From NCBI GenBank assembly GCA_021813555.1, contig JAKAKG010000120.1, positions 1 to 61,167 on the forward strand: a stretch of DNA of 61,167 nucleotides, given 5' to 3'. Origin of the DNA: Acidobacteriota bacterium. GTDB taxonomy: Bacteria; Acidobacteriota; UBA4820; DSQY01. The position numbers and the translations under genes are program-made. Of this stretch, positions 1-61,167 are shown piece after piece. The notes under the pieces were generated by a model. The model was not told the origin of the DNA. It did not search any database and saw nothing but the letters and a program-made list of their open reading frames with translations. Positions within the stretch are counted from its first letter, which is position 1, and every line of letters begins with the position of its first letter.

Positions 1-127
1 TCGTCAGGGTGGTGAGCTTGGAGTCGAAGTAGTACTTGCTGCGCCGGCCGGAGGCTAGGAGGAAATCGCCGATCTTCAGCGAGCGGGTCTTGAGCAGTTC
101 CTTCAGGCGGTCACGGTCTTTGGACAT
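1..127 (-). CDS. pyrE: Orotate phosphoribosyltransferase, N-terminal part (runs off the window)
   Basis: Hand translation MSKDRDRLKELLKTRSLKIGDFLLASGRRSKYYFDSKLTTLT matches the PyrE F-x-LASG-x-x-S-x-YY-x-D pattern. Not in the ORF track. Confidence 0.85.
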   Translation of the reverse strand, partial: MSKDRDRLKELLKTRSLKIGDFLLASGRRSKYYFDSKLTTLT

Positions 128-162
128 GGGATTCTCCGTAGGACATCAAGGTTTCATGAGTC

Positions 163-277
163 GAGATTAGGAGATGAGGGGATGCCGAGATGAGGACGTA
201 AACCCTCTTCGGCCCTGGGCTTCCTCATTTCGGCATGCCGGCATCTCCGCATCCCCTCATCCCCTCATCCCCTCATC
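163..277. repeat. Paired degenerate octamer arrays (GATGAGGR then YCCTCATC)
   Basis: Purine arm gagatgaggggatgccgagatgagga, then the complementary arm cctcatttcggcatgccgcatctccgcatcccctcatcccctcatcccctcatc. Confidence 0.8.
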
Positions 278-1449
278 ACGGCTGCTGTGAACCTCTCCAA
301 ATGGGACCCCTCCCACGTGAGTTTGCCACAGGACGGGCACGCCGAGAAGCGCTCGTGGGTGAGGTAGGTGTAGGGCGGAACGTGGCCGCGGGCCTGGTCC
401 CGGTCCACGGGCAGGGTCGGTGCGTTGCACGTCACGCATCGCGGAGGCTGCCCGCCGGGGATCGGGCCGAGGGCGGCGAAGACGTTCTTGAGTTGCTCCC
501 GAGGGGTGTCATGGTCCGGGTCGAAGGCTTCGATCCCCCTCTTGGCGCACTGGGCAAGCAGGGGCCTGTCCCTCGTGAGGAGGAGGCGGCCGCTCCTGGT
601 GCACTCCTCCATCAGCCAATCGTCATCGGCCGTGCGGAAGAAGGCCGCGTCCGCGCCCAGGAGCCGGAGGTAGCGGGCCAGCGTGCCCACCATGCAGTCG
701 CAGAAGAACCGCCGTCCGGCGATGGGCTCGTGGCCGAGCCAATGGCGCATCTCGGGGCCGTAGGCGCCGGCGTCGTCCTTGAGGATCAGCGGGGGAAGGG
801 CGATGGGTCCCTTGCCGGGATAGGCGCGGGCCTGGATAAGGACCAGGTGAGGCTCGCGGCCGGGCCGGTCCTGCACGGGCCGGAGAAGCTTGAGGTGAAG
901 GTTCGAGGCGGCGAGGGCGGCTCGGAAATCCTCCGCGCGGGCCGCGGGGATCACGGCGCAGAACCGGCCCGAGGGCGCCAGCGCGCGGGAGGCGGCGGCG
1001 GCCACGTCGGACAGCTCGGCGGAGAAGCTCTGGCGGGCCAGGGCGCGCTCCGGCGTGGCGCTGGTCTGTCCGCGGCCCGCCTCGTGGTAGGGAGGGTTGC
1101 AGACCACCAGGTCGAAGGCGCCAGGTTCGAGGGCCTCCATGGCGCGCAGATCGCCGTGCACGACCTGTCCCCGGCCGCTCCAGCCGTTCTCTTCGAGGTT
1201 GCGGGCCGCGAGGGAGGCCAGCTCCTCCTGAAGTTCGATGCCCGTCAGGCGGGACGGATGGTGGAAGTGGCCCACCAGTAGGAGGAGGATGCCCGAGCCC
1301 GTCCCCAGGTCCAGGACGCGCTCGCCGTCCCGCACCCACGCGAACCCCGCCAAGGCCACCGAATCCACGTTGAAGCGATAGCCGCGCCGGGGCTGGTGGA
1401 CGCGAATCTTGCCCCGCAGAAACGGCGTCAGGGTTGTTTCTGAATCCAT
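265..1449 (-). CDS. tRNA1(Val) m6A37 methyltransferase-like (TrmN6/YfiC) domain fused to a Mut7-C (PIN-like) RNase domain
   Basis: N-half: QPRRGYRFNVDSVAL, VLDLGTGSG, GIELQ, NPPY. C-half: RFFCDCMVGTLARYLRLLG, LLTRD, RCVTCN...CPSCGKLTWEGSH. Start placed at MDSETT. Confidence 0.85.
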   Translation of the reverse strand: MDSETTLTPFLRGKIRVHQPRRGYRFNVDSVALAGFAWVRDGERVLDLGTGSGILLLLVGHFHHPSRLTGIELQEELASLAARNLEENGWSGRGQVVHGDLRAMEALEPGAFDLVVCNPPYHEAGRGQTSATPERALARQSFSAELSDVAAAASRALAPSGRFCAVIPAARAEDFRAALAASNLHLKLLRPVQDRPGREPHLVLIQARAYPGKGPIALPPLILKDDAGAYGPEMRHWLGHEPIAGRRFFCDCMVGTLARYLRLLGADAAFFRTADDDWLMEECTRSGRLLLTRDRPLLAQCAKRGIEAFDPDHDTPREQLKNVFAALGPIPGGQPPRCVTCNAPTLPVDRDQARGHVPPYTYLTHERFSACPSCGKLTWEGSHLERFTAAVMRG

Positions 1450-1462
1450 CAATAACATCTCA

Positions 1463-1630
1463 CCGCAAAGGCGCGAAGGGCGCAAAGCAAAAAAGAAATT
1501 CTCGTGGGATAGACAAACATTCTTGAGTAGGGTAAGCGGCTCAAGGACGGTGTCTGCACTTCTAATCCCTCAGGGCGCGGAACCCCCCAATTGGGATCTT
1601 CCTTCGCGACCCTTGCGGTCTTTGCGGTGG
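1463..1630. repeat. Inverted degenerate repeats (CGCAAAGG-type ... CTTTGCGG-type) around a less GC-rich spacer of about 110 bp
   Basis: caccgcaaaggcgcgaagggcgcaaagc ... cttcgcgacccttgcggtctttgcggtg. Confidence 0.6.
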
Positions 1631-2386
1631 AGTGTCCTTTTCTTTCATTTTGTTGACGACGGCGGCGGCGTACCCGGCGGAGAAGCCGGCGTCCACGTTG
1701 ACCACGACGAGGCCCGGGACGCAGGAGGCGAGCATGGCGAAGAGGGGCGTCCTGCCGTGGTCCTGGACGCCGAACCCCACGGAGGTGGGAACCCCGATGA
1801 CGAGGGCTCCCGCCAGCCCCGCCACGACGGAGGCGAGGGCGCCCTCCATCCCTGCCACGGCGATGACGGCGCGGGCCTCGCGGAGCCTGGGCAGAACGGG
1901 GGCGATGCGGTGCAGGCCCGCCACGCCGGCGTCCGGGAAGTACTCTACCCGCGCGCCAAGGTAGCGCGCCGTCCAGACCGCTTCCTCGGCCACGGGGGCG
2001 TCGCTGGTTCCGCCCGAGACCACCACCACGAGGCCCTCTCCTTCGCCGGGGAGATCGCCGAGATAGGCGAGCCGGGCTTTGGCGTGGTAGGTGAGCCGAG
2101 GGCACCTGCGCTTCACGGCGGCGGCTTTGGGGGCGTCCAGGCGGGTCACGAGGGCGGGCACGTCCTGCGCGCGGAAGGCCTTTAGAATGGCCGCGATTTC
2201 GGAGGCCTCCTTGCCCTCGCCGTAGATGGCCTCGGGGAACCCGCGGCGGATCATTCTGTGGTGGTCCAGCCGCGCGAAGCCCAGGTCTTCGAAGGGGAGG
2301 GAAGCCAAGCGCTCCTCGGCTTCGGCGGGGGACGTGCGGCCCTCGGCCACGGCGGTTAAAAGGCGGCGCAGAGATTCAGGCTTCAT
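1562..2386 (-). CDS. larB: Nickel-pincer cofactor biosynthesis protein LarB (PurE-related)
   Basis: ARLDHHRMIRRGFPEAIYGEGK, GTSDAPVAEEA, AVAGMEGALASVVAGL, VPTSVGFG, NVDAGFSAG. Confidence 0.85.
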   Translation of the reverse strand: MKPESLRRLLTAVAEGRTSPAEAEERLASLPFEDLGFARLDHHRMIRRGFPEAIYGEGKEASEIAAILKAFRAQDVPALVTRLDAPKAAAVKRRCPRLTYHAKARLAYLGDLPGEGEGLVVVVSGGTSDAPVAEEAVWTARYLGARVEYFPDAGVAGLHRIAPVLPRLREARAVIAVAGMEGALASVVAGLAGALVIGVPTSVGFGVQDHGRTPLFAMLASCVPGLVVVNVDAGFSAGYAAAVVNKMKEKDTPPQRPQGSRRKIPIGGFRALRD

Positions 2387-4769
2387 GGGCCTCCAGGACG
2401 AGCAAGGTCAGGTCGTCGGTCTGCCGGGCCCCGCGCTGGAACCGCTCCACCCCTTCGAGGATGGCCTCCACCAGGCCGCGGGCGCCCGCCAGGCGTGCCG
2501 ATTCCAGGGCCGCCTGGAGCCGTTCCATGCCGAACTCCTGGTCTTGCCGGTTCATGGCTTCAGTGACTCCGTCCGTATACAGCACGAGGGCTTCACCGGG
2601 GGCCAGGGTGAGGGTCACCATCTTGAGGCTGTCGAGGAAGAAGTCGTTGCCCATGATGCCCAGGACGAGTCCCCGGGGTTCCAGGACGGACACTCCCGCG
2701 GGCCGGACGAGGAAGGGCGGGTTGTGGCCCGCGGACAGGATTTGAACCTCCCGCGAAACGGGGTCCAGCACGAGGGCGCACAGGGTCAGGAAAATGCCCG
2801 ACTCGCCCAGCCTCCGGAAGAGCTGGTTCAAGCGGCTGAGGATGACCACGTGGTCCGTCTCGGAGGCGGCCATGGCGTGAAGGATGCCCTTCGTGAGGGT
2901 CATGTAGAACGCGGCCCTGACGCCCTTGCCGGACACGTCTCCCAAGAGCAGGAGCCATGTGCCGTTGGGCAGTGGCAGGAAGTCGTAGTAGTCGCCGCCC
3001 ACTTCCATGGCGGGAACGCAGCGCGTGGCCAGGGAGAAGCCGGGGATGCTGGGGGTCTCTTTGGGGAGGAACCGGTCCTGGATCCCCTTGGCGATCTCCA
3101 GCTCCCGGGCGAACCGCTCCCGCTCCCTGATGCGCTGGAGGTACTCCGGCTCATAGGCCTCCAGGCCCACGTGAGAGCGCCCGAAGAGGGCCACCCACAC
3201 GGCCGCGGCGAGGGCGGCGGCCAGAAGGCCCACGCAGAGCCAGCCTTGGATGGACACGGCGGGATAGCGGGCCGTCAGGAGGAGGAAGACGTCCCGCAGG
3301 ACCTGCGGCACGTAGAGGACCATGAGCCCCGCCAGGAGGCCGCTGTGCTCCATGAGCAGGAAGAGGGCGAGACCCAGAAGGAGGGCCAGGCCGAAGGCCA
3401 CGGCGGGCGGCCCCACGGGCAGGAGGCGGGCCGTGGCGAGGGCGAAGAGGATGCAGAACATGATGGATGAGCGGAGGGCCGTGAACCGCACCCTGAGCAA
3501 GGGATAGACGACGCCCAGGAAGAGCGTGCCCACCACCGTCACGGCGGGCAGCGGCCCCAGGAGGGCGTTGCCCACCAGGCTTCCGGGGAAGCGGAGGTTG
3601 CTGAGCTGGAAATCCACGGGCAGGAGCACCAGGGAGAGGCCCCGCCACTGGGTGGCGGCCGCCAGAAGGATCACGGGAATGCCCAGGAAGGTGGCCGCCC
3701 ACGCCGCCGACCAAAGGAGGTGCCGGGCCATCTCCTTCACCTTCCACTGGCCGTTGAAGATCAGGTCAACGAACCGGAGCTTGTCGCTGAACGCGTCCCG
3801 AAGGAGCGATTCGGCCACGGCCCACAGCATGCCAAAGAAGACCGCCGCCAGCACGCTGCCCAGGGCCGCGACGACGAAAGTCGTCAAAATGCCCCCCGTG
3901 GGCTCGCTCACGAGGCGCAGGAAGGCGAGAATCCCGGCCAGGAGCCCCACCTTCTGGGCCCGGCGGAAGTCCATCTCGTCCCGCCTCAGCCGCTGGATGA
4001 GGAGGGCCAGGAAGACGAGGGCGAGAAAGAACCACGTGGCCCCCGTCAGGAGGGGAAGCACGAGGTCCTGCCAGAGGTCCGGCGGAGCCTCCTCGGCGAA
4101 GGTGATGTCCCGTCCGAAGCTCGTCAGAAAGCCCGACTGGAGCTTGACGGTGTACTGGTAGATGAGGCCGGGCAGGTTGTTGACGGGCTGCTTCCACGTG
4201 AAATCGAAGGTCTGCTGGCCTTCCGAATCTCCCTGGGTGGTGGCCGTGAGGGTGAGCCTGCCCACATCCACCCCCGCGAAACGCAGGGCGTCCTCGGCCA
4301 CGCCCCGGGCCTCGTCGGCCGTGAGCTTCTTGGGCGCCGCCTGCTTGCGGGGAGGAATGCTGAGGGCGAGGATCTGTCCCGAGCTGTCCACCTCCACCGT
4401 GAGGGGCGGCTCCCGTTCCTTGAACAACCTGAAATCGGAGAGTTTCTGCGGGGGGTAGGCGTGGTAGATCCAGCGCTGGAGGGGGACCTGCTTGCGGGAC
4501 CAGTAGGAGGCCGCCCGGATGCCGAAGAGCTGCTGCATGCGCTGGATCTTGTCCACGTCCAGCTTTTCGGTGAGACGCAGGTCGAACCGCCCCGGGCTTT
4601 CCAGGAGGTGCTGGGCCGTGGCCTGCACCCGCGCCCTCACGAAGGCCTCGTCGAAGTGGTCCAGGCCCAGAGGCGCGTTGATCTCCGGGTTCACCCATCC
4701 CACGTAGGCCAGGACGCACGCTAGAGCCAGACACACCAAAGCCGCAGGATAAAACACCCTCTTCCACAT
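2376..4769 (-). CDS. Multi-pass membrane protein with a C-terminal PP2C/SpoIIE phosphatase
   Basis: N-terminal TM, extracytoplasmic domain, many TM segments, then AKGIQDRFLP, VGGDYYD, GDVSGKG, SAGHNPP, YTDGVTEA, DDLT. Confidence 0.9.
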   Translation of the reverse strand: MWKRVFYPAALVCLALACVLAYVGWVNPEINAPLGLDHFDEAFVRARVQATAQHLLESPGRFDLRLTEKLDVDKIQRMQQLFGIRAASYWSRKQVPLQRWIYHAYPPQKLSDFRLFKEREPPLTVEVDSSGQILALSIPPRKQAAPKKLTADEARGVAEDALRFAGVDVGRLTLTATTQGDSEGQQTFDFTWKQPVNNLPGLIYQYTVKLQSGFLTSFGRDITFAEEAPPDLWQDLVLPLLTGATWFFLALVFLALLIQRLRRDEMDFRRAQKVGLLAGILAFLRLVSEPTGGILTTFVVAALGSVLAAVFFGMLWAVAESLLRDAFSDKLRFVDLIFNGQWKVKEMARHLLWSAAWAATFLGIPVILLAAATQWRGLSLVLLPVDFQLSNLRFPGSLVGNALLGPLPAVTVVGTLFLGVVYPLLRVRFTALRSSIMFCILFALATARLLPVGPPAVAFGLALLLGLALFLLMEHSGLLAGLMVLYVPQVLRDVFLLLTARYPAVSIQGWLCVGLLAAALAAAVWVALFGRSHVGLEAYEPEYLQRIRERERFARELEIAKGIQDRFLPKETPSIPGFSLATRCVPAMEVGGDYYDFLPLPNGTWLLLLGDVSGKGVRAAFYMTLTKGILHAMAASETDHVVILSRLNQLFRRLGESGIFLTLCALVLDPVSREVQILSAGHNPPFLVRPAGVSVLEPRGLVLGIMGNDFFLDSLKMVTLTLAPGEALVLYTDGVTEAMNRQDQEFGMERLQAALESARLAGARGLVEAILEGVERFQRGARQTDDLTLLVLEAHEA

Positions 4770-4885
4770 CGGGCCCAGGATAAGCCCGCGGGGCCTTTCC
4801 TGCAAACGGGACGAAAGGTTTGTTGATCATGGCCGCGGGGTAGACTAAAATCAATGGTTGGGAAGGTTTGGAGGAAGGAGCGGCT

Positions 4886-5911
4886 TTGATCATTCTACTG
4901 AACCCGGCCATCACGGGCCCCCAGCGCCTGGCCATCGAGGCGGTTCTGGGGTCCAGCGGGGCCCTTCACCACACGCAGACGGGCCCGAGGGGCGACGTGA
5001 TGGTGGTGACGGCCAACCCCGGGGGGCTCACCCCGGACCAGCTCCTGGGTATGCCCGGCGTGGCGGGGGCTATGCCCGCGGGGCAGGGGTACGTCCAGGC
5101 CGGCCGCGAGATGCATCCCGCGGATACGGTGGTGCGCGTCATGGGCGCGGACGTGGGCGGCTCCGCGTTCCTTCTGGCCGCAGGTCCCTGCGCGGTGGAA
5201 TCGGAGGCCCAGATGGAGGCTTGCGCCGCGGCCGTTGCGGCCGCAGGCGGGAGGATCCTTCGGGGCGGTTCCTTCAAGCCCAGGACGAGCCCCTACTCCT
5301 TTCAGGGCTTGGGCGCGGAGGGCCTGCGCATCCACCGCGCCGCCGCGGACCGGCACGGCCTCATCATGATGAGCGAGGTGCTGGACCGGGAGGACCTTCC
5401 CCTCGTGGCCGAGGTGGCCGACGTGCTCCAGGTGGGAAGCAGGAACATGCAGAACTTCCCGCTTCTGCGCGCCCTTGGGAAACAGCCGAAACCGGTCCTC
5501 CTCAAACGGGGTCTGGCGGCCACGCGGGAGGAGTTCCTCCTCGCGGCCGAGTACATCCTCTCCGGCGGCAACCCCGGGGTGATCCTCTGCGAGCGGGGCA
5601 TCCGGTCCTTCGACCCGAGCCTTCGCCACAGCCTGGACCTGGCCTCCGTGGTCATTCTCAAGGAGATGACGCACCTGCCGGTCCTCGTAGATCCTTCCCA
5701 CGCCACGGGCCGGAGGACCTTGGTCACACCCATGGCCCGTGCCGCCGCCGTGTGCGGGGCCGACGGGCTTCTGCTGGAAGTCCATCCCGAGCCCGGCAGG
5801 GCCCTCTCCGACGGGCCCCAGGCCATCCTTCCCGAGGACCTGCTGAGGTTGAGCGCGGACTTGAGGGCCCTGGTCCCCGTGGTAGGACGGACCTTCGGCG
5901 GGGTGCCGTGA
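4886..5911 (+). CDS. aroF: 3-deoxy-7-phosphoheptulonate (DAHP) synthase, class I-beta
   Basis: AGPCAVES, RGGSFKPRTSPYSFQG, GSRNMQNF, LCERGIRSF, DPSH. TTG start after AGGAG. Confidence 0.9.
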   Translation: MIILLNPAITGPQRLAIEAVLGSSGALHHTQTGPRGDVMVVTANPGGLTPDQLLGMPGVAGAMPAGQGYVQAGREMHPADTVVRVMGADVGGSAFLLAAGPCAVESEAQMEACAAAVAAAGGRILRGGSFKPRTSPYSFQGLGAEGLRIHRAAADRHGLIMMSEVLDREDLPLVAEVADVLQVGSRNMQNFPLLRALGKQPKPVLLKRGLAATREEFLLAAEYILSGGNPGVILCERGIRSFDPSLRHSLDLASVVILKEMTHLPVLVDPSHATGRRTLVTPMARAAAVCGADGLLLEVHPEPGRALSDGPQAILPEDLLRLSADLRALVPVVGRTFGGVP

Positions 5912-7296
5912 TGCGCCTCTACAACAGCCTCACCCGGCGCGTGGAGCCCTTCCAGAGCCTGGACCCCGGGGTGGTGCGCATGTACACCTGCGGCCCGACG
6001 GTCTACGACGTCGCGCACATCGGCAACTTCCGCACCTTCCTCGCCGAGGACCTGCTCAAGCGCTTCCTGCTTTGGACCGGCATGAAGGTCCACCACGTCA
6101 AGAACCTCACGGACATCGACGATCGCACCATCGCCCGCGCCAACCGCGAAGGGGTGAGCCTGCGCGACCTCACCGACCACTACGCGGCCCTCTTCTTCGA
6201 AGACATGAAGACGCTCAATTGCCTGCCCGCCGACGAGTACCCCCGGGCCACGGACCACATCCCCGAGATGCTGGCCCTCGTGGCGCGCATGGAGCACAAC
6301 GGCCATACCTACCTCAGCCAGGGCTCGGTGTACTTCCGCGTGGCCAGCCTCCCCGAATACGGGGCCCTGTGCACGGTGGACCTGAGCGGCAACCTGGACG
6401 GCGCGCGGGTGGACAGCGACCACTACGACAAGGAGTCGGCCAGGGATTTCGTGCTGTGGAAGGGCGCCAAAGAGAGGGAGCCGAGCTGGGAGAGCCCCTG
6501 GGGCCCCGGCCGCCCCGGCTGGCACCTGGAGTGCTCGGCCATGAGCGCCAAGTACTTGGGTGAAGTCTTCGACCTTCATACGGGCGGGGTGGACCTGGTT
6601 TTCCCCCACCACGAAAACGAGATCGCCCAGAGCCGAGGTGCCACGGGCAAGTCCCCGGCGCGCCACTGGATGCACATGGAGCACCTCCTGGTGAACGGGG
6701 AGAAGATGAGCAAATCCCTGGGCAACTTCTACACGCTCAGAGACCTGCTGGAGAAGGGCGCGGACCCCATGGCCCTGCGCTACCTGCTCCTCTCCGTCTC
6801 CTACCGGAAGCAGCTCAACTTCACCTTCGAGGCCCTGGACGCGGCCAAGGCCGCCCTTGGGAGACTGCGCGACTTCGCCGCGAGGATGGAGGGTGCGGTT
6901 CCAGCCTCCGAGCCCAATCCCGGCTTGGCACAGGCCATCGAGGGGCACCGGCGGGCATTCAAGGAGGCCCTGGAGGACGACCTGAATTCGGCCGTGGCCC
7001 TCTCCGCCCTCTTCGATGCCCTGCGGGCCTGCAACACGGCCATGGACGCGGGCGCCTTCTGTACCGCGTCCCAAACTTCCATGGCCGGGTTCCTCGCCGA
7101 TTTCGAGGCGGTCTTCGGGATCCCCCTGAAGGTGGCCCACTCCCTCGAAGCGGAGGTGGAGGCCCTCATCGCGAAGCGCCAGGAGGCGCGGAAGGCCAAG
7201 GACTTCAAGGAGGCGGACCGCATCCGCGACGACCTCAAGGCCCGCGGCATCCTCCTCGAAGACGGCCCTCAGGGCGTGCGGTGGAAGAAGTCGTGA
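5911..7296 (+). CDS. cysS: Cysteine--tRNA ligase
   Basis: MYTCGPTVYDVAHIGN, PGWHLECSAM, KMSKSLGN, ADRIRDDL. ATG overlaps the aroF stop. Confidence 0.97.
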   Translation: MRLYNSLTRRVEPFQSLDPGVVRMYTCGPTVYDVAHIGNFRTFLAEDLLKRFLLWTGMKVHHVKNLTDIDDRTIARANREGVSLRDLTDHYAALFFEDMKTLNCLPADEYPRATDHIPEMLALVARMEHNGHTYLSQGSVYFRVASLPEYGALCTVDLSGNLDGARVDSDHYDKESARDFVLWKGAKEREPSWESPWGPGRPGWHLECSAMSAKYLGEVFDLHTGGVDLVFPHHENEIAQSRGATGKSPARHWMHMEHLLVNGEKMSKSLGNFYTLRDLLEKGADPMALRYLLLSVSYRKQLNFTFEALDAAKAALGRLRDFAARMEGAVPASEPNPGLAQAIEGHRRAFKEALEDDLNSAVALSALFDALRACNTAMDAGAFCTASQTSMAGFLADFEAVFGIPLKVAHSLEAEVEALIAKRQEARKAKDFKEADRIRDDLKARGILLEDGPQGVRWKKS

Positions 7297-7298
7297 CC

Positions 7299-7385
7299 AG
7301 GGGACTAGGGGACTAGGGGAATAGGGGACTGGGGAGAGACGTCGAGCAGTGGCCTGACTCCCTGCTCCCCGCTCCCTGCTCCCGA
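7299..7385. repeat. GGGGACTA octamer array followed by a CTCCCTG heptamer array
   Basis: ggggactaggggactaggggaataggggactgggg ... ctccctgctccccgctccctgctcccg. Confidence 0.8.
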
Positions 7386-7394
7386 AAATAAAAC

Positions 7395-7808
7395 ATGCTG
7401 ACGAACTGCGACGACCCTGCTTTGAAAGCCAAACTCGACGAGACGGCCTCCGTGGCGCTGCTCAAGGCCGTGGCGGAGGCCGCGAAGGTGACGGGCGTCG
7501 CCCTGCGCCTGGCGCCCGAAGCGAGCTACCTGGAGCTGGCGGGGACCACGCCCGTGGCGGGCCATCCCAACCGGGCCCTCATGAAGGTCTTCCCCATCGG
7601 GCCCGGCCGCTGCGCCGCGTTCTTCTACAAGCGGAGCCAGGTGCCCTTCAGCCGCGACCGGTTCGCCTACGGGGCGGTCATCGCGGAGGAGGCGCGGTTC
7701 ACCGCGCAGGCCGCGGAGGCGTGGTTCCGCTGGCTCGACTCGGGGTTCCATCCCGAGCAGGCGCCGGAGGGCCTCAAGCGCGCCTTTGCGTTCACCGTGC
7801 CGGATTGA
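7395..7808 (+). CDS. Hypothetical protein (137 aa)
   Basis: Typical codon usage, no recognisable motif. Confidence 0.65.
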   Translation: MLTNCDDPALKAKLDETASVALLKAVAEAAKVTGVALRLAPEASYLELAGTTPVAGHPNRALMKVFPIGPGRCAAFFYKRSQVPFSRDRFAYGAVIAEEARFTAQAAEAWFRWLDSGFHPEQAPEGLKRAFAFTVPD

Positions 7809-7813
7809 GGGAT

Positions 7814-7846
7814 AGTGAAAAGTGAGGAGTGAGGAGTGAGGAGCGG
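7814..7846. repeat. GTGAGGA heptamer array
   Basis: gtgaaaagtgaggagtgaggagtgaggagc just after the 7808 stop. Confidence 0.75.
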
Positions 7847-7891
7847 GACAGTACTCCGTCTCGCGTCTCGCCCTTATACGCCTTCCTCGAT

Positions 7892-8005
7892 TTACCTGAA
7901 CAGCTTCAGAAATCTGAACAGCAGGAGCCCCATCAGGAAAATCAGGTAGAACCTGAGGAAGTAGAGGGCGAATTTTGTCATGGGCGTCATGGTCACGCGG
8001 GGCAT
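7892..8005 (-). CDS. Small single-TM protein (37 aa), last gene of the NRAMP operon
   Basis: MPRVTMTPMTKFALYFLRFYLIFLMGLLLFRFLKLFR; co-oriented, about 100 nt downstream of the CBS gene; LRxYL motif. Confidence 0.6.
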   Translation of the reverse strand: MPRVTMTPMTKFALYFLRFYLIFLMGLLLFRFLKLFR

Positions 8006-8025
8006 GGGGAGGCCCCTGAAGGAAA

Positions 8026-8051
8026 TTCGGAATTCGGAATTCGGAATTCGA
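8026..8051. repeat. AATTCGG heptamer tandem repeat
   Basis: aattcggaattcggaattcggaattcg. Confidence 0.8.
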
Positions 8052-8105
8052 AACTCGAGAAGCAGGACAGGGAAGGTGGAGTGAGGAATCCGCAAGGCGT
8101 TCTCA

Positions 8106-9404
8106 TCATACCTTCACCCGGGTCGTGAGGCCCTTCATGATGTCGTTGTAGTAAATGACGCCGAGGATCTGGTCCTGGGTGTCCACCACGGGAATCATGC
8201 GGTAGTGGTATTTCACGAACAGCTCGGCCAGGTCGTCCTTGAGGTCGTCCGCCTCGGCGGCCACCACGGGCGAGGCCATGATCTCCCCGAGGGTCACGTG
8301 GTCGGCCGAGAGGACCAGCTCGCGCAGGTCCACGACACCCACGAGGGTGGGGCCGCTTCCGTCCACCACGTACGCGTAGGAGATGGTGTCGGGCTCGCGG
8401 CCCGAGCGCCGGATTTCGTCGAGGGCCCGGCCCACCGTCGCGTCGCGGTGGAACGTGATGAAATCCGTGGAGATGAGCGCGCGGGCCGTGGCCTCCCGCT
8501 CGCTCAGGATGTGGGTGATCCGGGCGGCCTGCTCCTGGGGCAGGAGGGTCATGAGCTCCGTCATGTCGTCGTGGGGGAGGACCGAGAAGAGGTCGGCCAC
8601 CTGGGGCACGGAGAGCTCGGACAAGATCGTGCGGGCTCGCTCCTGGCGCAAATTGGCGATGATCTGGCGCTGGGCCCTGGGCTCGGCCTCGATGAGGGTC
8701 TCGGCGGCCTTTTCGGGCTCCAGGGCCGAGAAGAGGGCTTGCTGTTCCTCGCCCGAGAGCTCTTCGAGGGCGTCCGCCAGATCCTCGCCGGGCAGCTCGT
8801 CGATCTGCCGCCGCGTGATGGAGAGGGAGACCTTGTCCGTGGCCGCGGCGTCTTCCACGGAGAGGGGCTGGATGTACTTCCAGGAGATGAGGTGGTCCTT
8901 GACCCAATTGAACCGCTTCAGGCCCCATCGGCGCAGGAAGCCGTTGAAGGAGATGTCCACGTGGACCACGAGCATGCGCCCGCGGGATTCGAGCAGGTGC
9001 ACGTCGTTCACCACTTCGGTCCGCCGCCCGTCCATGTCCAGGACCGTCTTCCCCATGAGGTGGTCTTCCAGCATGATCCACCCCTGCTGATCCACGAAGG
9101 GAGGATAGGGCTCGCCCCCTTCGGCGGGCTTTACGAAGATGGCGTCATCCTCGATCTTCATCACCCGGTCCCAGGGCACGAACTGGGTGGGCTTGCCCCA
9201 CCCGTACTCCATGTAAATGCCCACCGCTTCTGGATAAGGCTCTGTGAGCCTGAACACGAGGTCCGAGACTTTGCCGATTCGGTCCTTGATCTTCCCCGCG
9301 CACACGGGGCGCTTGAGAAGCTCCGAGAAGTAGAGGAAGCGGAAGCTCCCGATTCCCGCCGGAAGGTCGGGGACCCCGGGCATTTTCTGCGCTACGGCGA
9401 TCAT
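8106..9404 (-). CDS. MgtE-like cytosolic protein (PRC-barrel-like region, MgtE N domain, CBS pair; no TM domain)
   Basis: VLDMDGRRTEVVNDV, DLADALEEL, VGVVDLRELV, IPVVD; GAGGAGG RBS; start overlaps the NRAMP stop. Confidence 0.85.
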   Translation of the reverse strand: MIAVAQKMPGVPDLPAGIGSFRFLYFSELLKRPVCAGKIKDRIGKVSDLVFRLTEPYPEAVGIYMEYGWGKPTQFVPWDRVMKIEDDAIFVKPAEGGEPYPPFVDQQGWIMLEDHLMGKTVLDMDGRRTEVVNDVHLLESRGRMLVVHVDISFNGFLRRWGLKRFNWVKDHLISWKYIQPLSVEDAAATDKVSLSITRRQIDELPGEDLADALEELSGEEQQALFSALEPEKAAETLIEAEPRAQRQIIANLRQERARTILSELSVPQVADLFSVLPHDDMTELMTLLPQEQAARITHILSEREATARALISTDFITFHRDATVGRALDEIRRSGREPDTISYAYVVDGSGPTLVGVVDLRELVLSADHVTLGEIMASPVVAAEADDLKDDLAELFVKYHYRMIPVVDTQDQILGVIYYNDIMKGLTTRVKV

Positions 9405-10732
9405 GGGGACCTCCTCATGAGCCTCTCCAAGAGGCCTGGAAAGAGGGTGGTGAAGGCGAACAGGGTGGACATGAAGGTGACGAAGATCACGATAGACCAG
9501 TTGGCGATGTTCTGCCACCGGGTGTTCACGTGTTCGCCCATGAAGGCCGGTTCGTTGAGGATGAGGATGAGAAAGATGAGGGCCGAGGGCAGGAGGGTGA
9601 CGGCCACCACCTGGACGAACATGGTGATGGTCACGAGGGGGGCGCCCGGGATGAGGACGATGGCTCCCGCCGTGAGGAGCATGCCCAGGTAAATGACGTA
9701 GAACCAGGGTGCCTCGCGCACGCTCTTGTTGAGGGAGTGGGCCCAGCCGAAGACCTCGCCCACGGCCCACGAGGTGCTCAGGGAAATGCACAGGGCCCCC
9801 AGGAAGCCGGCATCGAAGAGGCCGATGGCGAACAGGGTCCTGGCGAGATGGCCCTGGCCGGCGGGGAGGAGGGGCACGAGGGCTTCGGCGGTCTGCGCGG
9901 CGTCCTCGATGAGGATGGGGGGCTTGTGGAAGTAGAAGGCGGCCCCCGTGGCGATGATGATGAACGCGGCCACGATGCACGTCATGAGGGAGCCTGCCAG
10001 CGTGTCCAGCTTGCCGAATTTGATGTCGTGGATGTCCAGCCCCTTGTCCACCACGGAGCTCTGCTGGAAGAAGATTTGCCAAGGTGCGATGGTGGTCCCG
10101 ATGTTGGCCAGGATGATGAAGATGATCTCACCGGAGAGCCCGCCCGGGAAGTTGGGGAGGACGAGCCCTTTGAAGACCTCGGCCCACGCCGGCGCCGTGG
10201 GCGTCTTCATGGCCCAGAAGGCCGCCGGGATGTACACGAGGTTGAAGGCGCAGAACAGGAGGGTGAGCTTCTCGAAGGTCCAGTACTTGCCCGAGAGGAC
10301 CACGAGGAAGAGGATGGCCGTCACGCCCAGGAACGTGATCCATGGAGGGACGCCAAAAAGGCTCATGGCGGCCATCATGCCGATGTACTCGGTGATGAGG
10401 GTGAGCCAGTTGACGATGGCCAGGTCCGCCAGGGAGAACCAGCCCCAGAAGGAGCCGAAGCCCTCGAAGATGGCCTCCGCGTGCCCGCGCTTGGTGACGG
10501 CGCCCAGGCGCACCGTCATCTCTTGCACGTAGTAGGCCATGGGCACGAGGATGAAGAAGATCCAGAGAAGGGAGAAGCCGTATTTGGATCCCGTTACGGC
10601 GTAGGTTGAGATGCCTCCTGCGTCGTTGTCCGCCACCATGGTGATGATGCCGGGCCCCAGGACGGCAAAGAAGACCAGAATCTGCCGCCGCCAGCGGTTT
10701 ACGAGGTGGATACTCTTGCTGATCCAGTACAT
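9401..10732 (-). CDS. NRAMP/SLC11-family transporter, Mg2+-type (NRMT/NrmT-like) clade
   Basis: GPGIITMVADNDAGGISTY (DAGG rather than DPGN), QEMTVRLGAVT, GTTIAPWQIFFQQS; about 11 TM. Confidence 0.9.
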   Translation of the reverse strand: MYWISKSIHLVNRWRRQILVFFAVLGPGIITMVADNDAGGISTYAVTGSKYGFSLLWIFFILVPMAYYVQEMTVRLGAVTKRGHAEAIFEGFGSFWGWFSLADLAIVNWLTLITEYIGMMAAMSLFGVPPWITFLGVTAILFLVVLSGKYWTFEKLTLLFCAFNLVYIPAAFWAMKTPTAPAWAEVFKGLVLPNFPGGLSGEIIFIILANIGTTIAPWQIFFQQSSVVDKGLDIHDIKFGKLDTLAGSLMTCIVAAFIIIATGAAFYFHKPPILIEDAAQTAEALVPLLPAGQGHLARTLFAIGLFDAGFLGALCISLSTSWAVGEVFGWAHSLNKSVREAPWFYVIYLGMLLTAGAIVLIPGAPLVTITMFVQVVAVTLLPSALIFLILILNEPAFMGEHVNTRWQNIANWSIVIFVTFMSTLFAFTTLFPGLLERLMRRSP

Positions 10733-10867
10733 GGTCCGCCCGTATCAGACATGGGAAAACTCCCGCGTGCTCGCGCGGCGGACAGCGGCCGGATTTGGTG
10801 TGGCGTGGGTCATGGCGCGTCTCCGGCATCCGGTGGGGGACCGGTCCCGAGCGCGCCGGCGGCTGGG

Positions 10868-10975
10868 CTAAGGGCAGAGAGGGGCGGCGGCCGGTTCCGG
10901 GATACTGCCCTGAGCGCGAGCGCTCGGAGCTTGGTCCCCGCAAGTCATGATTTCCGAGGTACTGGGCGGTTCCAT
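10868..10975 (-). CDS. Candidate Pro-rich leader peptide (35 aa)
   Basis: MEPPSTSEIMTCGDQAPSARAQGSIPEPAAAPLCP; GGAAAGGAACT precedes the ATG; lies in the NRAMP 5' leader. Confidence 0.35.
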   Translation of the reverse strand: MEPPSTSEIMTCGDQAPSARAQGSIPEPAAAPLCP

Positions 10976-10999
10976 AGTTCCTTTCCCGTTCCGTTCACG

Positions 11000-11024
11000 A
11001 AAAACCACCCGCGAAACCCGCGGG
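11000..11024 (-). terminator. Terminator-like hairpin at the 5' end of the NRAMP leader
   Basis: CCCGCG-GGTTT-CGCGGG-TGG-TTTTT on the minus strand. Confidence 0.5.
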
Positions 11025-11036
11025 CCGAACACCGGT

Positions 11037-11065
11037 AATCTACAGCAAAATGCCCCCTTTAGCAA
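11037..11065 (-). promoter_or_regulatory. Sigma70-type promoter of the NRAMP operon
   Basis: TTGCTA-17 nt-TAGATT. Confidence 0.6.
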
Positions 11066-11115
11066 GGGCCGGGTGCCCGCGAGTCCGGCGGCTACCAGGC
11101 TGCCGGGCCCCGCAG

Positions 11116-11144
11116 TTGCGCCGAGCCGCTTGGGCCGCTATACT
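11116..11144 (+). promoter_or_regulatory. Sigma70-type promoter of the receiver/GTPase-kinase operon
   Basis: TTGCGC-17 nt-TATACT. Confidence 0.6.
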
Positions 11145-11179
11145 GCATGAATCGAAGCGTGCGCGTTCGAGGGGGGGGG

Positions 11180-11557
11180 ATGGGGCGTGGAGCAGGAGAG
11201 CCCGTGCGAGTGCTGGTGGTGGACGACAACGCCCTCATCCGCAAAATGATCCGCGCCGTCCTCGACGAGGAGGGGGTGGAATGCCACGAGGCTACCGACG
11301 TGGCCTCGGCGCTCTCCGCCCTGAGGGACGTGAAGCCCGACCTCTGCTTTCTGGACCAGTACATGCCTGACGGCGAGGGTTTCTCCGTGCTGAAAGCATT
11401 GCAGGCTTGGCCCCCGGGCCCCCGCCCCCGCGTCTATCTCCTGACGGGCAGCGCCGACGAACACATCGCCTTCCAAGCCCGCGAGTTGGGAGCGACGGGT
11501 GTCCTGTTCAAGCCCGTGGATCCTAACCTCCTCATCCAGAAGGTACGAGAGCGCTGA
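11180..11557 (+). CDS. Single-domain response regulator (CheY-like)
   Basis: VLVVDD, FLDQYMPD (phosphoacceptor Asp), LLTG, LFKP. Confidence 0.9.
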   Translation: MGRGAGEPVRVLVVDDNALIRKMIRAVLDEEGVECHEATDVASALSALRDVKPDLCFLDQYMPDGEGFSVLKALQAWPPGPRPRVYLLTGSADEHIAFQARELGATGVLFKPVDPNLLIQKVRER

Positions 11558-11558
11558 C

Positions 11559-13634
11559 ATGGTGCAGTTCAGACACGCCCAGAAGGAGATCCAGTTCAAG
11601 GTCGTCTATTACGGCCCCGCCCTGGGCGGGAAGACCACGAACCTGGAAGCCCTCCACGAGATCACGGACCCGCACGGGGACTCCCAGCTCGTCTCCCTGA
11701 AAACCGCCGAGGACCGGACCCTCTTCTTCGACTTTCTCCCCTTCGACCTGGGAGAGATCCAGGGCTACCACATCCGGTTCCAGGTCTACACCGTGCCCGG
11801 CCAGGTCCACTACAACACGACGCGCAAGGTGGTCCTGGCGGGCACCGATGCTCTGATTTTTGTGGCCGATTCCCAGCCCGGCCGCGCCCAGGAGAACTAC
11901 ATCTCCTGGGAAAACATGAAGGCCAACCTGCTCGCCAACAAGATGGACCTCTCCCAGACGCCCGTGGTCATCCAGTGCAACAAGCGGGATCTCCCCGGGA
12001 TCATGGCGCCCGAGGCGGTCCTCGCCGCCATGAAGGCCGACGGCTTCCCCGTGGCTCTCGCCAGCGCCCTGAGCGGCGAGGGGGTGGTCCAGACCTTCAT
12101 GACCTGCGTGGAGCGCTGTCTCGTGCTCTTCGCGGAGCGCTTCAAGCTGGGACAGAAGGGCGCCACGCCGGAGCGGCTGGCGGAGGGCGTCCGGGCCGTA
12201 TTCACGCCCTTCGCCGAGAAGCGGCGCAAGGGATACCAGCCCGCGGACAGCCGCGTGGCCGTCTCCGCCGAGGTGCCAGTCCACGGCCTCTCCGAGGAGG
12301 AGCAACTGGTGGCGGCCCTCCAGTCCACCACCCAGCTCGCCGAGGAGTACCAGGAGCAGCACCTCCTGAGCCGGATGTACCAGGCCCGCCTCCGCGAAAT
12401 GACGGCGCTTTACGAGATAGGGCGCACCCTCGCGGACGCCACCGAGGTAGAGGCCGCCCTCACCGGCTGCGCGAGCCGCTTGTCGGAGGCCCGGCCCAAC
12501 TGGAAAGTCTCGGCCTTCGCTTCCAGGGGGGGCTCCATCACTCCCTTGCAGTGCTTCGGCTGCGCCGAAGATCCACTCTGGGGTGCCGATGCCCCCGGAG
12601 CGGGGAACCTCGCCCTGGGGCTCCTTCAGCGCAACGAGCGCATGCGCCTCGACGACCTGCAGGACCGCCTCCGGCAGCTCAAGGCCGATCCGCCTCCGGA
12701 CGTGGGGGAGGCCATGGCCATTCCCTTGGGCCCGCAGGGCGGCCCCATGGGGTACTTCATCGTCTACTGCCCCCCCGATGAGCCCTTCAGCAATGACGAG
12801 GACCGGTTTCTGTCTCTCGTGGAACAGGTCATGACCCCTCGCCTTCAGACCCTCGCACTCGTGCGCGAACTGGCGGACGCCAACGAGCGGCTGGAGGTTA
12901 AGGTCATGGAGCGTACGGCGGATCTTCAGTTGGCCCTCGCCCAGCTCACGGAGCTGGACCAGCTCAAACGGGCGTTTTTGAACAACGTGTCCCACGAAAT
13001 GAAGACGCCCCTCACGAACATCCGCTCCTACGCCGATCTGCTCAAGCGCTACCCTCAGCAGCGCGAGAAGAACGCGGAGGAGTACCTGGGCATCATCCAC
13101 GAGGAAACGGTGAGACTGGAGACCATGGTCAACGACCTGCTCTCTTACACCCGCATCAAGGAGCCAGCCCGCGGGGAGTTCTGCGACCTCGTGGCCGTTC
13201 TGGACGACGTCATCCACGTCGTTTCGCCCCAGGCCGACGCCAAACACCTCACGGTGCAGGTCCAGAAGGAGAGGGACACCCTCTTCTACGAGATCAACCG
13301 CGAGGACGCGGTGGTCCTCTTTCGGCAGATCCTGGACAATGCCGTCAAGTTCTCGCCCGAGGGGGTCAAGGTCAAAGTCTACCTCCTTCACGACGCGCGC
13401 AAGGTCATCTTCGCCGCCCGCGATTACGGCCCCGGATTCCCGAAAGACCAGCGGGAGCGCCTGCTGGAGCCCGAGGAATCTGGCAAGCCGCAGGTTCCGA
13501 GCTACAAATCGCCCGGGCTGGGCATGGGCCTCTTCCTCGTGAAGGAGGTCTTGTCCAAGTATGGCGGGGTCATCGCCATCGAGAACATGGAGCCCGGCAG
13601 CAATGTCCTCGTGGAGCTGCCCAAGGCCCAATAG
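11559..13634 (+). CDS. MglA-like small GTPase fused to a GAF domain and a histidine kinase
   Basis: GPALGGKTT, DRTLFFDF, TVPGQ, NKRD; GAF-like middle; NVSHEMKTPL, LDNAVKFS, DYGPG, GLGMGL. Confidence 0.9.
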   Translation: MVQFRHAQKEIQFKVVYYGPALGGKTTNLEALHEITDPHGDSQLVSLKTAEDRTLFFDFLPFDLGEIQGYHIRFQVYTVPGQVHYNTTRKVVLAGTDALIFVADSQPGRAQENYISWENMKANLLANKMDLSQTPVVIQCNKRDLPGIMAPEAVLAAMKADGFPVALASALSGEGVVQTFMTCVERCLVLFAERFKLGQKGATPERLAEGVRAVFTPFAEKRRKGYQPADSRVAVSAEVPVHGLSEEEQLVAALQSTTQLAEEYQEQHLLSRMYQARLREMTALYEIGRTLADATEVEAALTGCASRLSEARPNWKVSAFASRGGSITPLQCFGCAEDPLWGADAPGAGNLALGLLQRNERMRLDDLQDRLRQLKADPPPDVGEAMAIPLGPQGGPMGYFIVYCPPDEPFSNDEDRFLSLVEQVMTPRLQTLALVRELADANERLEVKVMERTADLQLALAQLTELDQLKRAFLNNVSHEMKTPLTNIRSYADLLKRYPQQREKNAEEYLGIIHEETVRLETMVNDLLSYTRIKEPARGEFCDLVAVLDDVIHVVSPQADAKHLTVQVQKERDTLFYEINREDAVVLFRQILDNAVKFSPEGVKVKVYLLHDARKVIFAARDYGPGFPKDQRERLLEPEESGKPQVPSYKSPGLGMGLFLVKEVLSKYGGVIAIENMEPGSNVLVELPKAQ

Positions 13635-13746
13635 GCGAAGACGCTCACCACGAAGGCACCAAGACGCCAAGAAACATTTCTTGAAAGAAACACATCCATC
13701 AAGAACGCTCCTTCATCCCTGTGATACCGTAAGAGGAGGAGGGCCC

Positions 13747-14937
13747 ATGCGCTTTCTGGCTACGGCGTCCAAAGGACTCGAAGAGGTGGTGGCGGGCGAA
13801 CTTCGGGCGCTGGGGCTCTCCGTTCTCGACGTGGCCCCCGGCCTGGTGGCATTCAAGGGCCGGATGGAAGACGGTTGGCGGGCGTGCTTGTGGCTCCGGG
13901 CGGGCCGGAGAGTCCTCCTCCCCCTCGGTTCCTTCGAGGCCCCGGACGCCGATGCCCTCTACGAGGGGGCGAAGGCGTTGCCGTGGGACGAGTTTCTCGC
14001 GGCGGACCGGACCTTCGCCGTGGAGGCGGCGGTCCGCGATTCGGCCTTCAACCACTCGGGCTACGTGGCCCTCCGCGTGAAGGACGCCATCGCCGACGCC
14101 CTGCGCGAGCGGCGCGGCGCCCGCCCCGACGTGGACCGGAGGGATCCGGACGTGCGCATCGTGGTCCACATCGCCCGCACCCGCGCAGACGTCAGCCTTG
14201 ACTGCTCGGGCGGCCCCCTGCACAAGCGGGGCTACCGCATCAAGCCCGTGGCCGCCGCCCTCAACGAGACCCTCGCGGCGGGTATTCTTCTGCTGGGCGG
14301 CTACGATGGCACCGTCCCCATGGCCGACCCCTTCTGCGGCTCAGGAACCCTCTGCATCGAAGCGGCCCTTATGGCCACGAGAACGGCCCCGGGCCTCCTC
14401 CGGGCCGAACCCTTCGGCTTCGAGCGCTGGCCCGCCTTCGAGCCCCAAGCCTGGCGCGCCATCTTCAAGGAGGCCGAAGGCGCTCTGCGCGATGCCCCGG
14501 CTCCCATCCTTGGCAGTGACGTGGACGGCTCCGCCGTGGCGGCGGCTTCGGCCAACGCGGAGCGTGCGGGAATGGACCGGTGGATCCGCCTCAAACGACG
14601 GGACGCCCGCGATTTCTCGGCTCCCGCCGGCCCCGCCGGCCTCATCGCCGCCAATCCGCCCTACGGCGACCATGCGGGGGCCGGCGAGGACCTCGCCGGG
14701 CTGTACAGCGCCTTCGGCGACGCCCTCAAACGGCGCTGCCCCGGCTGGAGGGCCCTTCTCCTCACGGGCGACGGGACTCTCGCCAAAGCCATCGGCCTCC
14801 GTCCCAAGCGAAAAATTCCCCTCTTCAACGGCCCCATGCCCGTCAAACTCCTGGAGTTTGAGATGTACGAGGGCACGCGAAGAGGATCGGGCGGAGGAGC
14901 GGGCGAGGCCGTGGAGCGAGACGCGAGGCCGGAATGA
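13747..14937 (+). CDS. THUMP-domain class I SAM-dependent RNA methyltransferase (RlmL-like)
   Basis: ATASKGLEEVV, LHKRGYR, LNETLAAG, DPFCGSGT, ANPPYG; GAGGAGG RBS. Confidence 0.9.
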   Translation: MRFLATASKGLEEVVAGELRALGLSVLDVAPGLVAFKGRMEDGWRACLWLRAGRRVLLPLGSFEAPDADALYEGAKALPWDEFLAADRTFAVEAAVRDSAFNHSGYVALRVKDAIADALRERRGARPDVDRRDPDVRIVVHIARTRADVSLDCSGGPLHKRGYRIKPVAAALNETLAAGILLLGGYDGTVPMADPFCGSGTLCIEAALMATRTAPGLLRAEPFGFERWPAFEPQAWRAIFKEAEGALRDAPAPILGSDVDGSAVAAASANAERAGMDRWIRLKRRDARDFSAPAGPAGLIAANPPYGDHAGAGEDLAGLYSAFGDALKRRCPGWRALLLTGDGTLAKAIGLRPKRKIPLFNGPMPVKLLEFEMYEGTRRGSGGGAGEAVERDARPE

Positions 14938-15100
14938 GGGGATGCCGGGATGAGGAGATGCCGAGATGGGGGGATGACGGGATGAGGAAGAATCCCACGG
15001 TCCCGGCGCTCAGTTCCACATTGCCACATCCCACATCCCAAATCCCAAATCTCAAATTGTTCCGCTTCCCCTTTCCCCTTCCCCTGTCCCTCGTCCCCGC
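14933..15100. repeat. GATGAGGR octamer array followed by CCCACAT/CCCAAAT and TTCCCCT heptamer arrays
   Basis: atgaggggatgccgggatgaggagatgccgagatggggggatgacgggatgagg; cccacatcccaaatcccaaat; ttcccctttcccct. Confidence 0.75.
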
Positions 15101-15163
15101 TTTCCTATACACTCCTTTCTTGGCTGGCGGAGGTTTGGCCGGTCCGAGGGAAACGGCGGACCC

Positions 15164-15643
15164 ATGACCACCTTCAGAATCGCCACACTGGTTAGGCTCG
15201 TGGACGGCTGGAAAGAAACCAGCCAGGTCCGAGCTTTGATTCTCGATTTGGCGGGGCGCGCCGAGGAGGGCAAAAACCTCTTCGCCGGGGCTCCCCTTCC
15301 CGAGGACCTGGTGGGGAACCGGCTCCCCGCGGGCATCGCCAGCGCCTGGGCCTTCGTCGTCCGCCCCGCCACGCGGCTCCCCGCGCACACGCATCCCAAC
15401 TCCGTCCAGCACACGGCGGTCCTCTCGGGTACGGGCATGAGCCACATCGGGCGGCGCAGCGCCATCCTCCAGCCCTTCGACCCGGCCTACCCCGACCGGA
15501 GCATCTACGTGATTCCCGAGAACACGCCCCACGCCTTCGAGTCCTTCCACGAGCCCCTCGTGGTCCTCTCCTTTCACACCGTCTCCGCCGCGGACCTGGT
15601 GGAGGTGAACGTGGAGACGGGCAGCCGGCGGAAGTACATCTGA
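15164..15643 (+). CDS. Cupin-domain protein
   Basis: HTHPNSVQH...IPENTPHAF two-motif cupin pattern. Confidence 0.65.
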   Translation: MTTFRIATLVRLVDGWKETSQVRALILDLAGRAEEGKNLFAGAPLPEDLVGNRLPAGIASAWAFVVRPATRLPAHTHPNSVQHTAVLSGTGMSHIGRRSAILQPFDPAYPDRSIYVIPENTPHAFESFHEPLVVLSFHTVSAADLVEVNVETGSRRKYI

Positions 15644-15669
15644 GGCGCGGCACGCCCGCAGAGGCTCCC

Positions 15670-16587
15670 TTGACCCACGACCATCCCCACCCTGACATGG
15701 ACCGGCGCCTCCTCTGGAGTGTCCTCCTCAACGTGCTCATCACCGCCGTGGAGGTAGTGGGAGGCCTCATGTCGGGGAGCCTCGCCCTCCTGGCCGATGC
15801 CCTCCACAACCTCAGCGACGTGGTGGCCCTCGCCCTCGCCCTCCTGGCGCGCGTGGTGGGGCGACGTCCGCCCTCGGCCCAGCATACCTATGGCCTCAAG
15901 CGAGTGGAGGTCCTGGCGGCCCTGGTGAACGCCCTGGCTCTCTTCCTCATCACGGGGGTCATCGCCCGCGAGGCGCTCCACCGCCTCCTCAAGCCCGAGC
16001 CGGTGAAGGCGGGCCTCATGCTGGCCGTGGCCGTGGTGGCCTTGGCCGCCAACCTGGCCGCCGTGTTCCTCCTAAGACACCACGACCACGACGACCTTAA
16101 CGTCAAGAGCGCCTTTCTCCACCTCCTCCAGGATTCCCTCGCCTCCCTGGCTGTGATCCTGGCGGCCCTCTTCTCGAAAACCTCCGTTGGGCCCTACCTG
16201 GATCCCGTGGCCTCCCTGGTGGTGGGCTTCGCCGTTCTCTACAGCGCCATTTCCATCGTCTGGGAGTCCGTGGGGATGCTCGTGGAGGCCGTACCGCGCG
16301 GGCTCGATCTGGATGAGCTGGTGCGAAGCACCGGCGACGTTTTCGCCCCCGCCCGCCTCCACCACGTTCACGTTTGGGAGCTGGGTCCCGGCCAGCGCGT
16401 CCTCACGGCTCACGTGTCCGTGCCCGACATGGACGTCTCCGCCTGCGAAGGCCTCTTCGGCCGAATCCGTGGCTTTCTCCAAGAGCGCTGGGACATCCAG
16501 CATGCTACCCTTGAAGCGGAGGTCAACGGCTGCGGAGAGGAAGACGGCTGCGGCGCGCCCGTGGCAGGCGGTAACAGTGAAGAGTGA
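15670..16587 (+). CDS. Cation diffusion facilitator (CzcD/ZitB-like)
   Basis: SLALLADALHNLSD, TYGLKRVEVL, AFLHLLQD, HHVHVWEL, HATLEAE. Confidence 0.93.
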   Translation: MTHDHPHPDMDRRLLWSVLLNVLITAVEVVGGLMSGSLALLADALHNLSDVVALALALLARVVGRRPPSAQHTYGLKRVEVLAALVNALALFLITGVIAREALHRLLKPEPVKAGLMLAVAVVALAANLAAVFLLRHHDHDDLNVKSAFLHLLQDSLASLAVILAALFSKTSVGPYLDPVASLVVGFAVLYSAISIVWESVGMLVEAVPRGLDLDELVRSTGDVFAPARLHHVHVWELGPGQRVLTAHVSVPDMDVSACEGLFGRIRGFLQERWDIQHATLEAEVNGCGEEDGCGAPVAGGNSEE

Positions 16588-16626
16588 AGAGTGAGGAGTG
16601 AGGAGTGAAGAGTGAGGAGTGAAAGG
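16578..16626. repeat. GTGAAGA/GTGAGGA heptamer array containing the CDF stop codon
   Basis: gtgaagagtgaagagtgaggagtgaggagtgaagagtgaggagtgaaag. Confidence 0.85.
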
Positions 16627-16751
16627 CAACGGCTATCCATCCCACTTCGCGCCTCGCGCAATCACCTCTGGCCCGTTGTCGCCATTCCAGAATTCCGCTT
16701 TCCGACATTTCCCTTCCCCGTGACTCCGCTTGTCTCAGAAAGGATGAACTC

Positions 16752-17204
16752 ATGAAGACCATCGCACTTTCCGTCCTGGCCGCCGCCCTCCTGGCCCTGT
16801 CCTTGGCCCCGCTGGCTCAAGGCAAACCGTCTCCTTCCAAGGAAGCTGCGCCCCAAGCCACGCAGGAGGTGACCACGCCCTCCGGCCTGAAGTACGTGGA
16901 CCTGAAGATGGGCACGGGCGCTCAGCCCAAGCCGGGCCAGACCGTCGTCGTGCACTACACGGGCACCCTCACGGACGGCACCAAGTTCGACAGCTCCCTG
17001 GACCGGAACGAGCCCCTCGAGTTCAAGCTGGGCGCGGGCATGGTCATCAAGGGGTGGGACGAAGGGATCGCCACCATGGAGGTGGGCGGCAAGCGCAAGC
17101 TCATCATCCCGCCGCAGCTCGCTTACGGCCAGCGCGGCTACCCGCCTGTCATCCCGCCCAATGCTACCCTCATTTTTGAGGTCGAGCTGCTCGGCGTGAA
17201 GTAA
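16752..17204 (+). CDS. FKBP-type peptidyl-prolyl isomerase with signal peptide
   Basis: [37 protein letters not shown]. Confidence 0.95.
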
Positions 17205-17331
17205 GGCGCCAGCCTTAGCTGCTCGTCAGCAAACCGTATACGGCGAGCCGGGACCGAAATGCCGGTTTCGGCGCCGTTTCTTTTCCCTGCGGGGGAATGG
17301 CTCCTCGAATCCCCGTAAAGGGAGGTGCGCC

Positions 17332-18009
17332 TTGTCCACGGCCGCCGTCATCGAGCTGGATCTGGAAGGGGTGGTCCTGGGCTGGGTCGCGGCTGAGGGG
17401 TGCGTTGCGGGTCCCTCCTCGCCGGCCCTGCTTGAGGAAGTGCGCCGCGCGGCGGAGTCGGCCGTGGCGGACCGGGAGAGTCCAAGAAGCCTGGTGTTGA
17501 AGGCGGCCGTCCGCGGGTTGCTGCGCTTCGGCGCGTACAAGCCCACGGGGCGAGGTAAACCCGCAAGCGAATACCTGCTCAAGGCCGCCGCCGAGGAGAC
17601 CTTCCCCGTCGTTAACGCCCTCGTGGATATCAACAATCTCGTCTCCGTGGAGAGCCTTCTCCCCATCTCCCTCGCCGATCTGGACCGTGCGGGGACGTGC
17701 CGGTTCCGTTGCCGGCGGGGAAAGGAAGGAGAGTCCTATGTCTTCAACCCTTCGGGCCAGGTCCTTGATCTGCGCGACCTCATCCTCCTGTCCCGCCTGC
17801 CGGGAGACGAACCCTGCGCCACGCCCGTGAAAGACAGCCAGGCCACCAAGACCCACGCCGGGAGCACGCGGGTGCTGGGGGTCATTTACGCTCCTGCGTC
17901 CCTGGCCCGGGAGGCGGGAGAGGCGGCGGAGCGGATGGGGGATCTCTTGGCCCGCCATGCCGGGGCCTCCGTATGCTGGGGCCTTCTGCCTCCCGCTGGC
18001 CACGGCTGA
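17332..18009 (+). CDS. Stand-alone B3/4 (PheT editing-like) domain protein
   Basis: YKPTGRGKPASEYL, NALVDINNLVS, LPISLAD; GGAGG then TTG. Confidence 0.85.
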   Translation: MSTAAVIELDLEGVVLGWVAAEGCVAGPSSPALLEEVRRAAESAVADRESPRSLVLKAAVRGLLRFGAYKPTGRGKPASEYLLKAAAEETFPVVNALVDINNLVSVESLLPISLADLDRAGTCRFRCRRGKEGESYVFNPSGQVLDLRDLILLSRLPGDEPCATPVKDSQATKTHAGSTRVLGVIYAPASLAREAGEAAERMGDLLARHAGASVCWGLLPPAGHG

Positions 18010-18202
18010 CGGAGGCTATGCGGAGAACCGGCTCCCCCATAGCAGGCAGTTAAACCAAAGGAACGCGCCTTCGGTCCAAGGCACATGGCCCGAGCCGTGA
18101 ATGTCTGGCCTTGGCGCGGAAAGTTCAGGCGGAGTATCATGGCCAAGAGACGGCGTGAGGGTCCGATGCCGATACCCATGGGAATCTATGTCGCGGTGTT
18201 CC

Positions 18203-19096
18203 ATGGCGCATCCTGAAAGGGACGAGCCCGGCGCGCGCGGACCCTCCGCGCCAGCGAAGAGAACATGGGTCCTGGCGCCTGCCCTCGTCTGGACGGCGGG
18301 CTTGGTGTTGGTGGGGCTCGTGGGCCTGGGGGACTTCATCACCGGCCCCTTCATGTCCTTTTCCGTGTTCTACCTTGTTCCCGTGGGGTTCATGGCATGG
18401 TTCGGCGGGCGGGCCGCGGGCTATGCGGGATCGCTGGCATCGGCCCTTGCCTGGTTCCTGGCTCAGGCTGGCGACAGGATCATGTTTGCTCATGCCGCGG
18501 TGCCGTACTGGAACGCCCTCGTGGAACTGATCTTTTTTCTCAGTCTGTCCACCATCGCCTGCGCCTTGAAGGACGCCCTCGCGCGGGAATCGGAACTGGC
18601 GCGCACGGACGACTTGACGAGGGTGGCCAACCGCCGCCAGTTCTTCGAGCTGGCCGAGATGGAAATCCGCCGCGCGGGCCGGTACGGACACCCCTTTTCA
18701 GTGGCGTATATCGACCTCGACAAGTTCAAAGAAGTGAACGACGTCCGGGGCCACCACGAAGGGGACCGGCTCCTGCGTGATGTGGGCCAGTCCATCCAGG
18801 CCAGCATCAGGGCCACGGACCTTCTGGCCCGCATGGGAGGAGACGAGTTCGCCATCCTCATGCCCGAGGCCGGTCCCGAGGCCGCGGCCAAGGTCTACGA
18901 GAAGGTCCGCGCGGGCCTCGGCGAGAGGGTGACGTCGGCGTTCCCGGAAATTTCGGTGAGCGTGGGCCTCGTGACTTGGCTCGCTCCCCCGGCCTCCACG
19001 GACGACTTGCTGCGGCAGGCGGACCACCTGATGTACGCCGTCAAGGACGAGGGACGGAACGGGGTCCGCCACCGGGTGGTGGGAGCACCGTCGTGA
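18203..19096 (+). CDS. Membrane-bound diguanylate cyclase
   Basis: About 4 TM, DDLTRVANRR, DLDKFKEVND, RATD I-site, GGDEF. Confidence 0.92.
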   Translation: MAHPERDEPGARGPSAPAKRTWVLAPALVWTAGLVLVGLVGLGDFITGPFMSFSVFYLVPVGFMAWFGGRAAGYAGSLASALAWFLAQAGDRIMFAHAAVPYWNALVELIFFLSLSTIACALKDALARESELARTDDLTRVANRRQFFELAEMEIRRAGRYGHPFSVAYIDLDKFKEVNDVRGHHEGDRLLRDVGQSIQASIRATDLLARMGGDEFAILMPEAGPEAAAKVYEKVRAGLGERVTSAFPEISVSVGLVTWLAPPASTDDLLRQADHLMYAVKDEGRNGVRHRVVGAPS

Positions 19097-20307
19097 CCGA
19101 TGCCGCGCACGGGGCGCAAGGCCCTTCGCCCGATCCGCCCGCCGTGTCCATACGGGACTTGGCCTTCACCCTCTTCATGATCGGCCTCACCTCCTACGGC
19201 GGGCCGGCCATCGTGGCGCAGATTCGCAGGGTGACGGTCATGAAAAAGGGCTGGCTTACGGAGGGGGAGTTCGAAGAGTCCCTGGCCTTCTGCCAGACCC
19301 TTCCGGGACCCATCGCCGTTCAGACCGCGGCCCACGTCGCCTGGCGCCTTCGCGGGCCCCTCGGTGCTCTCGTTGCGACGGCGGCTTATGTCTTTCCCGC
19401 GTTTCTCCTCATGGTCGGCCTCTCCGCCGCCTATATGCACCTGGGCCAGGTGCCATCCGTGGTGGCCATCCTCCGAGGATTGCGCGCCGTTGTGGTCGCC
19501 ATCGTGGCCGATTCCATCCTCTCCATGGCCAAGCCCGCCTTGAAGGACGGCCGGGGTGTCCTCCTCGGGATTGCGGCGGCGGCGGCCCTCATCCTCCACA
19601 CGGGCGCCCTCCTGGTTCTCCTGGGATCGGCGCTCCTCGCCATCCCCCTTCTCTGGGGGACGGCCCCGCCCGGTCCGCTGCAAACCCAAGGCCCGGCCGT
19701 GAAAACCTCCGGGACATGGAAGGGAGCCGCCGCCATCGTCCTGGTGGCCCTGATCTTTGCGGGGGTGGTGGTTCTGTCGGGCCTGGAGAACCCGCTCCTT
19801 CCCGCGGTGGCGGTCACCATGGCCAAGGTGGACATGCTCGCCTTCGGAGGCGGGTACACGGCCGTGGCCCTGATGCACGATCTGGTCGTGACGGCCAACC
19901 CCTGGCTGACGAATCAGGAGTTTCTGGACGGCCTGGCCCTCGGCCAGATCACTCCCGGCCCGGTGATCCTCACGGCCACGTTCATCGGGTACAAAGTGGC
20001 GGGGTTGGCGGGGGCCCTCACGGCTACGGCGGCCGTATTTCTTCCCTCGTGGCTCCTCCTCGTCCTCCTCGCGCCCCAGTTCGCGAGGATCCGGGGTCTC
20101 GTCCTCGTTCACCGCATGGTGCGGGGCCTCCTGGCCGCCTTCGTGGCCATGCTGGCCTACGTGCTCTGGCAGGTTTCTCTCGACGCCCTGACGGACCGAA
20201 GGAGCCTCTTCCTGGCCGTGGCGGCCCTCGTTCCCTTGAGGTTGAAGGTGGCTCCCCTGTGGGTGGTGGCCGGCGGAGTCCTCCTCTCGATCCTCCTATT
20301 CAGGTAA
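19093..20307 (+). CDS. chrA: Chromate ion transporter (CHR family)
   Basis: SYGGPA, QTLPGP, FGGGYT, GQITPGP; GTG overlaps the upstream stop. Confidence 0.9.
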   Translation: MTDAAHGAQGPSPDPPAVSIRDLAFTLFMIGLTSYGGPAIVAQIRRVTVMKKGWLTEGEFEESLAFCQTLPGPIAVQTAAHVAWRLRGPLGALVATAAYVFPAFLLMVGLSAAYMHLGQVPSVVAILRGLRAVVVAIVADSILSMAKPALKDGRGVLLGIAAAAALILHTGALLVLLGSALLAIPLLWGTAPPGPLQTQGPAVKTSGTWKGAAAIVLVALIFAGVVVLSGLENPLLPAVAVTMAKVDMLAFGGGYTAVALMHDLVVTANPWLTNQEFLDGLALGQITPGPVILTATFIGYKVAGLAGALTATAAVFLPSWLLLVLLAPQFARIRGLVLVHRMVRGLLAAFVAMLAYVLWQVSLDALTDRRSLFLAVAALVPLRLKVAPLWVVAGGVLLSILLFR

Positions 20308-20454
20308 CCAGCATATAGCCGATATCTGGGTGAAATGGCCCAGCCGTAAGCGCCCCGGCCGGGCTCCTATGGCATCACCTCGACGAGACTTCTATGATCA
20401 CATCTTGGGTACGGGAGACCGGCCCGAAATGAACCACGGGGGATTCTTTACACG

Positions 20455-20482
20455 AGGCGGAGCGGGGGGGCTCCGCCTTTTT
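20455..20482 (+). terminator. Intrinsic terminator
   Basis: AGGCGGAGC-GGGGGG-GCTCCGCCT-TTTT. Confidence 0.65.
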
Positions 20483-20582
20483 CATGTACAATCTCATGGA
20501 GCGCCGTGCCCGGCCGCCTTGCCCCTCGCACGGTTTCCGGGCGCGGACGGCGGGTTCAAGACTCCGCGATGAAAGGGCGCGC

Positions 20583-21083
20583 ATGGCGAAAACCGAATCC
20601 TTTGACGTGACCACGGGCGTGGACTTGATGGAGGTGGAGAATGCCGTCAATCAGGCCCAGAAAGAGATCGGCCAGAGGTATGACTTCAAGGGGCTCAAGG
20701 TTCTCATGGAGCTGAAGAAGGCCGACCACCTCGTGAACCTCGAAGCTCCCGACGATATGAAACTGAACGCCATGTGGGAGATGCTTCTGGGCAAGCTCGT
20801 CCGCCGCCAGGTCCCCGTCAAGAACTGCCAGCGCGGCCTGGTCCAGAAGGCCGGCGGGGACCGGGTCCGGCAGGAGATTAAACTCGTGTCGGGCCTGGAT
20901 ATCGAGACGTGCAGAAAGATCGTCAAGATCATCAAGGAAGCCAAGCTCAAGAAAGTCCAGGCTGCCATCGAGGCGGACAAGGTGAGGGTGTCGTCGCCGT
21001 CCCGCGACGAGCTCCAGGACACCATCGCTCTCCTCAAGGGCCAGGAGTTCGAGGTCGATCTCCAGTTCGGCAACTACCGCTGA
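20583..21083 (+). CDS. yajQ: YajQ family nucleotide/c-di-GMP-binding protein
   Basis: SFDVTT, NAVNQA, RYDFKG, KVQAAI, RDELQ, LQFGNYR. Confidence 0.93.
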   Translation: MAKTESFDVTTGVDLMEVENAVNQAQKEIGQRYDFKGLKVLMELKKADHLVNLEAPDDMKLNAMWEMLLGKLVRRQVPVKNCQRGLVQKAGGDRVRQEIKLVSGLDIETCRKIVKIIKEAKLKKVQAAIEADKVRVSSPSRDELQDTIALLKGQEFEVDLQFGNYR

Positions 21084-21193
21084 TCCGTCTTTGCCCCCGG
21101 GGCCTTTAATTGGGGCAGGGCCTGCGCTACAATACAACCATCATTCAGGCAGGCGCGCCTTGCCGGTCCTCGGGCCGGGAGGCGGAGGGGGCC

Positions 21194-23641
21194 ATGGGGC
21201 TAAGGAAGGGAATCGCCAAAAGCATCCATGCATTCGTGGAGGCCTCGCCCGATCCTCTGGCGGTCCTCAGAGACGATGGTGTGCTGGAGGTGGCGAACAG
21301 GACATTCCTGGCCCTCATCGGCATGAACGCCAAGGAGGTGCGGGGAAGCGGCCTGTCACAGCGGGTCCACGCCGAAGACTGGTCCCGGCTCCTGGAGGCC
21401 ATGGCCGGCTCCGAGGAATCGGCCGGAGGCCTGCCCGTACTTTCCTGCCGCGTCGCTGGCGAGGGAGAGACCTGGCGGGATTTCCAGGTTCTCGTCCTCC
21501 GCCTTCCGTTCGAGAGCCATGCCCACGTAATCTTCCCGTATCAGTCCCGGGTGCCGAGCGGCGGCGCTCTTGCATCCCACGGCCCCTTCGCCAGGATCGC
21601 CGAGCAGTCGGGCGAGATGGTCATCATCACGGACAGGGCGGGCACGATCCTCTACGTCAACCCCGCCTTCGAACGGATCACCGGTTACTCCCGGGAGGAG
21701 GTCATCGGCCAAAGCCCCGGCCTCCTCAAGCCGGGCCAGAATCCTCCTGAGCTCTTCAGGGCATTTTGGCAGGCCCTCTCCTCCGGCCAGACCTTTCACG
21801 GCATGGTGGCCTGCCACAAGAAGGACGGCACCCTCTACTACGAGGAGAAGACCGTTTCCCCCGTGTTCGACGGCAGCGGGGCCGTCACCCACTTCGTGTC
21901 CACGGGCAAGGGATTGAGCGAGCGCATGCGCGCGGAGGAGGAGCTGCGCGCCAGCGAGGAGCGCTACGCCCTCGCCGCCGAAGGGGCCAACGACGGCCTG
22001 TGGGATTGGGACCTGCGCATGGACCGGGTCTTCTACTCTCCTCGCTGGAAGGCCATGCTCGGCGGGGAGGAGGAGGACATGTCCAACTCTCCCGAAGACT
22101 GGCTCCACCGGATCCATCCCGATGACCAGCTCGCGTTCAAGGCCCGGCTCGAGGCCCACCTCCGGGGAGACACGCCCCATTTCGAGCACGAGCATCGCAT
22201 CCTCCACCGGGACGGGCGGTACCGGTGGATGCTCACCCGCGGCCTCGCCGTGAGGGACGGGGAGGGCAAGGCCTACCGCATGGCGGGGTCCCAGACGGAC
22301 ATCACGGAGAGGAAGGTGGCGGAGGAGCGCCTCCTCTTCGACGCCATGCACGACACCCTCACGGGGCTGCCCAACCGCGCCCTGTTCATGGACCGCCTGG
22401 GGCAGGCCATCGCCCGGGCCCAGCGCCGCGAAGGATATGCCTTCGCCGTCCTGTTCCTGGACCTGGACCGCTTCAAGGTTGTGAACGACAGCCTGGGGCA
22501 CATGGTGGGAGACCGGCTCCTGGTGGAGATGGCCCGGCGCCTGGCCACGTGCCTGCGCCCGGCCGACACGGTGGCGCGGCTGGGGGGGGACGAGTTCGTC
22601 GTCCTCCTGGAGGACATCCGCACGGCCACCGATGCGACCCTCTTCGCGGACCGCATCCAGAAGGGGCTCAAGGCTCCCTTCAGCCTGGAAGGGCGCGAGG
22701 TCTACACCGCGGCCAGCATCGGCATCGCCCTCAGCGCCACGGGCTACGAGCACGCCGAGGACCTGCTCCGTGACGCGGACATCGCCATGTACCGGGCCAA
22801 GTCCATGGGCAAGGCCCGCTCCGCCGTCTTCGACCGGGCCATGCACTCCTCCGCCATGGCCCTGCTCGAACTGGAAACAGAGCTGCGCCGGGCCGTGGAG
22901 CGCATGGACTTTCGCATGGTCTACCAGCCCATCGTGTCCCTGGAAAACCGCAGGATCGTGGGCTTTGAGGCCCTCATCCGCTGGCAGCATCCCACGAAGG
23001 GAGACATCCCGCCCACCAAGTTCATCCCCCTGGCGGAGGAGACGGGCCTCATCGTCCCCGTGGGCCAGTGGATCCTGCGCGAGTCATGCCGCCAGCTTCG
23101 CGCCTGGCAGGGCCTCGCCCGGCGAAGTCCGCCCCTTTATATGAGCGTCAACCTGTCGGGCATCCAGCTCCTCCAGCCCGAGCTCATCATGCAGATCGAT
23201 CTCCTCCTCAGGGAGACGGGCCTCGACGGGCGCACCCTCAAGCTGGAGATCACCGAGAGCGTCATCATGGAGCACGCCCAGTACGCGCTGGACATGCTCA
23301 AACAGCTCAAGGCCCAGAACATCAAGCTGGCCATCGACGACTTCGGAACGGGCTACTCCTCCATGAGCTACCTGCGCCGCTATCCCATCGACACGGTGAA
23401 GGTGGACCAGTCTTTCGTGGCCAGGATCACCAGCGACGAAGAGAACCTCGAGATCGTCCGCTCCATCGTGACCATGGCCCACAACCTCAAGATGGACGTG
23501 GTGGCAGAGGGCGTGGAGACCAAGGGGCAGCTCGACAAGCTCCGCACCCTCTCCTGCGAGTACGGCCAGGGATATTATTTCTCGCGGCCCGTGGAGCGCG
23601 ACGCCGCCGAGGCCCTCCTCCTCTCCAAATGGTCCGGGTGA
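21194..23641 (+). CDS. PAS/PAC sensor with GGDEF and EAL domains
   Basis: Three PAS-like repeats; ARLGGDEF; FEALIRW; DDFGTGYSS; VAEGVET. Confidence 0.95.
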   Translation: MGLRKGIAKSIHAFVEASPDPLAVLRDDGVLEVANRTFLALIGMNAKEVRGSGLSQRVHAEDWSRLLEAMAGSEESAGGLPVLSCRVAGEGETWRDFQVLVLRLPFESHAHVIFPYQSRVPSGGALASHGPFARIAEQSGEMVIITDRAGTILYVNPAFERITGYSREEVIGQSPGLLKPGQNPPELFRAFWQALSSGQTFHGMVACHKKDGTLYYEEKTVSPVFDGSGAVTHFVSTGKGLSERMRAEEELRASEERYALAAEGANDGLWDWDLRMDRVFYSPRWKAMLGGEEEDMSNSPEDWLHRIHPDDQLAFKARLEAHLRGDTPHFEHEHRILHRDGRYRWMLTRGLAVRDGEGKAYRMAGSQTDITERKVAEERLLFDAMHDTLTGLPNRALFMDRLGQAIARAQRREGYAFAVLFLDLDRFKVVNDSLGHMVGDRLLVEMARRLATCLRPADTVARLGGDEFVVLLEDIRTATDATLFADRIQKGLKAPFSLEGREVYTAASIGIALSATGYEHAEDLLRDADIAMYRAKSMGKARSAVFDRAMHSSAMALLELETELRRAVERMDFRMVYQPIVSLENRRIVGFEALIRWQHPTKGDIPPTKFIPLAEETGLIVPVGQWILRESCRQLRAWQGLARRSPPLYMSVNLSGIQLLQPELIMQIDLLLRETGLDGRTLKLEITESVIMEHAQYALDMLKQLKAQNIKLAIDDFGTGYSSMSYLRRYPIDTVKVDQSFVARITSDEENLEIVRSIVTMAHNLKMDVVAEGVETKGQLDKLRTLSCEYGQGYYFSRPVERDAAEALLLSKWSG

Positions 23642-23675
23642 GGGAATTCGGGTTCCCTGTTTTCGGTGCTGAATC

Positions 23676-25667
23676 CTACTCTTTGAGGAGCCTGTCTCTC
23701 AGCGCGGAGGCCTTGTCGCGGAGCTCGGCGGCCTCCTCGTAGTGGAACTCCGCGGCGGCGGCGTACATGGCGGTCTCCACGCGGGCAATCTCGGCCCCCA
23801 GAGCTTCGGCATCGGCGTAGGCGGCGGGCTCCTCGGCCACGTCCGGGATGCCGTAGTAGTCCATTTCAAAAACGCTCGACAGGATGGTGTCCAGGGCCTT
23901 GACGATGCTCTGGGGCGTGATGCCGTGCTCTTCGTTGTAGGAGGCCTGCTTTTCTCGGCGGCGGCGCGTCTCGGCCAGGGCCAGGCGCATGGCCTCCGTT
24001 TCCCGATCGGCGTAGAGGATGGCCTTCCCTTCCACGTTTCTCGCGGCGCGGCCCATGGTCTGGATGAGTGCACCGCGGCTGCGGAGGAATCCCTCCTTGT
24101 CCGCGTCCAGAATGGCCACCCGGCTCACCTCGGGCAGGTCCAGCCCTTCGCGCAGGAGGTTCACGCCCACCAGGACGTCGAAGGTTCCCTTGCGAAGGCC
24201 GCGCAGAATCTTGACACGCTCCAGGGTCTCGATGTCCGAGTGGAGGTATTCCACCTTCAGGCCCAGCTCCTTGAAATATTTCGTTAGCTCCTCGGCCATC
24301 TTCTTCGTCATGGTGGTGACGAGGACGCGCTGGCCCTTCGCCGTGACCTCCCGGCACTCCTTGTACAGGTCCTCCACCTGGCCCGTGGCGGGGCGGACCT
24401 CCGCCACGGGGTCCATGAGGCCCGTGGGGCGCACCACCTGCTCTGCGCTCACGCCCCCCGCCGCTTCGAGCTCGTACCGGGAGGGCGTCGCCGACACGTA
24501 GACGAGCTGGGGCACGAGGGCGTTGAACTCCTCGAATTTCAAGGGCCGGTTGTCGAGGGCCGAGGGCAGGCGGAACCCGTACTCCACCAGGGTGGTTTTG
24601 CGAGACCTGTCCCCGTTGTACATGGCGTTGAGCTGGGGCACGGTCATGTGGGATTCGTCCAGGAAGACCAAGGCGTCCGTGGGGAGATACTCCAGCAGCG
24701 TGGGCGGCGGCTCCCCAGGCGCGCGTCCTGTGAGGTGCCGCGAGTAGTTTTCCACGCCGTTGCAATACCCGATCTCCGCCATCATCTCCACGTCGAACTG
24801 CGTGCGCTGCCCGAGACGCTGGGCTTCCAGGAGCCTGCCCTGGCCCTCGAGCTCCTTGAGGCGCTCCTTCAGCTCGATCTTGATGGAATCCACGGCGGCG
24901 AGCACCTGCTCCCTGGGGGTGGCGTAGTGCGTTCTCGGATAAACGGTGACGGCCTCCATCTCCTGCACGATTTCGCCCGTGAGGGGGTCCACCTTGAGGA
25001 TTCTCTCCACGTCATCCCCGAAGAGCTCGATCCGGTAAACCGCCTCCTCGTAGGACGGGAAGACCTCGATCACGTCCCCGCGCACGCGGAAGCGCCCCCG
25101 CTCCAGGACGGACGGTGTTCGCGTGTAGAGGATGTCCACGAGGCGCCTCAGGATGCTCTGCCGGTCCACCGTCTCCCCAACCTTGATGGGGAGGGTCATG
25201 CCGTAATAGGAGGCCGGCTCGCCCAGGCCGTAGATGCAGGACACGCTCGCCACGATGAGCACGTCGCGCCGCTCCATGAGGCTTCGCGTGGCGCTCAGGC
25301 GGAGGCGGTCGATCTCCTCATTGATGGTGGATTCCTTCTCGATGTAGGTGTCGGTGGAGGGCATGTAGGCTTCGGGCTGGTAGTAATCGTAATAAGAAAC
25401 GAAATACTCCACGGCGTTCCGCGGAAAGAACTGCTTGAACTCGGAGAAGAGCTGCGCCGCCAGGGTCTTGTTGTGGGCCATGACCAGGGTGGGCCGGTTG
25501 AGCTGGGCCGCCACGGCGGCCATGGTGAAGGTTTTTCCCGAGCCCGTGACGCCCAGCAGAACGTTGTGGCGTTCCCCCCCGTTCAGCCGTCTGACGAGGG
25601 CCTCGATGGCGGCGGGCTGGTCTCCGGTGGGTTCGAAGGGCGCTTCAAGGTGAAAGCGGTCGGCCAT
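23676..25667 (-). CDS. uvrB: Excinuclease ABC subunit B
   Basis: [32 protein letters not shown]-terminal UVR domain. Confidence 0.98.
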
Positions 25668-25726
25668 GGGCGGAACCTCCAAATGGATAGCTTAGGCGCC
25701 TTGGAAGATTCTGCCAAGGAGGAACG

Positions 25727-25916
25727 GGAGGGAGGGACGGGAGCGGGAAGCGGGGAGAAGGGGAGCAGGCAGTGAACCGTGAGGCGTCAGCAGGCAGGAG
25801 CGAGGCATGAGCCGTGAGGAAGAGGTGGCGGGGCAAAGCGCCGCGCGGTCTTGAGCGTTTCTTTCTGCTCCCTGCTTCCCGCTCCCTGCTGCCCGCTCCC
25901 CGCTCCCCGCTCCCTA
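25727..25916. repeat. Inverted pair of GGGAGCA / CTCCCTG heptamer arrays
   Basis: gggagcgggaagcggggagaagggagcagg ... ctccctgcttcccgctccctgctgcccgctccccgctccccgctccct. Confidence 0.75.
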
Positions 25917-26513
25917 ATAATTCATCTGAAACGCCGGCTTGGCCTTGCCCTTCCACCAGGAGGCGGAGGCCACGGACCGGCGGAGGGCGTAGTCGTCGTA
26001 GGTTCCCTTGAAGGTGGCGATGCCCAAAAGGACGTCCTGGCCTCCGAAGTGGCGCGCTTGCCCCCAGGCTTCGTCTTTGAGGATGAAATTGGAGGGAAGG
26101 ACAGGGCGGGTGCCGTTCAGAAAGAGCGTACCTTGGACGGAGTAATCGGTGCCGAGGATCACGAGGACCGCGCCGCCCCCCGGGGCCGGGCTCTCGTTGA
26201 GAAGGATCTGTTGGTCCTTGGAGCAGCTCCACGCGAGGGGCGCTCCATCAAAGGGCGGACGTGGCTCGGCTTCGGAGGGCGAGGACGCCGGGGCTGCCTG
26301 GGCTACCGGTTTCGGCGGCGGGGCGGGGCGGGGTTTGGCGGCGCTCGACACGGGGGCCGGTACGGGACTGGGCTCGGGGATGGCGGTACGGTGGCGGGCC
26401 CGAGCTCCCGCGGCGAGGAAATATACGGTCCCCGCCAGGGCCGCTGCGATGATGCCGCCCAGCAGGCCGGCCGCGAGCCAGAGTACGGGGCCTTTGGGTT
26501 GGTGGTCGGTCAT
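25914..26513 (-). CDS. Hypothetical membrane-anchored protein with a Pro/Ala linker
   Basis: One N-terminal TM, PEPSPVPAP linker, globular C-terminus. Confidence 0.7.
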   Translation of the reverse strand: MTDHQPKGPVLWLAAGLLGGIIAAALAGTVYFLAAGARARHRTAIPEPSPVPAPVSSAAKPRPAPPPKPVAQAAPASSPSEAEPRPPFDGAPLAWSCSKDQQILLNESPAPGGGAVLVILGTDYSVQGTLFLNGTRPVLPSNFILKDEAWGQARHFGGQDVLLGIATFKGTYDDYALRRSVASASWWKGKAKPAFQMNY

Positions 26514-26543
26514 GGTCCGGTCTCCCCGCGGCGGTGCCGCCAT

Positions 26544-27449
26544 CTATTTCCAGAGTAGCACGAGGACGCCCGCGAAGGAGGCCAGGGTTCCCAAGGTCGC
26601 CCTCCAGGAGAGGCGCTCCTTGAACAGCAGCCACATGATGGGCAGGAGGAGGACGGGGACGAGGGCCATGAGGGCGGAGGCTACTGCCACTTTGGCGTGG
26701 TCCACGGCGTAGAGGGACATCCAGACGCCCAGGAAGGGTCCCGTGGTGGCACCGCACGCCGTGAAGAGGAGGGCCTTGCGGTCCTTGAACTTGCCGAAGT
26801 TCTCTCGGACGCCGCCCAGGACAAGGGTTACGAGCCAGATGGCGGCGGCGGCCACGAGCATGCGGATGAGAGTTCCGGACAGGGCCGGGAATCCCCCCGT
26901 GAGTCCCTGCTTGGCCAGGACGAGCCCCGCCGCCTGGCACACGGCGCCCCCGATGGCGCAGGCCGTGCCCCGGGCCAGACGCTCCGCCCGGACGGGGCCG
27001 GGGGCGTCCACGCCCCGTTCCAAGATCACCCACGCGATGCCCGCCACCGTGAGGGCGATGCCCCCCACTTCCCTCAGAGCGAGAGATTCGTCCAGGAAGA
27101 GGAAGGCCAGGAAGGCCGACACAATGGGCCAGGAGGACATGACGAGCATGGCCTTTCTCGGCCCGAGGTCCACGAGGGCTTGGAAGAGGAAGGTATCCCC
27201 CAGGGCCAGGCCCACGATGCCCGACAGGCCCAGCCAGAGCCAGTGGCGCGCTTCCGCCTGGGCGGGGAAGGGGAATCCGAGGAAAATCCAGTGGGCCCCG
27301 GACAGGAGAAGCACGGCCATGAGCAGGCGCGTCCGGTTGACCGAAAGGGCACCCACCCGGTCGCTGGCCTGGGAGAAAAAGATGGCCGTGAAAGACCAGA
27401 CGAGCGCCGTGAGAAGGGCGGCCAGGGCACCGAGGGTTGCTTCGGGAAT
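26544..27449 (-). CDS. DMT/EamA family transporter, probable ATT start
   Basis: Two EamA repeats. The frame is open upstream of GTG 27356 through a full TM1 (GALAALLTALVWSFTAIFF) up to TAG 27471-27473. GGAGG lies 6 nt before the ATT. Confidence 0.85.
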   Translation of the reverse strand: MPEATLGALAALLTALVWSFTAIFFSQASDRVGALSVNRTRLLMAVLLLSGAHWIFLGFPFPAQAEARHWLWLGLSGIVGLALGDTFLFQALVDLGPRKAMLVMSSWPIVSAFLAFLFLDESLALREVGGIALTVAGIAWVILERGVDAPGPVRAERLARGTACAIGGAVCQAAGLVLAKQGLTGGFPALSGTLIRMLVAAAAIWLVTLVLGGVRENFGKFKDRKALLFTACGATTGPFLGVWMSLYAVDHAKVAVASALMALVPVLLLPIMWLLFKERLSWRATLGTLASFAGVLVLLWK

Positions 27450-27467
27450 GGGGAACCTCCAGCGGAT

Positions 27468-27496
27468 AGTCTAGCTCGTGCGTGGCGTCCTGCCAA
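27468..27496 (-). promoter_or_regulatory. Sigma70-type promoter of the DMT gene
   Basis: TTGGCA-17 nt-TAGACT. Confidence 0.55.
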
Positions 27497-27512
27497 GGAG
27501 GGGAGAATGAGG

Positions 27513-27610
27513 AGTAAAAAGTGAAAAGTGAAAAGTAAAATTAAAAAGTAGAAAGTGAAAAGCGTGCATGGAAGGCGGTTCGCTCTGCTCCCGGCTACCT
27601 GCTCCCTGAA
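27513..27610. repeat. Composite repeat copy A (GTGAAAA array, 17-nt spacer, CTCCCTG array)
   Basis: Aligns with 29002-29109. Confidence 0.7.
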
Positions 27611-27637
27611 TGGAACTGAGATGGGATGAAGAAAGCA

Positions 27638-27653
27638 GCACCATGCATGGTGC
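27638..27653. terminator. Perfect 16-bp palindrome downstream of the MFS gene
   Basis: GCACCATGCATGGTGC flanked by A- and T-rich runs. Confidence 0.45.
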
Positions 27654-27703
27654 CTTTTGCACTTCAAATCGCCTCTTGACGTCCTTGGTGCCCGGGTGGT
27701 GAG

Positions 27704-28951
27704 CTACGCTCTTCCCCCGTGCCATGCAGCGAGGGTCCAGATGGCACCGGAGACGGCGACAGCCGCGGGGATGATGAGAACGGCACGGCCTAAGGAGGTG
27801 GCGTCGGAGATGGCGCCGATCAGGGGCGGAGAGGGGACGTCGCCCAGCAGGTGGATGAAGAAAATGCTCACGGCCACCGCTGTGGCGCGCTTGGCGGGGT
27901 CCACGACGTTCACGATGGCGGAGTTGACGGGGCCCGTGGACGCGAACATGAGCAGTTCGGCCACCACGATGGCGGTATAGAAGAGGGCCGGCTTCGGGGA
28001 GACGAGGGCCACGAAGGCGGCGGGCACCGCTAGGAGTGTGGCGATCCCTGAGACCCACAGGTAGGACTCTCGGGAGACTTTCAGGAAATAATCCCCGAGC
28101 CAGCCACCCGCGAAGGTTCCGGTGAATCCCGTGAGCACCACGATGGCGCCGAAGGTCACGGTGGCCTGCTCCCTGGGGATGCCGCGCACGCGCTCCAGGA
28201 ACGCGGGCATCCAAAAGGCCATGCCGCCCAGGGCGAAGGTGTACGCGGCATACCCCAGGACCGTGAGGAGATAGGGAACGTTGTGGGCCAGGTCCCCGTA
28301 CGCAGAGAGCAGCGTCCCTCCCGCGGGCACGCGGGCCGCGGGAGGGCCTTCATCGTGGCTTCCCCGCGGCGGATCCTTCAGGAGAAGGGCCAGCCCCGCC
28401 AGGGCAAGCCCCGGTATCCCCGCCACGAAAAAGGCCGCACGCCAGCCGAAGTGCCGGTCCACTAGGCCGCCCAGGATGTAGCCGAGAGCCGATCCGATGG
28501 GGATGGCGGAGAAAAAGATGGCGAAGACGCGGCCCCGCTGCTCCTTGGGAAAGTAATCGGCGAGCATGGCCGGGGAGATGGTGCCATAGGCCGCCTCACC
28601 CACGCCCACCGTGGCCCGCGCGGCGAAGAGGCTCGTGAATCCGCGCGCCAGGCCGCCCAGGGCCGTGGCCAGGCTCCAGAGGCCGACGCCGAAGGCCACG
28701 ATCCGCGTCCGGTTGCCCCGGTCGCCCAGGGCGCCGAAGATGGGGGAGGTGGCCATGTACACGATCATGAACGCCGTGCCCAGTGCGCCGCACTGGACGT
28801 CGCTGAGGTGCAGTTCCGACGCCTTGAGGCTCTCCACGAGGGCCGAAACCACGAAGCGGTCCAGGTAGTTCAGGAGGTTCATCCCGGTGAGGACCAGGAG
28901 CCCCAGTTTCGCTGAGGAGACCTGGCCTGCCCGCCCGCCGTCCTTCGCCAT
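27704..28951 (-). CDS. MFS transporter (Spinster-like)
   Basis: NLLNYLDR, GALGDRGNR, VGVGEA, GDVPSP; about 12 TM. Confidence 0.92.
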   Translation of the reverse strand: MAKDGGRAGQVSSAKLGLLVLTGMNLLNYLDRFVVSALVESLKASELHLSDVQCGALGTAFMIVYMATSPIFGALGDRGNRTRIVAFGVGLWSLATALGGLARGFTSLFAARATVGVGEAAYGTISPAMLADYFPKEQRGRVFAIFFSAIPIGSALGYILGGLVDRHFGWRAAFFVAGIPGLALAGLALLLKDPPRGSHDEGPPAARVPAGGTLLSAYGDLAHNVPYLLTVLGYAAYTFALGGMAFWMPAFLERVRGIPREQATVTFGAIVVLTGFTGTFAGGWLGDYFLKVSRESYLWVSGIATLLAVPAAFVALVSPKPALFYTAIVVAELLMFASTGPVNSAIVNVVDPAKRATAVAVSIFFIHLLGDVPSPPLIGAISDATSLGRAVLIIPAAVAVSGAIWTLAAWHGGRA

Positions 28952-29001
28952 GCCAGCAGTTGACCACGCCCAGGGCAGGTGCGTCAACGCGAAGGGGGCA
29001 T

Positions 29002-29109
29002 GAAGAGTGAAAAGTGAAAAGTGAAAAGTGAAAAGTGAAAAGCGCTCGTAGAAGATGGTTTGCTCTGCTCCCTGCTCCCTGCTCCCTGCTTCCCGCTCCC
29101 TGCTCCCTG
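29002..29109. repeat. Composite repeat copy B
   Basis: About five GTGAAAA units, gcgctcgtagaagatggtttgctctg, about six CTCCCTG units. Confidence 0.8.
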
Positions 29110-29125
29110 TGGGAGAATACACGCG

Positions 29126-30436
29126 ATGCGAGACGAGGGGATCAGAGGCTTCTTCGACTTCGTGCTCCACTTATTCTTCAGAAAAATAAGGGTGGCGGGC
29201 GCGAACCGGGTGCCGGCGCGGGGTGCTGTGGTTCTTGTGGCCAACCACGAGAACGCCCTCCTGGATCCGCTCCTGCTCCTGGTGGCCTCCGGCCGTCCCG
29301 TGCGGTTTTTGGCCAAGGCGCCCCTCTTTCACCATCCCCTCGTGTCGCCGTTTCTCCGCCTCCTGAAGGCCCTTCCCGTCTACCGCCGGCAGGACGAGGG
29401 GAGCGACATGGCCCGCAATCTAGCCACCTTCGAGGCCTGCGAGCACCTCCTCCTCGAGGGCGAGGCCATGGCCCTTTTTCCCGAGGGCGTGAGCCGGGAC
29501 CAACCTCACCTGGCCCCCTTAAAAACGGGGGCCGCCCGAATTCTGGGGCGGTCCTTCGCGCGGGGCGCCCGGCCGGTTCTGCTCCCCGCGGGACTGCTGT
29601 ATACGGCAAAATCTACCTTCCGCAGCGACGTTGAGGTGCGCTTCGGCATCCCCATTCCTTACCAAGACTTGGCTTGGGGCGACGGGGAGGACCCGGCGGC
29701 CGTGCAGGCCCTCACGGAGCGCATCCGCGACGCCCTGGAGGCCCTCTCGCTCAATGCGGACCGGTGGGAGGACATCCGATTTCTGGAAGGGATCAGGGGG
29801 CTGGCCCTGGAGATGGCGGGAATCTCGGCGGACAACCTGCCCGAAGGGGAGGTGCTGCAGGGCCTGGTGACGCGTTACTACCGGGCCCGCCTGGAGTGTC
29901 CCACCCTCGTGCACGCCCTCGTGGCCAGGGCGAAAGCCTACCTCCGCATGCTCGAACTGCTTGGACTCCGGGACGAGGACGTGGTCCGGGACGTGCCCTT
30001 CGCCGCGGCGCTGGCCTACACGTGGAAGCGGCTGGCCCTCATCGTGGCAGGCTACCCCCCGGCCCTCTATGGATGGCTGTTTAACTTTCTCCCCTACATC
30101 GCGGCGGGGCGCGCGGCCCTCACGGCCGCCAAGGGGCGCGATACGGTGGCCACCTACAAACTCTACGGCGGTGTCGTCATGTTCCCCATGTTCTACGTGG
30201 CCGAGGGCGGGCTTTTATGGAAATTGGCGGGGCCCTGGTGGGCCGCGGCCGGGGTGCTCATGGGCGCGATATGCGGCCTGTGGGCCCTGCGGTATTATGC
30301 CCTCCGGGCCCATTTCGTGCATCTGGCCGCCGCCGCCATCACGTTGCGGACTCAGAGGCACACGGCGGATCGGCTGCGCGGGCTGCGCTCGGAGGTCATG
30401 GAAGCGCTCAGGCCCCTGGTGGAGTTGTACAAATGA
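29126..30436 (+). CDS. Lysophospholipid/glycerol acyltransferase family protein
   Basis: ANHENALLDP, FLAKAPLF, LFPEG, LKTGAARI; C-terminal TM segments. Confidence 0.88.
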   Translation: MRDEGIRGFFDFVLHLFFRKIRVAGANRVPARGAVVLVANHENALLDPLLLLVASGRPVRFLAKAPLFHHPLVSPFLRLLKALPVYRRQDEGSDMARNLATFEACEHLLLEGEAMALFPEGVSRDQPHLAPLKTGAARILGRSFARGARPVLLPAGLLYTAKSTFRSDVEVRFGIPIPYQDLAWGDGEDPAAVQALTERIRDALEALSLNADRWEDIRFLEGIRGLALEMAGISADNLPEGEVLQGLVTRYYRARLECPTLVHALVARAKAYLRMLELLGLRDEDVVRDVPFAAALAYTWKRLALIVAGYPPALYGWLFNFLPYIAAGRAALTAAKGRDTVATYKLYGGVVMFPMFYVAEGGLLWKLAGPWWAAAGVLMGAICGLWALRYYALRAHFVHLAAAAITLRTQRHTADRLRGLRSEVMEALRPLVELYK

Positions 30437-30450
30437 GAATAGAAGCCAGC

Positions 30451-30538
30451 TCGCCACCAAGGCACCAAGACACCAACATGCCAGGAAGATACAGCCAATC
30501 GACTTCTGAAAAGATGAATACCTTGGTGTCTTGGCGGT
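30451..30538. repeat. Inverted CACCAAG / CTTGGTG degenerate repeats (another arm at 13646-13672)
   Basis: gccaccaaggcaccaagacaccaa ... ccttggtgtcttggcgg. Confidence 0.6.
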
Positions 30539-30568
30539 AAGACGTCTCAGGGAGCAGGAGATGATCCG

Positions 30569-31384
30569 ATGACAGTTCCCAGGGCACTCACGATCGCGGG
30601 CTCGGACTGCTCGGGCGGGGCGGGCATCCAGGCGGATCTCAAGACGTTCCACGCCTTCGGCGTGTTCGGCCAGAGCACCGTCACGGCGGTGGTTGCGGAG
30701 AACACGGTCGGTGTGCAGGGCTGGCAGGCCATCGCCCCTGAAACGGTGGCCATGCAGATCGAATCGTGCCTGAGCGACATCGGCACCGACGCGGCCAAGA
30801 CGGGCATGCTCGTGGACGCCGCCACCATCGCCGCCGTGGCCGCCAAACTGAGGGAGCACCGAATCCAGAATCTCGTGGTTGATCCGGTCATGCGCGCCAA
30901 GGGCGGCGATCCCCTCATCGCCCCCGAAGCCGTGGAGACCCTCGTCCGAGAAATCTTCCCCCTGGCCCTCGTGGTGACCCCCAACGTGCCTGAGGCTGAA
31001 GCCCTCGCGGGGTTTTCGCTCCGGAGCGAGACCGATTTCCGCCGCGCCGCGGAGGCCATCGGGCGCATGGGCCCTCGCATCGTGGTGATGAAAGGGGGCC
31101 ACAGTCCCGTGAACCGGGAAGGGGAATCGGCCGACTTCGTCTGGGACGGCAGCGAGTGGTGGACCCTCGCCGGCGCCCGGCACTCAGACCGAAACACCCA
31201 CGGGACGGGGTGCACCTTTTCAGCGGCCCTCTGCGCCCTCCTCGCCAGAGGTGAATCGCCCGAGACGGCCTTGCGGGGCGCCAAGGCCTTCATCACGGAG
31301 GCCATCCGCACGGCGCCGGGCCTCGGGCACGGCCACGGCCCCGTGAACCACTGGGCGGGGGTTCGAGATGAGGGGATGAAGTAA
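30569..31384 (+). CDS. thiD: Hydroxymethylpyrimidine/phosphomethylpyrimidine kinase
   Basis: IAGSDCSGGAGIQADLKT, KTGML, DPVM, TPNVPEA, HGTGCT, GHGPVNH. Confidence 0.96.
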   Translation: MTVPRALTIAGSDCSGGAGIQADLKTFHAFGVFGQSTVTAVVAENTVGVQGWQAIAPETVAMQIESCLSDIGTDAAKTGMLVDAATIAAVAAKLREHRIQNLVVDPVMRAKGGDPLIAPEAVETLVREIFPLALVVTPNVPEAEALAGFSLRSETDFRRAAEAIGRMGPRIVVMKGGHSPVNREGESADFVWDGSEWWTLAGARHSDRNTHGTGCTFSAALCALLARGESPETALRGAKAFITEAIRTAPGLGHGHGPVNHWAGVRDEGMK

Positions 31385-31622
31385 TGGGGAGATGCCGAGA
31401 TGAGGAAATGCCGAGATGAGGAGATGAGGGCGCGTCCTCGTCCTGGCTCCTCCGTCCGGCTGGTCTCCGTCTAGCCGGGTTGTATCCCTGCTCTTGAATC
31501 TCCGCCCCCGCGCCATCTCTCTTTCCTCATCCCCCCATCTCCTCATCTCCTCATCCCCTCATCCCCTCATCTCGGCATCCCCTCATCCCGGCATTCCGTC
31601 ATCCCCTCATCTCCTCATCCCG
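31366..31622. repeat. Long inverted pair of GATGAGGR / YCTCATC octamer arrays
   Basis: About 7 purine units (31366-31430) and about 12 pyrimidine units (31524-31622). Confidence 0.85.
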
Positions 31623-31638
31623 TCTTTCCCACCCCCCC

Positions 31639-31684
31639 TTGACAACCGCCTCCGATGGCATTACTGTACTATTACACTGATACA
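31639..31684 (+). promoter_or_regulatory. Promoter (-35 TTGACA) and YtrA-type GntR operator
   Basis: TTGACA at 31639; imperfect palindrome TGTACTATTACACTGATACA at 31665-31684. Confidence 0.65.
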
Positions 31685-31697
31685 CTAGGAGGCGGCC

Positions 31698-31742
31698 ATG
31701 AGGCTCAGTCGGCGACGGTGGGATGAAGGGGGCGGGCCGTGA
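31698..31742 (+). CDS. Candidate 14-aa leader peptide coupled to the GntR gene
   Basis: AGGAGG then ATG; MRLSRRRWDEGGGP; TGA overlaps the gntR GTG. Confidence 0.45.
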   Translation: MRLSRRRWDEGGGP

Positions 31743-32146
31743 GGCCCCTGTTGCGGGTGGACCCGGCGGATGCGGCTCCCATCTGGAGGCAGATCGAAGA
31801 GGGCGTGCGGCGCCTCGTGGCTTCGGGCCAGATTCGGCCGGGGCAGGGCTTGCCCTCGGTGCGGGACCTGGCGCGCGACCTGCGCGTGAACCCCGCCACC
31901 GTGTCCAAGGCCTACCAGCGTCTCACGGACGGCGGCGTGCTGGAGGTGAAGCGGGGAGAAGGCACCTTCGTCACCCAGGCACCTCCGGCCATGAAGAAGC
32001 CGGAGCGCAGGGACGCCCTCCGCGAGGGGGCGGCCCGCTATGCCAGCCTGGGCGTCACCTTGGGCGCGGCCCTCGACGAGGCGTCGCAGGAACTGGACAA
32101 GGCCTGGGCCCAACTGAGCGGCGCCAGGATGGGGGGACAGCCATGA
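31739..32146 (+). CDS. GntR family regulator (YtrA subfamily)
   Basis: PIWRQI, LPSVRDLA, VNPATVSKAY, RGEGTFV; short C-terminus. Confidence 0.93.
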   Translation: MRPLLRVDPADAAPIWRQIEEGVRRLVASGQIRPGQGLPSVRDLARDLRVNPATVSKAYQRLTDGGVLEVKRGEGTFVTQAPPAMKKPERRDALREGAARYASLGVTLGAALDEASQELDKAWAQLSGARMGGQP

Positions 32147-33075
32147 GCACGCTCAGCAACGGTGCCGCCGTGGCCTTTGAAGGGCTGACGGTGCGCTACG
32201 GGAAAACCACGGCCGTGGACGGCGTATCCCTCCGCGCGTGCAAGGGCGACGTGTACGCCCTGCTGGGCCGGAACGGGTCGGGCAAAACCTCCATGATCCG
32301 GTGCCTGCTGGGCCAGATGAAGGCCAGCGCCGGGTCCGCCGCTCTCTTCGGGCTCGATGCCTGGCAGAAGCGCCAGACGGCCATGAGCAAGGTGGGCGTC
32401 GTCCCCGAAACGCCGGACATGCCCTCCGTCCTCACGGCCCGCGAGATCGTGGCCTTCTGTGCCCGCCTCTACCCGAGCTGGGACGGCAAAAGCGTGGCGG
32501 CGCGGCTGGCGCGCTTTGGCGTTCCCGACAAGGTGCCCTTCGGCCGCCTGTCCCGGGGCCAGAAGAACCAGCTCGCCCTGGCCCTCGCCCTGGGACCCAT
32601 GCCGGAGCTGCTCGTGCTGGACGATCCGACCCTGGGCCTGGACGCGGTGGTCCGAAAGGAGTTCTTCGAGGAGCTGGTGGGCGACCTGGCGGACCGAGGC
32701 ACCACGGTCTTCATTACGACGCACGACCTGCAAGGCATCGAGGGCATCGCCACCCACGCGGGCATCCTCAAGGAGGGGCGCCTGCTTTTGAACGAGGAGA
32801 TGGAATCGCTCAAGGGGAGATTCCGAACGCTGAGCTGGAGCGGGCACGCTTCCCCGCCCTCCCTCGCCGCCCTCTCGCCCCTGAGCGTGCGCCATGACGC
32901 GTGGGGAACCCAGGCCATGGTGGAAGCCTTCGACTATGCCGCCTTCGGGCAGCTCGCGCACGACCTGTCCCCCGCGGAGGCACAGGCCTCCTCCCTATCC
33001 CTGGAAGAACTCTTCATCGCCCTCACGGGCGCCCCCGAGCCGGCCTCGGAGGGCGAGGAAGGAGGCAAGCCATGA
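32143..33075 (+). CDS. ABC transporter ATP-binding protein (YtrB-like)
   Basis: GRNGSGKT, LSRGQ, LVLDDPT, TTH. Confidence 0.92.
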   Translation: MSTLSNGAAVAFEGLTVRYGKTTAVDGVSLRACKGDVYALLGRNGSGKTSMIRCLLGQMKASAGSAALFGLDAWQKRQTAMSKVGVVPETPDMPSVLTAREIVAFCARLYPSWDGKSVAARLARFGVPDKVPFGRLSRGQKNQLALALALGPMPELLVLDDPTLGLDAVVRKEFFEELVGDLADRGTTVFITTHDLQGIEGIATHAGILKEGRLLLNEEMESLKGRFRTLSWSGHASPPSLAALSPLSVRHDAWGTQAMVEAFDYAAFGQLAHDLSPAEAQASSLSLEELFIALTGAPEPASEGEEGGKP

Positions 33076-35036
33076 GCGGGTTCGCTCAGGTGTTCATCCT
33101 CGAAATGCGACTGCGAAAGGCCGTCTTCCCCGCGGCCCTCGTGGCGGGGCTCGTCCCCATACCGCTGGCCTTGCTCATGTGCAACGCGGCCAGTTTTTCA
33201 GAGTCCCTGAACGTGGGGGCCTTCGCCTTCGCCCTCATCGGCGGGGAGCTGCTGGCTCTGTACCTCGGCGCCACGGTTCTGTGCCAGGATCTGAGCGAGG
33301 GGCGGCAGGGCTTCTTCTTCTCCCGTCCCATCTCGGGCTGGGCCCTTTGGGCCGGCAAATTCTCCGCGGCGTGGCTCGTGGTCCTCGGCGCCATGTTCGT
33401 GACCCTCCTTCCCGCGACGCTGCTCGGCGAGGGCTTGGTCAACTTGGAACTCCTCGACAACCCCGCGGGGACCACCAGCCTGGGTGCGAGGTTTCTTTCT
33501 CCCCTTTGGACCCTGGCCTTCGTGGCCGTAGCGATCCTTCTGTTTATGGCCCTCGCGCACGCCTTGAGTGTCATGTTTCGCGCTCGCTCCCCGTGGCTCA
33601 TCCTCGACGCCGTCATGGTGGTTCTCCTGCCCGCGCTGGCCTGGTGGGGATTCAGACGCGTCATGGCGGAGAACCTCCAGTTCATGCTGCTGATCGCCCT
33701 ATTCGTTTGGGGAGGGTCCCTCCTCTTCATCCTCCTTCCCGCCGGAGCCTTGCAGACCGCTCTCGGACGGTGTGACCTGCGCCGCGGGCACAAGGTCCTC
33801 TCCATCACCCTATGGGGCACCGCATCGGCCGCGGTCCTGCTTGTGACCGGCTATATCGTGTGGGCCACGAGCATCGCCCCGTCGGGCCTGAAGAGCATCA
33901 GCTATATTCGTCCCGCGCCCGAGGGTCCCTGGGTCATCGTGGGCGGGCCCGGGCGGGGCCTTGGACCCTATGCGGATGCTACCTTTCTCCTCAATTCCCA
34001 GAGCGGCGCCTGGGCGCGGCTTTCGCTGAACATGTGGGGCGGCGTCCCGCTGTTCTCTCCCGACGGCAAGACGGCGGTGTTCTTTCGGCGGCCCATGAGC
34101 GAGAGCGAGCCCGGCGAGGTCGTGTCCTTCGACCTGACGGCCGCGGGCGATCCAGAGCCCGTGCACCACGGCATCCTTTTCCCGGGCTGGTCGCCTGACC
34201 TGACCTTCTCGCCCGACAGCTCGAAGCTCGCCATCCTCCACGACCTCTCACTGGACGTCTATGACCTCCCGTCTTGGAAACTCGCGGCGGTACGCAAGCT
34301 GGACCTGAAAAACGCGGGAGACCTCGTGTTCGCCGGGGACGACCTGATCCGGATCTACCAGGGTTCCGCCGGCCCGCAAGGGAGCAAGCCCGGCGTGGAG
34401 ACCCTTTCCATCTTCGAATGGGACCTGGGCAAGAAAACCTTCGATGCCACGGGAAAAACGGACGATGTCATGGGCTGGTCCCTGCGGATCAGCCCGGACC
34501 GCACCCGGATGCTTTTGGTTCAAGCGGGGGCTCAAAGCTCCCGTCTCCTGCTATGCGATGCCCGGACGGGGGCGGTGCTCAAGGTACTCTGGCAAGCCGC
34601 CGCCATCAGCAAAGCGGGCGGCGCCTTCCTTCAGGACGGCCGCATCGTGGTCATCGAACGAAAGGGAGACGAGCGAACCCTTCGCGTGTTCACCGCCGCA
34701 GGAGACGAGCAGCACACCGTTCAGTGGAGTCCGGGCACGGATCGCGGTGTTGGGTTCGGCCCCGAGCCGTTACCCGGGAAAGTCCTCCTCTCCTCTTACG
34801 TTCGGAGGAGCGAGTGGATCAAGACAAACGAGATGCATCTGTGGGACGTGGACACGGGCGCCATCACGCTTCTTCCGGGTCTGCACGCGACGTGGAGCGG
34901 CTGGTGGTCCTGGTACAACCGAGATATAGCGGCCTCGCCTGGAAGCCAGGGTGCCGATCTCTTCCTGAACGACAAGGGCCAACTCGTGCGCTACGACTTT
35001 GCGACGGGGCAACAGACGCCGATAAAATTGAAGTAG
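33072..35036 (+). CDS. ABC permease-like membrane protein with a C-terminal TolB/WD40-like beta-propeller
   Basis: About 7 TM, FFFSRPIS, then FSPDGKT, FSPDSSKL and ISPDRTR repeats. Confidence 0.75.
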   Translation: MSGFAQVFILEMRLRKAVFPAALVAGLVPIPLALLMCNAASFSESLNVGAFAFALIGGELLALYLGATVLCQDLSEGRQGFFFSRPISGWALWAGKFSAAWLVVLGAMFVTLLPATLLGEGLVNLELLDNPAGTTSLGARFLSPLWTLAFVAVAILLFMALAHALSVMFRARSPWLILDAVMVVLLPALAWWGFRRVMAENLQFMLLIALFVWGGSLLFILLPAGALQTALGRCDLRRGHKVLSITLWGTASAAVLLVTGYIVWATSIAPSGLKSISYIRPAPEGPWVIVGGPGRGLGPYADATFLLNSQSGAWARLSLNMWGGVPLFSPDGKTAVFFRRPMSESEPGEVVSFDLTAAGDPEPVHHGILFPGWSPDLTFSPDSSKLAILHDLSLDVYDLPSWKLAAVRKLDLKNAGDLVFAGDDLIRIYQGSAGPQGSKPGVETLSIFEWDLGKKTFDATGKTDDVMGWSLRISPDRTRMLLVQAGAQSSRLLLCDARTGAVLKVLWQAAAISKAGGAFLQDGRIVVIERKGDERTLRVFTAAGDEQHTVQWSPGTDRGVGFGPEPLPGKVLLSSYVRRSEWIKTNEMHLWDVDTGAITLLPGLHATWSGWWSWYNRDIAASPGSQGADLFLNDKGQLVRYDFATGQQTPIKLK

Positions 35037-35071
35037 GCTTCAACCCGGTGCTTGCCAGGCAGATCGAGACC

Positions 35072-35099
35072 CGAAGGCCGGGGGCGACCCCGGCCTTCG
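35072..35099. terminator. 12-bp hairpin between convergent genes
   Basis: CGAAGGCCGGGG-GCGA-CCCCGGCCTTCG. Confidence 0.7.
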
Positions 35100-35115
35100 C
35101 TCGTTTGGCAGGCTC

Positions 35116-35268
35116 TCAGACGATCTTGCGCATGATGGGGCGGGTGCGCGACCGCAGCGCCACTTCGGTGAAGCCGGCCTTGAGGAGGGGTTCCAGATCC
35201 TTCCAGCGGTCCGGCGTGAGCGGGGCGAAGGTGCGGCGTGCCGAAGGGGAAGCTCCCTTATCCGCCAC
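35116..35268 (-). pseudogene. Internally deleted GNAT acetyltransferase remnant (50 codons, in frame)
   Basis: Hand translation VADKGASPSARRTFAPLTPDRWKDLEPLLKAGFTEVALRSRTRPIMRKIV joins the typical N-terminal and C-terminal segments of one GNAT family. Confidence 0.55.
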
Positions 35269-35275
35269 GGCGGAC

Positions 35276-35929
35276 TCAGGTGGTGGAGGGTAGGACCGAA
35301 ACCATGATGGCGAAGTAGTGGAAGAGGCTTCCGAAGAGGACGAACACGTGCCAGATGACGTGGCGGTAAGGCTTGAAGTCGCGGAGGTAGAAAACGCAGC
35401 CCAGTGAATAGGCGATGCCGCCCAGGAGGAGGAACAGGAGGCCCAGGTCGGGTACGGTGCGCAGGAGGGGGTGGATGGCGATGACCACGAGCCAGCCCAT
35501 GGCCAGGTAGAGGAGGGTCGAGACGATGGTGAAACGGCCCGCGAAAAAGGCTTTGAACACGATGCCCGCGACGGCGAACCCCCAAACCAGGCCGAAGAGG
35601 GTCCATCCCCACTCGCCGCGCATGTTCACGAGGACGAGGGGCGTGTACGTTCCCGCGATGAGGACGTAGATGGAGGCGTGGTCCAGCGTCTGGAGGATTT
35701 TTCGGGCTTTGGGACCGCGCGAAGCGTGGTAGAGGGTGGAGGCCGAGTAGAGGATGATCAGCGAGGTCCCGTACACGGCGCAGCTCACCACGTGCCAGGC
35801 GGAGCCGTGCAGGGCGGCGAGGGCCACCAGAACCACCATCCCCACGGCGCTCAGGGCGAGCCCGATGCCATGGGTGACGCTGTTGAGGATCTCTTCCAAC
35901 TCCAAGTACCGATGAGAGGATGAGTTCAT
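35276..35929 (-). CDS. Hemolysin III / PAQR family membrane protein
   Basis: EEILNSVTHG, STLYH, DHASIYVLIAGTYTP, HVIWHVFV. Confidence 0.95.
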   Translation of the reverse strand: MNSSSHRYLELEEILNSVTHGIGLALSAVGMVVLVALAALHGSAWHVVSCAVYGTSLIILYSASTLYHASRGPKARKILQTLDHASIYVLIAGTYTPLVLVNMRGEWGWTLFGLVWGFAVAGIVFKAFFAGRFTIVSTLLYLAMGWLVVIAIHPLLRTVPDLGLLFLLLGGIAYSLGCVFYLRDFKPYRHVIWHVFVLFGSLFHYFAIMVSVLPSTT

Positions 35930-36108
35930 GGGTACCCCTTCTCCTGGTGAAACAACCGCACCGGCGAAATAGTGTACACCCGCCAGGCTCGGAGGCGCAC
36001 CCAATCCCGTGATAGGTGAAACGCGATTAGACATGCAACGCGCACTCCTCCTCTGTTTCCACCCGTCTGGCATGCGCCCATCGCGGGATTGGGGAATCAC
36101 CTGCTCGT

Positions 36109-36627
36109 CTACTCACATCTTGCTGCGAGGGTCCCTATGAGACCGGCGAAGGCGGGATAGGTGGCGGCGAGGACACGGGGGTCCCCGGGTTCGTAGTCCT
36201 GAATGTCAAACCCCGGGGCCATGGTGGTGCCCATGAGGGCAAAGCGGCCGCCCGGCTGAAGGCAGCTTCCCTGCCAGACTCCCCCCGGGACCACGTGCTG
36301 GAGCTTCTGGCCCGCGGCCAGATCCGGCCCGAGCAGGAGCGCCTCTCCCGAACCGTCGGGGCTGAGCGTGAGCATCTGCACGGGGTCCCCCAGGTAGAAG
36401 TGGTAAACCTCGTCCCCCGTGAGCTTATGAAGGCGGGAGAAGGTGTCCGCGGTGAGGAGGTAGAACATGGCCGTTCCCGCGGACCGGGAGGCGCCATAGC
36501 CTGCTGGGAGGGCGGCGGGAGGCAGGAGATGGGTGCTCCGGTACGTCTCGGCGTAATAGCCGCCTTCGCCCTGCAGGGGCTTCAAGCCGAGGAGCCGCAT
36601 GACCTCCTTCACGCCGAGCACCGTCAC
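36109..36627 (-). CDS. Cupin_5 (DUF985) family protein
   Basis: EGGYYAETYRS, TAMFYLL, DEVYHFYLG, TMAPGF; GTG overlaps the upstream stop. Confidence 0.9.
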   Translation of the reverse strand: MTVLGVKEVMRLLGLKPLQGEGGYYAETYRSTHLLPPAALPAGYGASRSAGTAMFYLLTADTFSRLHKLTGDEVYHFYLGDPVQMLTLSPDGSGEALLLGPDLAAGQKLQHVVPGGVWQGSCLQPGGRFALMGTTMAPGFDIQDYEPGDPRVLAATYPAFAGLIGTLAARCE

Positions 36628-37946
36628 GGTTCCTCCTCGCCCACCGGGGTCCTGGGCGGCGTCACGAGCACCTTGTCCACGCGGCGGCCGTCCATGTCCA
36701 TCACTTCCACGCGGAAGCCGTTCCAGTGAAAGTGATCCGCGGCTTTGGGGATGCGGCCCAGTTGCATCATCACGAAGCCGCCCACGGTGTTGAAGTACCC
36801 CTTCTCCTCGCCGGGCATGCGGGGAATGCCAAAGGTATCCTTGAACTCGTCTACGGGCATCATGCCATCCACGAGCCATGTGCCGTCTTCCCTCCGGACC
36901 ACGACGGGTTCCTGCGTCTCGGCCGTTTCCTGCAACTCGCCCACGATGGAGGAGAGGAGGTCGTTGAGGGTCACGACGCCCTTGAGGCCGCCGTACTCGT
37001 CTACCACCAAGGCCATGTGGAGGGGCGTGCGCTTGAACATCTCCAGGACCTTCAAGGCGGGTGTCCCCTCGGGCACGAAGGGAGGCGGGTGGAGGGCTCC
37101 GCGAAGGTCCATGGGCTTCCCCGCCAAGCTGGGAGCCAGGAGCTCCTTGGACTGGACCACCCCCACGATGTCGTCCAGGCTCCCGCGGCAGACGGGGAAC
37201 CGGTTGTGATAGTGCCCCGTGATCTTGCGGCGCACCTCCTCCGGCGGGTCGCTTACGTCGAGCCATACGACCTCGGCCCGAGGCGTCATGAGGGAGGATA
37301 CCTGGCGGTTGCCCAGGCGGATGACGCGGTGGAACATGTCTCGCTCGGCGGTCTCAAAGGCACCGGCGGCCGTGCCCTGCTCGATGAGGATCTTCAGTTC
37401 CTCCTCCGTCACGGGCGGCTCCTCCGAGGGTTTGATCCTCAGGACACGAAGGGTCAGGTCCGAGCTGGCGTCCAGGATCCATGCTGCGGGAGCGGCCAAG
37501 GCGCTCAGGGTCCTCATGGGGCTGGCGACCCAGGAGGCGATCCGCTCGGGGTGGTTGAGGCCGATGCGCTTGGGCACCAGCTCCCCGAAGACGAGGGTGA
37601 GAAAGGTGATGGCAAGCACCACGGCGCCGAGGGCCAGGGCATGGGCGTACGGGGCGAAGGAGGGAATGCCCGCCAGGACTCCCGCCAGGGATTCGGCCAC
37701 GGTGGCGCCGCCGAAGGCTCCCGTCAGGATACCCACGAGGGTGATGCCGATTTGTACGGTGGAAAGAAACCGCCGGGGCTCGCTCACCAGTCCGAGGGCC
37801 GCCTTGGCCTTCGAGTCGCCCTCGTTGGCCCACTGCTGGAGCCGGGCCTTGCGGGCCGACACCAGGGCGATTTCGCTGATCACGAAGGCGCCGTTGAACA
37901 GGATGAGGAGGGCGATGAACGCAAGCTCCAAATGCCACCAGGCCAT
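36624..37946 (-). CDS. CNNM/CorB-type hemolysin-family protein (TM, CBS pair, CorC_HlyC)
   Basis: SEIALVSAR, QIGIT, FGELVPK, VVDEYGG, NTVGGF. Confidence 0.93.
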   Translation of the reverse strand: MAWWHLELAFIALLILFNGAFVISEIALVSARKARLQQWANEGDSKAKAALGLVSEPRRFLSTVQIGITLVGILTGAFGGATVAESLAGVLAGIPSFAPYAHALALGAVVLAITFLTLVFGELVPKRIGLNHPERIASWVASPMRTLSALAAPAAWILDASSDLTLRVLRIKPSEEPPVTEEELKILIEQGTAAGAFETAERDMFHRVIRLGNRQVSSLMTPRAEVVWLDVSDPPEEVRRKITGHYHNRFPVCRGSLDDIVGVVQSKELLAPSLAGKPMDLRGALHPPPFVPEGTPALKVLEMFKRTPLHMALVVDEYGGLKGVVTLNDLLSSIVGELQETAETQEPVVVRREDGTWLVDGMMPVDEFKDTFGIPRMPGEEKGYFNTVGGFVMMQLGRIPKAADHFHWNGFRVEVMDMDGRRVDKVLVTPPRTPVGEEEP

Positions 37947-38100
37947 GTCATCCTCCGGTTCGGCGCGGCAAGAGCGCGTTGGGCTCCGCCCATTTTAGCA
38001 GGAGCAGGAGAAACTCGCGCGCCCGAGGCGCCGTAAGGTTCAAAAGGGCCTATACTGACCGGCTTCGGGCCGGTGGCAGAAGAGGCCTCAGGAGGCGGCG

Positions 38101-39219
38101 GTGCCATCCGTATGGAGGTTCGTGGTGTTCCTTAGCATCGTTCTAACGGTTTGGACGGGGATGCACGCCTACGTCTTGTGGCGCGCCTGGCCGCTGGTGA
38201 CGGCCGTGGCCGTGCGGCGTGTTTTTTTGGGCGCAGCCGTCCTTCTCTGGCTCAGTTTTCCCCTGGGCCGTTTCGCGGCCCACGCGGGCTTGGGCCGGGC
38301 GGGCCGCGCCCTGGAGACCGCGGGTTCGCTTTGGATCGGGGTCCTCTTCATTTCCCTGGTGTGCCTCCTGGCCGCGGACCTGGTCACGGGCTTCGGCTGG
38401 CTGTTCCCCCGCCTGGTGCCGGCGGCGCGAACGGCGGCCTTCGCCGCCGCGGGCCTCCTCTCGTGCCTAGCCCTCGTTCAGGGCCTTCGCGCGCCGGTGG
38501 TGAAGGCGTACGAGGTGAAGCTGGCGGGCCTGCCGCCGGACCTCAACGGGACGGTCGTGGTCAAGCTTTCGGATATGCACTTGGGAGGGATACTTGGCCG
38601 CCGCTGGCTTCAGGATCGGGTGGCCCAGGTGGAAGCCCTTCATCCCGACGTCCTGGTTATCACCGGGGATCTCATCGACGGCGACGCGGGCGCCGTGGAA
38701 CCCCTCCTCCCCGAGTTGAGCCGCTTCCGTGCGCGCCTGGGCGTATGGGCCGTCACGGGCAACCACGAGTTCTACGCGGGACTGGAGCGGTGCGTGGCCC
38801 TGATGAAATCGGCGGGATTCAAGGTCCTTCGCGACCGAAGCGAGGTGGTGGCGCCGGGGCTGGTCTTCGCCGGGGTGGACGACCTCTCGGCACGGCGCCA
38901 GTTCAAGATGGACGGTGACCCCGTGGCCAGGGCCCTCCAGGGACGCCCCGAAGGAGCCACCATGTTCCTTTGCCACTCCCCCCTCCAGGTCCAAGAGGCA
39001 TCGAGGTTAGGCGTGGGCCTCATGCTCTCGGGCCACACCCACGACGGCCAGATCTGGCCCTTCGGATACGTTGTCAAACTCTTCTATCCTTACCTGGTGG
39101 GACGATACCTCGTGGGCGGAATGACCTTGATCGTCACCCCCGGTACGGGTACCTGGGGGCCTCCCATGCGCCTCTTCGGCCCCGGCGAGATTCTACGCAT
39201 CACCCTCCGGCCCTTGTGA
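38101..39219 (+). CDS. Membrane-anchored metallophosphoesterase (YkuE/YaeI-like)
   Basis: SDMH, GDLID, GNHE, CH, SGHTHDGQ. Confidence 0.92.
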   Translation: MPSVWRFVVFLSIVLTVWTGMHAYVLWRAWPLVTAVAVRRVFLGAAVLLWLSFPLGRFAAHAGLGRAGRALETAGSLWIGVLFISLVCLLAADLVTGFGWLFPRLVPAARTAAFAAAGLLSCLALVQGLRAPVVKAYEVKLAGLPPDLNGTVVVKLSDMHLGGILGRRWLQDRVAQVEALHPDVLVITGDLIDGDAGAVEPLLPELSRFRARLGVWAVTGNHEFYAGLERCVALMKSAGFKVLRDRSEVVAPGLVFAGVDDLSARRQFKMDGDPVARALQGRPEGATMFLCHSPLQVQEASRLGVGLMLSGHTHDGQIWPFGYVVKLFYPYLVGRYLVGGMTLIVTPGTGTWGPPMRLFGPGEILRITLRPL

Positions 39220-39317
39220 CCCCAAGGTGACACTTTATGGTACTTTCGCGGTGCCGCTGGGCGGCGCAAGGCCTTGCCCAAATCGGCCTATCCCTTTAAA
39301 ACCGAAGAGTTGTGCCG

Positions 39318-39333
39318 TGGCACCAAGGTTGCA
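39318..39333 (+). promoter_or_regulatory. Sigma54 (-24/-12) promoter of the pilin gene
   Basis: TGGCAC-CAAGG-TTGCA, exact consensus spacing. Confidence 0.75.
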
Positions 39334-39360
39334 TCGCTTTCCTTCCTTGGAGGGAGAACG

Positions 39361-39864
39361 GTGAGCAAAATGAAGGAAGAGAAGGGGTTCACCCTCATTG
39401 AGCTCCTCATCGTCGTCGCCATCATCGGCATCATCGCGGCCATCGCCATTCCCAACATGATCTCGGCCATCCAAAAGGCGAAGCAAAAGCGCGCCATGGG
39501 AGAGATCCGGGGCATGGGCACGGCGTGCAACTCCTACGCGACAGACACCAGTCATTTTCCTCTCGCCACCACCACCTACGCCGCCACGGACACGATTCCG
39601 GACATGGTTGAGCTGGCGCCCTACTACTTGAAGTCGGTGCCCAACCCCGATCCATGGAATGCCAAATATCAGTATGCGTCCACCTCGACGGGCACGGACT
39701 TCGCCGTGGCCTCGCTGGGCATGCTAAGCACGGCAGACACTCCTGATTTTACCTCGGTGCTCACGGTGAGCCCCCGGCCCACGAGCTGCTTCGAGAACGA
39801 CATCGTCTGGGTGAACGGCGCCTTCACGTACTATCCCGACGGAAAACAGAGCCGCTGCCAGTAG
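39361..39864 (+). CDS. Type IV pilin / GspG-like prepilin
   Basis: KG|FTLIELLIVVAIIGIIAAIAIP class III signal; C-terminal Cys residues. Confidence 0.9.
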   Translation: MSKMKEEKGFTLIELLIVVAIIGIIAAIAIPNMISAIQKAKQKRAMGEIRGMGTACNSYATDTSHFPLATTTYAATDTIPDMVELAPYYLKSVPNPDPWNAKYQYASTSTGTDFAVASLGMLSTADTPDFTSVLTVSPRPTSCFENDIVWVNGAFTYYPDGKQSRCQ

Positions 39865-39883
39865 GCCGGCTGAACGGCATCAG

Positions 39884-39922
39884 GTGCTCGGGTGATCGGG
39901 TAATCCAGTGATCTGGTGATCG
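39884..39922. repeat. GGTGATCG-like octamer array
   Basis: ggtgctcgggtgatcgggtaatccagtgatctggtgatcgc. Confidence 0.6.
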
Positions 39923-40150
39923 CGAAGAGGACAAGGGGCGCGTGGTTACTGTGCTGCCGTTTCCCGCCTCCGGCCGTTCAATTTCCACTTCCCAGGTCTC
40001 CGCACTTTCTTTCTTGACAATCCGGTGCCCCCTCCGCTATGGTTAAAATGCCAATACGCGCCACGTCGCGCGAAGTACGCGGAGGGGGAGGAGACGGTGG
40101 GGGGTGCCGTCCGAGCAAGACGAGAAGCCTCAGGCTCCTTGGGCATCGCC

Positions 40151-40588
40151 ATGGACGGGGTCCAGGTGTGCTCTTGGCCCTCAATCTTTGCGCCCCTGCG
40201 CACCGATGTCCTGAGCCAGGCTCCCTGGCCTTGTACAGTTACCCAGGCTTCGAGCCTTCTGAACTGGCTCTCCCGGGTTTTTCCACAGCGTCCCCTTCTT
40301 GCCATCACGCACCGTCCCCTTTCGGAGGATGATGGCGTGCCCGTGAGGGGGATCTCGGCCCTCGGCTCCGGGGTGGCCCTTGCCTCCTCGTGGCGCTTGG
40401 GAGACGAAGCGTTCCTTGGCGTGGCGCGCCATGAGGTGGCGCATGCCTTGGGGCTGGGGCATTGTGGCCGATGGGACTGCGCCCTGAGCGAGCGTCCCCA
40501 TCCCATGTCATTGGCGGACCGGCCCAATGAGTTATGTCCGGGCTGCATGGACCTTTGGGACGGGTTGTGCCGGGGGCTGGCGCCATGA
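40151..40588 (+). CDS. Archaemetzincin-like (M54) zinc metalloprotease; start uncertain (40025 or 40151)
   Basis: HEVAHALGLGHC, C-A-L-S, C-terminal CPGC. Confidence 0.75.
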   Translation: MDGVQVCSWPSIFAPLRTDVLSQAPWPCTVTQASSLLNWLSRVFPQRPLLAITHRPLSEDDGVPVRGISALGSGVALASSWRLGDEAFLGVARHEVAHALGLGHCGRWDCALSERPHPMSLADRPNELCPGCMDLWDGLCRGLAP

Positions 40589-42120
40589 GCGTTCGCACCG
40601 CAGCCCTGGCCGTCGTGCTCTCCTTTGCTTCCCTGTGCGTGGCGGCGGCGCCTGGGCCCCGCCCCGAACTGGACAGCGGTGCCTGCCTCTCCTGCCATGT
40701 CTCCCAGCTTGCCACGTTGCCGGCCCAACCGTGCATTTCCTGCCATTCGGGCAACATGGACTTCCTCCAGCGCCACGACGACCGTGGCGCGGACGCCTCC
40801 CTCTGGGTCATGGGAGCCGCGGGAGGAGGGTCCCTCGCTCTTCTCGGTCTCATTGGACTGGCGCGATTCAGAAGGTTGGCGCCGGCCTTGGCCGCGGCGG
40901 CCCTCTCGGCCCTCGCCGCCCCCGCCTTAAACGAGCATTCATCCATGCCGGCCCTCCCTGGATGGGTAACTTTGGCCGAAGGCTTCGCCTGCGACCTAGC
41001 CCCGGCCTTCTCTCCGGACGGGCAGGGCCTCCTTTTCGCCAGGCGCGGTCCCGATACCAATGGTGACGGGATGGTGGACCTGCGCGACGGCCAGGCGCTG
41101 TTCCTGCTCCGGCGCGATTGGGCCGCCCCGAAGCGGCTCACGCCCTACGTTCTTTACGCCGAGCCTGCCCTCGCCGTATGGTCCGCTGCGGGGGACCTGC
41201 TCGCCGTGCCTCTCCCGGCCAGGGGGTCCGAAGGCCCATCCATAGCCCTCTTCAGTTCAGAGGGCCGGCGGCTCTCGGCCCTTCCGTGCGAGGAACCGGC
41301 CATGGGCCTCTCCTTCTCACCTGACGGGCAAGCGCTGGCTTTCGCGGAAGGGAAGGGCATCGGCGCGTGGACCCTGGCTGACGGCGCCCGCACTTGGGCC
41401 TTGACACCCCTTGAGGGCGGCTCCTTCCCCCGTCTTGCCGGGTGGAACCCCTTCGGCGGCAGTCCTCTCTTTACGCGAGGATATGACTACTCCCGAATGG
41501 GCCGCACGCGGGACGGCCGGTATCACCTTCCGGACGAAGTTCTCCTGGAGACGGCTCAAAAGGGCACGAGCCGGCCTTTGACTTCGCCGCGTTCCGCGGC
41601 CCTGCGCCGCTACAAGGCGCAGCCGGTGGCGGGGGCCCTGTTCTACCTGGCCCAGAGCCGCGGCGGCCTCCCCGGCCTCTACCGGTTTGACGGCATGGAG
41701 GAGGCTCTCTGGTCGCGTGAGGATCAGGCGGTTCAAGGATTCTTGGCTGATGGTTCCGAGGCCTGCTGGGCGTGGGTCTCTTCCGGGGAAGGCGGCGCCC
41801 GGCTCCTTCGCTTCGAGGGTCCAGGACGCTTCCATGAAGCGGGCCCGGTCTTCCAGGCCAGCCTCCTGACTATGGCGGAGGACGGCGCCGGAGGCCTCTG
41901 GTGCTCGGGGGCCCCCATGGGGGGAGGCCTTCGGCGGCTCTTGTACGTGGATGAGCGGGGCCGGGTCTCGGTCCCCTTTGAGAACTGCGGCCAGGTGTTC
42001 GGCCTTGCCGCGCGGGCCGGGTCCGTGGCCTTTGTCACCGTTTCCAGGGACACGGACGGCGATGGCGGAATCACGCCCATGGACAGGGGGGAGCTTCGGG
42101 TACGGTGGGCCGCGCCATGA
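40585..42120 (+). CDS. Secreted/membrane protein: two CxxCH motifs, TM segment(s), TolB-like beta-propeller
   Basis: Signal peptide; CLSCH and CISCH; FSPDGQ repeats; DTNGDG and DTDGDG motifs. Confidence 0.7.
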   Translation: MSVRTAALAVVLSFASLCVAAAPGPRPELDSGACLSCHVSQLATLPAQPCISCHSGNMDFLQRHDDRGADASLWVMGAAGGGSLALLGLIGLARFRRLAPALAAAALSALAAPALNEHSSMPALPGWVTLAEGFACDLAPAFSPDGQGLLFARRGPDTNGDGMVDLRDGQALFLLRRDWAAPKRLTPYVLYAEPALAVWSAAGDLLAVPLPARGSEGPSIALFSSEGRRLSALPCEEPAMGLSFSPDGQALAFAEGKGIGAWTLADGARTWALTPLEGGSFPRLAGWNPFGGSPLFTRGYDYSRMGRTRDGRYHLPDEVLLETAQKGTSRPLTSPRSAALRRYKAQPVAGALFYLAQSRGGLPGLYRFDGMEEALWSREDQAVQGFLADGSEACWAWVSSGEGGARLLRFEGPGRFHEAGPVFQASLLTMAEDGAGGLWCSGAPMGGGLRRLLYVDERGRVSVPFENCGQVFGLAARAGSVAFVTVSRDTDGDGGITPMDRGELRVRWAAP

Positions 42121-45100
42121 GCAACCAGCCTCCGAAGGGAAAGCCCCCGGGAAATCGGGTTGCGGCCCCGCCTCGGCCCGCCTCCCACGCTGCCGTGCTC
42201 CGCCAGGGCCAAGCACCTCTCCGGCCAGGACAGGCGGGCCCCGCCGCCGCCAAGAAGGGGCCGGGGTGTCTCGGCTCTCTCTTCCTGGAGCTCACGGGCA
42301 TCGGCTTCCTGCTCCAGATCAAGCGCAAGCTGGGAGGCCTGGGCTTCTTTCTCGCCCTCGCGGGTGTGCTCTTCTTCTGTTTCATCCTCGGGGCGAGGAT
42401 CGAACGCTACGGTCACCTGGGCGAGCATCAGTACATCCTCCAGCTCCTGCCCATGGCCTCGTGCCTGTCGCCCATCCTGGCCTGGTTGATGTCCCTGGCC
42501 TTCGCCGTGGGAGACGTGCTGACCAACGCCACCTACTGGCTCTTCCCGCAGGATTCCAACCTCAACATGTATCATCTCTTCACCAAGGCCCACCCCCTGC
42601 TCACCTGGGGCGCCTACGCCCGGATGGATTTCTTTACCCTGCCGCTGTATGCGCTGTTGCCTGGTCTGGGGTCGAGGATCCTGTACGCCGTGGCTTCGCG
42701 AGCCTTCCACGCGGGGCGGGCCAAACTCATGAAGGACGGTGGCACGGGGGACACGGAAGCCCTCAAACGGCAGTTGAATCAAGCGCTGTCTGACCAAACG
42801 TCCTGTGCCCAGCGGGAGCGGGCCGTCTCGGACCAGTTCAATGGAGCCGATGCGGCCGCCGAGCGGGCCGGTGACCGGATACGGTCGGCGGAGGCTGGAG
42901 AACGTGAGGCGTCCTCGGCGGTGCAAGAGCAAAATGCTCAGACCCAGGAGCAAAACCTGCTGGCCGCCCGGGCTCGCGAGGAGGCGGGCCAGGCCCAGGC
43001 CCGTGCGTCAGCCGCCGGCCAGGAGGCATCGCGGTTCGAAGGGGAGCGAGACCGCGCCGGCGAGGCCCTTCGCCAGGGCAGCCTCCAGGAGGAGAACCTG
43101 AAGGGCCGCCTGGGCGATCTGGGCCGGAAGCGTGAAGAGGCGGATAACCTGGTGAAAGAGTGCCAGGGCAACCTGGAGGCCCTCGCCCGCGACCGGAAGG
43201 CCATGCAGGCGGCCATGGACACGGGCGTGGATCAAGACGGCAGACCCATGACTCCCGAGCGGATGGCCGCCGCCAAGAGAGCGTTGGATCAAAACCTCAT
43301 GGCCGAAGGGCGAGAGAGGGCCCGCTTGGACTCGGCGAGGGACCACCAGCGCGAACTCGCGGCTGAATCGGATCAAGCAAGGCGGGACCTGGAAAATCAG
43401 CAGAAGGCCAACGCCGAAGAGCTGGCGCGATTTCGGCAGGACGAGGCCCGGGCCGCCCAGGCGCGCCGGCGCCAGGAGCAAGCTCAGGAAGAACTCCGCG
43501 CCAAGGAAGCCGCAGAGGATGAGGCGAGGCGAGCGGCGGCCGAGTCCCAGCGCCGGGCACAGGAGGACATGGCGAGGCTGGAGGCCCTTCGCCAGGAGAA
43601 GGCCGCGGCCCTCCGCGATTTTCAATCTGCGGCCGCGCGGCGCAATGCCCTGGCGGATCAGCTCAAGGAAGCGCGAAGCGGCCTTGCGGCGGCCAACGGC
43701 AAAGTGTCTCAGATTCAATCAGCCCTTGGCCTGAGCGCCACGCCTCCCGTGGCGCCGGCGGATCCTTCCGCGGGGCATCACCGGCACCATCCCGATCCGA
43801 ACCAGGAGGTCATCCGCCAGTACGATCAGGCCATGGGCGCGGCCCAGGCCGAGCAGCGCCGCATGCGGGACATGATGGTGCGGCAGTGGCAGGCGGAGAA
43901 CCGCGGCCTCCTCCCTTCGGGCCTCGTGGGCGGCGAGGTGGCGGGAGTGGGCAGTCTCACCAGCCAAGGCTTCGGCCCCCTCGCCGCGGCCGCCGTTGGC
44001 GCCGCCGCGGGTTCGGCCCTGGGCGGGATGGCCCTCCACGGCCACATGTGGGCCGAGTACAACCCCATCCGCCAAATCGTCCACCCCTCGCACTCGGCTG
44101 ACGTGGGCTGCTACAGGATGGACGTGGGCTACCTGGACGGCAACATTCTGTCGGGCGTGGGTTCGGGCACGTCCGTCGCCCCCATAGCCGTGGTGGGGGC
44201 CGAGATGGGCGGCGTGCCTTCCGCGCCGCCGCCGGCGGGTCCCGGTACGGGCCTGCTTCCCCCGGGGCCCGAATCGCCCGGCGGCTGGGCCGCCCCGTCT
44301 CCCGGCGGCGGTATCCCAAGCGAAACGTCCGACGAGCAGGCAGCGCGGGACGCCGCCCGGAAAGCCCGCGACGAGGCGGACCGGTACAAGAAGCAGTGGG
44401 AGGAGTCGGAGGCCTCCGCCGACAAAAACGATCCCGGGTACAAAGACCTCAAGAAGCAGTACGACGACTACATTACGTCCAAAGAGGACGAAGCCGCCGC
44501 GGCCCAGGCTCGGGCCGACGCCAGCCAAAGCCAGCGGCAGGCCGATGAGGCCGCGGCCCAGGCCGCCAAGGACGCCAAAGATGAATGGATTCGCAACCGC
44601 CAGGACGACCTGAAGGCGGCGGCGGAGGAGAAGGCTCACCTCGAAGCGGTCATGGCGGGCGCGGCGGGCGCGGGGCTCAGCACCGCCGACCAGCAAACAA
44701 GGCTCAACCAGCTCAACCAGCGGTTGAGCGATCTCCACGGCCAGCTTCAGAAGGAGGGCGGCGATATCGACTACTCCGCCCGAGACCGAGGTGTCATCGG
44801 CCCCGGCAAGGAATTCCTGGAAGCCCCCGAGAAGGCGCGCCAGGAGGCGGCCAAGCTGGACTACCTCCAAAAGATGCAGAAGGCCGCCTGGGACCACGAC
44901 ATGGTCGATCCCGAGTCGGGCGGCAAGAAGGGCGACATGTACGGGCGGGTGGGGAACGCCATCAACGACTTCCTCGCCGGCAAGAAGCTCGACCCGGACA
45001 TGATCAAGCAGATGCGGGACAGCATCGGGCACCGCATCGACGGCACGACGGCGGACACCTCCCAGCTTCCGGGGCCCGAGAAGCCGTGGTGGCAGGACGG

Positions 45101-46763
45101 CGATTCCATGAGAAAGGCCGTCGCCGAGACGGGCCGCAACATCTCCACCTGCCAGACGAGCGACGGCAAGGTGTCCTGGTCGGGCCTCGCGGGCCGCGTG
45201 GGCATCGGCATCCTGACGGGCGGGACCTCGGAGTGGGTCTTCACCCCGGCGGGGGCGTTGCAGACCACCAAGGACGCGGTGGACCGCGGCGCCGACGGCC
45301 TTGAGGCGACTTACGAGGGCATCAAGGAGACGATCAAGCAGGAGCTCGGCGGAGCCCTCATCGGTGGCGCCCTCAAGACGGGGGCCGCCGGGTTCAAGGG
45401 GATGGCCCAGGCGGAGCTGGCCGGGGAGAACATCCTCAAGGGTGGCGCCAAGGGTGCCTGGGGCGGGCTCAAGGAAGTGGGCAAGGAGGGGGTCAAGGGC
45501 CTCACGGACGTGGTGAGCGCCCAGGCCTGGAAGGACACGGCGAAGGGGTTGACGGGCTCTCTCGGGAGCGGCCTCAAGCGCACGGGGGAGATCCTCACGG
45601 GCGAGGAGGGCCTCACCCTCGGCAAGGGCGCGGGGGAGGGGGCGGAGGCCGCGGCCAACGCGGGGCGCAAGCTACCGCCCTTCGGCTCCCCCGAGGCAGG
45701 CAAGCTGAACCAGCTCCAGGACGCCATCAAGAGCGGCGACCCGGACAAGGTGGCGGGCCTCTACCGCGAGGGCGGCATGAAGGACCTCTCGGACCTCCAG
45801 AAGGCGGGCTACATCAAGCCCGAGGACGCCCAGAAGCTGAACCAGCTCCTCCAGAACCAGGTGAACGGTGCGGTCAGCGACGGCACCAAGGCTGCCGTGA
45901 ACCAGTTCCCCGGCCAGACGGGGGTCCGCGTGAAGGAGGTCCTGGTGGGCGACAGCGGGTCCTCCGCCTCGGGTCCCCCTACGCGCCTCAAGACCGATGC
46001 GGATCGCACCCTCATTCCCACCTTCGACGAGGGCGACCTGCAGCGATACGCCCAGAAGAACGCCATGAGCCGCGACCAGGCCTACGACGAGCTCAGCCAA
46101 AAGTTCCGAGACTCGCACGAGGCCAACGTCTCCAAGGAGCTCCAGGACCGGGGCTTCGGGGACACGGGCAGCGGCAACCCCCAGAAGGCCGCCGACAACG
46201 TGGGATACGGGTCCTACGACCGCATCGGCGGCGGCTCGGGCAAGGCCGATTCCTACGCGGAGGGGTTCACCAACTCGCGTCAGGCCGCCCAGGGGAAAGG
46301 GACGAGCTACACCACGGACGCGGATGGCAACGTCTCTGGAAGCCACCAGGTCTCGGGCCAGTCGGTGGTGGACCAGAACCAGCTCAACCGGCAGAACTAC
46401 GGGGGCGAGGACATCGGGGGCCGGGAGCCCACGTCCATCCCCCCGAGCGAGGTCCCATCGGTCATGAACCAGCAGGCAAACGCCCTGGAGAAGCACGGCG
46501 ACGACCCGCTCTACGTGGCCAAGGCCGTGGGCCGGAGCGAGAAGATCGCCAACACCGTGGGCGAGTCCCTCGGCGACCAGCGCCTAACCCAGGCGGCCAA
46601 GGAAATCTACAGCGATCCCGGCAAGATGAACGATGTCCTGAAAAAATACGGTTACGTGGACGCCCACGGCAACCCCGACCCGTCGGCCTTCTGCTCCCAG
46701 GGTAAAGGCAGCGTCAACGGGTACGCCAACTCCTTCGATTCGGTCACGCCCGATACGCCTTAG
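42117..46763 (+). CDS. Giant hypothetical protein (1548 aa): TM region, long coiled coil, Gly/Pro linkers, C-terminal globular domain
   Basis: Uninterrupted ORF; start overlaps the upstream stop (ATGA). Confidence 0.85.
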   Translation: MSNQPPKGKPPGNRVAAPPRPASHAAVLRQGQAPLRPGQAGPAAAKKGPGCLGSLFLELTGIGFLLQIKRKLGGLGFFLALAGVLFFCFILGARIERYGHLGEHQYILQLLPMASCLSPILAWLMSLAFAVGDVLTNATYWLFPQDSNLNMYHLFTKAHPLLTWGAYARMDFFTLPLYALLPGLGSRILYAVASRAFHAGRAKLMKDGGTGDTEALKRQLNQALSDQTSCAQRERAVSDQFNGADAAAERAGDRIRSAEAGEREASSAVQEQNAQTQEQNLLAARAREEAGQAQARASAAGQEASRFEGERDRAGEALRQGSLQEENLKGRLGDLGRKREEADNLVKECQGNLEALARDRKAMQAAMDTGVDQDGRPMTPERMAAAKRALDQNLMAEGRERARLDSARDHQRELAAESDQARRDLENQQKANAEELARFRQDEARAAQARRRQEQAQEELRAKEAAEDEARRAAAESQRRAQEDMARLEALRQEKAAALRDFQSAAARRNALADQLKEARSGLAAANGKVSQIQSALGLSATPPVAPADPSAGHHRHHPDPNQEVIRQYDQAMGAAQAEQRRMRDMMVRQWQAENRGLLPSGLVGGEVAGVGSLTSQGFGPLAAAAVGAAAGSALGGMALHGHMWAEYNPIRQIVHPSHSADVGCYRMDVGYLDGNILSGVGSGTSVAPIAVVGAEMGGVPSAPPPAGPGTGLLPPGPESPGGWAAPSPGGGIPSETSDEQAARDAARKARDEADRYKKQWEESEASADKNDPGYKDLKKQYDDYITSKEDEAAAAQARADASQSQRQADEAAAQAAKDAKDEWIRNRQDDLKAAAEEKAHLEAVMAGAAGAGLSTADQQTRLNQLNQRLSDLHGQLQKEGGDIDYSARDRGVIGPGKEFLEAPEKARQEAAKLDYLQKMQKAAWDHDMVDPESGGKKGDMYGRVGNAINDFLAGKKLDPDMIKQMRDSIGHRIDGTTADTSQLPGPEKPWWQDGDSMRKAVAETGRNISTCQTSDGKVSWSGLAGRVGIGILTGGTSEWVFTPAGALQTTKDAVDRGADGLEATYEGIKETIKQELGGALIGGALKTGAAGFKGMAQAELAGENILKGGAKGAWGGLKEVGKEGVKGLTDVVSAQAWKDTAKGLTGSLGSGLKRTGEILTGEEGLTLGKGAGEGAEAAANAGRKLPPFGSPEAGKLNQLQDAIKSGDPDKVAGLYREGGMKDLSDLQKAGYIKPEDAQKLNQLLQNQVNGAVSDGTKAAVNQFPGQTGVRVKEVLVGDSGSSASGPPTRLKTDADRTLIPTFDEGDLQRYAQKNAMSRDQAYDELSQKFRDSHEANVSKELQDRGFGDTGSGNPQKAADNVGYGSYDRIGGGSGKADSYAEGFTNSRQAAQGKGTSYTTDADGNVSGSHQVSGQSVVDQNQLNRQNYGGEDIGGREPTSIPPSEVPSVMNQQANALEKHGDDPLYVAKAVGRSEKIANTVGESLGDQRLTQAAKEIYSDPGKMNDVLKKYGYVDAHGNPDPSAFCSQGKGSVNGYANSFDSVTPDTP

Positions 46764-46772
46764 AGGTGAGGC

Positions 46773-48098
46773 ATGCTCGTCGAACAAGGTGAGTGGATTC
46801 TGAACGAGGGAGAAATGGCTGCCGTGGCGGCCAGTTTCGGGATAGTGTCCTCGCCTCTCGGCGTGATCCCGAAGGCCCTTCCGCCGAAGGCCCTTGCGGA
46901 GGAGGCCGTCAAGGTTTTCCAAGACCTCGACCCATCGTTCAAGGGCCTCGCGGAGCGGTGCCTGAGGGCCCTCGCTGCGCCCGACAAGCTCGTGCACGTC
47001 CACAACGTCGTGGCCGACCAGCGGGTGAGCCGCGCCCTCATGGTTTTCTCTCCGGTCATGGGTGGGGCGTGGGTTTCCCTGGCCCGCTCGGGGGAGCTGC
47101 GCCGGGTGAGCCTCCGCTCCGAGGCCGAGCTCCGCTTCCTCGTGGCCGACGCCCTCGCCGCCGACGCGAGCCTCCGCCCCGACCGCGTGAGCGTGAACCT
47201 CTCCACCCCTGAAGCCCTCGTCCTCCTGGCCGTGTTCGAACAGCTGAGGCGGGCGAGGCTCATCTCCCTCCTGGACCACAAGGAGCCCGTGACCCTCTTC
47301 GCCGCTGAGGACGTGGAAGCGAGATTGAAGGAGGCGGACGTGGAGGACTTCCGCTGGACCCTCCCCTTCCTCGCCAAGCTCCTGCCCCTTCCCATGGGCG
47401 ACCTGGCCGTGACGAAAGATTGCCGCCCCGCCCTCATGGCCCTGGAGAAGGCGGGGCTCCTGGAGCGCCTGGGCATCCAAAACGATAGGATGGTGTGCGA
47501 GCTCACCAACCCCGGGGCCTTCCTCGAGGCGGGCTTCCGCGACTCCAGCGCGAGGGCGGCCCTCTCCGTGACGGCCCCCGTGCGCGGCGGGCTGGCCCAC
47601 GACGTCCTCCTCCTCGTGCGGTCCGCCTTCGACCTGTTCCTGGTGTCCTTGAGCGGAGGCGACGCGGCCCTTTCCACGATCCTCGCCGGCGACCTGGACG
47701 AGACCATGAAGCTCGTCTTTGCCCCCCCGCCCGCCCTTCCCGCGGAGGTACCCGAGCAGGGCGCGGAGGCCACGGTCATCCTGGACGGCCCCACCATGAA
47801 TCTCGCGCGCCTGGTGGTGGACGCGGGGCCCCTGGCGGGAACGGCCTGCGCCCTCGTGGACGGGCTAGGGCTCGGACGCCAGGCGGACAACGGCATGGTC
47901 ATCAACGATCCGGGCATCTCCCGGCACCACGCCAGGTTCCGCCGCGATCCGGCGGGGGTGTGGTCCGTGGAGGACCTGGGGAGCAGCAACGGCACCTTCG
48001 TGAACGAGGTCAGGATTACCGCGCCCATGGCCCTCCAAGACGGAGACCACATCAGGGTCAGCAACACCGTCATGACCTTCAATCCGCGCGAAGCCTGA
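46773..48098 (+). CDS. Hypothetical protein with a C-terminal FHA domain
   Basis: LGRQADN, ISRHHA, DLGSSNGTFVN; GAGG RBS. Confidence 0.88.
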   Translation: MLVEQGEWILNEGEMAAVAASFGIVSSPLGVIPKALPPKALAEEAVKVFQDLDPSFKGLAERCLRALAAPDKLVHVHNVVADQRVSRALMVFSPVMGGAWVSLARSGELRRVSLRSEAELRFLVADALAADASLRPDRVSVNLSTPEALVLLAVFEQLRRARLISLLDHKEPVTLFAAEDVEARLKEADVEDFRWTLPFLAKLLPLPMGDLAVTKDCRPALMALEKAGLLERLGIQNDRMVCELTNPGAFLEAGFRDSSARAALSVTAPVRGGLAHDVLLLVRSAFDLFLVSLSGGDAALSTILAGDLDETMKLVFAPPPALPAEVPEQGAEATVILDGPTMNLARLVVDAGPLAGTACALVDGLGLGRQADNGMVINDPGISRHHARFRRDPAGVWSVEDLGSSNGTFVNEVRITAPMALQDGDHIRVSNTVMTFNPREA

Positions 48099-48115
48099 GG
48101 CGAAGGGAGGCGGCG

Positions 48116-48676
48116 ATGGCCGAGTTTTGGAAAGACGGCTGGCAGGAGGACGCCTTCGGCAGGCTCCGGGGTTTCATCCAGTCGTCTCCCGCGTGGTACG
48201 AGAACCTCTCTCCGTCGGACGTGGCGGAAGACGCCTATCTCCTGGGCGTGGCCTCGACCCTCTTCCTGCGCGACGAGGACGCGGGGGCCAAGGCTTCGCC
48301 CGCTCCCTCCGCCGTCGCGCGAGAGGCCATGAAGCTCGCGCCCCTGGGCGTCCCCCCGTTCACCTATGAGCGCTCTCTTGTGGCCGGAGGCGACGCGTCG
48401 GCCTCCTACGCGGGATCGGCACAAGGCCGCTTCGGCGCGCTGCACGGGGAGGCCGCGCGGCGTGCCGGGTCTCAGGACCGTTGGGCCGCGGGCCTCGACG
48501 CCCTGCGGCGCGCGGGGGCCCTGCGCGCCCAGTGGCCCGAGGAGGAGCCTCTTCATGCGCCCCCCGTGGCCACCTTCGGAGAGGATATGCGCGCCTGCAC
48601 CCACGTCGTTCTTCGCAGGGCCGTGCACGCCTTTAAGATCGGATTTGGCCTCTGGGGCCGGTGGGAGTCTCCATGA
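48116..48676 (+). CDS. Hypothetical protein (186 aa)
   Basis: GGAGG RBS; coupled to the next gene. Confidence 0.7.
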   Translation: MAEFWKDGWQEDAFGRLRGFIQSSPAWYENLSPSDVAEDAYLLGVASTLFLRDEDAGAKASPAPSAVAREAMKLAPLGVPPFTYERSLVAGGDASASYAGSAQGRFGALHGEAARRAGSQDRWAAGLDALRRAGALRAQWPEEEPLHAPPVATFGEDMRACTHVVLRRAVHAFKIGFGLWGRWESP

Positions 48677-49095
48677 TCGAGACACGCCTGAGCCTGGGCG
48701 AGGCCCGCTATCTCCTCCAGGTTCTGGACCTGAAGCTCGCTCCCGAATCTCCCTTGGCGGATCCCCTTGGAGGGGCCGCCGAGGTTCCCGCGGGCAGCAC
48801 GGCCGAGGCCGGTGTGGCCAAGAGTCTCACGTCCCGGGGGCTACTCCTGAGCGACGGCGCGCCCAATCCCTTTGCGGCCGCGGCCATGGTGTGGCTGGCC
48901 CAGCCGGAGAAGGCGTGGACCCTCTCCCTTTTCGGACGCGGGGGCGCCGCCATGGTGCACCTGGCGTTCAAAGGAGGTTCGGCGGTGGAGTGCCGCCGCG
49001 ACGCGGAAGGCTTTCTCCTTCGCTATCCCCTCCCGGAGGCCGAGGCCGAAGGGTGGCTCCGCCTCCATGTGGACGGAGGACGCCATGGTTCTTGA
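48673..49095 (+). CDS. Hypothetical protein (140 aa), EspG-like pattern
   Basis: LSLGEARYLL...LTSRGLL...WLAQPE; ATGA overlap. Confidence 0.7.
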   Translation: MIETRLSLGEARYLLQVLDLKLAPESPLADPLGGAAEVPAGSTAEAGVAKSLTSRGLLLSDGAPNPFAAAAMVWLAQPEKAWTLSLFGRGGAAMVHLAFKGGSAVECRRDAEGFLLRYPLPEAEAEGWLRLHVDGGRHGS

Positions 49096-50200
49096 CGCGG
49101 CCTTCGCGCCCCAGGCCAACTTGGGCCTCAAGATTCTCTCTTTCTTCACCACGGGCGCCTTCTTTCTGATCACCCTCTTCCTCAAGCTCTGCTATTCCAC
49201 GGCCCTCTACGCCACCCTGGCGGAGATCTCCCGGCGCATCGCCCTTTTCAGGCAGACGAGGCGGCCGGCTCTGAGGGCCCTCCTCCTCCTGCCCGCGGTA
49301 GTCGTCTTCTGCACCGCCATCCTGTTCGCCCTCAACCTCTGGCGGGTGGTGTTCGGATCCCTTGATCTCAAGGGCTTCACGCAGGCCTTCAACCCCATGG
49401 ACATCATCTGGGTCTTTCTGCGAGGGGGCTTCTTCTTGGGGGCGGTTGCTCTGGGGGCGGTTCTGGGCCTCATGGTGGCCAACCACGTCACCCTGGGCCG
49501 GGACCGGTTCGGAGGCGTCCTTTATAAGAACCGGGGCCGTTACCTCGCCTTCTGGTTCGCGGCCTTCTCCGTGTGCGGCTTGTTCCGTCTGTTGCCTTGG
49601 GGCTTCGTGACCTACTGGACGGTCTGGGTCGTGGTCCTTGCCGCGTGCCTGGTGACGGCGGCCCACTGGTCCATCTACGGCAAGGTCAGGAGCGTTGCCG
49701 CGGCGACAGCGCCGGGCCTTCCAGCGGGAGGGGAGATCGCCTTCACCCTCGCGGCCCGCGAGGCGGTGGCCCTCTCAGCGCTCCTGCGCGGCCGGGCTCC
49801 CAGGGACGCGGAGGCCCTGGCCCGCTCGCTCGCCGACCCCGATCCCTCATGGCTCGCTCACCCCGCCTGGACCGCCGAGTTGAGGGTGCTGGTCCAAGAC
49901 CCCTCGGCCCTCGGCGCCGCCCTCGAAGGATTGTCCGTCAAAGGGCTCGCCGCGAAGAATGGGAAGGGATGGAGCCCCGCTGGCCCCGCCGCGCGTTTGC
50001 GCCTCATGGGCTTCGCCGAGACGGCGGCCGGTCTCACCGTGCGGAAGGCAGGGGCTGCCCGCACGGTAGTCCTCCACCTGCAAGGCCCCTCGGCCCTGCT
50101 CCTGGAGCCCGGTCCCGCCACCCTCGGCGTCCGAGAGTTTCCCCGCGGCGCCGATGCAGTTGCGGCGCTGGTCGGTGCCGCGGAGGGGCGTGCAGGGTAG
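49085..50200 (+). CDS. Membrane protein (about 5-6 TM) with a soluble C-terminal domain
   Basis: GGAGG RBS; hydrophobic N-half; C-half resembles the second unit of the 46773 protein. Confidence 0.75.
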   Translation: MVLDAAFAPQANLGLKILSFFTTGAFFLITLFLKLCYSTALYATLAEISRRIALFRQTRRPALRALLLLPAVVVFCTAILFALNLWRVVFGSLDLKGFTQAFNPMDIIWVFLRGGFFLGAVALGAVLGLMVANHVTLGRDRFGGVLYKNRGRYLAFWFAAFSVCGLFRLLPWGFVTYWTVWVVVLAACLVTAAHWSIYGKVRSVAAATAPGLPAGGEIAFTLAAREAVALSALLRGRAPRDAEALARSLADPDPSWLAHPAWTAELRVLVQDPSALGAALEGLSVKGLAAKNGKGWSPAGPAARLRLMGFAETAAGLTVRKAGAARTVVLHLQGPSALLLEPGPATLGVREFPRGADAVAALVGAAEGRAG

Positions 50201-50202
50201 AG

Positions 50203-50310
50203 TTCAGGAAACAGGAAGCCGGAAGAAGGAAGCAGGGAGCGCAGGCAGCGATGGGGCACAGCGCGTTCTTTCTGCTCCCCGCTCCCTGCTCCCCGCTCCC
50301 TGCTCCCTGT
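50203..50310. repeat. Inverted CAGGAAG/CAGGGAG and CTCCCTG arrays between convergent genes
   Basis: caggaaacaggaagccggaagaaggaagcagggag ... ctgctccccgctccctgctccccgctccctgctccct. Confidence 0.75.
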
Positions 50311-50313
50311 CCC

Positions 50314-51807
50314 CTAGAACCCGTAAATCTCCCCGAACTTGGCGTTGAGATACTCCAAAGCGGAATCGGCCGACAGGGGCTCGCCGGTCACTTTGGCGCA
50401 GAGGTCCTGGGGAAGGTACCGGCGGCCGTGGACGTGGATGTTGGCGTTAAGCCAGGCCTTCACGTCCCCCAGCTTTCCCGCGGCCACCCGCTCGTCGAGA
50501 TCGGGCATGTCGCGCCTCATGGCGCGGGCGAACTGGGCCGAGTAGAGATTGCCCAGGGCGTAGGTGGGGAAGTAGCCGATGAGCCCCACGCTCCAGTGGA
50601 CGTCCTGCAAGACGCCTTCCCGGTCGTCCGGTGGCACGATGCCGAGGAAGGAGCGCATCTTTTCGTTCCATGCGGCAGGGAGGTCCGCCGCCTCCAGCTT
50701 GCCCGCCAACAGGGCGCTCTCCAGCTCGAAGCGGAGGATGATGTGGAGGTTGTAGGTGACCTCGTCGGCCTCCACGCGGATGAGGGAGGGCTCCACCACG
50801 TTCACGGCGCCGTAAAACTCCTCCTCGGCCACCCCGTCCAGGACCCCCGGGAACGCGGCCTTGAGTTGCGGGAAATACCGCCGCCAGAAGGGCCGGGACC
50901 GGCCGATCATGTTCTCCCAGAACCGCGATTGGGACTCGTGGATGCCGAGGGAGCAGTACTGGCCCGCCGGATCCCGGTAGCGTTCCGGGTCGAGCCCCTG
51001 CTCGTAGAGGGCGTGGCCCGCCTCGTGCATGGTGCCGAAGAGGGCCATGTTCAGGAAGGTCTCCTGGTAGCGCGTGGTGATGCGCACGTCCCTGAAGGTG
51101 CCGTTGGTGAAGGGGTGGGCCGACACGTCCATGCGTCCCGCTTCCGTGTCGAACCCCATGTCCGCCATGACGCGGCGGCTGAAGGCTTCCTGGGCGGCCA
51201 GGGAATAGGGGCGCTTCACGAGGTCCTGGGAGGGCCTTCGCCGGGCGCCCTTGATCTTGTCCAGGAGGGGCACGAGACGGTCGCGAAGGTCCGAGAACGT
51301 GGCCGTGAGGGCCCCTTCGGTCATGCCCGGTTCGTATTCATCCAGGAGGGCGTCGTAGGGGTTCTGGTCACCTCCGATGGCCCGGGCCATCTCCCGCACG
51401 ATGTTGAGCACGGCCTCCAGGTGGGGCCTGAAGGCCGCGAAGTCGTTGTTCTTTTTGCCCTCTTCCCAGGCCACCTGGGCAAGGGCGCAGACTTGGGCCC
51501 GCTCGGCCACGAGGCGGGCCGGGACTTTCACGGCCCGGTCGCGGGCACGCTTGGCCTCGCGGACGTCGGCGGCCAGGCCGATGCCCAGGTCCTGCCTCGC
51601 GGCGAGCTCTTCGATGAGGCCGCCCAGCCCGGGCTCCGTCACCTTCTCGTGGATGGCCGTGGCCAGGGCCGCCTGGTGGTTGCCCCGCTGATCCACGCCT
51701 TTGCGCGGCATCATGACCTGCATGTCCCACTCCAGGAGCTGTTGCACCTCCTGGAGGTCGTGGATGGCACGGCACTTTTCGTAAAACTGCTCACTCGTGT
51801 TCGGCAT
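50314..51807 (-). CDS. Carboxypeptidase, family M32 (Taq-like)
   Basis: HPF, MHEAGH, IHESQS, IRVEADE, LQDVHW. Confidence 0.96.
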   Translation of the reverse strand: MPNTSEQFYEKCRAIHDLQEVQQLLEWDMQVMMPRKGVDQRGNHQAALATAIHEKVTEPGLGGLIEELAARQDLGIGLAADVREAKRARDRAVKVPARLVAERAQVCALAQVAWEEGKKNNDFAAFRPHLEAVLNIVREMARAIGGDQNPYDALLDEYEPGMTEGALTATFSDLRDRLVPLLDKIKGARRRPSQDLVKRPYSLAAQEAFSRRVMADMGFDTEAGRMDVSAHPFTNGTFRDVRITTRYQETFLNMALFGTMHEAGHALYEQGLDPERYRDPAGQYCSLGIHESQSRFWENMIGRSRPFWRRYFPQLKAAFPGVLDGVAEEEFYGAVNVVEPSLIRVEADEVTYNLHIILRFELESALLAGKLEAADLPAAWNEKMRSFLGIVPPDDREGVLQDVHWSVGLIGYFPTYALGNLYSAQFARAMRRDMPDLDERVAAGKLGDVKAWLNANIHVHGRRYLPQDLCAKVTGEPLSADSALEYLNAKFGEIYGF

Positions 51808-51920
51808 GGCTCCCTCCCGTCGTACGCTGGCTGGCCGCTTGCTGCTCAAGAAAAAGTATAGCAGAGGGCGGGGGCATGAAGGGTTACAATACCCCCTGGC
51901 CACCTTTGGAGGAGCAAGCC

Positions 51921-54110
51921 ATGAGAAGATCCCTGACCTTCGCCGTTCTCGCCGCCGCCCTCCTGGTTTCGGCGGCGTCCGCCGCATCGCCGCGCAAGGA
52001 CCTCACCGTGGCCGAGGCCTTGCGCCCCGGTGCCTTCGGCGGGGGCCAGCCCCGGGAGGTGACGTGGGCGCCCGACTCCAAGGCCTTTTACTATCTGGAG
52101 CCGGGAGCGAAGGGCAAGGCGGGGGACCTCATGGCCTGCGATCCCGCAACCTTGGCTAAGACGCCCGTCCTAACCCAGACGGCCTTTCGGGAGGCCTTCG
52201 CCCAACTTGCGAACCTCAAAGGCGAGGAGGCGGCCCAGGCGGCGTTTCGCTCCTACCGCATCTCGCCCAAGGGCTCCTATCTTCTCCTAGAAACCTCCGG
52301 CGGACCGTGCCTCTGGAACCTTGCGACCCGAACCCTGAAACGCCTGGCCACGGAGGAGGAGGGGGCGGAGACGGTGGCCTTCTCGCCCGACGAGACCCGG
52401 GTGGCTTTCACGGCGAGGGGAAATCTCTACGCCGAGCATCTGGCCGACGGAGCGAGGACGACCCTCGCTGAAGGCAAGGCTCCTTTCATCACCTGCGGCG
52501 CCGTGGACTGGCTCTACGGCGAAGAGCTCGACATGGACCGGGCCTTGTGGTGGAGCCCCGACGGCACCAAGGTGGCGTTCCTGCGCTTCGACGAGACGGG
52601 GGTCTACCAAGATCCCATGGTGGACGAGAGCGTGAACCATCCGGAAGTGAAGCCCCAGTTCTACCCCAGGCCCGGCGACGTCCTGCCTCGCGTGAGCCTC
52701 CACTGGGTGCAGGCCGAGGGCGGCCCCGTCCACGACGTGGCGGGAGCCGTGTCGGGCGGAGGGTACCTTCCCAGGGCCCTCTGGCTCCCGAGAGGAACGG
52801 GCCTCCTCTACGCCCTCTACAACCGCGCCCAGGACCGCCTCGTCCTCTACCAGGCGGGACTGGAGGCGGGCGAGCCCCGCAAGGTTCTGGAAGAGGCGTG
52901 GCCCACTTGGGTGAACGTCCCTCCCGATCCGATGTTCCTCAAAGACGGCCGGTTCCTCTGGCTCAGCGAGCGCGACGGCACCAGCCACATCTACCTGTGC
53001 AGCCTCGACGGAAAGCCGCCCCTCCAGCTCACCAGAGGCCCGTGGGTGGTGGACGCCATCCTCGGCGTGGACGAGGCTCAGGGGCGGGTGGTGTTCAGCT
53101 GCGGCCGAGACGGCGCCACGGGGTGCCAGATCTACCGGACGGACCTCAAGGGCGAGAAGGAGACCCGCCTCTCGGATGGCCGCGGATGGCACGCGGCTAC
53201 CTGCTCTCCCGATGCGAGCTGGTACCTGGACAGCGCCTCCTCCGCGGCGGTCCCCGATGTCCTATCCCTGGTCTCGCTGAAAGACGGCAAGGCCCGGGTG
53301 GTGGCGCCCAACCCCGCTCCCGAACTGGAGGAGTACGGGTTCGTCCGCCCCGAGTTCATGACCATCACCACTCCCGACGGCACTGCCTTGAACGCGTGGG
53401 TCATCAAGCCCAGGGACTTCGATCCCGCCAAGAAATACCCGGTCATCGCCGAAGTCTACGGCGGCCCCCACGCCCAGATCGTGCAGGACCGTTGGAACGG
53501 CCGCTGGATCCCCATCGGCCAGCTCTTCGCGCAGAACGGGTTCGTGTGCTTCGCCGTGGACAACCGAGGCTCGGCCCGCCGCGGTAAGGCTTTTGAGGAT
53601 GTGCTTTTCAAGCGCCTGGGCAAGGCCGAACTGGCGGACCAGCTCGCGGGCCTGGAGGCCCTCAAGAAGCTGCCCTACGTGGACGGGTCCAGAATCGGCC
53701 TCTGGGGCTGGAGCTACGGCGGATTCATGACGACCTACGCGCTCACCCATGCGGGTGCCTACGCGTGCGGCTTCGCCGTGGCTCCCGTGACGGACTGGCT
53801 CAATTACGACGCCTGCTACACGGAGCGCTACCTCAAGCTGCCCAAGGACAATCCCGAAGGGTACAAGGACAGCTCGCCGGTGAATGGCGCGAGCGGCCTT
53901 CACGTGCCCTACTACCTGGCCCAGGGCCTCATGGACAACAACGTCCACTTCGAGAACAGCGCCCGCATGGCGGACGCCCTCTACAAGGCTGAAAAGCCGT
54001 TCCTGATGGCCTACTACCCGCGCATGGACCACGGCATCGCGGGCAAGGAAGCGCGGCGCGATCTGTTCACCCGGATGCTCGAGTTCTTTAAGGCCAACTT
54101 GAAGCCTTAA
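51921..54110 (+). CDS. S9 family dipeptidyl peptidase IV
   Basis: Signal peptide, propeller, DWLYGEE, VYGGP, GWSYGG, DNNVH, catalytic His in DHGI. Confidence 0.95.
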   Translation: MRRSLTFAVLAAALLVSAASAASPRKDLTVAEALRPGAFGGGQPREVTWAPDSKAFYYLEPGAKGKAGDLMACDPATLAKTPVLTQTAFREAFAQLANLKGEEAAQAAFRSYRISPKGSYLLLETSGGPCLWNLATRTLKRLATEEEGAETVAFSPDETRVAFTARGNLYAEHLADGARTTLAEGKAPFITCGAVDWLYGEELDMDRALWWSPDGTKVAFLRFDETGVYQDPMVDESVNHPEVKPQFYPRPGDVLPRVSLHWVQAEGGPVHDVAGAVSGGGYLPRALWLPRGTGLLYALYNRAQDRLVLYQAGLEAGEPRKVLEEAWPTWVNVPPDPMFLKDGRFLWLSERDGTSHIYLCSLDGKPPLQLTRGPWVVDAILGVDEAQGRVVFSCGRDGATGCQIYRTDLKGEKETRLSDGRGWHAATCSPDASWYLDSASSAAVPDVLSLVSLKDGKARVVAPNPAPELEEYGFVRPEFMTITTPDGTALNAWVIKPRDFDPAKKYPVIAEVYGGPHAQIVQDRWNGRWIPIGQLFAQNGFVCFAVDNRGSARRGKAFEDVLFKRLGKAELADQLAGLEALKKLPYVDGSRIGLWGWSYGGFMTTYALTHAGAYACGFAVAPVTDWLNYDACYTERYLKLPKDNPEGYKDSSPVNGASGLHVPYYLAQGLMDNNVHFENSARMADALYKAEKPFLMAYYPRMDHGIAGKEARRDLFTRMLEFFKANLKP

Positions 54111-54132
54111 GGAGCCGGCCAGGGGAGGCGGA

Positions 54133-55749
54133 ATGAGGATCTGGCGGCGAGGCGCGGTGGCGGCGGTGATCATCCTGGCGGCCCTGGCGGCTCGGGCCGA
54201 AGATGATCCCTGGCTCCGGTATGAGGCGGAAGGCGCCCGCATCGGCGCGCTGAAGATCAACGTGGCCAACGTCTTCGACCTGAGCAAACCCGACGAGGAC
54301 TACTGGCTGGGCCGCGCGGCGGACTTCATCCACATCCGGACGCGTGAGCGTGTCATCAGAGAACTCCTCCTCTTCAAGATGGGCGACAAGGTGGACGCGC
54401 CCACCATCCATGAGTCCGAGCGCCTGTTGCGGGCCCTGCCGTGGGTCCAGGACGCCACCATCACGCCCATGGCCGCGGGTCCAGGTTCGGTGCAGGCCGT
54501 GGTTTGGGTTCACGACGGCTGGAGCCTGAAGGGGAGCCTCAAATTCAGCAGCGCGGGGGGCCAGAACATCTGGCGGGTGCGCCTCCACGAAGTGAACCTG
54601 CTGGGGTACGGCAAAGAGCTCCTCCTGAGCCACGAAAAGGACACGGAGCGGACCACCGACGAATTCGCCTACGGTGACCCCCTCCTCTTCGGTTCCCGGT
54701 GGACCTTGAGCGTCGGCTACCAGAGGCTCTCCGATGGACGAGGGCGCCGCCTCCAAGTGGAGCGGCCCTTCTACGAGCTTTCGGCCCGGTGGTCCGCGGG
54801 GGTGGAGGCCTACGACACCCGCAACGTGGAGACCCTCTACACGGACGACCACAAGATCTACGCCTTCCACGCCCTCCAGCAGGACGTGACGCTCTTCGGC
54901 CGGTGGCTGTATCACTTCAACCAGCGGACGGCCTGGCGCGTGGGAGCCGAACTCCGCTCCATGCAGGCCTCCTACGGTCCTTTGACCGTCCTCCGCCCGG
55001 GAGAGCTTCCGGCGCCCGACCTCTCGCCCCGGCGCTTTCGGGGCATCTTGGGCTATTGGGGAGTGAGCCAGGACCGCTACCAAACCTTCGAGGACATTCA
55101 ATCGGTGGCGCGCACGGAGGACATCAACCTGGGGTGGGACGCGGAAATCCACGCGGGGTGGATGGGCAAGGCCCTCGGCGGTGCTGCCGACGCATGGTAC
55201 GGCCAGTTCACGGCGACCAAGGGGACGAGGCTTCGAGGCGATACGCTCCTCCTTTTCCAGGCCCAAGGCCATGGCCGCCGGGAGCGGGAGGGGGGAAGAG
55301 ACGTGCTTGGGATGGCCGAGTGGTCCCTGTACAACCAGAGCCTGCCCCGCCAGACCCTGGCGGCCGATCTCCAGCTCACGGCGGGCTACCGCCTTGATCC
55401 CGAGGACACCCTCTACATCGGCGGCTTCGACGGGCTCAGGGGCTATCCCAACCATTTCCGGACGGGGGACCGGCGTTGGCTCTTCTCGGCGGAGGACCGG
55501 ATCATCACCCCCTGGACCCTGTGGGGCCTCGCGCAGGTGGGATTCGTGGCTTACGCGGACGCGGGGGCCATGCGTCTGCCCGGGGGGCGTTTCACCAGAA
55601 CCTACGCGGACGTGGGAGGAGGCCTCCGCTTCGGCAACCTGAAGAGCACCTTCGGGCGGGTTCTCTCCCTCACAATCGCGGTGCCCCTCGTGAAGGAACC
55701 GGGCATGGACAAGTTTCAGATCGTCGTGGGCAACGTCATCCGGTTTTGA
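54133..55749 (+). CDS. Outer-membrane protein with a POTRA-like domain and an Omp85/TamA-like barrel
   Basis: IRELLLFKMGD...ESERLLR POTRA pattern; GLRGYP; C-terminal Phe. Confidence 0.8.
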   Translation: MRIWRRGAVAAVIILAALAARAEDDPWLRYEAEGARIGALKINVANVFDLSKPDEDYWLGRAADFIHIRTRERVIRELLLFKMGDKVDAPTIHESERLLRALPWVQDATITPMAAGPGSVQAVVWVHDGWSLKGSLKFSSAGGQNIWRVRLHEVNLLGYGKELLLSHEKDTERTTDEFAYGDPLLFGSRWTLSVGYQRLSDGRGRRLQVERPFYELSARWSAGVEAYDTRNVETLYTDDHKIYAFHALQQDVTLFGRWLYHFNQRTAWRVGAELRSMQASYGPLTVLRPGELPAPDLSPRRFRGILGYWGVSQDRYQTFEDIQSVARTEDINLGWDAEIHAGWMGKALGGAADAWYGQFTATKGTRLRGDTLLLFQAQGHGRREREGGRDVLGMAEWSLYNQSLPRQTLAADLQLTAGYRLDPEDTLYIGGFDGLRGYPNHFRTGDRRWLFSAEDRIITPWTLWGLAQVGFVAYADAGAMRLPGGRFTRTYADVGGGLRFGNLKSTFGRVLSLTIAVPLVKEPGMDKFQIVVGNVIRF

Positions 55750-55779
55750 GGTCCCGGCATCGACGCGCTGGCGTGCCGT

Positions 55780-56352
55780 TCAAGGCCTATCGTCCCGAGG
55801 CGGGGCCTCGGGTTCCAGGGCGTCCAGCACGTCCAGGAGCATTTGCTCCTCCGGTTGCACCCAGGCCGTGGCCGTTCCCTTCATGATGACCACCTTGATC
55901 CCGGCGCCTGTGCCCATGTGGCTCCCCGGCGGAGGATCGGCCTTCACGTGAGCTTTGAGCTTGGAGGCGCCGTCTCCCGATGGCTGCACCGTGATCGTGA
56001 CGAGCGCGCTCGCTGGAGTGTCGGGGGCGGTAAGGCTCACGGAGGGTGGGTCGGCCGCGGCGGCGGTTTTGCCGCTGGACTGGGTGTAGACGGTGGCCGT
56101 GACGGGGTAGGGTCCCCTGGTGCTTTTGCACGACATGTCCGCCCGGAAGGCGAAGGTGTCCCCGGCTTTGATGGCGGGCACCTTAAAGATCACGACCGTG
56201 ATGCCCTCCGAGTTCTTGATTACGGTGGCCGGTGGCACGGCCGTGGCCGGGTCTACGTCGTACCGAATGTGCGCCCTGTTTCCGTCCGCCCAGAGGGCCG
56301 TTATGGAAAGCAAGGCCGACAGAAGGACGACAGAGCATGCGATTCGTCTCAT
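55780..56352 (-). CDS. Hypothetical secreted protein
   Basis: Signal peptide; beta-rich mature part. Confidence 0.7.
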   Translation of the reverse strand: MRRIACSVVLLSALLSITALWADGNRAHIRYDVDPATAVPPATVIKNSEGITVVIFKVPAIKAGDTFAFRADMSCKSTRGPYPVTATVYTQSSGKTAAAADPPSVSLTAPDTPASALVTITVQPSGDGASKLKAHVKADPPPGSHMGTGAGIKVVIMKGTATAWVQPEEQMLLDVLDALEPEAPPRDDRP

Positions 56353-56429
56353 GGTTGCCTCCTCAACGGGGCAGTGCGGCTAGGATCCATATCCCGTTTC
56401 TTGAGCCTAATATGGGGCCTGCCCCCCGT

Positions 56430-56456
56430 CCGCGCAACGGGGTTAGCGTTGCGCGG
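56430..56456. promoter_or_regulatory. Perfect 10-bp inverted repeat upstream of a TATAAT box (56467-56472)
   Basis: CCGCGCAACG-7 nt-CGTTGCGCGG in the divergent intergenic region. Confidence 0.45.
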
Positions 56457-56561
56457 CTAATGTGTGTATAATCATCCACTTAAGGCTCAGGCTCGGGGGC
56501 CAAAAGGCCGAGGATGGTCCCGGCTACGGCCCCCTGCAAGAGCCTTTTCAAGGAGAACGAG

Positions 56562-57179
56562 ATGAAAGCATTCATCGCCGCCGTCGCCATCGTCCTCACC
56601 GCCGCGGGCTCATGGGCCGCCGACTCTCGCGTGCCCGCCTCCACCACGGCGCAGCCAGAGGCCGCGGCGAAACCCACCAAGAAGGCGGCGGTCGTCGTGG
56701 TGCTGGACATGGGGCGAATCATCCGGGAGTCCAACCTGTCCAAATCCATCCAGGCTGAATTCCAAACCTGGGGCGACGGCGTGCGGGCCGCCATGCAGCC
56801 CAAGGCCGAGGCCATTCGCACCAAACAAGAGGCGCTCAAGAAGGACGAGGGCAAGCTGAACGCCGATCAAAAGCAGACCCGGGAAAAGGAGATTGCTCTC
56901 CTTCAGGGGGAGCTCCAGCAGATGCAGCAGAAAGCCCAGCAGGAATACCAGCAGCGCCAACAGGCGGCGGAAGAGCGCCTGAAGGCGGCCTTTGAGCCCG
57001 TGGTGGACGCAGTGGCCAAGGAGAACGGCTGGGACGTGATTCTGAGCACGGGCGGCGACCGGCTCGTGTGGAACTCGGCCGCCGTGGACCAGACCGATCT
57101 GGTCCTCGCCCGGTTCAACTCGGCCTACACCATCCCGCCCCCCGCGGCCCCGGCGCCCGCGGCCAAACCGGCCAAGTAG
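56562..57179 (+). CDS. skp: OmpH/Skp periplasmic chaperone
   Basis: Signal peptide, VVLDMGRII, Q/E/K coiled coil, VAKENGWDVIL, DQTDLV. Confidence 0.85.
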   Translation: MKAFIAAVAIVLTAAGSWAADSRVPASTTAQPEAAAKPTKKAAVVVVLDMGRIIRESNLSKSIQAEFQTWGDGVRAAMQPKAEAIRTKQEALKKDEGKLNADQKQTREKEIALLQGELQQMQQKAQQEYQQRQQAAEERLKAAFEPVVDAVAKENGWDVILSTGGDRLVWNSAAVDQTDLVLARFNSAYTIPPPAAPAPAAKPAK

Positions 57180-57204
57180 CGCGGCACCTTCGTCGTGGAA
57201 CACC

Positions 57205-57233
57205 GCGGCCGCCCTCCCCGGGCGGCCGCTTTT
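57205..57233 (+). terminator. Intrinsic terminator
   Basis: GCGGCCGCCC-TCCCC-GGGCGGCCGC-TTTT, followed by a TTAAAAG/GTGAAAA array. Confidence 0.75.
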
Positions 57234-57291
57234 AGTTAAAAGTTAAAAGTGAAAAGAGAAAAGTGGACGGGGAGGACATGGGTGCGGCGGA

Positions 57292-58275
57292 TCAACGGAA
57301 GCTGCCGTCCTCCGTCGTGTCGCAGATCGCGCATTCCCTGCACAGGGGAATGAGATCCATGCGCCCCTCCGCGTACAGGCGACGGACGCCGCTCGCCTTG
57401 GGCGAATTCCACACGTCGGCGATGGACGACTCGCCCACGTTCCCCAGGACGACCCTCCGGGTGTAATCCGTGCAGCAAAGAACCATGTCGCCGTTCCAGA
57501 GGATGTAGGCCTGCTTGAAAAGCCGCGCGCAGCGGGCGAAACGCCGCATGGTCCCCTTTTCGGGGATCAGGCCGGGGCCCAGGGCGGTGTTGCCGCCCCG
57601 GTTTTCCAAGGGTGTCCACTGGCTCGCCACTCCCTTCTCCCGCCAAAAGGCGGCCGCCTTCTCCACGTCGATTTTGCTGGTCCGGACCATAGTAATCACG
57701 AGCTTGAACCGCCTCCGGCCCCCGGCGGCCTTCCACTTGGCGATGAGGCTGAGGGCGTTCGACATGACGTCCTCGAAATTCAGCGCCCCTCCCGTGGACG
57801 CCTCGTACCCCTCCCTGTCCACGCCCTGGATGGACAGGTAGAGGGCGTGGAGGGCATCCGCGGCGAGCAGGCCGTCCACCGTGGCCTCATCCAGAAGTGA
57901 TCCGTTGGTGGTGAGCACGAGCTTCGCCCTCGGAATCCTTTCGTGGAGGGTCCGGATTTTTTCCACCATGTCCGGGTCGAGGAAGGGCTCGTTGTTGAGG
58001 TAGGGAGAAATGCGGCGAACGTCGTGGCGAGCCATTTCGTCCACGATTTTGTGAAAGAGTTCAGGCGGCATGCGCCCCTTGGGCTGGCCCGCCGCGGTGG
58101 CGGGGTAAGGGCAGAAGACGCACGCGGCGTTGCAGGCGGAGTGGGTCTCAAATTGGACGGTCCGAGGAAACTGCGGCACGCGGCGCCGCGTGGCGCGGTT
58201 CCAGGCGCCGGCAAGGAGCGCGTCCTTCTCGGACGGCACGTAATACCGAGATTTCAGCGCTCTCCACAGGTCCAT
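57292..58275 (-). CDS. Radical SAM protein with a SPASM/twitch domain
   Basis: CNAACVFC; NNEPF; TTNG; C-terminal C...CC...CxxC. Confidence 0.92.
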   Translation of the reverse strand: MDLWRALKSRYYVPSEKDALLAGAWNRATRRRVPQFPRTVQFETHSACNAACVFCPYPATAAGQPKGRMPPELFHKIVDEMARHDVRRISPYLNNEPFLDPDMVEKIRTLHERIPRAKLVLTTNGSLLDEATVDGLLAADALHALYLSIQGVDREGYEASTGGALNFEDVMSNALSLIAKWKAAGGRRRFKLVITMVRTSKIDVEKAAAFWREKGVASQWTPLENRGGNTALGPGLIPEKGTMRRFARCARLFKQAYILWNGDMVLCCTDYTRRVVLGNVGESSIADVWNSPKASGVRRLYAEGRMDLIPLCRECAICDTTEDGSFR

Positions 58276-58294
58276 GGCTTGATGCGGCTCCGCC

Positions 58295-58999
58295 TTATCC
58301 GTTCATCTCGCGAAGGAGCGCGGCGCACGCCGCCCCCGGATCCATGGCCCCCGTCACGGGACGGCCCACCACGAGGAAGTCCGCCCCTGCCAGAACCGCG
58401 CCTCGCGGCGTAGAGACACGCTTCTGATCCTGCACGTCCGCGCCCGCAGGCCGGATGCCCGGGCAGACCGTCAGGAAGGTCGCTCCGAAGGCTCCTTTGA
58501 CGCTGGCCGCCTCCTGCACGGAGCACACCACGCCGTCCAATCCCGCCCGCTGGCCGATGCCGGCCAGCCGCAGGGCCGCCTCCTGGGTGGTTCCCAGATA
58601 GCCCACGGCGTGGATGTCGTCCACGGAAAGGCTCGTAAGGATGGTGACGCCCACCACGAGGGGCCTGGGCAGGCCCAGTTTGGAAGCTTCCTCGGCGGAC
58701 TCCTCCCGGGCCGAGGCGCACATGGCGTGGCCCCCCGAGCAGTGGACGTTGAAGAGCTGGGCCCCGGAGCGCGTCACCACGCGGGAGGCGGCGCCCACCG
58801 TGTTGGGGATGTCGTGGAGCTTCACGTCCGCGAAGACCCTGAAGCCGCGGGATCTGACCCGCTCCACCAGGGAAAGGCCGAAGGCGTACAGGGACTCGAA
58901 CCCCAGCTTGATCCAGACGGGCTGGCCGCTCAAGGCGGACAGCAGGTCCTGGAGCTTAGTCTCCTCGCGCACATCCACGGCGATGATTAACTCAGACAT
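58295..58999 (-). CDS. pyrF: Orotidine-5'-phosphate decarboxylase
   Basis: DVKLHDIPNTV, VTILTS, CPGIRP, VVGRP. Confidence 0.97.
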   Translation of the reverse strand: MSELIIAVDVREETKLQDLLSALSGQPVWIKLGFESLYAFGLSLVERVRSRGFRVFADVKLHDIPNTVGAASRVVTRSGAQLFNVHCSGGHAMCASAREESAEEASKLGLPRPLVVGVTILTSLSVDDIHAVGYLGTTQEAALRLAGIGQRAGLDGVVCSVQEAASVKGAFGATFLTVCPGIRPAGADVQDQKRVSTPRGAVLAGADFLVVGRPVTGAMDPGAACAALLREMNG

Positions 59000-59020
59000 G
59001 GACTCCTCCGAAGCGGGCCT

Positions 59021-59090
59021 ATGGGGAAGGGAGCAGGGAGCAGGGAGGAGAAAGAGCCACCTTCTCCCCGCTACCCGCTTCCGTGCTCCC
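59021..59090. repeat. Inverted GGGAGCA / CTCCCG arrays between pyrD and pyrF
   Basis: gggaagggagcagggagcagggagg ... ctccccgctacccgcttccgtgctcccg. Confidence 0.7.
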
Positions 59091-59091
59091 G

Positions 59092-60033
59092 TTACTCATG
59101 GCATTTCGGCATGGGGGCGCCATCCTTGACCTGGCCCACGAGTGATTCCACCGAAGGGAAGCCGTGGCGGGCGCAGTAGTCCTCGATGCCGCGCAGGATG
59201 GCGTAAGGGCACTGCGGGTCCACGAAGAGCGCCGTGCCCACTTGCACGGCCTTGGCTCCCGCGAGGATAAACTCAAGGGCATCCGCGGCCGTGGCCACGC
59301 CGCCGATGCCCACCACGGGGATCGTGACGGCCTTGGCCACCTGGTAGACGATGCGCACGGCGATGGGTTTGAGGGCAGGTCCGCTCAGGCCGCCGACTTT
59401 GTTGGAGATGCGAAACTCCCGCCGCTCCACGTCGATGGCCATGGCGGGCATGGTGTTGATGCACGTGAGGGCGTCCGCGCCCGCGTCCTGTGCCGCTTTC
59501 GCCGTGGCGGCCACGTCGGCGGCGTTGGGGCTGAGCTTCACCCAGAGAGGTTTCTTCGTCGCGCCGCGGCAGGCCTTGGTCACTTTGTAGACGGAGGCCG
59601 GATCCGTGCCGAACTGGATGCCGCCCTCCTGGATGTTGGGACAGGAGATGTTCATCTCCAGCGCCGCCAGCGCGGGCTCCTCGCCCAGGGCCCTGGCGGC
59701 CTCCATGTACTGGTCCACCGTGTGCCCGTAAAAGTTGGCCACGAAGGCCGTGCCGTAGGTCCGCAGCTTGGGCGCCTTTTCAGCGAGGAACCGGGAGACG
59801 CCGATGTTCTGCAGGCCGATGGCGTTGAGCATGCCCCCCTGGGTTTCCCAGATGCGCGGGGGCTTGTTGCCCTCGGAGCCGGCCATGGAGAGGCCCTTGA
59901 GGCACACCCCGCCGAGGCGGTTCAGGTCCAAGTGCGGCTCCATGTCCATGCCGTAGCCGCAGCACCCTGAGGCCAGCATGACGGGATTGTTCAGGCGCAC
60001 CGAGCCGAGGGTGACCGCGAGGTCTACTCCCAT
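59092..60033 (-). CDS. pyrD: Dihydroorotate dehydrogenase 1B, catalytic subunit
   Basis: NPVMLASG, NAIGLQN, NISCPN, KLSPN, INT, GGLSG. Confidence 0.96.
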   Translation of the reverse strand: MGVDLAVTLGSVRLNNPVMLASGCCGYGMDMEPHLDLNRLGGVCLKGLSMAGSEGNKPPRIWETQGGMLNAIGLQNIGVSRFLAEKAPKLRTYGTAFVANFYGHTVDQYMEAARALGEEPALAALEMNISCPNIQEGGIQFGTDPASVYKVTKACRGATKKPLWVKLSPNAADVAATAKAAQDAGADALTCINTMPAMAIDVERREFRISNKVGGLSGPALKPIAVRIVYQVAKAVTIPVVGIGGVATAADALEFILAGAKAVQVGTALFVDPQCPYAILRGIEDYCARHGFPSVESLVGQVKDGAPMPKCHE

Positions 60034-60800
60034 AGGACCGCCTCCCCGTCGAACACGGGCCCCTCCTGGCAGACGCGCTCGTAGACGCGAGCGCCGCCGC
60101 GCGAGATGGGGACCACGCAGCCCAGGCACACGCCGTAGCCGCACCCCATGCGGGCTTCCAGGCTCAGGTGGGAGGGGACCCGTCCCGCGCACATGCCCGC
60201 CACGGCCTTGAGCATGCCCTCGGGCCCGCAGGCGTAAACCGCCCCGAGGCCCGCGTCCAGCGCCACGGCCAGCGGGGCTGTCACCAGCCCCTTCGCACCG
60301 GCGCTTCCGTCCTCCGTCGTGCATAGAGGAGGCGTGCCCAGGGCCGCGAGGTCCTCCACGAGCAGGAGGTCGTCCTTGGTCCGGGCTCCCTGAAGGAACG
60401 CGTAGGGGATCCTCTCGGCCGCCAGGCGCCGTGCCAGGAAGACGAGGGGGGGGACACCCACGCCGCCTCCCACGAGGGCCACCGGGGGGCCGCCTGGCGC
60501 GGGAGGCATGGGGAAAGGTCGTCCCAAGGGTCCCAGGGCCGTGACCTTGTGGCCGGGCTCCAGTTCGAACAGAAGGCTCGATCCACGGCCTACGACCTTG
60601 AGAAGGAACGAGAGGGTGCCCGCCGCCGGATCCTCCCCCAGGATGGACAAGGGCCTGGGCAGGAGGGGGTCGGCGCCCCAATCCCCGCGGACCATGTAGA
60701 ACTGCCCCGGCTCCGAGGGCTCCACCTCACCTCCCACGGTGAGCGTGCAATACGGCCCCCTCCGCTCGTTGTGTAGCACGGTGTACGGTCTCACGCCCAT
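60024..60800 (-). CDS. pyrK: Dihydroorotate dehydrogenase electron-transfer subunit
   Basis: PGQF, RPLS, GGGVGVPP, ACGP, EARMGCGYGVCLGC. Confidence 0.95.
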   Translation of the reverse strand: MGVRPYTVLHNERRGPYCTLTVGGEVEPSEPGQFYMVRGDWGADPLLPRPLSILGEDPAAGTLSFLLKVVGRGSSLLFELEPGHKVTALGPLGRPFPMPPAPGGPPVALVGGGVGVPPLVFLARRLAAERIPYAFLQGARTKDDLLLVEDLAALGTPPLCTTEDGSAGAKGLVTAPLAVALDAGLGAVYACGPEGMLKAVAGMCAGRVPSHLSLEARMGCGYGVCLGCVVPISRGGARVYERVCQEGPVFDGEAVLWE

Positions 60801-61029
60801 GGCTCCCCCGACCCCAAAAGTATACACCACCGAGCCGCGGCGGCCTCGCCTCGCGGGCGGACTGTCCGGTGGCAGGCCGCGGCCTGCCGGTGTCCCGCAC
60901 CCGCGGTTTGCCGAATACGTCCGGACGGCCCGGCAGGACACGAAGGGGTGCGAGGAAGGCACTCCTCCGCTCTGTCGGGGTAACAGCCTGCCGCAGCCAG
61001 CCAGGGGCGGAGTCCCTTGGGAAGCGTGG

Positions 61030-61167
61030 CGTCTCCGGCCTTGCCACATGATTCAAGCTGGTTCTGAGACTCCACACAGGGGTCCTTCCCCCTCCATAGC
61101 TTCCGCCGGCGTCCCCATCAGGTCAAGTTCGCGGGTCAAAACCATGGCGAAGGTGGCGGCGTGAACC
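61030..61167 (-). ncRNA. Rod-like structured RNA, possibly 6S RNA (5' end may lie outside the window)
   Basis: Nested pairings on the minus strand: GCC-GCCAC/GUGGC-AA-GGC, UGGUUUUGA/UCAGAACCA and GGGG/CCCC, separated by internal bubbles. Confidence 0.45.

Follow-up and report, generated by a model that had tools for sequence, protein, structure and literature searches.

A conserved operon of seven genes in uncultured Acidobacteriota, possibly encoding a receptor-like membrane complex

What, then, could seven tightly coupled genes that match no named system do for an acidobacterium? The question is raised by contig JAKAKG010000120.1 of assembly GCA_021813555.1, whose 61,167 nucleotides, the whole stretch of DNA analysed here, are called the window below. 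An earlier note on this DNA had read the block as a coupled cassette of an unnamed system, with a candidate secretion/effector or envelope role and an analogy with type VII or polymorphic-toxin loci. The first part of that reading stands: the genes do co-occur elsewhere, with their order kept in more than 10 loci, and they yield no named system in PADLOC, Pfam or NCBIfam. The analogy is not supported, and the cassette does not resemble secretion machinery.

Operon structure and conservation

All seven open reading frames (G1 to G7) lie on the plus strand between 40025 or 40097, depending on the start of G1, and 50200, and direct reading of the sequence confirmed the overlaps and gaps reported earlier. 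Start and stop codons overlap as ATGA at 40585, 42117 and 48673, and G6 and G7 overlap by 11 nt (49085-49095), while G3 and G4 are separated by 9 nt (46764-46772, containing GAGGTGAGG) and G4 and G5 by 17 nt (48099-48115, containing GGGAGG). Gene calls in the homologous loci L008 and L010 show overlaps of 4-11 nt too. The products are also those listed before, that is, a metzincin, a two-CxxCH/propeller protein, a 1548-aa transmembrane (TM)/coiled-coil protein, an FHA protein, two small proteins and a multi-TM protein. The block is one tightly coupled operon. Ahead of G1, a plus-strand sigma-70-like promoter candidate (TTGACA-18-TATGGT, 40014-40043, 10 of 12 hexamer matches) is the sole promoter-like site found within 39000-51000; it is a consensus match alone, and sigma-70 rules may not hold for this phylum. 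At the other end, G7 and an M32-peptidase gene converge on an imperfect inverted repeat of 119 nt (50198-50316, assigned to neither strand), whose 43-nt arms are 74% complementary. Its hairpin has a minimum free energy of -60.3 kcal/mol (z -3.1), reached by 0 of 200 shuffles, and is probably a bidirectional terminator.

The order G1-G7 is identical in every related Acidobacteriota locus that is long enough. Complete cassettes were found in at least seven distinct loci (L007, L008, L010, which equals L018, L013, L014, L016, L019 and L020), and seven further loci end at contig edges, among them the partial cassettes of L011, L012, L015, L017 and L021. Since the whole gene order is conserved, the operon is more than a chance arrangement. 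Synteny extends into the flanks in those nearer relatives that were checked (L011-L014), and four distant loci (L007, L008, L010 and L019) have unrelated flanks. Within the lineage, stable synteny of the locus among core genes extends over about 60% protein identity, and the locus lies outside variable islands; the window is ordinary core chromosome. A pseudopilin gene directly 5' of the cassette is syntenic in L013 and L014 and absent from L008 and L010, and Omp85/OmpH envelope genes adjoin the cassette in stable chromosomal synteny.

G3 and its C-terminal domain

The hydropathy and conservation profiles of G3 (42117-46763, plus strand, 1548 aa) describe a membrane protein with about four N-terminal hydrophobic helices (residues ~50-195) and a coiled coil (~205-560). 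Residues 600-700 hold a His/Cys-rich stretch of 40 aa, 80% conserved, between two weakly hydrophobic Gly/Ala segments. Next come a helical region, region A (~905-1170) and region B, with Gly-rich helical repeats at residues 1080-1190. Conservation is lowest in the coiled coil (28-45% identity), for which relatives substitute other architectures. Searches against Pfam, NCBIfam and PDB sequences gave no family beyond a sub-threshold SMC-like coiled-coil match (residues 226-533). All 12 full-length relatives are of the cassette type.

Region B, a C-terminal two-lobed alpha/beta domain (residues 1189-1544, about 356 aa; 45681-46748, plus strand), is new and, as judged by sequence comparison, a widespread uncharacterised domain. 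Among 1.84 billion representatives it was found in 141 clusters at 50% identity, 107 of them below 1e-30. It is always C-terminal, in membrane proteins of 900-1950 aa, whose N-termini vary (a signal peptide with Ig/beta domains and one TM helix, or polytopic modules) while the C-terminal module is constant. GS-x11-DxD, D190, Q265, K281 and R285 are invariant in sequences that are 23-60% identical. The earlier note had called G3 a giant effector-like protein; it is instead an integral membrane protein, whose conserved C-terminal module is probably cytoplasmic, as judged from relatives that combine a signal peptide with one TM helix. The FHA domain or zinc ribbons on the G4N-like partner described below agree with this topology.

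An AlphaFold (AF2) model of region B, built on P0041 (a single residue distinguishes it from the window protein), is confident (pLDDT 94.2, pTM 0.92). In it, a long helix leads to beta1, which ends in GS, followed by a loop, beta2 after DxD and a C-terminal helical lobe. The Pol-beta nucleotidyltransferase (NTase) superfamily carries the signature hG[GS]x9-13Dh[DE]h. The invariant GS-x11-DxD fits such an enzyme, and region B is a candidate divergent Pol-beta-type nucleotidyltransferase-like domain. It shares this spacing, the long helix before beta1 and a helical lobe at the C-terminus, where K/R are invariant, with the two-lobed members (FAM46/TENT5 and cGAS/OAS/CD-NTases). These are also its best Foldseek matches in the PDB, yet none is significant (best hits E 0.47-4, TM 0.23-0.25; FAM46B/C (TENT5) leads at E 0.47-1.0, with cGAS lower). 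The region B profile matched no PDB sequence, and a Pfam scan of 37 members returned no NTase family, with a single DUF294_C match at 0.07. To our knowledge, membrane anchoring via a giant coiled-coil protein is not known for these families.

The two-gene core

G4 (46773-48098, plus strand, 441 aa) consists of an N-terminal domain of about 330 aa, termed G4N (46773-47762), with a winged-helix-like stretch at residues ~200-265, and a C-terminal FHA domain (about 47799-48089). The FHA match is 5.5e-20, and the Yop-YscD_cpl model matches at 2e-11. G4N belongs to no Pfam or NCBIfam family, its MarR/AdcR winged-helix matches being weak (E 0.009-0.2). The FHA domain is absent from the G4 homologue of L008, and eight of the ten G4N-like genes scanned encode zinc ribbons in its place; some carry neither. 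No kinase able to make the FHA ligand was found in the window.

A G4N-like gene directly adjoins the G3-like gene in 17 of 22 metagenome loci, as well as in L043; none was seen in the other five, one of which (L029) has 10-kb flanks. This adjacency spans loci of 34% to 70% GC. The core of the cassette is a rare, old two-gene module, G3 plus G4, which recurs among bacteria that differ widely in base composition. In L042 an upstream gene encodes a zinc-ribbon multi-TM protein; in P0055 this protein and the G3-like one form a single fusion.

The other five genes

G1, G2, G5, G6 and G7 are restricted to one lineage, so that their roles cannot be read from a wider family. G1 (40097-40588, plus strand, 163 aa; the frame is open from 40025) is, on profile evidence, a divergent archaemetzincin, that is, a predicted cytoplasmic Zn metalloprotease. 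The pattern HEVAHALGLGHC...C...C..C is kept without exception in an alignment of six homologues, and the family profile matches PDB archaemetzincins (2x7m, 1.1e-10; 3zvs/4axq, 1.2e-6), with matches under the cutoffs of NCBIfam archmetzin (3.7e-8; 33.5 bits vs 145) and Pfam (17 bits vs 24.4). As in the archaemetzincins (M54; AmzA, human AMZ1/AMZ2), the HExxHxxGxxH zinc site is followed by a four-Cys second metal site. G1 differs from them in its divergence and in its place at the start of a conserved membrane-complex operon, and a literature search found no report of an archaemetzincin heading such an operon. The GTG at 40097 is the more likely start, because GGAGGAG (Shine-Dalgarno) precedes it and homologues are 159-182 aa long; the start at 40025 lies inside the promoter candidate. 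The start at 40337 given by public gene callers removes conserved sequence.

G2 (40585-42120, plus strand, 511 aa) comprises a signal peptide, a two-CxxCH mini-domain, a hydrophobic anchor and a beta-propeller. Both CxxCH motifs, presumably heme attachment sites, are invariant in the homologue alignment. The propeller matches PD40 repeats (1.2e-6) and, by profile, WD40-type propellers in the PDB (1e-32) and TolB (3e-5). Its side of the membrane is ambiguous, since some homologues have a weak second hydrophobic segment.

G5 (48116-48676, plus strand) is a soluble protein of 186 aa, confined to Acidobacteriota cassettes, whose alignment shows two invariant motifs, W..WQE..F.R at the N-terminus and HA.(K/R)IGFGLWGRWE at the C-terminus. 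G7 (49085-50200, plus strand, 371 aa) is a membrane protein, for which the alignment of 24 relatives indicates about five hydrophobic helices (residues 1-204) and a soluble C-terminal domain (205-371). Its family has 40 clusters, 42-100% identical, all named ones being Acidobacteriota MAGs, and was found in 8 of 185,579 species genomes. Neither G5 nor G7 matches Pfam, NCBIfam or PDB.

G6 (48673-49095, plus strand, 140 aa) appears to be an EspG-like half-domain protein, with a similarity that is reproducible but sub-threshold. The model of the T7SS chaperone EspG (PF14011) matches G6 and all seven of its homologues (best 9.7e-9) over its N-terminal part, positions 31-107 of 245, the window protein scoring 25.6 bits vs a cutoff of 27. 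About 50 residues of the family (42-91) align with EspG3 crystal-structure sequences at E 0.02. However, G6 is half the size of EspG (140 vs ~280 aa), no T7SS core or PE/PPE/WXG substrate accompanies it, and no T7SS has been described for its phylum. The chaperone-like paralogy proposed in the earlier note is not statistically shown, the best hhalign value being E 0.014 for G6 vs the G7 C-terminal domain.

Proposed function and alternatives

Our preferred but tentative reading is that the cassette encodes a transmembrane complex of receptor-like type for signalling or regulation, embedded in the membrane and mostly facing the cytoplasm. Variable N-termini joined to a constant C-terminal module form the pattern of receptor-type enzymes and are counted for this reading. 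Histidine kinases, class III adenylate cyclases and GGDEF receptors likewise combine variable extracytoplasmic N-termini, TM helices and a helical or coiled-coil linker with a constant cytoplasmic domain bearing invariant polar residues. In contrast to these, the G3 output domain belongs to none of their families, an adjoining partner gene is required and signalling is putative. G3 would be the giant receptor-like protein, with a membrane anchor, a coiled-coil stalk and a conserved cytoplasmic module of about 650 aa ending in region B. G4, its obligate partner, would combine a winged-helix-like core with an adaptor that can be swapped, being the phosphothreonine-binding FHA domain in this cassette and zinc ribbons in other loci. 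In other lineages, the variable extracytoplasmic domains fused to the G3-like protein may read envelope-side input, which in this lineage might be given in trans by G2 and perhaps also by the His/Cys-rich loop of G3. The signal would travel via the coiled coil to the putative enzyme domain; G4 may gate access to region B or its output, with FHA recruiting G4 to a phosphorylated site. The membrane protein G7 could carry adaptor or chaperone-like subunits, namely G5, G6 and its own C-terminal domain, and G1 may process or clear a component of the complex.

The same pair could also be a membrane-anchored conflict module of the toxin-antitoxin (TA) or abortive infection kind, a reading we consider unlikely, in which region B would be an NTase-type toxin restrained by the winged-helix G4N, as AbiEii/MenT are paired with AbiEi/MenA, with the variable outer domains as sensors of contact with phage or competitors. 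The enzyme-like domain strictly adjoins a partner of the right kind, as in the type IV AbiE/MenAT systems (about 300 aa there, ~330 aa here), region B is rare and patchy over its GC range, the surface domains are highly variable, and beyond the pair the neighbours are not conserved in distant loci. Yet PADLOC models gave 0 matches to any of the seven proteins, no homology to AbiEii/DUF1814, AbiEi or other toxin NTase families was found, and the stable synteny among core genes is not that of a variable island. It would also be atypical of TA toxins to form the tail of membrane proteins 1000-1900 aa in length that contain a long coiled coil. Rather improbable, too, is an envelope or cytoskeletal scaffold, with G3 as an anchored filament or tether (for cell shape, division, or the support of gliding or surface appendages), G2, G7 and others as anchoring subunits and region B as a non-catalytic interaction domain. 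The coiled coil of more than 330 aa with its SMC-like match, the Gly-rich repeats, the resemblance of G4 to GltG/FhaB-type FHA modules, the upstream pseudopilin and the neighbouring Omp85/OmpH genes suit this reading; but the invariant G, S, D, D, D, Q, K and R of region B look catalytic rather than structural, the coiled coil is just the part that diverges and is swapped, and L008 and L010 have no pseudopilin. We regard a system related to type VII or polymorphic toxins as very improbable, although the cassette includes a protease and a membrane protein, G6 resembles the N-terminal half of EspG, and FHA domains are known in T7SS EssC and T3SS YscD, in line with the Yop-YscD_cpl match of G4. 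It would require G3 to be an exported effector, with chaperone roles for G5 and G6, processing by the protease G1 and a channel formed by G7. As the earlier note stated, no FtsK ATPase or WXG100 gene is present in the cassette or the roughly 36 other window ORFs scanned; these two families, EssC/EccC, EccB/D/E and EssA/B are all missing from the cassette, the window and the Pfam-annotated homologous loci, and the cassette has no energy source. G3 has a polytopic N-terminal anchor, and its family keeps the C-terminus constant and varies the N-terminus, whereas polymorphic toxins do the reverse; the supposed chaperone paralogy is non-significant.

Upstream repeats and codon usage

Repeat arrays had been reported on both sides of the block. 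The upstream one is present (39879-39922, four to five GGTGATC-like units with an 8-nt period), whereas the downstream feature is the inverted repeat described above and no array. The remark that the first genes prefer A/T-ending codons is mildly true: GC3 is lower in G1 (0.72), G2 (0.78) and G6 (0.77) than in neighbouring genes (0.83-0.90), with overall GC unchanged.

Operon structure and conservation of the locus

With a G+C content of 65–70%, the window is an ordinary piece of bacterial chromosome by its Pfam content, which includes DAHP synthase, Nramp, UvrB, PyrD/PyrF and Omp85/OmpH, as well as GGDEF/EAL proteins, a histidine kinase and a SpoIIE phosphatase. By exact sequence, it is found in the Acidobacteriota MAG GCA_027349505.1 and in several metagenome assemblies. 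Seven + strand ORFs, G1 to G7, fill positions 40025–50200. The tight gene junctions described in the earlier note were confirmed by reading the sequence, that is, ATGA overlaps at 40585, 42117 and 48673, two gaps of 9 and 17 nt, each with a Shine-Dalgarno-like purine run, and an 11-nt overlap at 49085–49095. The sole sigma-70-like site in 39000–51000 (TTGACA-18-TATGGT, 40014–40043) overlaps the GTG at 40025, a GGAGGAG run lies 4 nt ahead of the GTG at 40097, and the homologues of G1 are 159–182 aa long. Therefore, the start at 40097 is favoured for G1. Public gene calls start it at 40337, by which conserved sequence is lost.

Immediately before the cassette there is a pseudopilin gene of the type II secretion/type IV pilus kind (N_methyl and T2SSG; 39358–39864, + strand). 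Its synteny with the cassette extends to the related loci L013 and L014 but not to L008 and L010, from which it is absent, and it might be functionally linked to the cassette or be a mere neighbour. A regulator could bind to an array of four to five GGTGATC-like direct repeats (8-nt period, 39879–39922), which is found past the pseudopilin stop codon and ahead of the candidate promoter of G1. At the other end, an imperfect hairpin of 119 nt (50198–50316; −60 kcal/mol, z −3.1) occupies the space between G7 and the M32 peptidase gene, which converge; it is purine-rich/pyrimidine-rich, with 14-nt tandem units on each arm.

The gene-neighbourhood check proposed at the outset, done with tblastn and HMM searches, bore out the cassette, since the order G1–G7 is kept in every sufficiently long locus (L007, L008, L010/L018, L013, L014, L016, L019 and L020), and contigs that are cut short carry the matching portion. 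According to the gene calls, L008 and L010 also keep the overlaps of 4–11 nt. The flanks of L011–L014 are syntenic, with Metallophos and pseudopilin genes upstream and M32-S9-Omp85 downstream, whereas those of L007, L008, L010 and L019 are unrelated to the window flanks. Based on the shared gene order, the overlaps and the flanks, the seven genes are a unit that is vertically inherited within a sub-lineage, and they belong to no obvious mobile island. The third-position G+C of G1, G2 and G6 (0.72, 0.78 and 0.77) is lower than that of the neighbouring genes (0.83–0.90) at the same total G+C. Horizontal transfer was ruled out as its source in G1 and G2, because relatives show the same synteny and the total G+C does not shift.

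The complete cassette is narrowly distributed. Just 40 relatives of G7 were found at cluster level (42–100% identical), the named ones being Acidobacteriota MAGs, and among 185,579 species, each represented by one genome in the scan, G7 was present in 8, all labelled Acidobacteriota or Thermoanaerobaculia. The cassette HMMs of G1, G2, G5, G6 and G7 had no match in the distant loci and representatives searched, and these five genes were detected in Acidobacteriota loci only.

A widespread core pair

G3 and G4 are the members that reach further. G3 is a protein of 1548 aa with about four N-terminal hydrophobic helices, a poorly conserved coiled coil of about 350 aa, whose SMC-like match is sub-threshold, and a His/Cys-rich stretch, HGHMWAEYNPIRQIVHPSHSADVGCYRMDVGYLDG, which is 80% identical and is bordered on each side by a weakly hydrophobic Gly/Ala segment. 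Conservation is good over the C-terminal 800 aa. In an exhaustive profile search, the last 359 aa matched 141 clusters at 50% identity (below 1e-30 for 107), and the full-length sequences place the match at the C-terminus of proteins of about 900–1950 aa. Thus these G3-like proteins all end in a constant region, here region B (G3 residues ~1190–1548), which in a subset is preceded by a second one, region A (~905–1170). Their N-termini, judged from 75 sequences that were read, are variable, and comprise a signal peptide followed by beta-rich/Ig-like domains and a single TM helix, polytopic modules, zinc ribbons or very long coiled coils. In the members with a predicted signal peptide and one TM helix, this topology means that the constant module must be in the cytoplasm. 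The N-terminal TM domain of G7 was compared with the polytopic module of other G3-like proteins, and the two are not claimed to be linked (hhalign E 0.13, HMM searches empty).

The partner is the N-terminal domain of G4 (G4N), about 330 aa long and in no known family. A G4N-like gene immediately adjoins the G3-like gene in 17 of the 22 metagenome loci recovered with region B, usually downstream (upstream in L028 and L035), and the same adjacency is present in L043. Among the five loci without a G4N-like gene, four are short contigs, while L029 has flanks of 10 kb. The other neighbours of the pair are unrelated. The loci span 34% to 70% G+C; consequently, the pair either is ancient or has moved among distant bacteria.

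The C-terminus of G4 itself is an FHA domain (PF00498, 72 bits against a cutoff of 20.7), a putative phosphothreonine binder. The homologue in L008 has no FHA domain, and in 8 of 10 G4N-like proteins scanned it is replaced by zinc ribbons or double zinc ribbons. For G4N, a profile built from 11 diverse sequences gave a weak but repeated match over residues ~203–270 to MarR/AdcR/RosR winged-helix proteins (E 0.009–0.2), covering their recognition-helix and wing part, and this profile matched nothing else. In addition, a fusion was found for the pair's wider family: in L042, a Ruminococcaceae MAG, a zinc-ribbon multi-TM protein (720–1616) is encoded just upstream of the G3-like gene, and it corresponds, by eye, to residues ~40–250 of the fused N-terminus of the G3-like protein P0055, which constitutes a Rosetta-stone link. 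A distant G3-like gene, P0080, is located in L044 (GCA_015231405.1, ~8001–12407) between giant genes encoding an AAA_5/VWA (midasin-like) protein of more than 5000 aa and a WD40-rich protein of more than 6000 aa; no recognisable G4N is present there.

The constant C-terminal domain of G3

Across 37 sequences of 23–60% identity, the invariant residues of region B are G43, G93, D106, D108, L138, D190, Q265, K281, R285 and P313, and D91, S92, S94 and T110 are nearly invariant. Many of them fall in the signature VLVGDSGS-x11-TDADRT, that is, VLVGDSG93S94-x11-D106-A-D108-RT. The classical signature of Pol-beta nucleotidyltransferases (NTases) is hG[GS]x9-13Dh[DE]h on a beta1-loop-beta2 unit, and the GS-x11-DxD spacing of region B agrees with it.

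AlphaFold gave a pLDDT of 74 for region B with a shallow alignment of 11 close sequences, at which the Foldseek matches are meaningless, and a pLDDT of 94.2 and pTM of 0.92 with a diverse alignment. Note that the model was made for P0041, the representative of its cluster, and that a single residue separates P0041 from the window protein. In this model, helices on the N-terminal side, including one of 34 residues, lead to a strand that ends at GS, followed by a loop, a strand that starts past DxD, three more strands and a C-terminal helical lobe; the signature is therefore carried by strand 84–91, the loop and strand 109–115. Foldseek against the PDB gave nothing significant, the best matches being FAM46B/FAM46C (E 0.47–1.0, TM 0.23–0.25), with cGAS lower and E values up to 4. 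No region B match was found in the viral fold library BFVD, and sequence profiles detected no NTase. Reading LVGDSGS...TDADRTLIP as the phosphate-1 motif of actin/ASKHA proteins was dropped, because the model of pLDDT 94.2 gave no ASKHA match with probability above 0.05. Based on the spacing of its signature, region B is best read as a divergent, two-lobed NTase-like enzyme domain, for which we hold the chances to be a little better than even; a later structural match could make it a divergent member of the NTase superfamily.

The other five proteins

G1 contains HEVAHALGLGHC followed by four Cys, invariant in 6 homologues, which fits the archaemetzincin (M54) pattern of an HExxHxxGxxH zinc site and a second metal site of the CX4CXMX17CXXC type. 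Its family profile matches PDB archaemetzincins at 1.1e-10 to 6e-6, and G1 itself remains below the curated HMM cutoffs. Therefore, G1, which has no signal peptide, is a divergent archaemetzincin and a predicted protease. G2 consists of a signal peptide, two invariant CxxCH motifs within about 20 residues, a hydrophobic anchor, RR after it, a second and weaker hydrophobic stretch, and a WD40/PD40-type propeller with DxDGDG loops; an ExtS-like match is faint (0.052). Heme attachment of the c-type cytochrome kind, and the side of the membrane that bears the propeller, are what we infer from the sequence.

G5 has strikingly invariant termini and relatives confined to the cassette. All 8 G6 homologues match PF14011, the EspG model, over the N-terminal half of that model (best 9.7e-9), the window protein itself scoring 25.6 bits, under the cutoff of 27, and G6 aligns to the sequences of PDB EspG3 structures at E 0.02. 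In G7, about five hydrophobic helices with cytoplasmic loops that are very basic precede a C-terminal soluble domain of 165 aa. When G4N, G5, G6, the soluble domain of G7 and G1 were compared by hhalign, the best pair was G6 and the G7 domain (E 0.014), followed by G6 and G4N (0.076). These values are at best marginal and suggestive only, and no paralogy is claimed.

Relation to known systems and possible function

The earlier note proposed a new secretion/effector or envelope system resembling type VII or polymorphic-toxin loci. No Pfam family of the FtsK/SpoIIIE ATPase EccC/EssC was found in the seven cassette proteins or about 36 further ORFs of the window, nor among the Pfam-annotated neighbours of the homologous loci. 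WXG100 proteins are absent, as had been stated, with no match to WXG100, PE, PPE or LXG, and G5 and G6 are not WXG-like. In the sequences covered, every defining type VII component is missing except the half-EspG-like G6. Polymorphic toxin systems have a conserved N-terminal trafficking region, a variable C-terminal toxin and a downstream immunity gene; here the pattern is reversed, the C-terminal ~356–650 aa being constant and the N-termini variable, and the downstream partner G4N is itself conserved. This pattern, and a G3 that is predicted to be cytoplasmic and membrane-anchored, are also at odds with a secretion/effector system, which we now consider very improbable. A membrane-anchored toxin/antitoxin-like conflict module is unlikely, less so than the secretion system; PADLOC-DB v2 gave 0 families for the seven proteins at E ≤ 0.1, and the AbiE/MenAT families DUF1814 (AbiEii) and AbiEi match neither region B, G4 nor their relatives. 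That G3 is a structural coiled-coil scaffold appears somewhat more doubtful than the conflict module.

No family of Pfam, NCBIfam, PADLOC or the PDB covers G3, G4N, G5 or G7, so that four of the seven proteins are in no curated family; PDB sequence searches with G3 and with the G5, region B and G7 profiles gave nothing usable, and the literature search, which covered EspG in Acidobacteria, operons with archaemetzincins and membrane systems with FHA, zinc ribbons or NTases, found no description of the cassette. In our assessment, the cassette and its core pair belong to no known kind of system.

The reading that we tentatively prefer, as possible rather than probable, is receptor-type signalling. 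Like receptor-type signalling enzymes, the G3-like proteins vary on the outside and are constant in the cytoplasm, where the domain carries invariant polar residues, with a TM segment and a helical stalk in between; they would differ from such enzymes in their obligate cytoplasmic partner with exchangeable adaptor modules. The Acidobacteriota operon would then be an elaborated version of the G3-like/G4N-like module, in which sensing would occur in trans by G2, and perhaps also by the His/Cys loop of G3, FHA would recruit G4 to a phosphosite, G5, G6 and G7 would be accessory membrane or adaptor subunits, and G1 would be a processing or quality-control protease. A bolder form, which we put forward as a speculation about as unlikely as the conflict module, is that the G3-like proteins are new receptor-type nucleotidyltransferases. 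In it, an extracytoplasmic sensor, or G2 acting in trans, would control the NTase-like domain, which would have a new fold, through the coiled-coil stalk. Together with its obligate winged-helix partner, this domain would either produce a nucleotide that serves as a signal or modify a target by nucleotidylation. The operon would also give archaemetzincin a first defined cellular context and a candidate substrate complex, and G6 would be the first EspG-like adaptor to be found outside type VII secretion.

Region B is confidently folded and widespread, and has enzyme-like invariant residues and no significant structural neighbour; therefore, together with its partner it defines a module that is unstudied and occurs in bacteria whose GC contents differ greatly. 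If it is catalytic, envelope sensing would be coupled to nucleotide chemistry in a new way, and if the function is structural or defensive, the family still merits a name and a model. The archaemetzincin family includes human AMZ1/AMZ2, and we know of no established physiological substrate for it; the operon would link such a protease to a specific complex and show an EspG-like fold at work outside type VII secretion.

Other genes in the window

Some other genes of the window are also worth recording. In the protein encoded at 265–1485 (−), a SAM-methyltransferase domain is joined to a Mut7-C RNase domain. Two ORFs with gene-like GC3, at 32901–35036 (+, 711 aa) and 25914–26543 (−, 209 aa), match no Pfam family at E ≤ 1e-4. 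The sole gene related to Ser/Thr phosphorylation that was noticed in the window (2376–4805, −) lies at a distance of 35 kb from the FHA gene and encodes a protein of 809 aa that ends in a SpoIIE/PP2C phosphatase domain. Finally, the 711-aa histidine kinase at 11499–13634 (+; HisKA and HATPase_c) matches the Arf/small-GTPase family PF00025 over its N-terminal residues 82–201 (2.5e-7), and looks like an unusual GTPase-kinase fusion.

Follow-up and report, generated by a model that had tools for sequence, protein, structure and literature searches.

Organization of the locus and of its largest gene

The window, i.e. the whole stretch of 61,167 nucleotides analysed here, carries an open reading frame of 1548 codons that we call the giant gene, together with neighbouring genes on the same strand (Table 1). 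It begins with the ATG at 42117, which shares the four letters ATGA with the TGA ending the upstream PD40 gene, and stops with the TAG at 46761-46763; its GC3 is 0.86. The product is a real membrane protein encoded on an Acidobacteriota chromosome. Its 11 full-length orthologues, all from Acidobacteriota MAGs, show 42-61% identity and are collinear to the final residue; in every source, members of the family are labelled 'hypothetical'. A first-pass annotation had described the protein as a polymorphic-toxin-like effector with a translocation segment and a nucleotidyltransferase (NTase) tip. The open reading frame and all features listed by that annotation were confirmed, and its interpretation was supported in part.

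The basic, Pro-rich start corresponds to residues 1-49, which are presumed to be cytoplasmic from the positive-inside rule. The membrane domain that follows belongs to the two parts most strongly conserved in the Acidobacteriota orthologues and contains the motifs IERYGHLGE, PLLTWGAYARMDF and LPGLGSR. Its hydrophobic segments (50-68, 75-93, 113-131 and 175-193) account for the three to four transmembrane (TM) helices that had been noted; the topology was assigned solely from hydropathy and is ambiguous between three and four N-terminal TMs. Residues 1-218 gave no Pfam match even at E<=10. The expected coiled coil of about 330 residues is coil 1, whose sole NCBIfam match was a weak one to SMC (residues 226-533). 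Coil 1 is specific to the Acidobacteriota clade and missing in distant family members. It is probably an antiparallel coiled-coil hairpin, with the Gly/Pro turn as a candidate for its tip; in the orthologue alignment, G370 and G375 of this turn are invariant and R376 and P377 nearly so. At the position of GHHRHHP the orthologues carry RHRKRP, RRRHKP, RRPPRRP or similar, that is, the basic patch is kept and the histidines are lost.

The Gly-zipper is likely the final TM helix ahead of the conserved C-terminal module, and distant members have Gly-rich TM segments at the equivalent position. Behind it lie the juxtamembrane motif, which is the top-conserved stretch among the orthologues and gave no match in the family search, the Pro/Gly linker (residues 681-735) and the second helical region, which is weakly retained in some distant loci. 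The Gly-rich hairpin had been read as a translocation segment. Both of its sequences are present (GLAGRVGIGILTGG at 1023-1036 and GGALIGGALKTG at 1078-1089), but polar and charged residues are conserved within 1001-1066 (R1027, TGGxSE, D1056). This part is a conserved, soluble-looking element and no obvious segment for membrane insertion. The element, TGRNxS..TSDG..GxxGRxxIGxLTGGxSEW..P..Y..KDAxDxG, can be seen in the consensus of a 102-sequence alignment. The element travels with the C-terminal domain across phyla and was found in 67 of 94 long proteins with that domain, 50-220 aa upstream of it.

Table 1. Features of the giant gene and its operon (positions in the window)
Feature	Residues	Position	Strand	Description
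Archaemetzincin-like small protein		40025..40588	+	HExxHxxGxxHCx4C...CxxC; true start uncertain
PD40/TolB-like beta-propeller protein		40534..42120	+	Pfam PD40, E 1.3e-6; signal-peptide-like N-terminus
Whole giant gene	1-1548	42117..46763	+	1548-aa polytopic membrane protein; ORF and translation, 11 full-length orthologues
Basic Pro/Ala-rich tail	1-49	42117..42263	+	Poorly conserved, mean identity 0.24
Membrane domain	50-200	42264..42716	+	Four hydrophobic segments; mean identity 0.72
Coil 1	215-545	42759..43751	+	A/R/E/Q/L-rich helical; low identity, 0.36-0.40
Gly/Pro turn DTGVDQDGRPMTPERM	366-382	43212..43262	+	Middle of coil 1; identity 0.64 vs 0.36-0.40 in the flanks
GHHRHHP	553-559	43773..43793	+	Basic patch; histidines unconserved
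Gly/Ala-zipper hydrophobic segment GPLAAAAVGAAAGSALGG	620-637	43974..44027	+	Kyte-Doolittle 1.65
Juxtamembrane motif HGHMWAEYNPIR..HPSH..DVGCY+MDVGYLD	641-676	44037..44144	+	Identity 0.80
Second helical/coiled-coil region	736-1000	44322..45116	+	Identity 0.59-0.68
Conserved element (annotated as 'hairpin')	1001-1066	45117..45314	+	Identity 0.73
Gly/Ala/Lys-rich flexible linker	1067-1189	45315..45683	+	Assigned by composition
C-terminal domain (CTD), ~360 aa	1190-1548	45684..46760	+	Widespread, enzyme-like domain family
Candidate active-site loop VLVGDSGSSASGPPTRLKTDADRT	1275-1298	45939..46010	+	G1281, S1282, D1294, D1296
Partner gene, N-domain, ~320 aa		46773..47747	+	Co-occurs with CTD; weak winged-helix-like segment ~211-265
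Partner gene, C-terminal FHA domain		47865..48089	+	Pfam FHA, E 5.5e-20
187-aa operon protein		48116..48676	+	Conserved C-terminal HAFKIGFGLWGRWE
144-aa operon protein		48661..49095	+	Weak EspG-like match; synteny
~370-aa polytopic membrane protein		49085..50200	+	Soluble C-terminal part; synteny

A fixed C-terminal domain on variable N-termini

The most widespread part of the protein is its C-terminal domain (CTD). A CTD profile search matched 141 clusters, 107 of them at E<1e-30, with members in Firmicutes, Chloroflexi and Acidobacteriota. In all 141 clusters the domain is C-terminal, in host proteins of 800-1960 aa. Searches of Pfam, NCBIfam, PADLOC and PDB sequences with the CTD gave no match, and no relatives were found in viral contigs. 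The CTD is a new, uncharacterised and widely conserved enzyme-like module.

The C-terminus is fixed, and the membrane and extracytoplasmic regions in front of it vary; examples are a signal peptide with one TM, 5-8 TMs, an N-terminal zinc ribbon, or BACON/PKD/Ig ectodomains. Signalling proteins typically have such a layout of variable input and fixed output. Where a signal peptide is combined with one TM (20 members), the C-terminal module is predicted on the cytoplasmic side (K+R of 26 after the TM vs 13 before it). The BACON/Ig subfamily has a signal peptide only, without a later TM, and also misses the partner gene described below; its CTD would sit outside the cell, which would be awkward for an NTP-using cytoplasmic enzyme.

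In polymorphic toxins, homologues are alike except for the C-terminal-most domain (PMC3482391). The CTD shows the opposite of this hallmark. The 11 collinear orthologues do not swap their C-termini, and conservation of the C-terminus matches that of the remaining protein: comparing the window protein to L001, identity was 68% in the CTD, 65% in the N-terminal TM region and 47% in coil 1.

Candidate active site of the CTD

The motif VLVGDSG1281-S-x11-D1294-A-D1296, on which the NTase assignment had been based, is present with exactly this numbering. The bare regular expression G[GS]x9-13Dx[DE] is uninformative, matching the protein once and shuffled sequences 1.39 times on average (72% with at least one match). 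The above-chance signal is the conservation of G1281, D1294 and D1296. These residues, like K1469 and R1473, do not vary at all in 106 CTDs taken from clusters at <=50% identity, and D1378, D1419, Y1367, Y1380 and Q1453 are conserved in at least 95% of them. From this pattern, the residues look like an active site.

The AlphaFold model of the CTD is confident (pLDDT 92.8, pTM 0.91). Around the motif it shows a strand (88-95), a short helix (98-100) and a second strand (113-119, model numbering); GS opens the short helix between the two strands and DxD opens the second strand. Both the motif spacing and the order strand/short helix/strand match the definition of the NTase fold (PMC2794190). Among known systems, the nearest to the CTD are Pol-beta-superfamily NTases, above all those of the OAS/cGAS/CD-NTase type and of the minimal MNT/KNTase type. 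The model further has a 34-residue helix ahead of strand 1, and the invariant K and R lie in the helical C-terminal part. OAS/cGAS-type enzymes likewise have a long helix before strand 1 and conserved K/R in the helical C-terminal lobe. In human OAS1 (GS...DAD), the spacing is identical to GS-x11-DxD; against this OAS1 segment, hhalign of the loop 1275-1298 gave 40% identity over 30 columns with a probability of only 1.6%.

The CTD differs from Pol-beta NTases in several respects. Firstly, Foldseek against PDB and BFVD returned no significant match (none at E < 0.25); the top matches had E 0.25-0.4, and cGAS and FAM46B (FAM46/TENT5) recurred among the non-significant ones at E 1-2 only, with TM-scores of 0.20-0.23. 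Secondly, HMM and profile searches gave no match to an NTase or any other enzyme family. Thirdly, polar residues (S-G-S, D-A-D-R) occupy the 'h' positions of both hG[GS] and [DE]h[DE]h, and no conserved third carboxylate was found on a predicted strand, with D1378 and D1419 both off the predicted strands. Because the confident model found no significant structure match and the searches of Pfam, NCBIfam, PADLOC and the sequences in PDB were empty, the Pol-beta-type assignment is plausible but unproven. In the NTase-like tip that had been annotated, the invariant Asp pair and Gly, the spacing and the local secondary structure hold, and the fold was not confirmed by Foldseek or HMM searches.

Unlikely, though the most probable of the alternatives, is that the CTD is catalytic without being an NTase, i.e. 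a phosphatase, phosphodiesterase, kinase-like enzyme or glycosyl/phospho-transferase of a new fold, which would leave the reading of the system otherwise unchanged. The missing matches, the chance level of the regular expression and the position of D1378 and D1419, the top extra conserved acidic residues, speak for it. Against it stand the OAS1-like spacing, the placement of GS and the helix and K/R features described above. Toprim, HAD and ASKHA motif look-alikes were also considered and fit worse.

A conserved partner gene and operon

It had been stated that no obvious small immunity gene follows. This is literally true but overlooks a conserved partner gene directly downstream (46773-48098, 441 aa), separated from the giant gene by 10 nt, with a Shine-Dalgarno sequence, AGGTGAGG, preceding its ATG at 46773. 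In 21 of 26 related CTD-containing loci, some of them with CTDs of only 27-35% identity, the partner N-domain is encoded immediately after the CTD gene. It gave no Pfam match and weak MarR/PadR-type matches. In other phyla, zinc ribbons take the place of the FHA domain. Across loci the partner has 380-460 aa; its modules, FHA or zinc ribbons, are of a cytoplasmic type, and it has no signal peptide.

In Acidobacteriota, the genes form a seven-gene operon in the order archaemetzincin-like, PD40 propeller, giant, FHA partner, 187-aa, EspG-like 144-aa and membrane protein. The synteny is stable and flanked by conserved housekeeping genes, and the archaemetzincin-like gene, restricted to this clade, is conserved in 10 loci. 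The ~370-aa membrane protein gave no Pfam match. The operon suggests a larger envelope-associated complex.

Several known systems resemble parts of this arrangement. The 144-aa protein weakly matches the T7SS chaperone EspG (PF14011, E 1.2e-5), but at 25.5 bits it is below the Pfam cutoff of 27 and only 75 residues are covered; its N-terminus aligns weakly with that of the partner (hhalign E 0.006, probability 6%). Searches turned up neither an EccC/EssC ATPase nor WXG100, nor any further T7SS gene. In the case of Tol-Pal, an anchored long helical stalk protein beside a signal-peptide PD40 beta-propeller gene recalls TolA and TolB, but the sequences are unrelated to TolA, TolQ and TolR and the PD40 neighbour fails the NCBIfam TolB models, making the likeness an analogy only. 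Transmembrane signalling enzymes (membrane GGDEF proteins, adenylate cyclases, PknB-type kinases with FHA partners) share the series of variable ectodomain/TM, TM helix, coiled coil and catalytic-looking CTD. A further likeness, to PknB-type Ser/Thr kinases with FHA partners, is that in Acidobacteria the dedicated partner is cytoplasmic and has an FHA domain, a phosphothreonine-binding module. The CTD is, however, unrelated to known cyclases or kinases, and the operon has no kinase or phosphatase.

These data also bear on three further explanations. A defence system of the abortive-infection type or a toxin-antitoxin-like pair, in which the toxic, nucleotide-modifying effector domain of a membrane sensor is held in check or switched on by the partner, would fit a two-gene cassette with patchy spread across phyla, variable sensor parts and an enzyme-like domain with an NTase-like signature, and one locus adjoins a transposase. 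We consider it improbable: PADLOC found no match for eight operon proteins, viral relatives are lacking, the Acidobacteriota gene lies in a stable operon amid housekeeping genes and not in a variable island, and orthologue divergence resembles vertical descent.

Just as improbable appears a non-enzymatic structural protein, e.g. an envelope-spanning tether or scaffold with a protein-binding CTD that uses its conserved residues to contact the partner. Membrane anchoring, long coiled coils, flexible linkers, the PD40/TolB-like neighbour, the obligate partner and the lack of enzyme-family matches agree with it. However, invariant D, D, K, R and G plus conserved D, D, Y, Y and Q at ~30% identity are typical of catalysis and not of an interface, and across the family the CTD is conserved while the 'structural' N-terminal parts are not.

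Least credible is the polymorphic toxin originally proposed, a membrane-anchored, long-reach effector delivering its tip into other cells with the downstream gene as immunity: a large protein with an enzymatic-looking CTD, an invariant Asp pair, a conserved gene next to it, a partner missing beside the signal-peptide-only BACON-type proteins, whose CTD would never meet their own cytoplasm, and one CTD on different N-termini in different lineages, as in toxin domains, which include Pol-beta-related RelA/SpoT domains (PMC3482391), are outweighed by the absent hallmark, the stable chromosomal synteny, the lack in Pfam and NCBIfam searches of trafficking or pre-toxin domains (T2/T5/T6/T7SS, Rhs, filamentous haemagglutinin, PAAR, LXG, HINT, processing or repeat domains), the lack of orphan CTD cassettes or extra partner copies in the window, the placement of the CTD on the producer's cytoplasmic side in most members and a partner unlike a typical small immunity protein in size and modules.

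Proposed function

We therefore tentatively favour, at somewhat less than an even chance, a receptor-like membrane protein whose catalytic output domain lies in the cytoplasm and acts together with the downstream partner. The gene product would be a vertically inherited, chromosomally encoded, receptor-like protein of the inner membrane, and its defining C-terminal module consists of the element 1001-1066, the flexible linker and the catalytic-looking domain. The CTD, facing the cytoplasm, may be a metal-dependent phospho- or nucleotidyl-transferase, most likely in the form of a very divergent Pol-beta-type NTase. Mg2+ would be held by D1294, D1296 and probably D1378 or D1419, and the NTP phosphates by G1281/S1282 with K1469/R1473.

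In Acidobacteriota, this module is joined to the conserved membrane domain of 3-4 TMs and to a long stalk of coiled coil. The CTD would act on the co-translated partner protein, or would make a ligand for it.

Gene structure and features of the giant protein

The gene of the giant protein is intact, with its ATG at 42117, its TAG at 46761-46763 and a product of 1548 aa. Its start and the stop of the PD40 gene lying upstream share bases (ATGA), and its own stop is followed by a AGGTGAGG ribosome-binding site and then by the ATG of the partner gene at 46773. GC3 is 0.86, with a GC content of 67% for the window. Every feature that the first-pass annotation had listed for this protein was found in its place in a real open reading frame. 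Searched at full length, the protein had no Pfam match at E<=0.01 and, in NCBIfam, just a weak one to an SMC coiled coil; sub-regions searched against Pfam, NCBIfam and PADLOC matched nothing. The bare pattern G[GS]x9-13Dx[DE] is uninformative alone, because shuffles of the giant protein contain a mean of 1.39 matches.

Features of the giant protein (residue numbers) and genes of the conserved Acidobacteriota operon (window positions)
Feature	Location	Remark
Basic Pro/Ala-rich segment	residues 1-49	
Hydrophobic segments (four)	between residues 50 and 193	
A/R/E/Q/L-rich helical region (coil 1)	residues ~215-545	at most a weak SMC coiled-coil match in NCBIfam
GHHRHHP	residues 553-559	
Gly/Ala zipper	residues 620-637	
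P/G linker	residues 681-735	
Second helical region	residues 736-1000	
Gly-rich segments	residues 1023-1036 and 1078-1089	
VLVGDSG1281-S-x11-D1294-A-D1296	C-terminal domain	
Operon gene 1, archaemetzincin-like small protein	40025-40588 (+)	HExxHxxGxxHCx4C...CxxC; start codon uncertain
Operon gene 2, PD40 propeller		
Operon gene 3, giant protein	42117-46763 (+)	
Operon gene 4, FHA partner	46773-48098	
Operon gene 5, 187-aa protein		
Operon gene 6, 144-aa protein	48661-49095 (+)	EspG match below threshold
Operon gene 7, ~370-aa membrane protein		

The C-terminal domain defines a family

A profile of the C-terminal domain (CTD) was built from residues 1185-1548 and searched against 1.84 billion cluster representatives. 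Of the 141 proteins matched, 107 had E<1e-30. The CTD occupies the C-terminus in all of them (median of 20 residues from the end), and the N-terminal parts of these proteins, mostly 800-1960 aa long, vary between members. Several architectures could be identified: a signal peptide or anchor, an ectodomain of 150-550 aa and one Gly-rich TM helix leading to the CTD; 5-8 TMs followed by the CTD; an N-terminal zinc ribbon followed by the CTD; and a signal peptide with BACON, ASH/Ig or PKD domains followed by the CTD. Named carriers belong to the Firmicutes (the cultured Natranaerofaba carboxydovora, protein WP_241080622.1, Ca. Syntrophonatronum and Clostridiales), Chloroflexi (Anaerolineae) and Acidobacteriota, their CTD proteins being annotated 'hypothetical' throughout, and the FCB group probably carries the family as well. 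A scan of viral contigs gave no relatives. Altogether, the CTD is a real, conserved, multi-phylum and uncharacterised family.

At one related locus (L031, 1897-5087) the CTD is a separate 355-aa ORF directly behind an ORF of 705 aa and one with a PKD domain. The contig comes from long reads, and a gene split by a frameshift is more probable here than a free cassette. An rve transposase lies nearby. In members with a signal peptide and one TM (for example P0014, P0017, P0018, P0021 and P0022), the sequence IPLPEN..QA.AG.LIPGL is conserved just before and within the Gly-rich TM helix.

Residues 1001-1066 form a second conserved element, detected 50-220 aa upstream of the CTD in 67 of the 94 long members and keeping the polar residues R, TGGxSE and D. 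Because of these polar residues and the co-occurrence with the CTD across the family, we do not read it as the translocation segment that had been proposed for this 'hydrophobic hairpin'.

Candidate active site and predicted fold

Five residues are 100% invariant in 106 CTDs, namely G1281, D1294, D1296, K1469 and R1473, so that the Asp pair highlighted by the first-pass annotation is fully conserved. At least 95% conservation is seen for S1280, S1282 (98%), Y1367, D1378, Y1380, G1393, D1419, Q1453 and P1501. The invariant residues are strong sequence evidence for a candidate active site, and the CTD is probably catalytic. That it would instead be a non-enzymatic scaffold is improbable in view of its five invariant residues, although it has no recognisable enzyme relative.

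An AlphaFold2 model calculated with a 35-sequence alignment is confident (pLDDT 92.8, pTM 0.91). It begins with a 34-residue helix, followed by a strand (88-95 in model numbering) ending in VGD, a short helix (98-100) directly behind G-S and a strand (113-119) directly behind D-A-D. Next come several helices, a strand of 3 residues, another helix and a beta-hairpin, and the helical C-terminal part carries K1469 and R1473.

This arrangement was compared with the nucleotidyltransferase (NTase) fold, in which the second core helix is short and begins with hG[GS] (Kuchta et al. 2009, PMC2794190). G1281-S1282 lies between strand 88-95 and helix 98-100, but the preceding residue is Ser and not hydrophobic. 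The candidate counterpart of [DE]h[DE]h is D1294-A-D1296-R at model positions 110-113, at the start of strand 113-119, although with Arg in the fourth position. The third carboxylate of NTases (h[DE]h) lies on the adjacent third strand (PMC2794190), whereas no conserved acidic residue is found on the predicted strands 182-184, 210-216 and 222-229 of the CTD; of the conserved D1378 and D1419, the model puts the former in a loop and the latter where a helix starts.

Database comparisons did not point to NTases. Foldseek gave no significant PDB match for a first CTD model and, for the confident model, no match below E 0.25 in PDB and BFVD; cGAS and FAM46B appeared only at E 1-2, their TM-scores being 0.20-0.23. 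No NTase model (NTP_transf_2, Mab-21, SMODS, PAP or similar) was hit by 35 diverse CTDs in Pfam/NCBIfam at E<=10. Against PDB sequences, the CTD profile retrieved no NTases and only a weak ComGC-like match at E 0.092, and a 41-column motif-only profile gave chance matches, again without NTases. With human OAS1, a comparator picked post hoc, hhalign aligned the motif alone at a probability of 1.6%. The proposal of an enzymatic tip draws support from the invariant active-site-like residues. Its NTase fold is unproven, the confident model being without a significant structural match. NTase-type chemistry is a serious possibility, held with slightly less than even confidence. A different chemistry on a new fold, to which the missing third-strand carboxylate and the lack of structural matches would be congenial and the NTase-like placing of G-S and D-A-D less so, seems rather unlikely.

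Other motif look-alikes were rejected. GyrB-type Toprim domains carry EGDSAGGSAKQG ... TDADVDG at a spacing of ~70 aa, compared to 11 here, and their Glu is missing in the CTD. The HAD motif I (DxDxT) should end strand 1, which disqualified this candidate, and the ASKHA phosphate-1 loop (DxGSSxxK) was dismissed as the domain is mainly helical with just 4-5 strands. The N-terminal helices of the CTD (window 45684-45870, residues ~1190-1250; LY..GGM..L..LE..G.IS..EA..LN) have a weak similarity to the competence pilin ComGC (PDB 6y1h, E 0.092) and to DUF5817_CT (5 of 35 members, best E 0.001), in both cases probably by chance.

Topology

Twenty members combine a signal peptide or anchor at the N-terminus with one more TM, and in these K+R number 26 after this TM and 13 before it. 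Judged from sequence, the C-terminal module of these members is predicted to lie on the cytoplasmic side. A cytoplasmic CTD is also in keeping with the partner, which has FHA or zinc-ribbon modules and no signal peptide. In the case of the giant protein, for which hydropathy gives 3 or 4 N-terminal TMs, a cytoplasmic CTD implies an odd count and, consequently, a periplasmic coil 1. Coil 1, with its conserved Gly/Pro turn at 366-382, would then be placed alongside the PD40 propeller. The BACON-type subfamily has no TM after the signal peptide, and by hydropathy the CTDs of the BACON/Ig-type proteins at L019 and L023 would be extracytoplasmic.

A conserved downstream partner gene

The 441-aa partner ends in an FHA domain (E 5.5e-20), and its N-terminal ~320 aa have no Pfam match. 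Repeated weak matches to MarR/PadR-type winged helices were obtained for residues ~211-265 (E 0.13-0.6). Using tblastn and an HMM of the N-domain, the partner N-domain was detected in the gene immediately following that of the CTD at 21 of 26 related CTD-containing loci, and one further CTD locus has a divergent look-alike. The pairing extends to distant metagenomic loci where the CTD is 27-35% identical, and outside Acidobacteriota one to three zinc ribbons replace the FHA domain. The partner is absent beside BACON/Ig-type CTD proteins that have only a signal peptide; at L019 (protein 5861-11077) and L023 (3-3821), its place is taken by ECF-sigma-like and zf-HC2 anti-sigma-like ORFs. None of the family members showed a fusion of CTD and partner.

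In every sufficiently long Acidobacteriota locus seven genes are syntenic (see the table), and the distant loci share only the giant-partner pair with this operon. The first ORF, upstream of the PD40 gene, has the archaemetzincin-type double-zinc motif HEVAHALGLGHCGRWDCAL...CPGC, matches Pfam M54 only at E 0.0057 and is conserved in 10 related loci. The 144-aa protein resembles the T7SS chaperone EspG (E 1.2e-5, 25.5 bits at a Pfam cutoff of 27), and no T7SS core genes (EccC/EssC, WXG100) were present among the window genes scanned. Its N-terminus aligned weakly with that of the partner in hhalign (E 0.006, probability 6%); this was the best E value in comparisons among the partner N-domain, the 144-aa and 187-aa proteins and the C-terminal part of the membrane protein, none indicating significant paralogy. 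A defence or toxin-antitoxin-like module, for which the conserved gene pair might speak, is improbable, as eight operon proteins matched 0 families of PADLOC-DB 2.0 at E<=0.1.

Several other window genes are recorded here. A histidine kinase (HisKA + HATPase_c; 11499-13634, +) has an N-terminal Arf/small-GTPase-like match (E 2.5e-7), an unusual fusion. An 809-aa protein (2376-4805, -) with a C-terminal SpoIIE/PP2C phosphatase domain is the sole Ser/Thr-phospho-signalling enzyme among the window genes scanned, its gene lying at a distance of ~37 kb from that of the giant protein and ~42 kb from that of the FHA partner. A 711-aa ORF (32901-35036, +) has a coding-like GC3 of 0.79 and no Pfam family at E<=1e-5. 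A pseudopilin gene is located at 39274-39864.

Orthologues and the polymorphic-toxin layout

Among 5.8 billion proteins searched, the giant protein has 12 relatives in all. They are 1470-1590 aa long and share 42-61% identity at a query coverage of 95-99%, except for two. P0011 is more divergent (coverage 71%), and P0012 (ENA) is frameshifted, being out of frame after about residue 870 (alignment columns ~1000-1746) through either an assembly error or a pseudogene. In species-representative genomes the gene occurs in six Acidobacteriota/Thermoanaerobaculia MAGs only.

The first-pass annotation had seen a polymorphic-toxin layout and proposed looking for swapped C-termini. Homologous polymorphic toxins are alike save in the C-terminal-most domain (PMC3482391). 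Here, eleven orthologues are collinear up to their last C-terminal residues, and identity to the L001 homologue is 68% in the CTD and 47-79% in other segments (N-terminal TM region 65%, coil 1 47%, region 721-1090 74-79%). This hallmark is therefore missing. Polymorphic toxins also possess domains at the N-terminus for trafficking, presentation or processing, which link them to a secretion system (T2/T5/T6/T7SS, Rhs, HINT and others), and have standalone toxin or immunity cassettes nearby (PMC3482391). Pfam and NCBIfam detected no trafficking or processing domains in the giant protein, the window genes scanned include no secretion-system genes, and tblastn of the 61-kb window for orphan CTD or partner cassettes returned just the genes themselves. 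The surrounding genes are ordinary chromosomal ones (UvrB, Nramp, RlmL, PAS-GGDEF-EAL, M32 peptidase). In polymorphic toxin systems the adjacent immunity gene co-varies with the toxin domain (PMC3482391); a conserved downstream gene does co-occur with the CTD, but it encodes 380-460 aa with FHA or zinc-ribbon modules. Altogether, a polymorphic toxin is very improbable.

Proposed role

Our leading, still tentative, reading is that the giant resembles a receptor: a membrane protein whose catalytic output domain belongs to a new family, faces the cytoplasm and acts with a dedicated partner. A bolder version, which we consider possible but on balance unlikely, is that the CTD is a new catalytic fold or a family-founding divergent NTase and, with its obligate partner, forms an unrecognised phylum-spanning two-gene transmembrane signalling module. 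In such a module, input from the membrane or from beyond the cytoplasm would govern whether the partner is nucleotidylated or a nucleotide signal is made for it, and the partner would contribute a domain of ~320 aa, itself new and containing a winged-helix-like segment, joined to FHA or a zinc ribbon.

In this family the tip stays constant and variation falls on the remainder of the protein. This corrects a tempting mis-annotation, as a big protein with an enzyme-like tip need not be a polymorphic toxin. The CTD, with its confident predicted structure, has a clear candidate for the active site but no relatives that could be detected, and is directly testable. If the best reading is true, bacterial transmembrane signalling or regulation would gain both an output domain and a partner family that are new.

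Follow-up and report, generated by a model that had tools for sequence, protein, structure and literature searches.

We have found in an Acidobacteriota MAG an operon that appears to encode two paralogous modules with the fold of EspG, one of them whole (protein B) and the other split between two proteins (D and E), which would act as adaptors or chaperones for the giant protein A of the same operon; we consider this reading about 60% probable. EspG (PF14011) is the chaperone of PE-PPE substrates in the ESX (T7SSa) systems of Actinobacteria, and the Acidobacteriota are a diderm phylum. Given this host, an EspG-like family does exist outside Actinobacteria, as a sequence-only reading of the same DNA had supposed, although in going beyond Actinobacteria it was preceded by the EspG-fold chaperones EsaE, TscG and TshG, already known in Bacillota (PMC11217815). 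What is new here is the diderm phylum, the lack of a T7SS ATPase gene among the tested frames and the domain architectures.

Gene content and order of the operon

The features described below were located in a single stretch of 61,167 nucleotides (the window), as follows.

40534 to 42120, forward strand: gene P, 528 aa, two CxxCH motifs and PD40-type beta-propeller repeats (PF07676)
42105 to 46763, forward strand: gene A, giant protein of 1552 aa (open reading frame, conserved C-terminal domain)
46773 to 48098, forward strand: gene B, 441 aa, EspG fold (aa 1–320) followed by an FHA domain
46773 to 47168, forward strand: N-type EspG half of B, aa 1–132 (AF2, Foldseek, hhalign)
47169 to 47738, forward strand: C-type EspG half of B, aa 133–322 (AF2, Foldseek, hhalign)
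47739 to 47804, forward strand: Pro-rich flexible linker of B, aa 323–344 (pLDDT, variable length)
47805 to 48098, forward strand: FHA domain of B, aa 345–441 (PF00498, Foldseek)
48104 to 48676, forward strand: gene C, 190 aa, part of the C-D-E accessory module (open reading frame, no family match)
48673 to 49095, forward strand: gene D, 140 aa, stand-alone N-type EspG half (PF14011, hhalign)
49085 to 50200, forward strand: gene E, hydrophobic N-terminal segments and a C-type EspG half
49085 to 49717, forward strand: putative membrane anchor of E, aa 1–211 (about five hydrophobic segments, Kyte-Doolittle)
49718 to 50200, forward strand: C-type EspG half of E, aa 212–371 (AF2, Foldseek, hhalign)

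The order of the genes is P-A-B-C-D-E. P, whose end overlaps the start of A (42105–42120), matched PD40 (PF07676) with E=1.3e-6, carries the motifs CLSCH (aa 51–55) and CISCH (aa 67–71), and is the upstream, probably periplasmic member of the operon. A propeller gene also precedes the giant gene in two related loci (L005 and L007). Protein A has hydrophobic segments at aa 74–139 and 626–644, a long coiled coil and, at about aa 755/906–1540, a C-terminal domain that is conserved; it gave no match in Pfam, PDB or PADLOC searches. With its N-terminal hydrophobic segments, and with no PE, PPE, LXG or WXG100 domain detected by Pfam, it is unlike the known clients of EspG. Its C-terminal domain is encoded, at 26–56% identity, directly upstream of every B-family gene that was sampled, the A-B adjacency being found in six of six contexts (L005, L007, L009, L010, L011 and L012) where B went down to 27% identity.

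Protein C had no match in Pfam, NCBIfam, PADLOC or PDB, and hhalign comparisons with the EspG-like units gave P=0.08–0.30. It lies inside the coordinates 46773–50200 and is not among the units. Its stop codon overlaps the start of D in the sequence ATGA, and the gene accompanies D and E in loci L001 to L006 and is absent in L007. C, D and E are missing from L007 and from the more distant loci, which keep A and B, and the split module is therefore dispensable.

Protein B: a whole EspG fold and an FHA domain

Two units had been noticed in B, and both are present, but together they form one complete EspG, while D (140 aa) and the segment 212–371 of E (160 aa) correspond to one half each; only B has the whole two-half fold. 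The AF2 model of B (m4202ba985219) had a pLDDT of 86.7, with the blocks of the N-half mostly between 87 and 93. In this model the N-half has the topology beta-beta-alpha ... alpha-alpha, four-stranded meander, alpha, and the C-half combines a winged-helix-like element, formed by LEKAGLL and a hairpin, with a four-stranded meander. When compared with the PDB by Foldseek, the best match was EspG5 (4w4l_C, E=5.1e-9, ~340 aligned columns), followed by about 17 further chains of EspG1, EspG3 and EspG5 over 319–358 aligned columns. For aa 1–320 the matches to EspG5, EspG3 and EspG1 had E values from 5e-9 to 1e-6 and TM scores, normalised by the target, of 0.36–0.62. At the level of sequence, the N-terminal family of B gave no match to PF14011 even at E<=5.

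The fold is followed by a linker with pLDDT below 50 at aa 324–343 and of variable length in the family alignment (A2), and then by the FHA domain, whose fusion to one copy of the unit had been proposed before and proved bona fide (72 bits to PF00498, E=5.5e-20, cut-off 20.7). Foldseek matched it to the FHA structures of GarA, OdhI and DgcB with TM scores of 0.82–0.92. Of the residues that bind phosphothreonine, in the patterns Gly-Arg, Ser-Arg-x-His and Asn-Gly, G368, R369, R384 and G407 were invariant in 27 sequences, and S383, H386 and N406 nearly so. Judged by its residues, the C-terminal domain of B is a canonical FHA, by type a reader of phosphothreonine peptides. No Ser/Thr kinase able to write its ligand was found in the operon. 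In the wider family FHA is the rarer choice: of 106 B-family proteins, 70 have a zinc ribbon in its stead, nine have FHA and seven GYF_2.

Proteins D and E: a second module, split in two

D matched PF14011 itself, with E=1.1e-5 and 25.6 bits, a score just under the gathering value of 27 bits, over positions 31–107 of the 245 of the profile. Matches to this family were obtained in 13 of the 16 members of the D family, and nine of ten D homologues scored 27.1–32.1 bits, in all cases only over the N-terminal half of the profile (positions 3/32–111 of 245); the D homologue of L005 gave no match. The likeness to the N-terminal pattern of EspG, pointed out by the sequence-only reading, was thus borne out. 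D matched no HTH family.

E starts at an ATG (49085) preceded by GGAGGA and overlaps the end of D (stop at 49095) by 11 nt. Its Kyte-Doolittle profile shows hydrophobic segments at aa 13–43, 60–93, 105–138 and 169–198, a block that probably spans the membrane; by the positive-inside rule the C-terminus would be cytoplasmic. One copy of the unit is joined to a probable membrane anchor, as had been suggested, inasmuch as the half in E follows this block. The C-terminal domain was modelled by AF2 (m9e3b9072700e) with pLDDT 92.4 and pTM 0.86, and EspG3 or EspG1 were seven of its nine best Foldseek matches in the PDB. Their TM scores, normalised by the query, were 0.43–0.59 (0.53–0.59 over 151–158 columns in six of the seven), with E values of only 5e-3 to 0.25 and a high rmsd of 5–9 A. 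The comparison with EspG structures proposed from the sequence thus favoured the EspG fold both in B (E=5e-9) and in E. No match to PF14011 was detected in the family of the E C-terminal domain, even at E<=5.

Motifs and profile comparison of the four units

The motifs quoted in the earlier reading are all real and sit in B (LNEGEMAAV aa 10–18, LRALAAPD aa 64–71, LSTPEALVLL aa 143–152 and LEKAGLL aa 224–230), D (LSLGEARYLL aa 6–15, LTSRGLL aa 52–58 and WLAQPE aa 74–79) and E (LAAREAVAL aa 222–230 and LSVKGL aa 283–288). Their residues rank among the most conserved positions within each of the three families: E14, L67, P70, T145, L149, L152, A227 and G228 for B (alignment A2), L6, A11, R12, L52, G56, L75, A76 and P78 for D (A1), and L222, A227, L230, L280, L283 and L288 for E (A3). 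In the AF2 models of B and of the E C-terminal domain they occupy equivalent places: the first motif is found at the junction of beta1 and alpha1, LxxxGL at the end of the helix that precedes a beta-hairpin, and LAxP at the end of the helix that precedes the four-stranded meander.

In the all-against-all hhalign comparison with narrow family alignments, the P values between units were no better than those of controls (0.011 for D against the E C-terminal domain, the best pair, 0.078 for B1-D and 0.098 for B1-B2, versus 0.17–0.30 for the unrelated protein C against the units). However, with a diverse B profile of 106 sequences, D aligned with the N-half of B (aa 7–131) with P=5.4e-5 over 121 collinear columns, and the E C-terminal domain with the C-half (aa 134–314) with P=3.8e-6 over 150 columns, whereas the cross pairs (N-type against C-type) gave P>=0.027. 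Among decoys, reversed profiles gave P>=0.068, and in 20 column shuffles P went no lower than 0.031 with D and 0.11 with the E C-terminal domain. The hhalign probabilities of the two matches were 66 and 87%, i.e., not above 95%, and one control pair, FHA against the N-half of B, reached P=1e-3 over 53 columns.

Taken with the whole-EspG match of B, the EspG matches of E and the D homologues that pass the Pfam cut-off, the diverse-profile comparison indicates that the likeness among units does exceed chance. A unit shared four times by three proteins had been proposed, and four units are indeed found, but they are unequal: two are of N-type (B1 and D) and two of C-type (B2 and the E C-terminal domain), the halves of the quasi-twofold EspG fold. 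The two halves of EspG are related by a quasi-twofold and share ~10% identity (bioRxiv 10.1101/250803). As D pairs with the N-half of B and the tail of E with its C-half, and the two genes are adjacent, in the order N-half then C-half and with overlapping reading frames, D and E have the appearance of a paralogue of the EspG module of B that was split and is anchored in the membrane.

Type VII secretion genes and known systems

We searched by Pfam about 26 of the larger reading frames of the window, which is 61 kb of the genome, together with the called genes of eight loci (L005–L012); the window frames covered were all above WXG100 size and included only part of the mid-sized ones. Neither set contained an ATPase of FtsK/SpoIIIE type (EccC/EssC) or any further core family of the T7SS, such as an EssB-like pseudokinase or a ubiquitin-like YukD. 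There was no T7SS cluster in or adjoining genes B to E among the tested window frames and sampled loci. Since these frames and loci yielded no T7SS ATPase gene, the EspG fold seems to have a use beyond type VII secretion.

B and the E C-terminal domain share with EspG the same quasi-twofold fold of two alpha/beta halves (10.1101/250803), nine of ten D homologues exceed the Pfam gathering score over the N-terminal half of the profile (with D of the window just below it), and just as espG sits beside pe/ppe, the B-family gene sits beside that of a large, probably helical partner. Unlike EspG, these proteins occur in an Acidobacteriota host with no ESX core genes in the tested frames and no PE/PPE client, B ends in an FHA domain, where relatives have a zinc ribbon or GYF, the second module is divided between a protein of 140 aa (the N-half) and a C-half tied to an anchor, and B and E have no detectable PF14011 match. 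The Bacillota chaperones EsaE/TsbG, TscG and TshG, whose substrates are large toxins (EsaD, for instance), also have almost no sequence identity to EspG and were recognised only by structure prediction (PMC11217815). They differ in coming from monoderms and in being encoded in clusters together with ATPases of EssC type and substrates of the WXG100 or LXG kind, none of which were found in the frames and loci scanned here, and that study describes no variants with FHA, zinc ribbon or membrane anchor (PMC11217815).

Proposed mechanism and alternative readings

From the fold and the gene neighbourhood we infer that B and D-E are chaperones or adaptors, and gene order makes A their probable client or partner. 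D might dock onto the domain of E and so restore an EspG-like body of two lobes at the inner membrane, on its cytoplasmic face if our reading of the topology is right, with B as the soluble counterpart. Both would act like EspG and EsaE in type VII secretion, gripping a large partner, here protein A, by one of its helical segments, keeping it competent for assembly and then delivering or tethering it. The C-terminal domain of B could be an interchangeable docking module, FHA in this clade and zinc ribbon or GYF in relatives, and through FHA the complex would here be linked to a phosphothreonine mark.

The EspG-like modules could instead be structural subunits, and not transient chaperones, of a large envelope machine built around A and P (for example a motility, adhesion or cell-envelope complex) in which FHA serves regulated assembly. 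FHA domains of secretion and envelope machines link assembly to Ser/Thr phosphorylation, and those of T3SS YscD and gliding GltG are involved in regulated assembly. The FHA of B also matched the Yop-YscD_cpl and gliding GltG models and is canonical, like those of the T3SS YscD/PrgH cytoplasmic domain, T6SS Fha1/TagH, the N-terminus of T7SSb EssC and mycobacterial FhaA and FhaB/FipA. The fixed order of propeller, giant coiled-coil membrane protein and EspG-FHA would also suit a machine, as would the permanent tie of one EspG half to a hydrophobic anchor region. B differs from those proteins in joining FHA to an EspG fold, and to our knowledge no FHA assembly or adaptor protein of such machines has this combination. 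No known machine has these parts, PADLOC, NCBIfam and Pfam were blank for A, C and E, and the sequence data fit two adaptor modules equally well. We regard a structural role as unlikely.

Somewhat less probable still is that these are genuine T7SS chaperones, with B and D-E targeting A or another substrate to a divergent system (an EccC/EssC-type ATPase and WXG100-like substrates) encoded elsewhere in the genome, of which 61 kb were visible. The EspG-fold proteins described to date belong to the T7SS, and the distant locus L010 has nearby an RHS/YD-repeat protein, a class linked to T7SS in Bacillota (PMC11217815). FHA is typical of T7SSb EssC, and in NCBIfam B had a weak match to EspM, an ESX-1 regulator that contains FHA. 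Nevertheless, known espG genes sit within the T7SS cluster, while the search described above retrieved neither ATPase, pseudokinase nor YukD; moreover, the phylum is diderm and A begins with hydrophobic segments and not with a helical-hairpin secretion domain.

A winged-helix fold of the units was an outcome that the earlier reading had named as contrary to its proposal. The units would then be ligand- or DNA-binding domains of MarR-, IclR- or GntR-like regulators (which join a winged helix to a small alpha/beta sensor), resembling EspG only in supersecondary arrangement, and the operon proteins would be regulators or anti-sigma-like factors. The fold modelled is not of this kind, yet the part with LxxxGLL and the hairpin does look like one: the helix-hairpin-helix resembles the recognition helix and wing of MarR, IclR and GntR/HutC, by our own reading also in the LEKAGLLERLG...ELTNPG of B. 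Sub-threshold matches to MarR_2 (best E=6.6e-4) and to TrmB appeared each in four of 20 homologues of the E C-terminal domain, with single weak ones to Rrf2, HTH_20, IclR and Penicillinase_R; the lower Foldseek matches of E included PhnF, TtgV, IclR, Fur and PH0730; and zinc-ribbon and FHA fusions are found in regulators too. We consider regulators very improbable, as every winged-helix match was below its Pfam cut-off and the E domain of the window itself had none, the winged-helix Foldseek matches had TM scores of 0.2–0.35, mostly at low probability, against 0.55–0.59 at probability 0.98–1.0 for EspG, the best 50 matches of B were EspG and FHA entries only, D matches EspG and no HTH family, and the context is one of protein partners, with one copy joined to a hydrophobic, probably membrane-embedded region; a repressor would, besides, seldom be coupled so tightly to a giant gene of structural type.

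Implications

Going back to two EspG-fold modules serving A, a wider picture can be drawn tentatively. The EspG fold may be used outside the T7SS by a family of ~180 clusters of EspG-(zinc ribbon/FHA/GYF) adaptors in diderm Acidobacteriota and other uncultured lineages, dedicated to a giant membrane protein with an uncharacterised, possibly enzymatic C-terminal domain, and in one clade the module would have been duplicated as a naturally split EspG, its halves being separate polypeptides of which one is anchored to the membrane. If true, a new system, of chaperone and client or of assembly, would have come to light, and the split pair would be a living intermediate in the origin of a two-lobed EspG chaperone from a single half-domain.

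In mycobacteria and staphylococci EspG and its relatives decide which type VII system a substrate goes to, and until now the fold had been described only within T7SS loci of Gram-positive phyla. With the present findings, the hypothetical proteins of ~180 clusters can be tested as adaptors of their giant neighbour protein, whose uncharacterised and strongly conserved C-terminal domain becomes a target for structural work. The natural split-EspG pair offers a system for the origin of a quasi-twofold chaperone and for how its halves cooperate in binding a client, and the question is raised of whether phosphothreonine regulates in these bacteria a pathway of export or assembly that has so far escaped recognition.

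Operon layout and genomic setting

We have examined the region 46773-50200, for which the sequence-only reading had proposed one EspG-like unit repeated four times across three operon proteins (EspG, Pfam PF14011, is the chaperone of PE-PPE substrates in the actinobacterial type VII secretion system, T7SS). The region sits within a run of same-strand genes, coupled as an operon, whose boundaries overlap or are separated by short gaps:

40534-42120, + strand: P, 528 aa; two CxxCH motifs and PD40 propeller repeats
42105-46763, + strand: A, 1552 aa; N-terminal hydrophobic segments and a long coiled coil, no Pfam match
46773-48098, + strand: B, 441 aa
48104-48676, + strand: C, 190 aa
48673-49095, + strand: D, 140 aa
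49085-50200, + strand: E, 371 aa

The stop of C and the start of D overlap in an ATGA, and the ATG of E has a GGAGGA ahead of it, the D stop lying 11 nt beyond that ATG. Next after E comes a minus-strand ORF (50314-51987), M32 carboxypeptidase-like by reading of its sequence. The G+C content of the window was 64-70%, and near-identical loci were found in Acidobacteriota MAGs. In L005, a related locus at 46% identity, an extra 225-aa gene without window counterpart follows E on the same strand (13455-14132).

Near its N-terminus, P carries a pair of haem-binding CxxCH motifs, CLSCH and CISCH (residues 51-71, window 40684-40746), that are kept in the L005 homologue; dihaem and propeller make an unusual combination. 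Just upstream of P, a plus-strand ORF (40025-40588) contains HEVAHALGLGHC, an archaemetzincin-type HExxHxxGxxH zinc-metallopeptidase motif. The operon may begin with this ORF, because the same small gene (HEMAHALGLPHC, L005 3328-3807) precedes the propeller gene in L005. Upstream of the operon lies a protein (39274-39864, +) that resembles a type IV pilin or pseudopilin and has the motif KGFTLIELLIVVAIIGIIAAIAIP at its N-terminus. Elsewhere in the window, a 711-aa protein (11499-13634, +) joins an Arf/Ras-like small GTPase domain at its N-terminus (PF00025, E=2.5e-7) to the histidine-kinase domains HisKA and HATPase_c.

EspG fold of the units

The motifs on which the proposed repeat was based were all found in the proteins named (B, D and E), and their residues form invariant or nearly invariant columns in the three family alignments. 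The repeat itself is statistically undetectable from narrow alignments (16-36 sequences, at least 33-59% identity to the window protein). Compared all against all by hhalign in this way, B residues 1-132, B 133-320, D and E 212-371 gave P values of 0.011-0.38 and no significant pair, while the controls (protein C at 0.17-0.30, the membrane region of E, the FHA domain) fell in a similar range. The units doing no better than controls, we discarded this comparison as a test until a B profile of 106 sequences was available, and the recurring pattern was therefore taken as a lead and not as proof.

Four independent lines of evidence converge on EspG, and it is very probable that all four units (the two halves of B, D and the C-terminal part of E) are EspG half-domains. 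Window D matched PF14011 over profile positions 31-107 of 245 (E=1.1e-5) with 25.6 bits, just below the cut-off of 27 bits. The match appeared in 13 of 16 D-family members, and nine of ten homologues tested reached 27.1-32.1 bits, in each case on the profile's N-terminal half. Against PDB sequences, the D profile found EspG3 only at E of about 0.6, amid noise (TcpA pilin, lectins). For B, an AF2 model built from 27 homologues (mean pLDDT 86.7) was compared with the PDB by Foldseek, and the best match of residues 1-320 was EspG5 (4w4l_C, E=5.1e-9), followed by some 17 further EspG1, EspG3 and EspG5 chains over 319-358 aligned columns, with TM up to 0.62 when normalised to EspG. Beyond these, B gave significant matches only to FHA domains, over residues 345-441. 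Since residues 1-320 match full-length EspG, B contains one whole EspG fold rather than two smaller copies. The model of E 212-371 (20 homologues, pLDDT 92.4, pTM 0.86) had EspG3 or EspG1 as seven of its nine best matches (E 5e-3 to 0.25; query-normalised TM 0.43-0.59), six of the seven over 151-158 columns at TM 0.53-0.59, a span that in the model corresponds to about half of one EspG. EspG is itself an internal duplication, whose N- and C-terminal subdomains are quasi-twofold related at ~10% identity (bioRxiv 10.1101/250803).

The sequence-only reading had named a winged helix as an outcome against EspG. The LxxxGLL-hairpin-helix element is indeed winged-helix-like in appearance, four of 20 E homologues gave sub-threshold MarR_2 matches (best E=6.6e-4) and a few matched TrmB, Rrf2 or IclR. 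Nevertheless EspG was clearly the better and fuller match: regulators ranked low for the E domain (TM 0.2-0.35) and were absent from the best 50 Foldseek matches of B. We read the likeness, as it appears in the models, as resemblance of a substructure and not as a refutation of EspG.

An intact and a split module

A search of 1.84 billion representative proteins with a profile of B residues 1-322 found 184 relatives at E<=1e-3, 130 of them at E<=1e-10. With the resulting alignment of 106 sequences hhalign became discriminating. D aligned with the N-terminal half of B (residues 7-131) at P=5.4e-5 (probability 66%, 121 collinear columns), and the C-terminal part of E with the C-terminal half (134-314) at P=3.8e-6 (87%, 150 columns). 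The cross pairs gave 0.038 (D with the B C-half), 0.28 (the C-terminal part of E with the B N-half) and 0.027 (the two B halves), reversed decoys at least 0.068, and among 20 column-shuffled decoys the lowest values were 0.031 (D) and 0.11 (C-terminal part of E). One control, FHA with the B N-half, gave P=1e-3 over just 53 columns, and the noise floor was therefore taken as ~1e-3. This typing agrees with Pfam, in which D falls in the N-terminal half of EspG. The operon therefore has one EspG module that is intact, B, and a second that is split, with D as N-half and the tail of E as C-half, in N-then-C order and with overlapping reading frames. A single gene broken by a sequencing frameshift is ruled out, since all 15 D homologues measure 139-140 aa and conserve both ends, and the starts of the E homologues are consistent; the split is real.

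Gene neighbourhood and appendages

The gene pair A-B is conserved: in the contexts sampled, a large gene is followed immediately by a B-family gene, with B identities of 46% (L005, L006), 41% (L007), 35% (L012), 32% (L011), 31% (L009) and 27% (L010). These large genes share the C-terminal domain of A (approximately from residue 755 or 906 to 1540) at 26-56% identity. Their N-terminal part varies; in L007 it is another multi-segment hydrophobic N-terminus, without the N-terminal coiled-coil region of window A. Only the closer Acidobacteriota loci have C, D and E alongside A and B; L007 and the more distant loci lack them.

Pfam, NCBIfam, PADLOC and PDB sequence searches identified neither A nor C, giving for A an SMC-like coiled-coil signal only; a defence system, suggested by the giant protein and the FHA domain, had no PADLOC match. 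Two motifs in the C-terminal domain of A, GDSGSSA.G....KTDADRT...FD (residues 1282-1311, 45948-46037) and G.GSG..DSY..GFTN.RQ..QG (1375-1384, 46227-46256), are invariant in a set of four homologues with identities as low as 32%. The first resembles the G-S...D-x-D signature of Pol-beta-type nucleotidyltransferases; the region had no Pfam or PDB sequence match. Protein C (48104-48676), for which no relatives were detected outside the operon family, has an N-terminal WQEDAF motif and a strongly conserved C-terminus (HAFKIGFGLWGRWESP), and always occurs together with D and E. Hhalign against the units gave no support for C as a fifth one.

At the C-terminus, B-family proteins have one of several exchangeable appendages: of the 106 members, 70 carry zinc ribbons, nine FHA and seven GYF_2. 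An example is P0043, which consists of the equivalent of B 1-313 plus a zinc ribbon. Distant members with the EspG-like module (L009 10001-11359, L010 10001-11590, L011 8001-9260, L012 2668-3750) have one to three C-terminal zinc ribbons in place of FHA, or none (L012). L010 neighbours an RHS/YD-repeat protein and a DUF8367 gene, and L011 adjoins gas-vesicle genes. The proposed links of one unit to an FHA domain and of another to a membrane anchor held. Residues 345-441 of B match FHA domains and retain the canonical pThr-binding Gly-Arg, Ser-Arg-x-His and Asn-Gly residues, and the C-type half of E lies beside a hydrophobic, probably membrane-spanning region. By hydropathy and the positive-inside rule this half would face the cytoplasm; reading of B and D revealed no signal peptide.

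Relation to T7SS and proposed role

B, D and E share the fold of EspG, and D also its Pfam family, but their genomic association sets them apart from T7SS chaperones. No FtsK/SpoIIIE ATPase or other T7SS core family appeared in a Pfam scan of ~26 larger window reading frames, which excluded several mid-sized frames and all small WXG100-size ones, nor in the genes called for eight related loci. The closest precedents, EsaE, TscG and TshG of Bacillota, are sequence-invisible EspG folds, all inside T7SS clusters. Known proteins of this fold, EspG and EsaE, attach to a helical portion of a large client protein, maintain its solubility and direct it to its target (PMC11217815).

The most economical reading is an adaptor scheme. 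B would act in solution on the conserved C-terminal domain of A, as its adaptor or chaperone, and its FHA domain (a zinc ribbon or GYF in relatives) would dock the complex onto another component, in a phosphothreonine-dependent way in the window clade. D and E may reassemble into a second EspG-like body, fixed to the membrane, that would hold or receive A at the inner membrane. The analysis itself establishes the folds, the N/C typing, the coupling of the operon and the conservation of the gene pair, whereas pairing of D with E, binding to A, the location in the cytoplasm and a chaperone activity are inferred. That the units act as chaperones or adaptors of A has about even odds; to the combined statement, EspG half-domains with such a role for A, we assign a probability of roughly 0.6.

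A literature search on PF14011 and EspG-like proteins in Gram-negatives or Acidobacteria returned nothing relevant. In this limited literature there was no mention of an EspG fold from Acidobacteriota or any other diderm, of one fused to FHA or zinc ribbons, or of one split in halves, which is absence of evidence only. The proposal of an EspG-like family outside Actinobacteria is supported with refinements, by the EspG fold in an Acidobacteriota operon. What is new here are EspG-fold proteins, with a predicted function as adaptors, in another phylum, and their genomic context and architectures.
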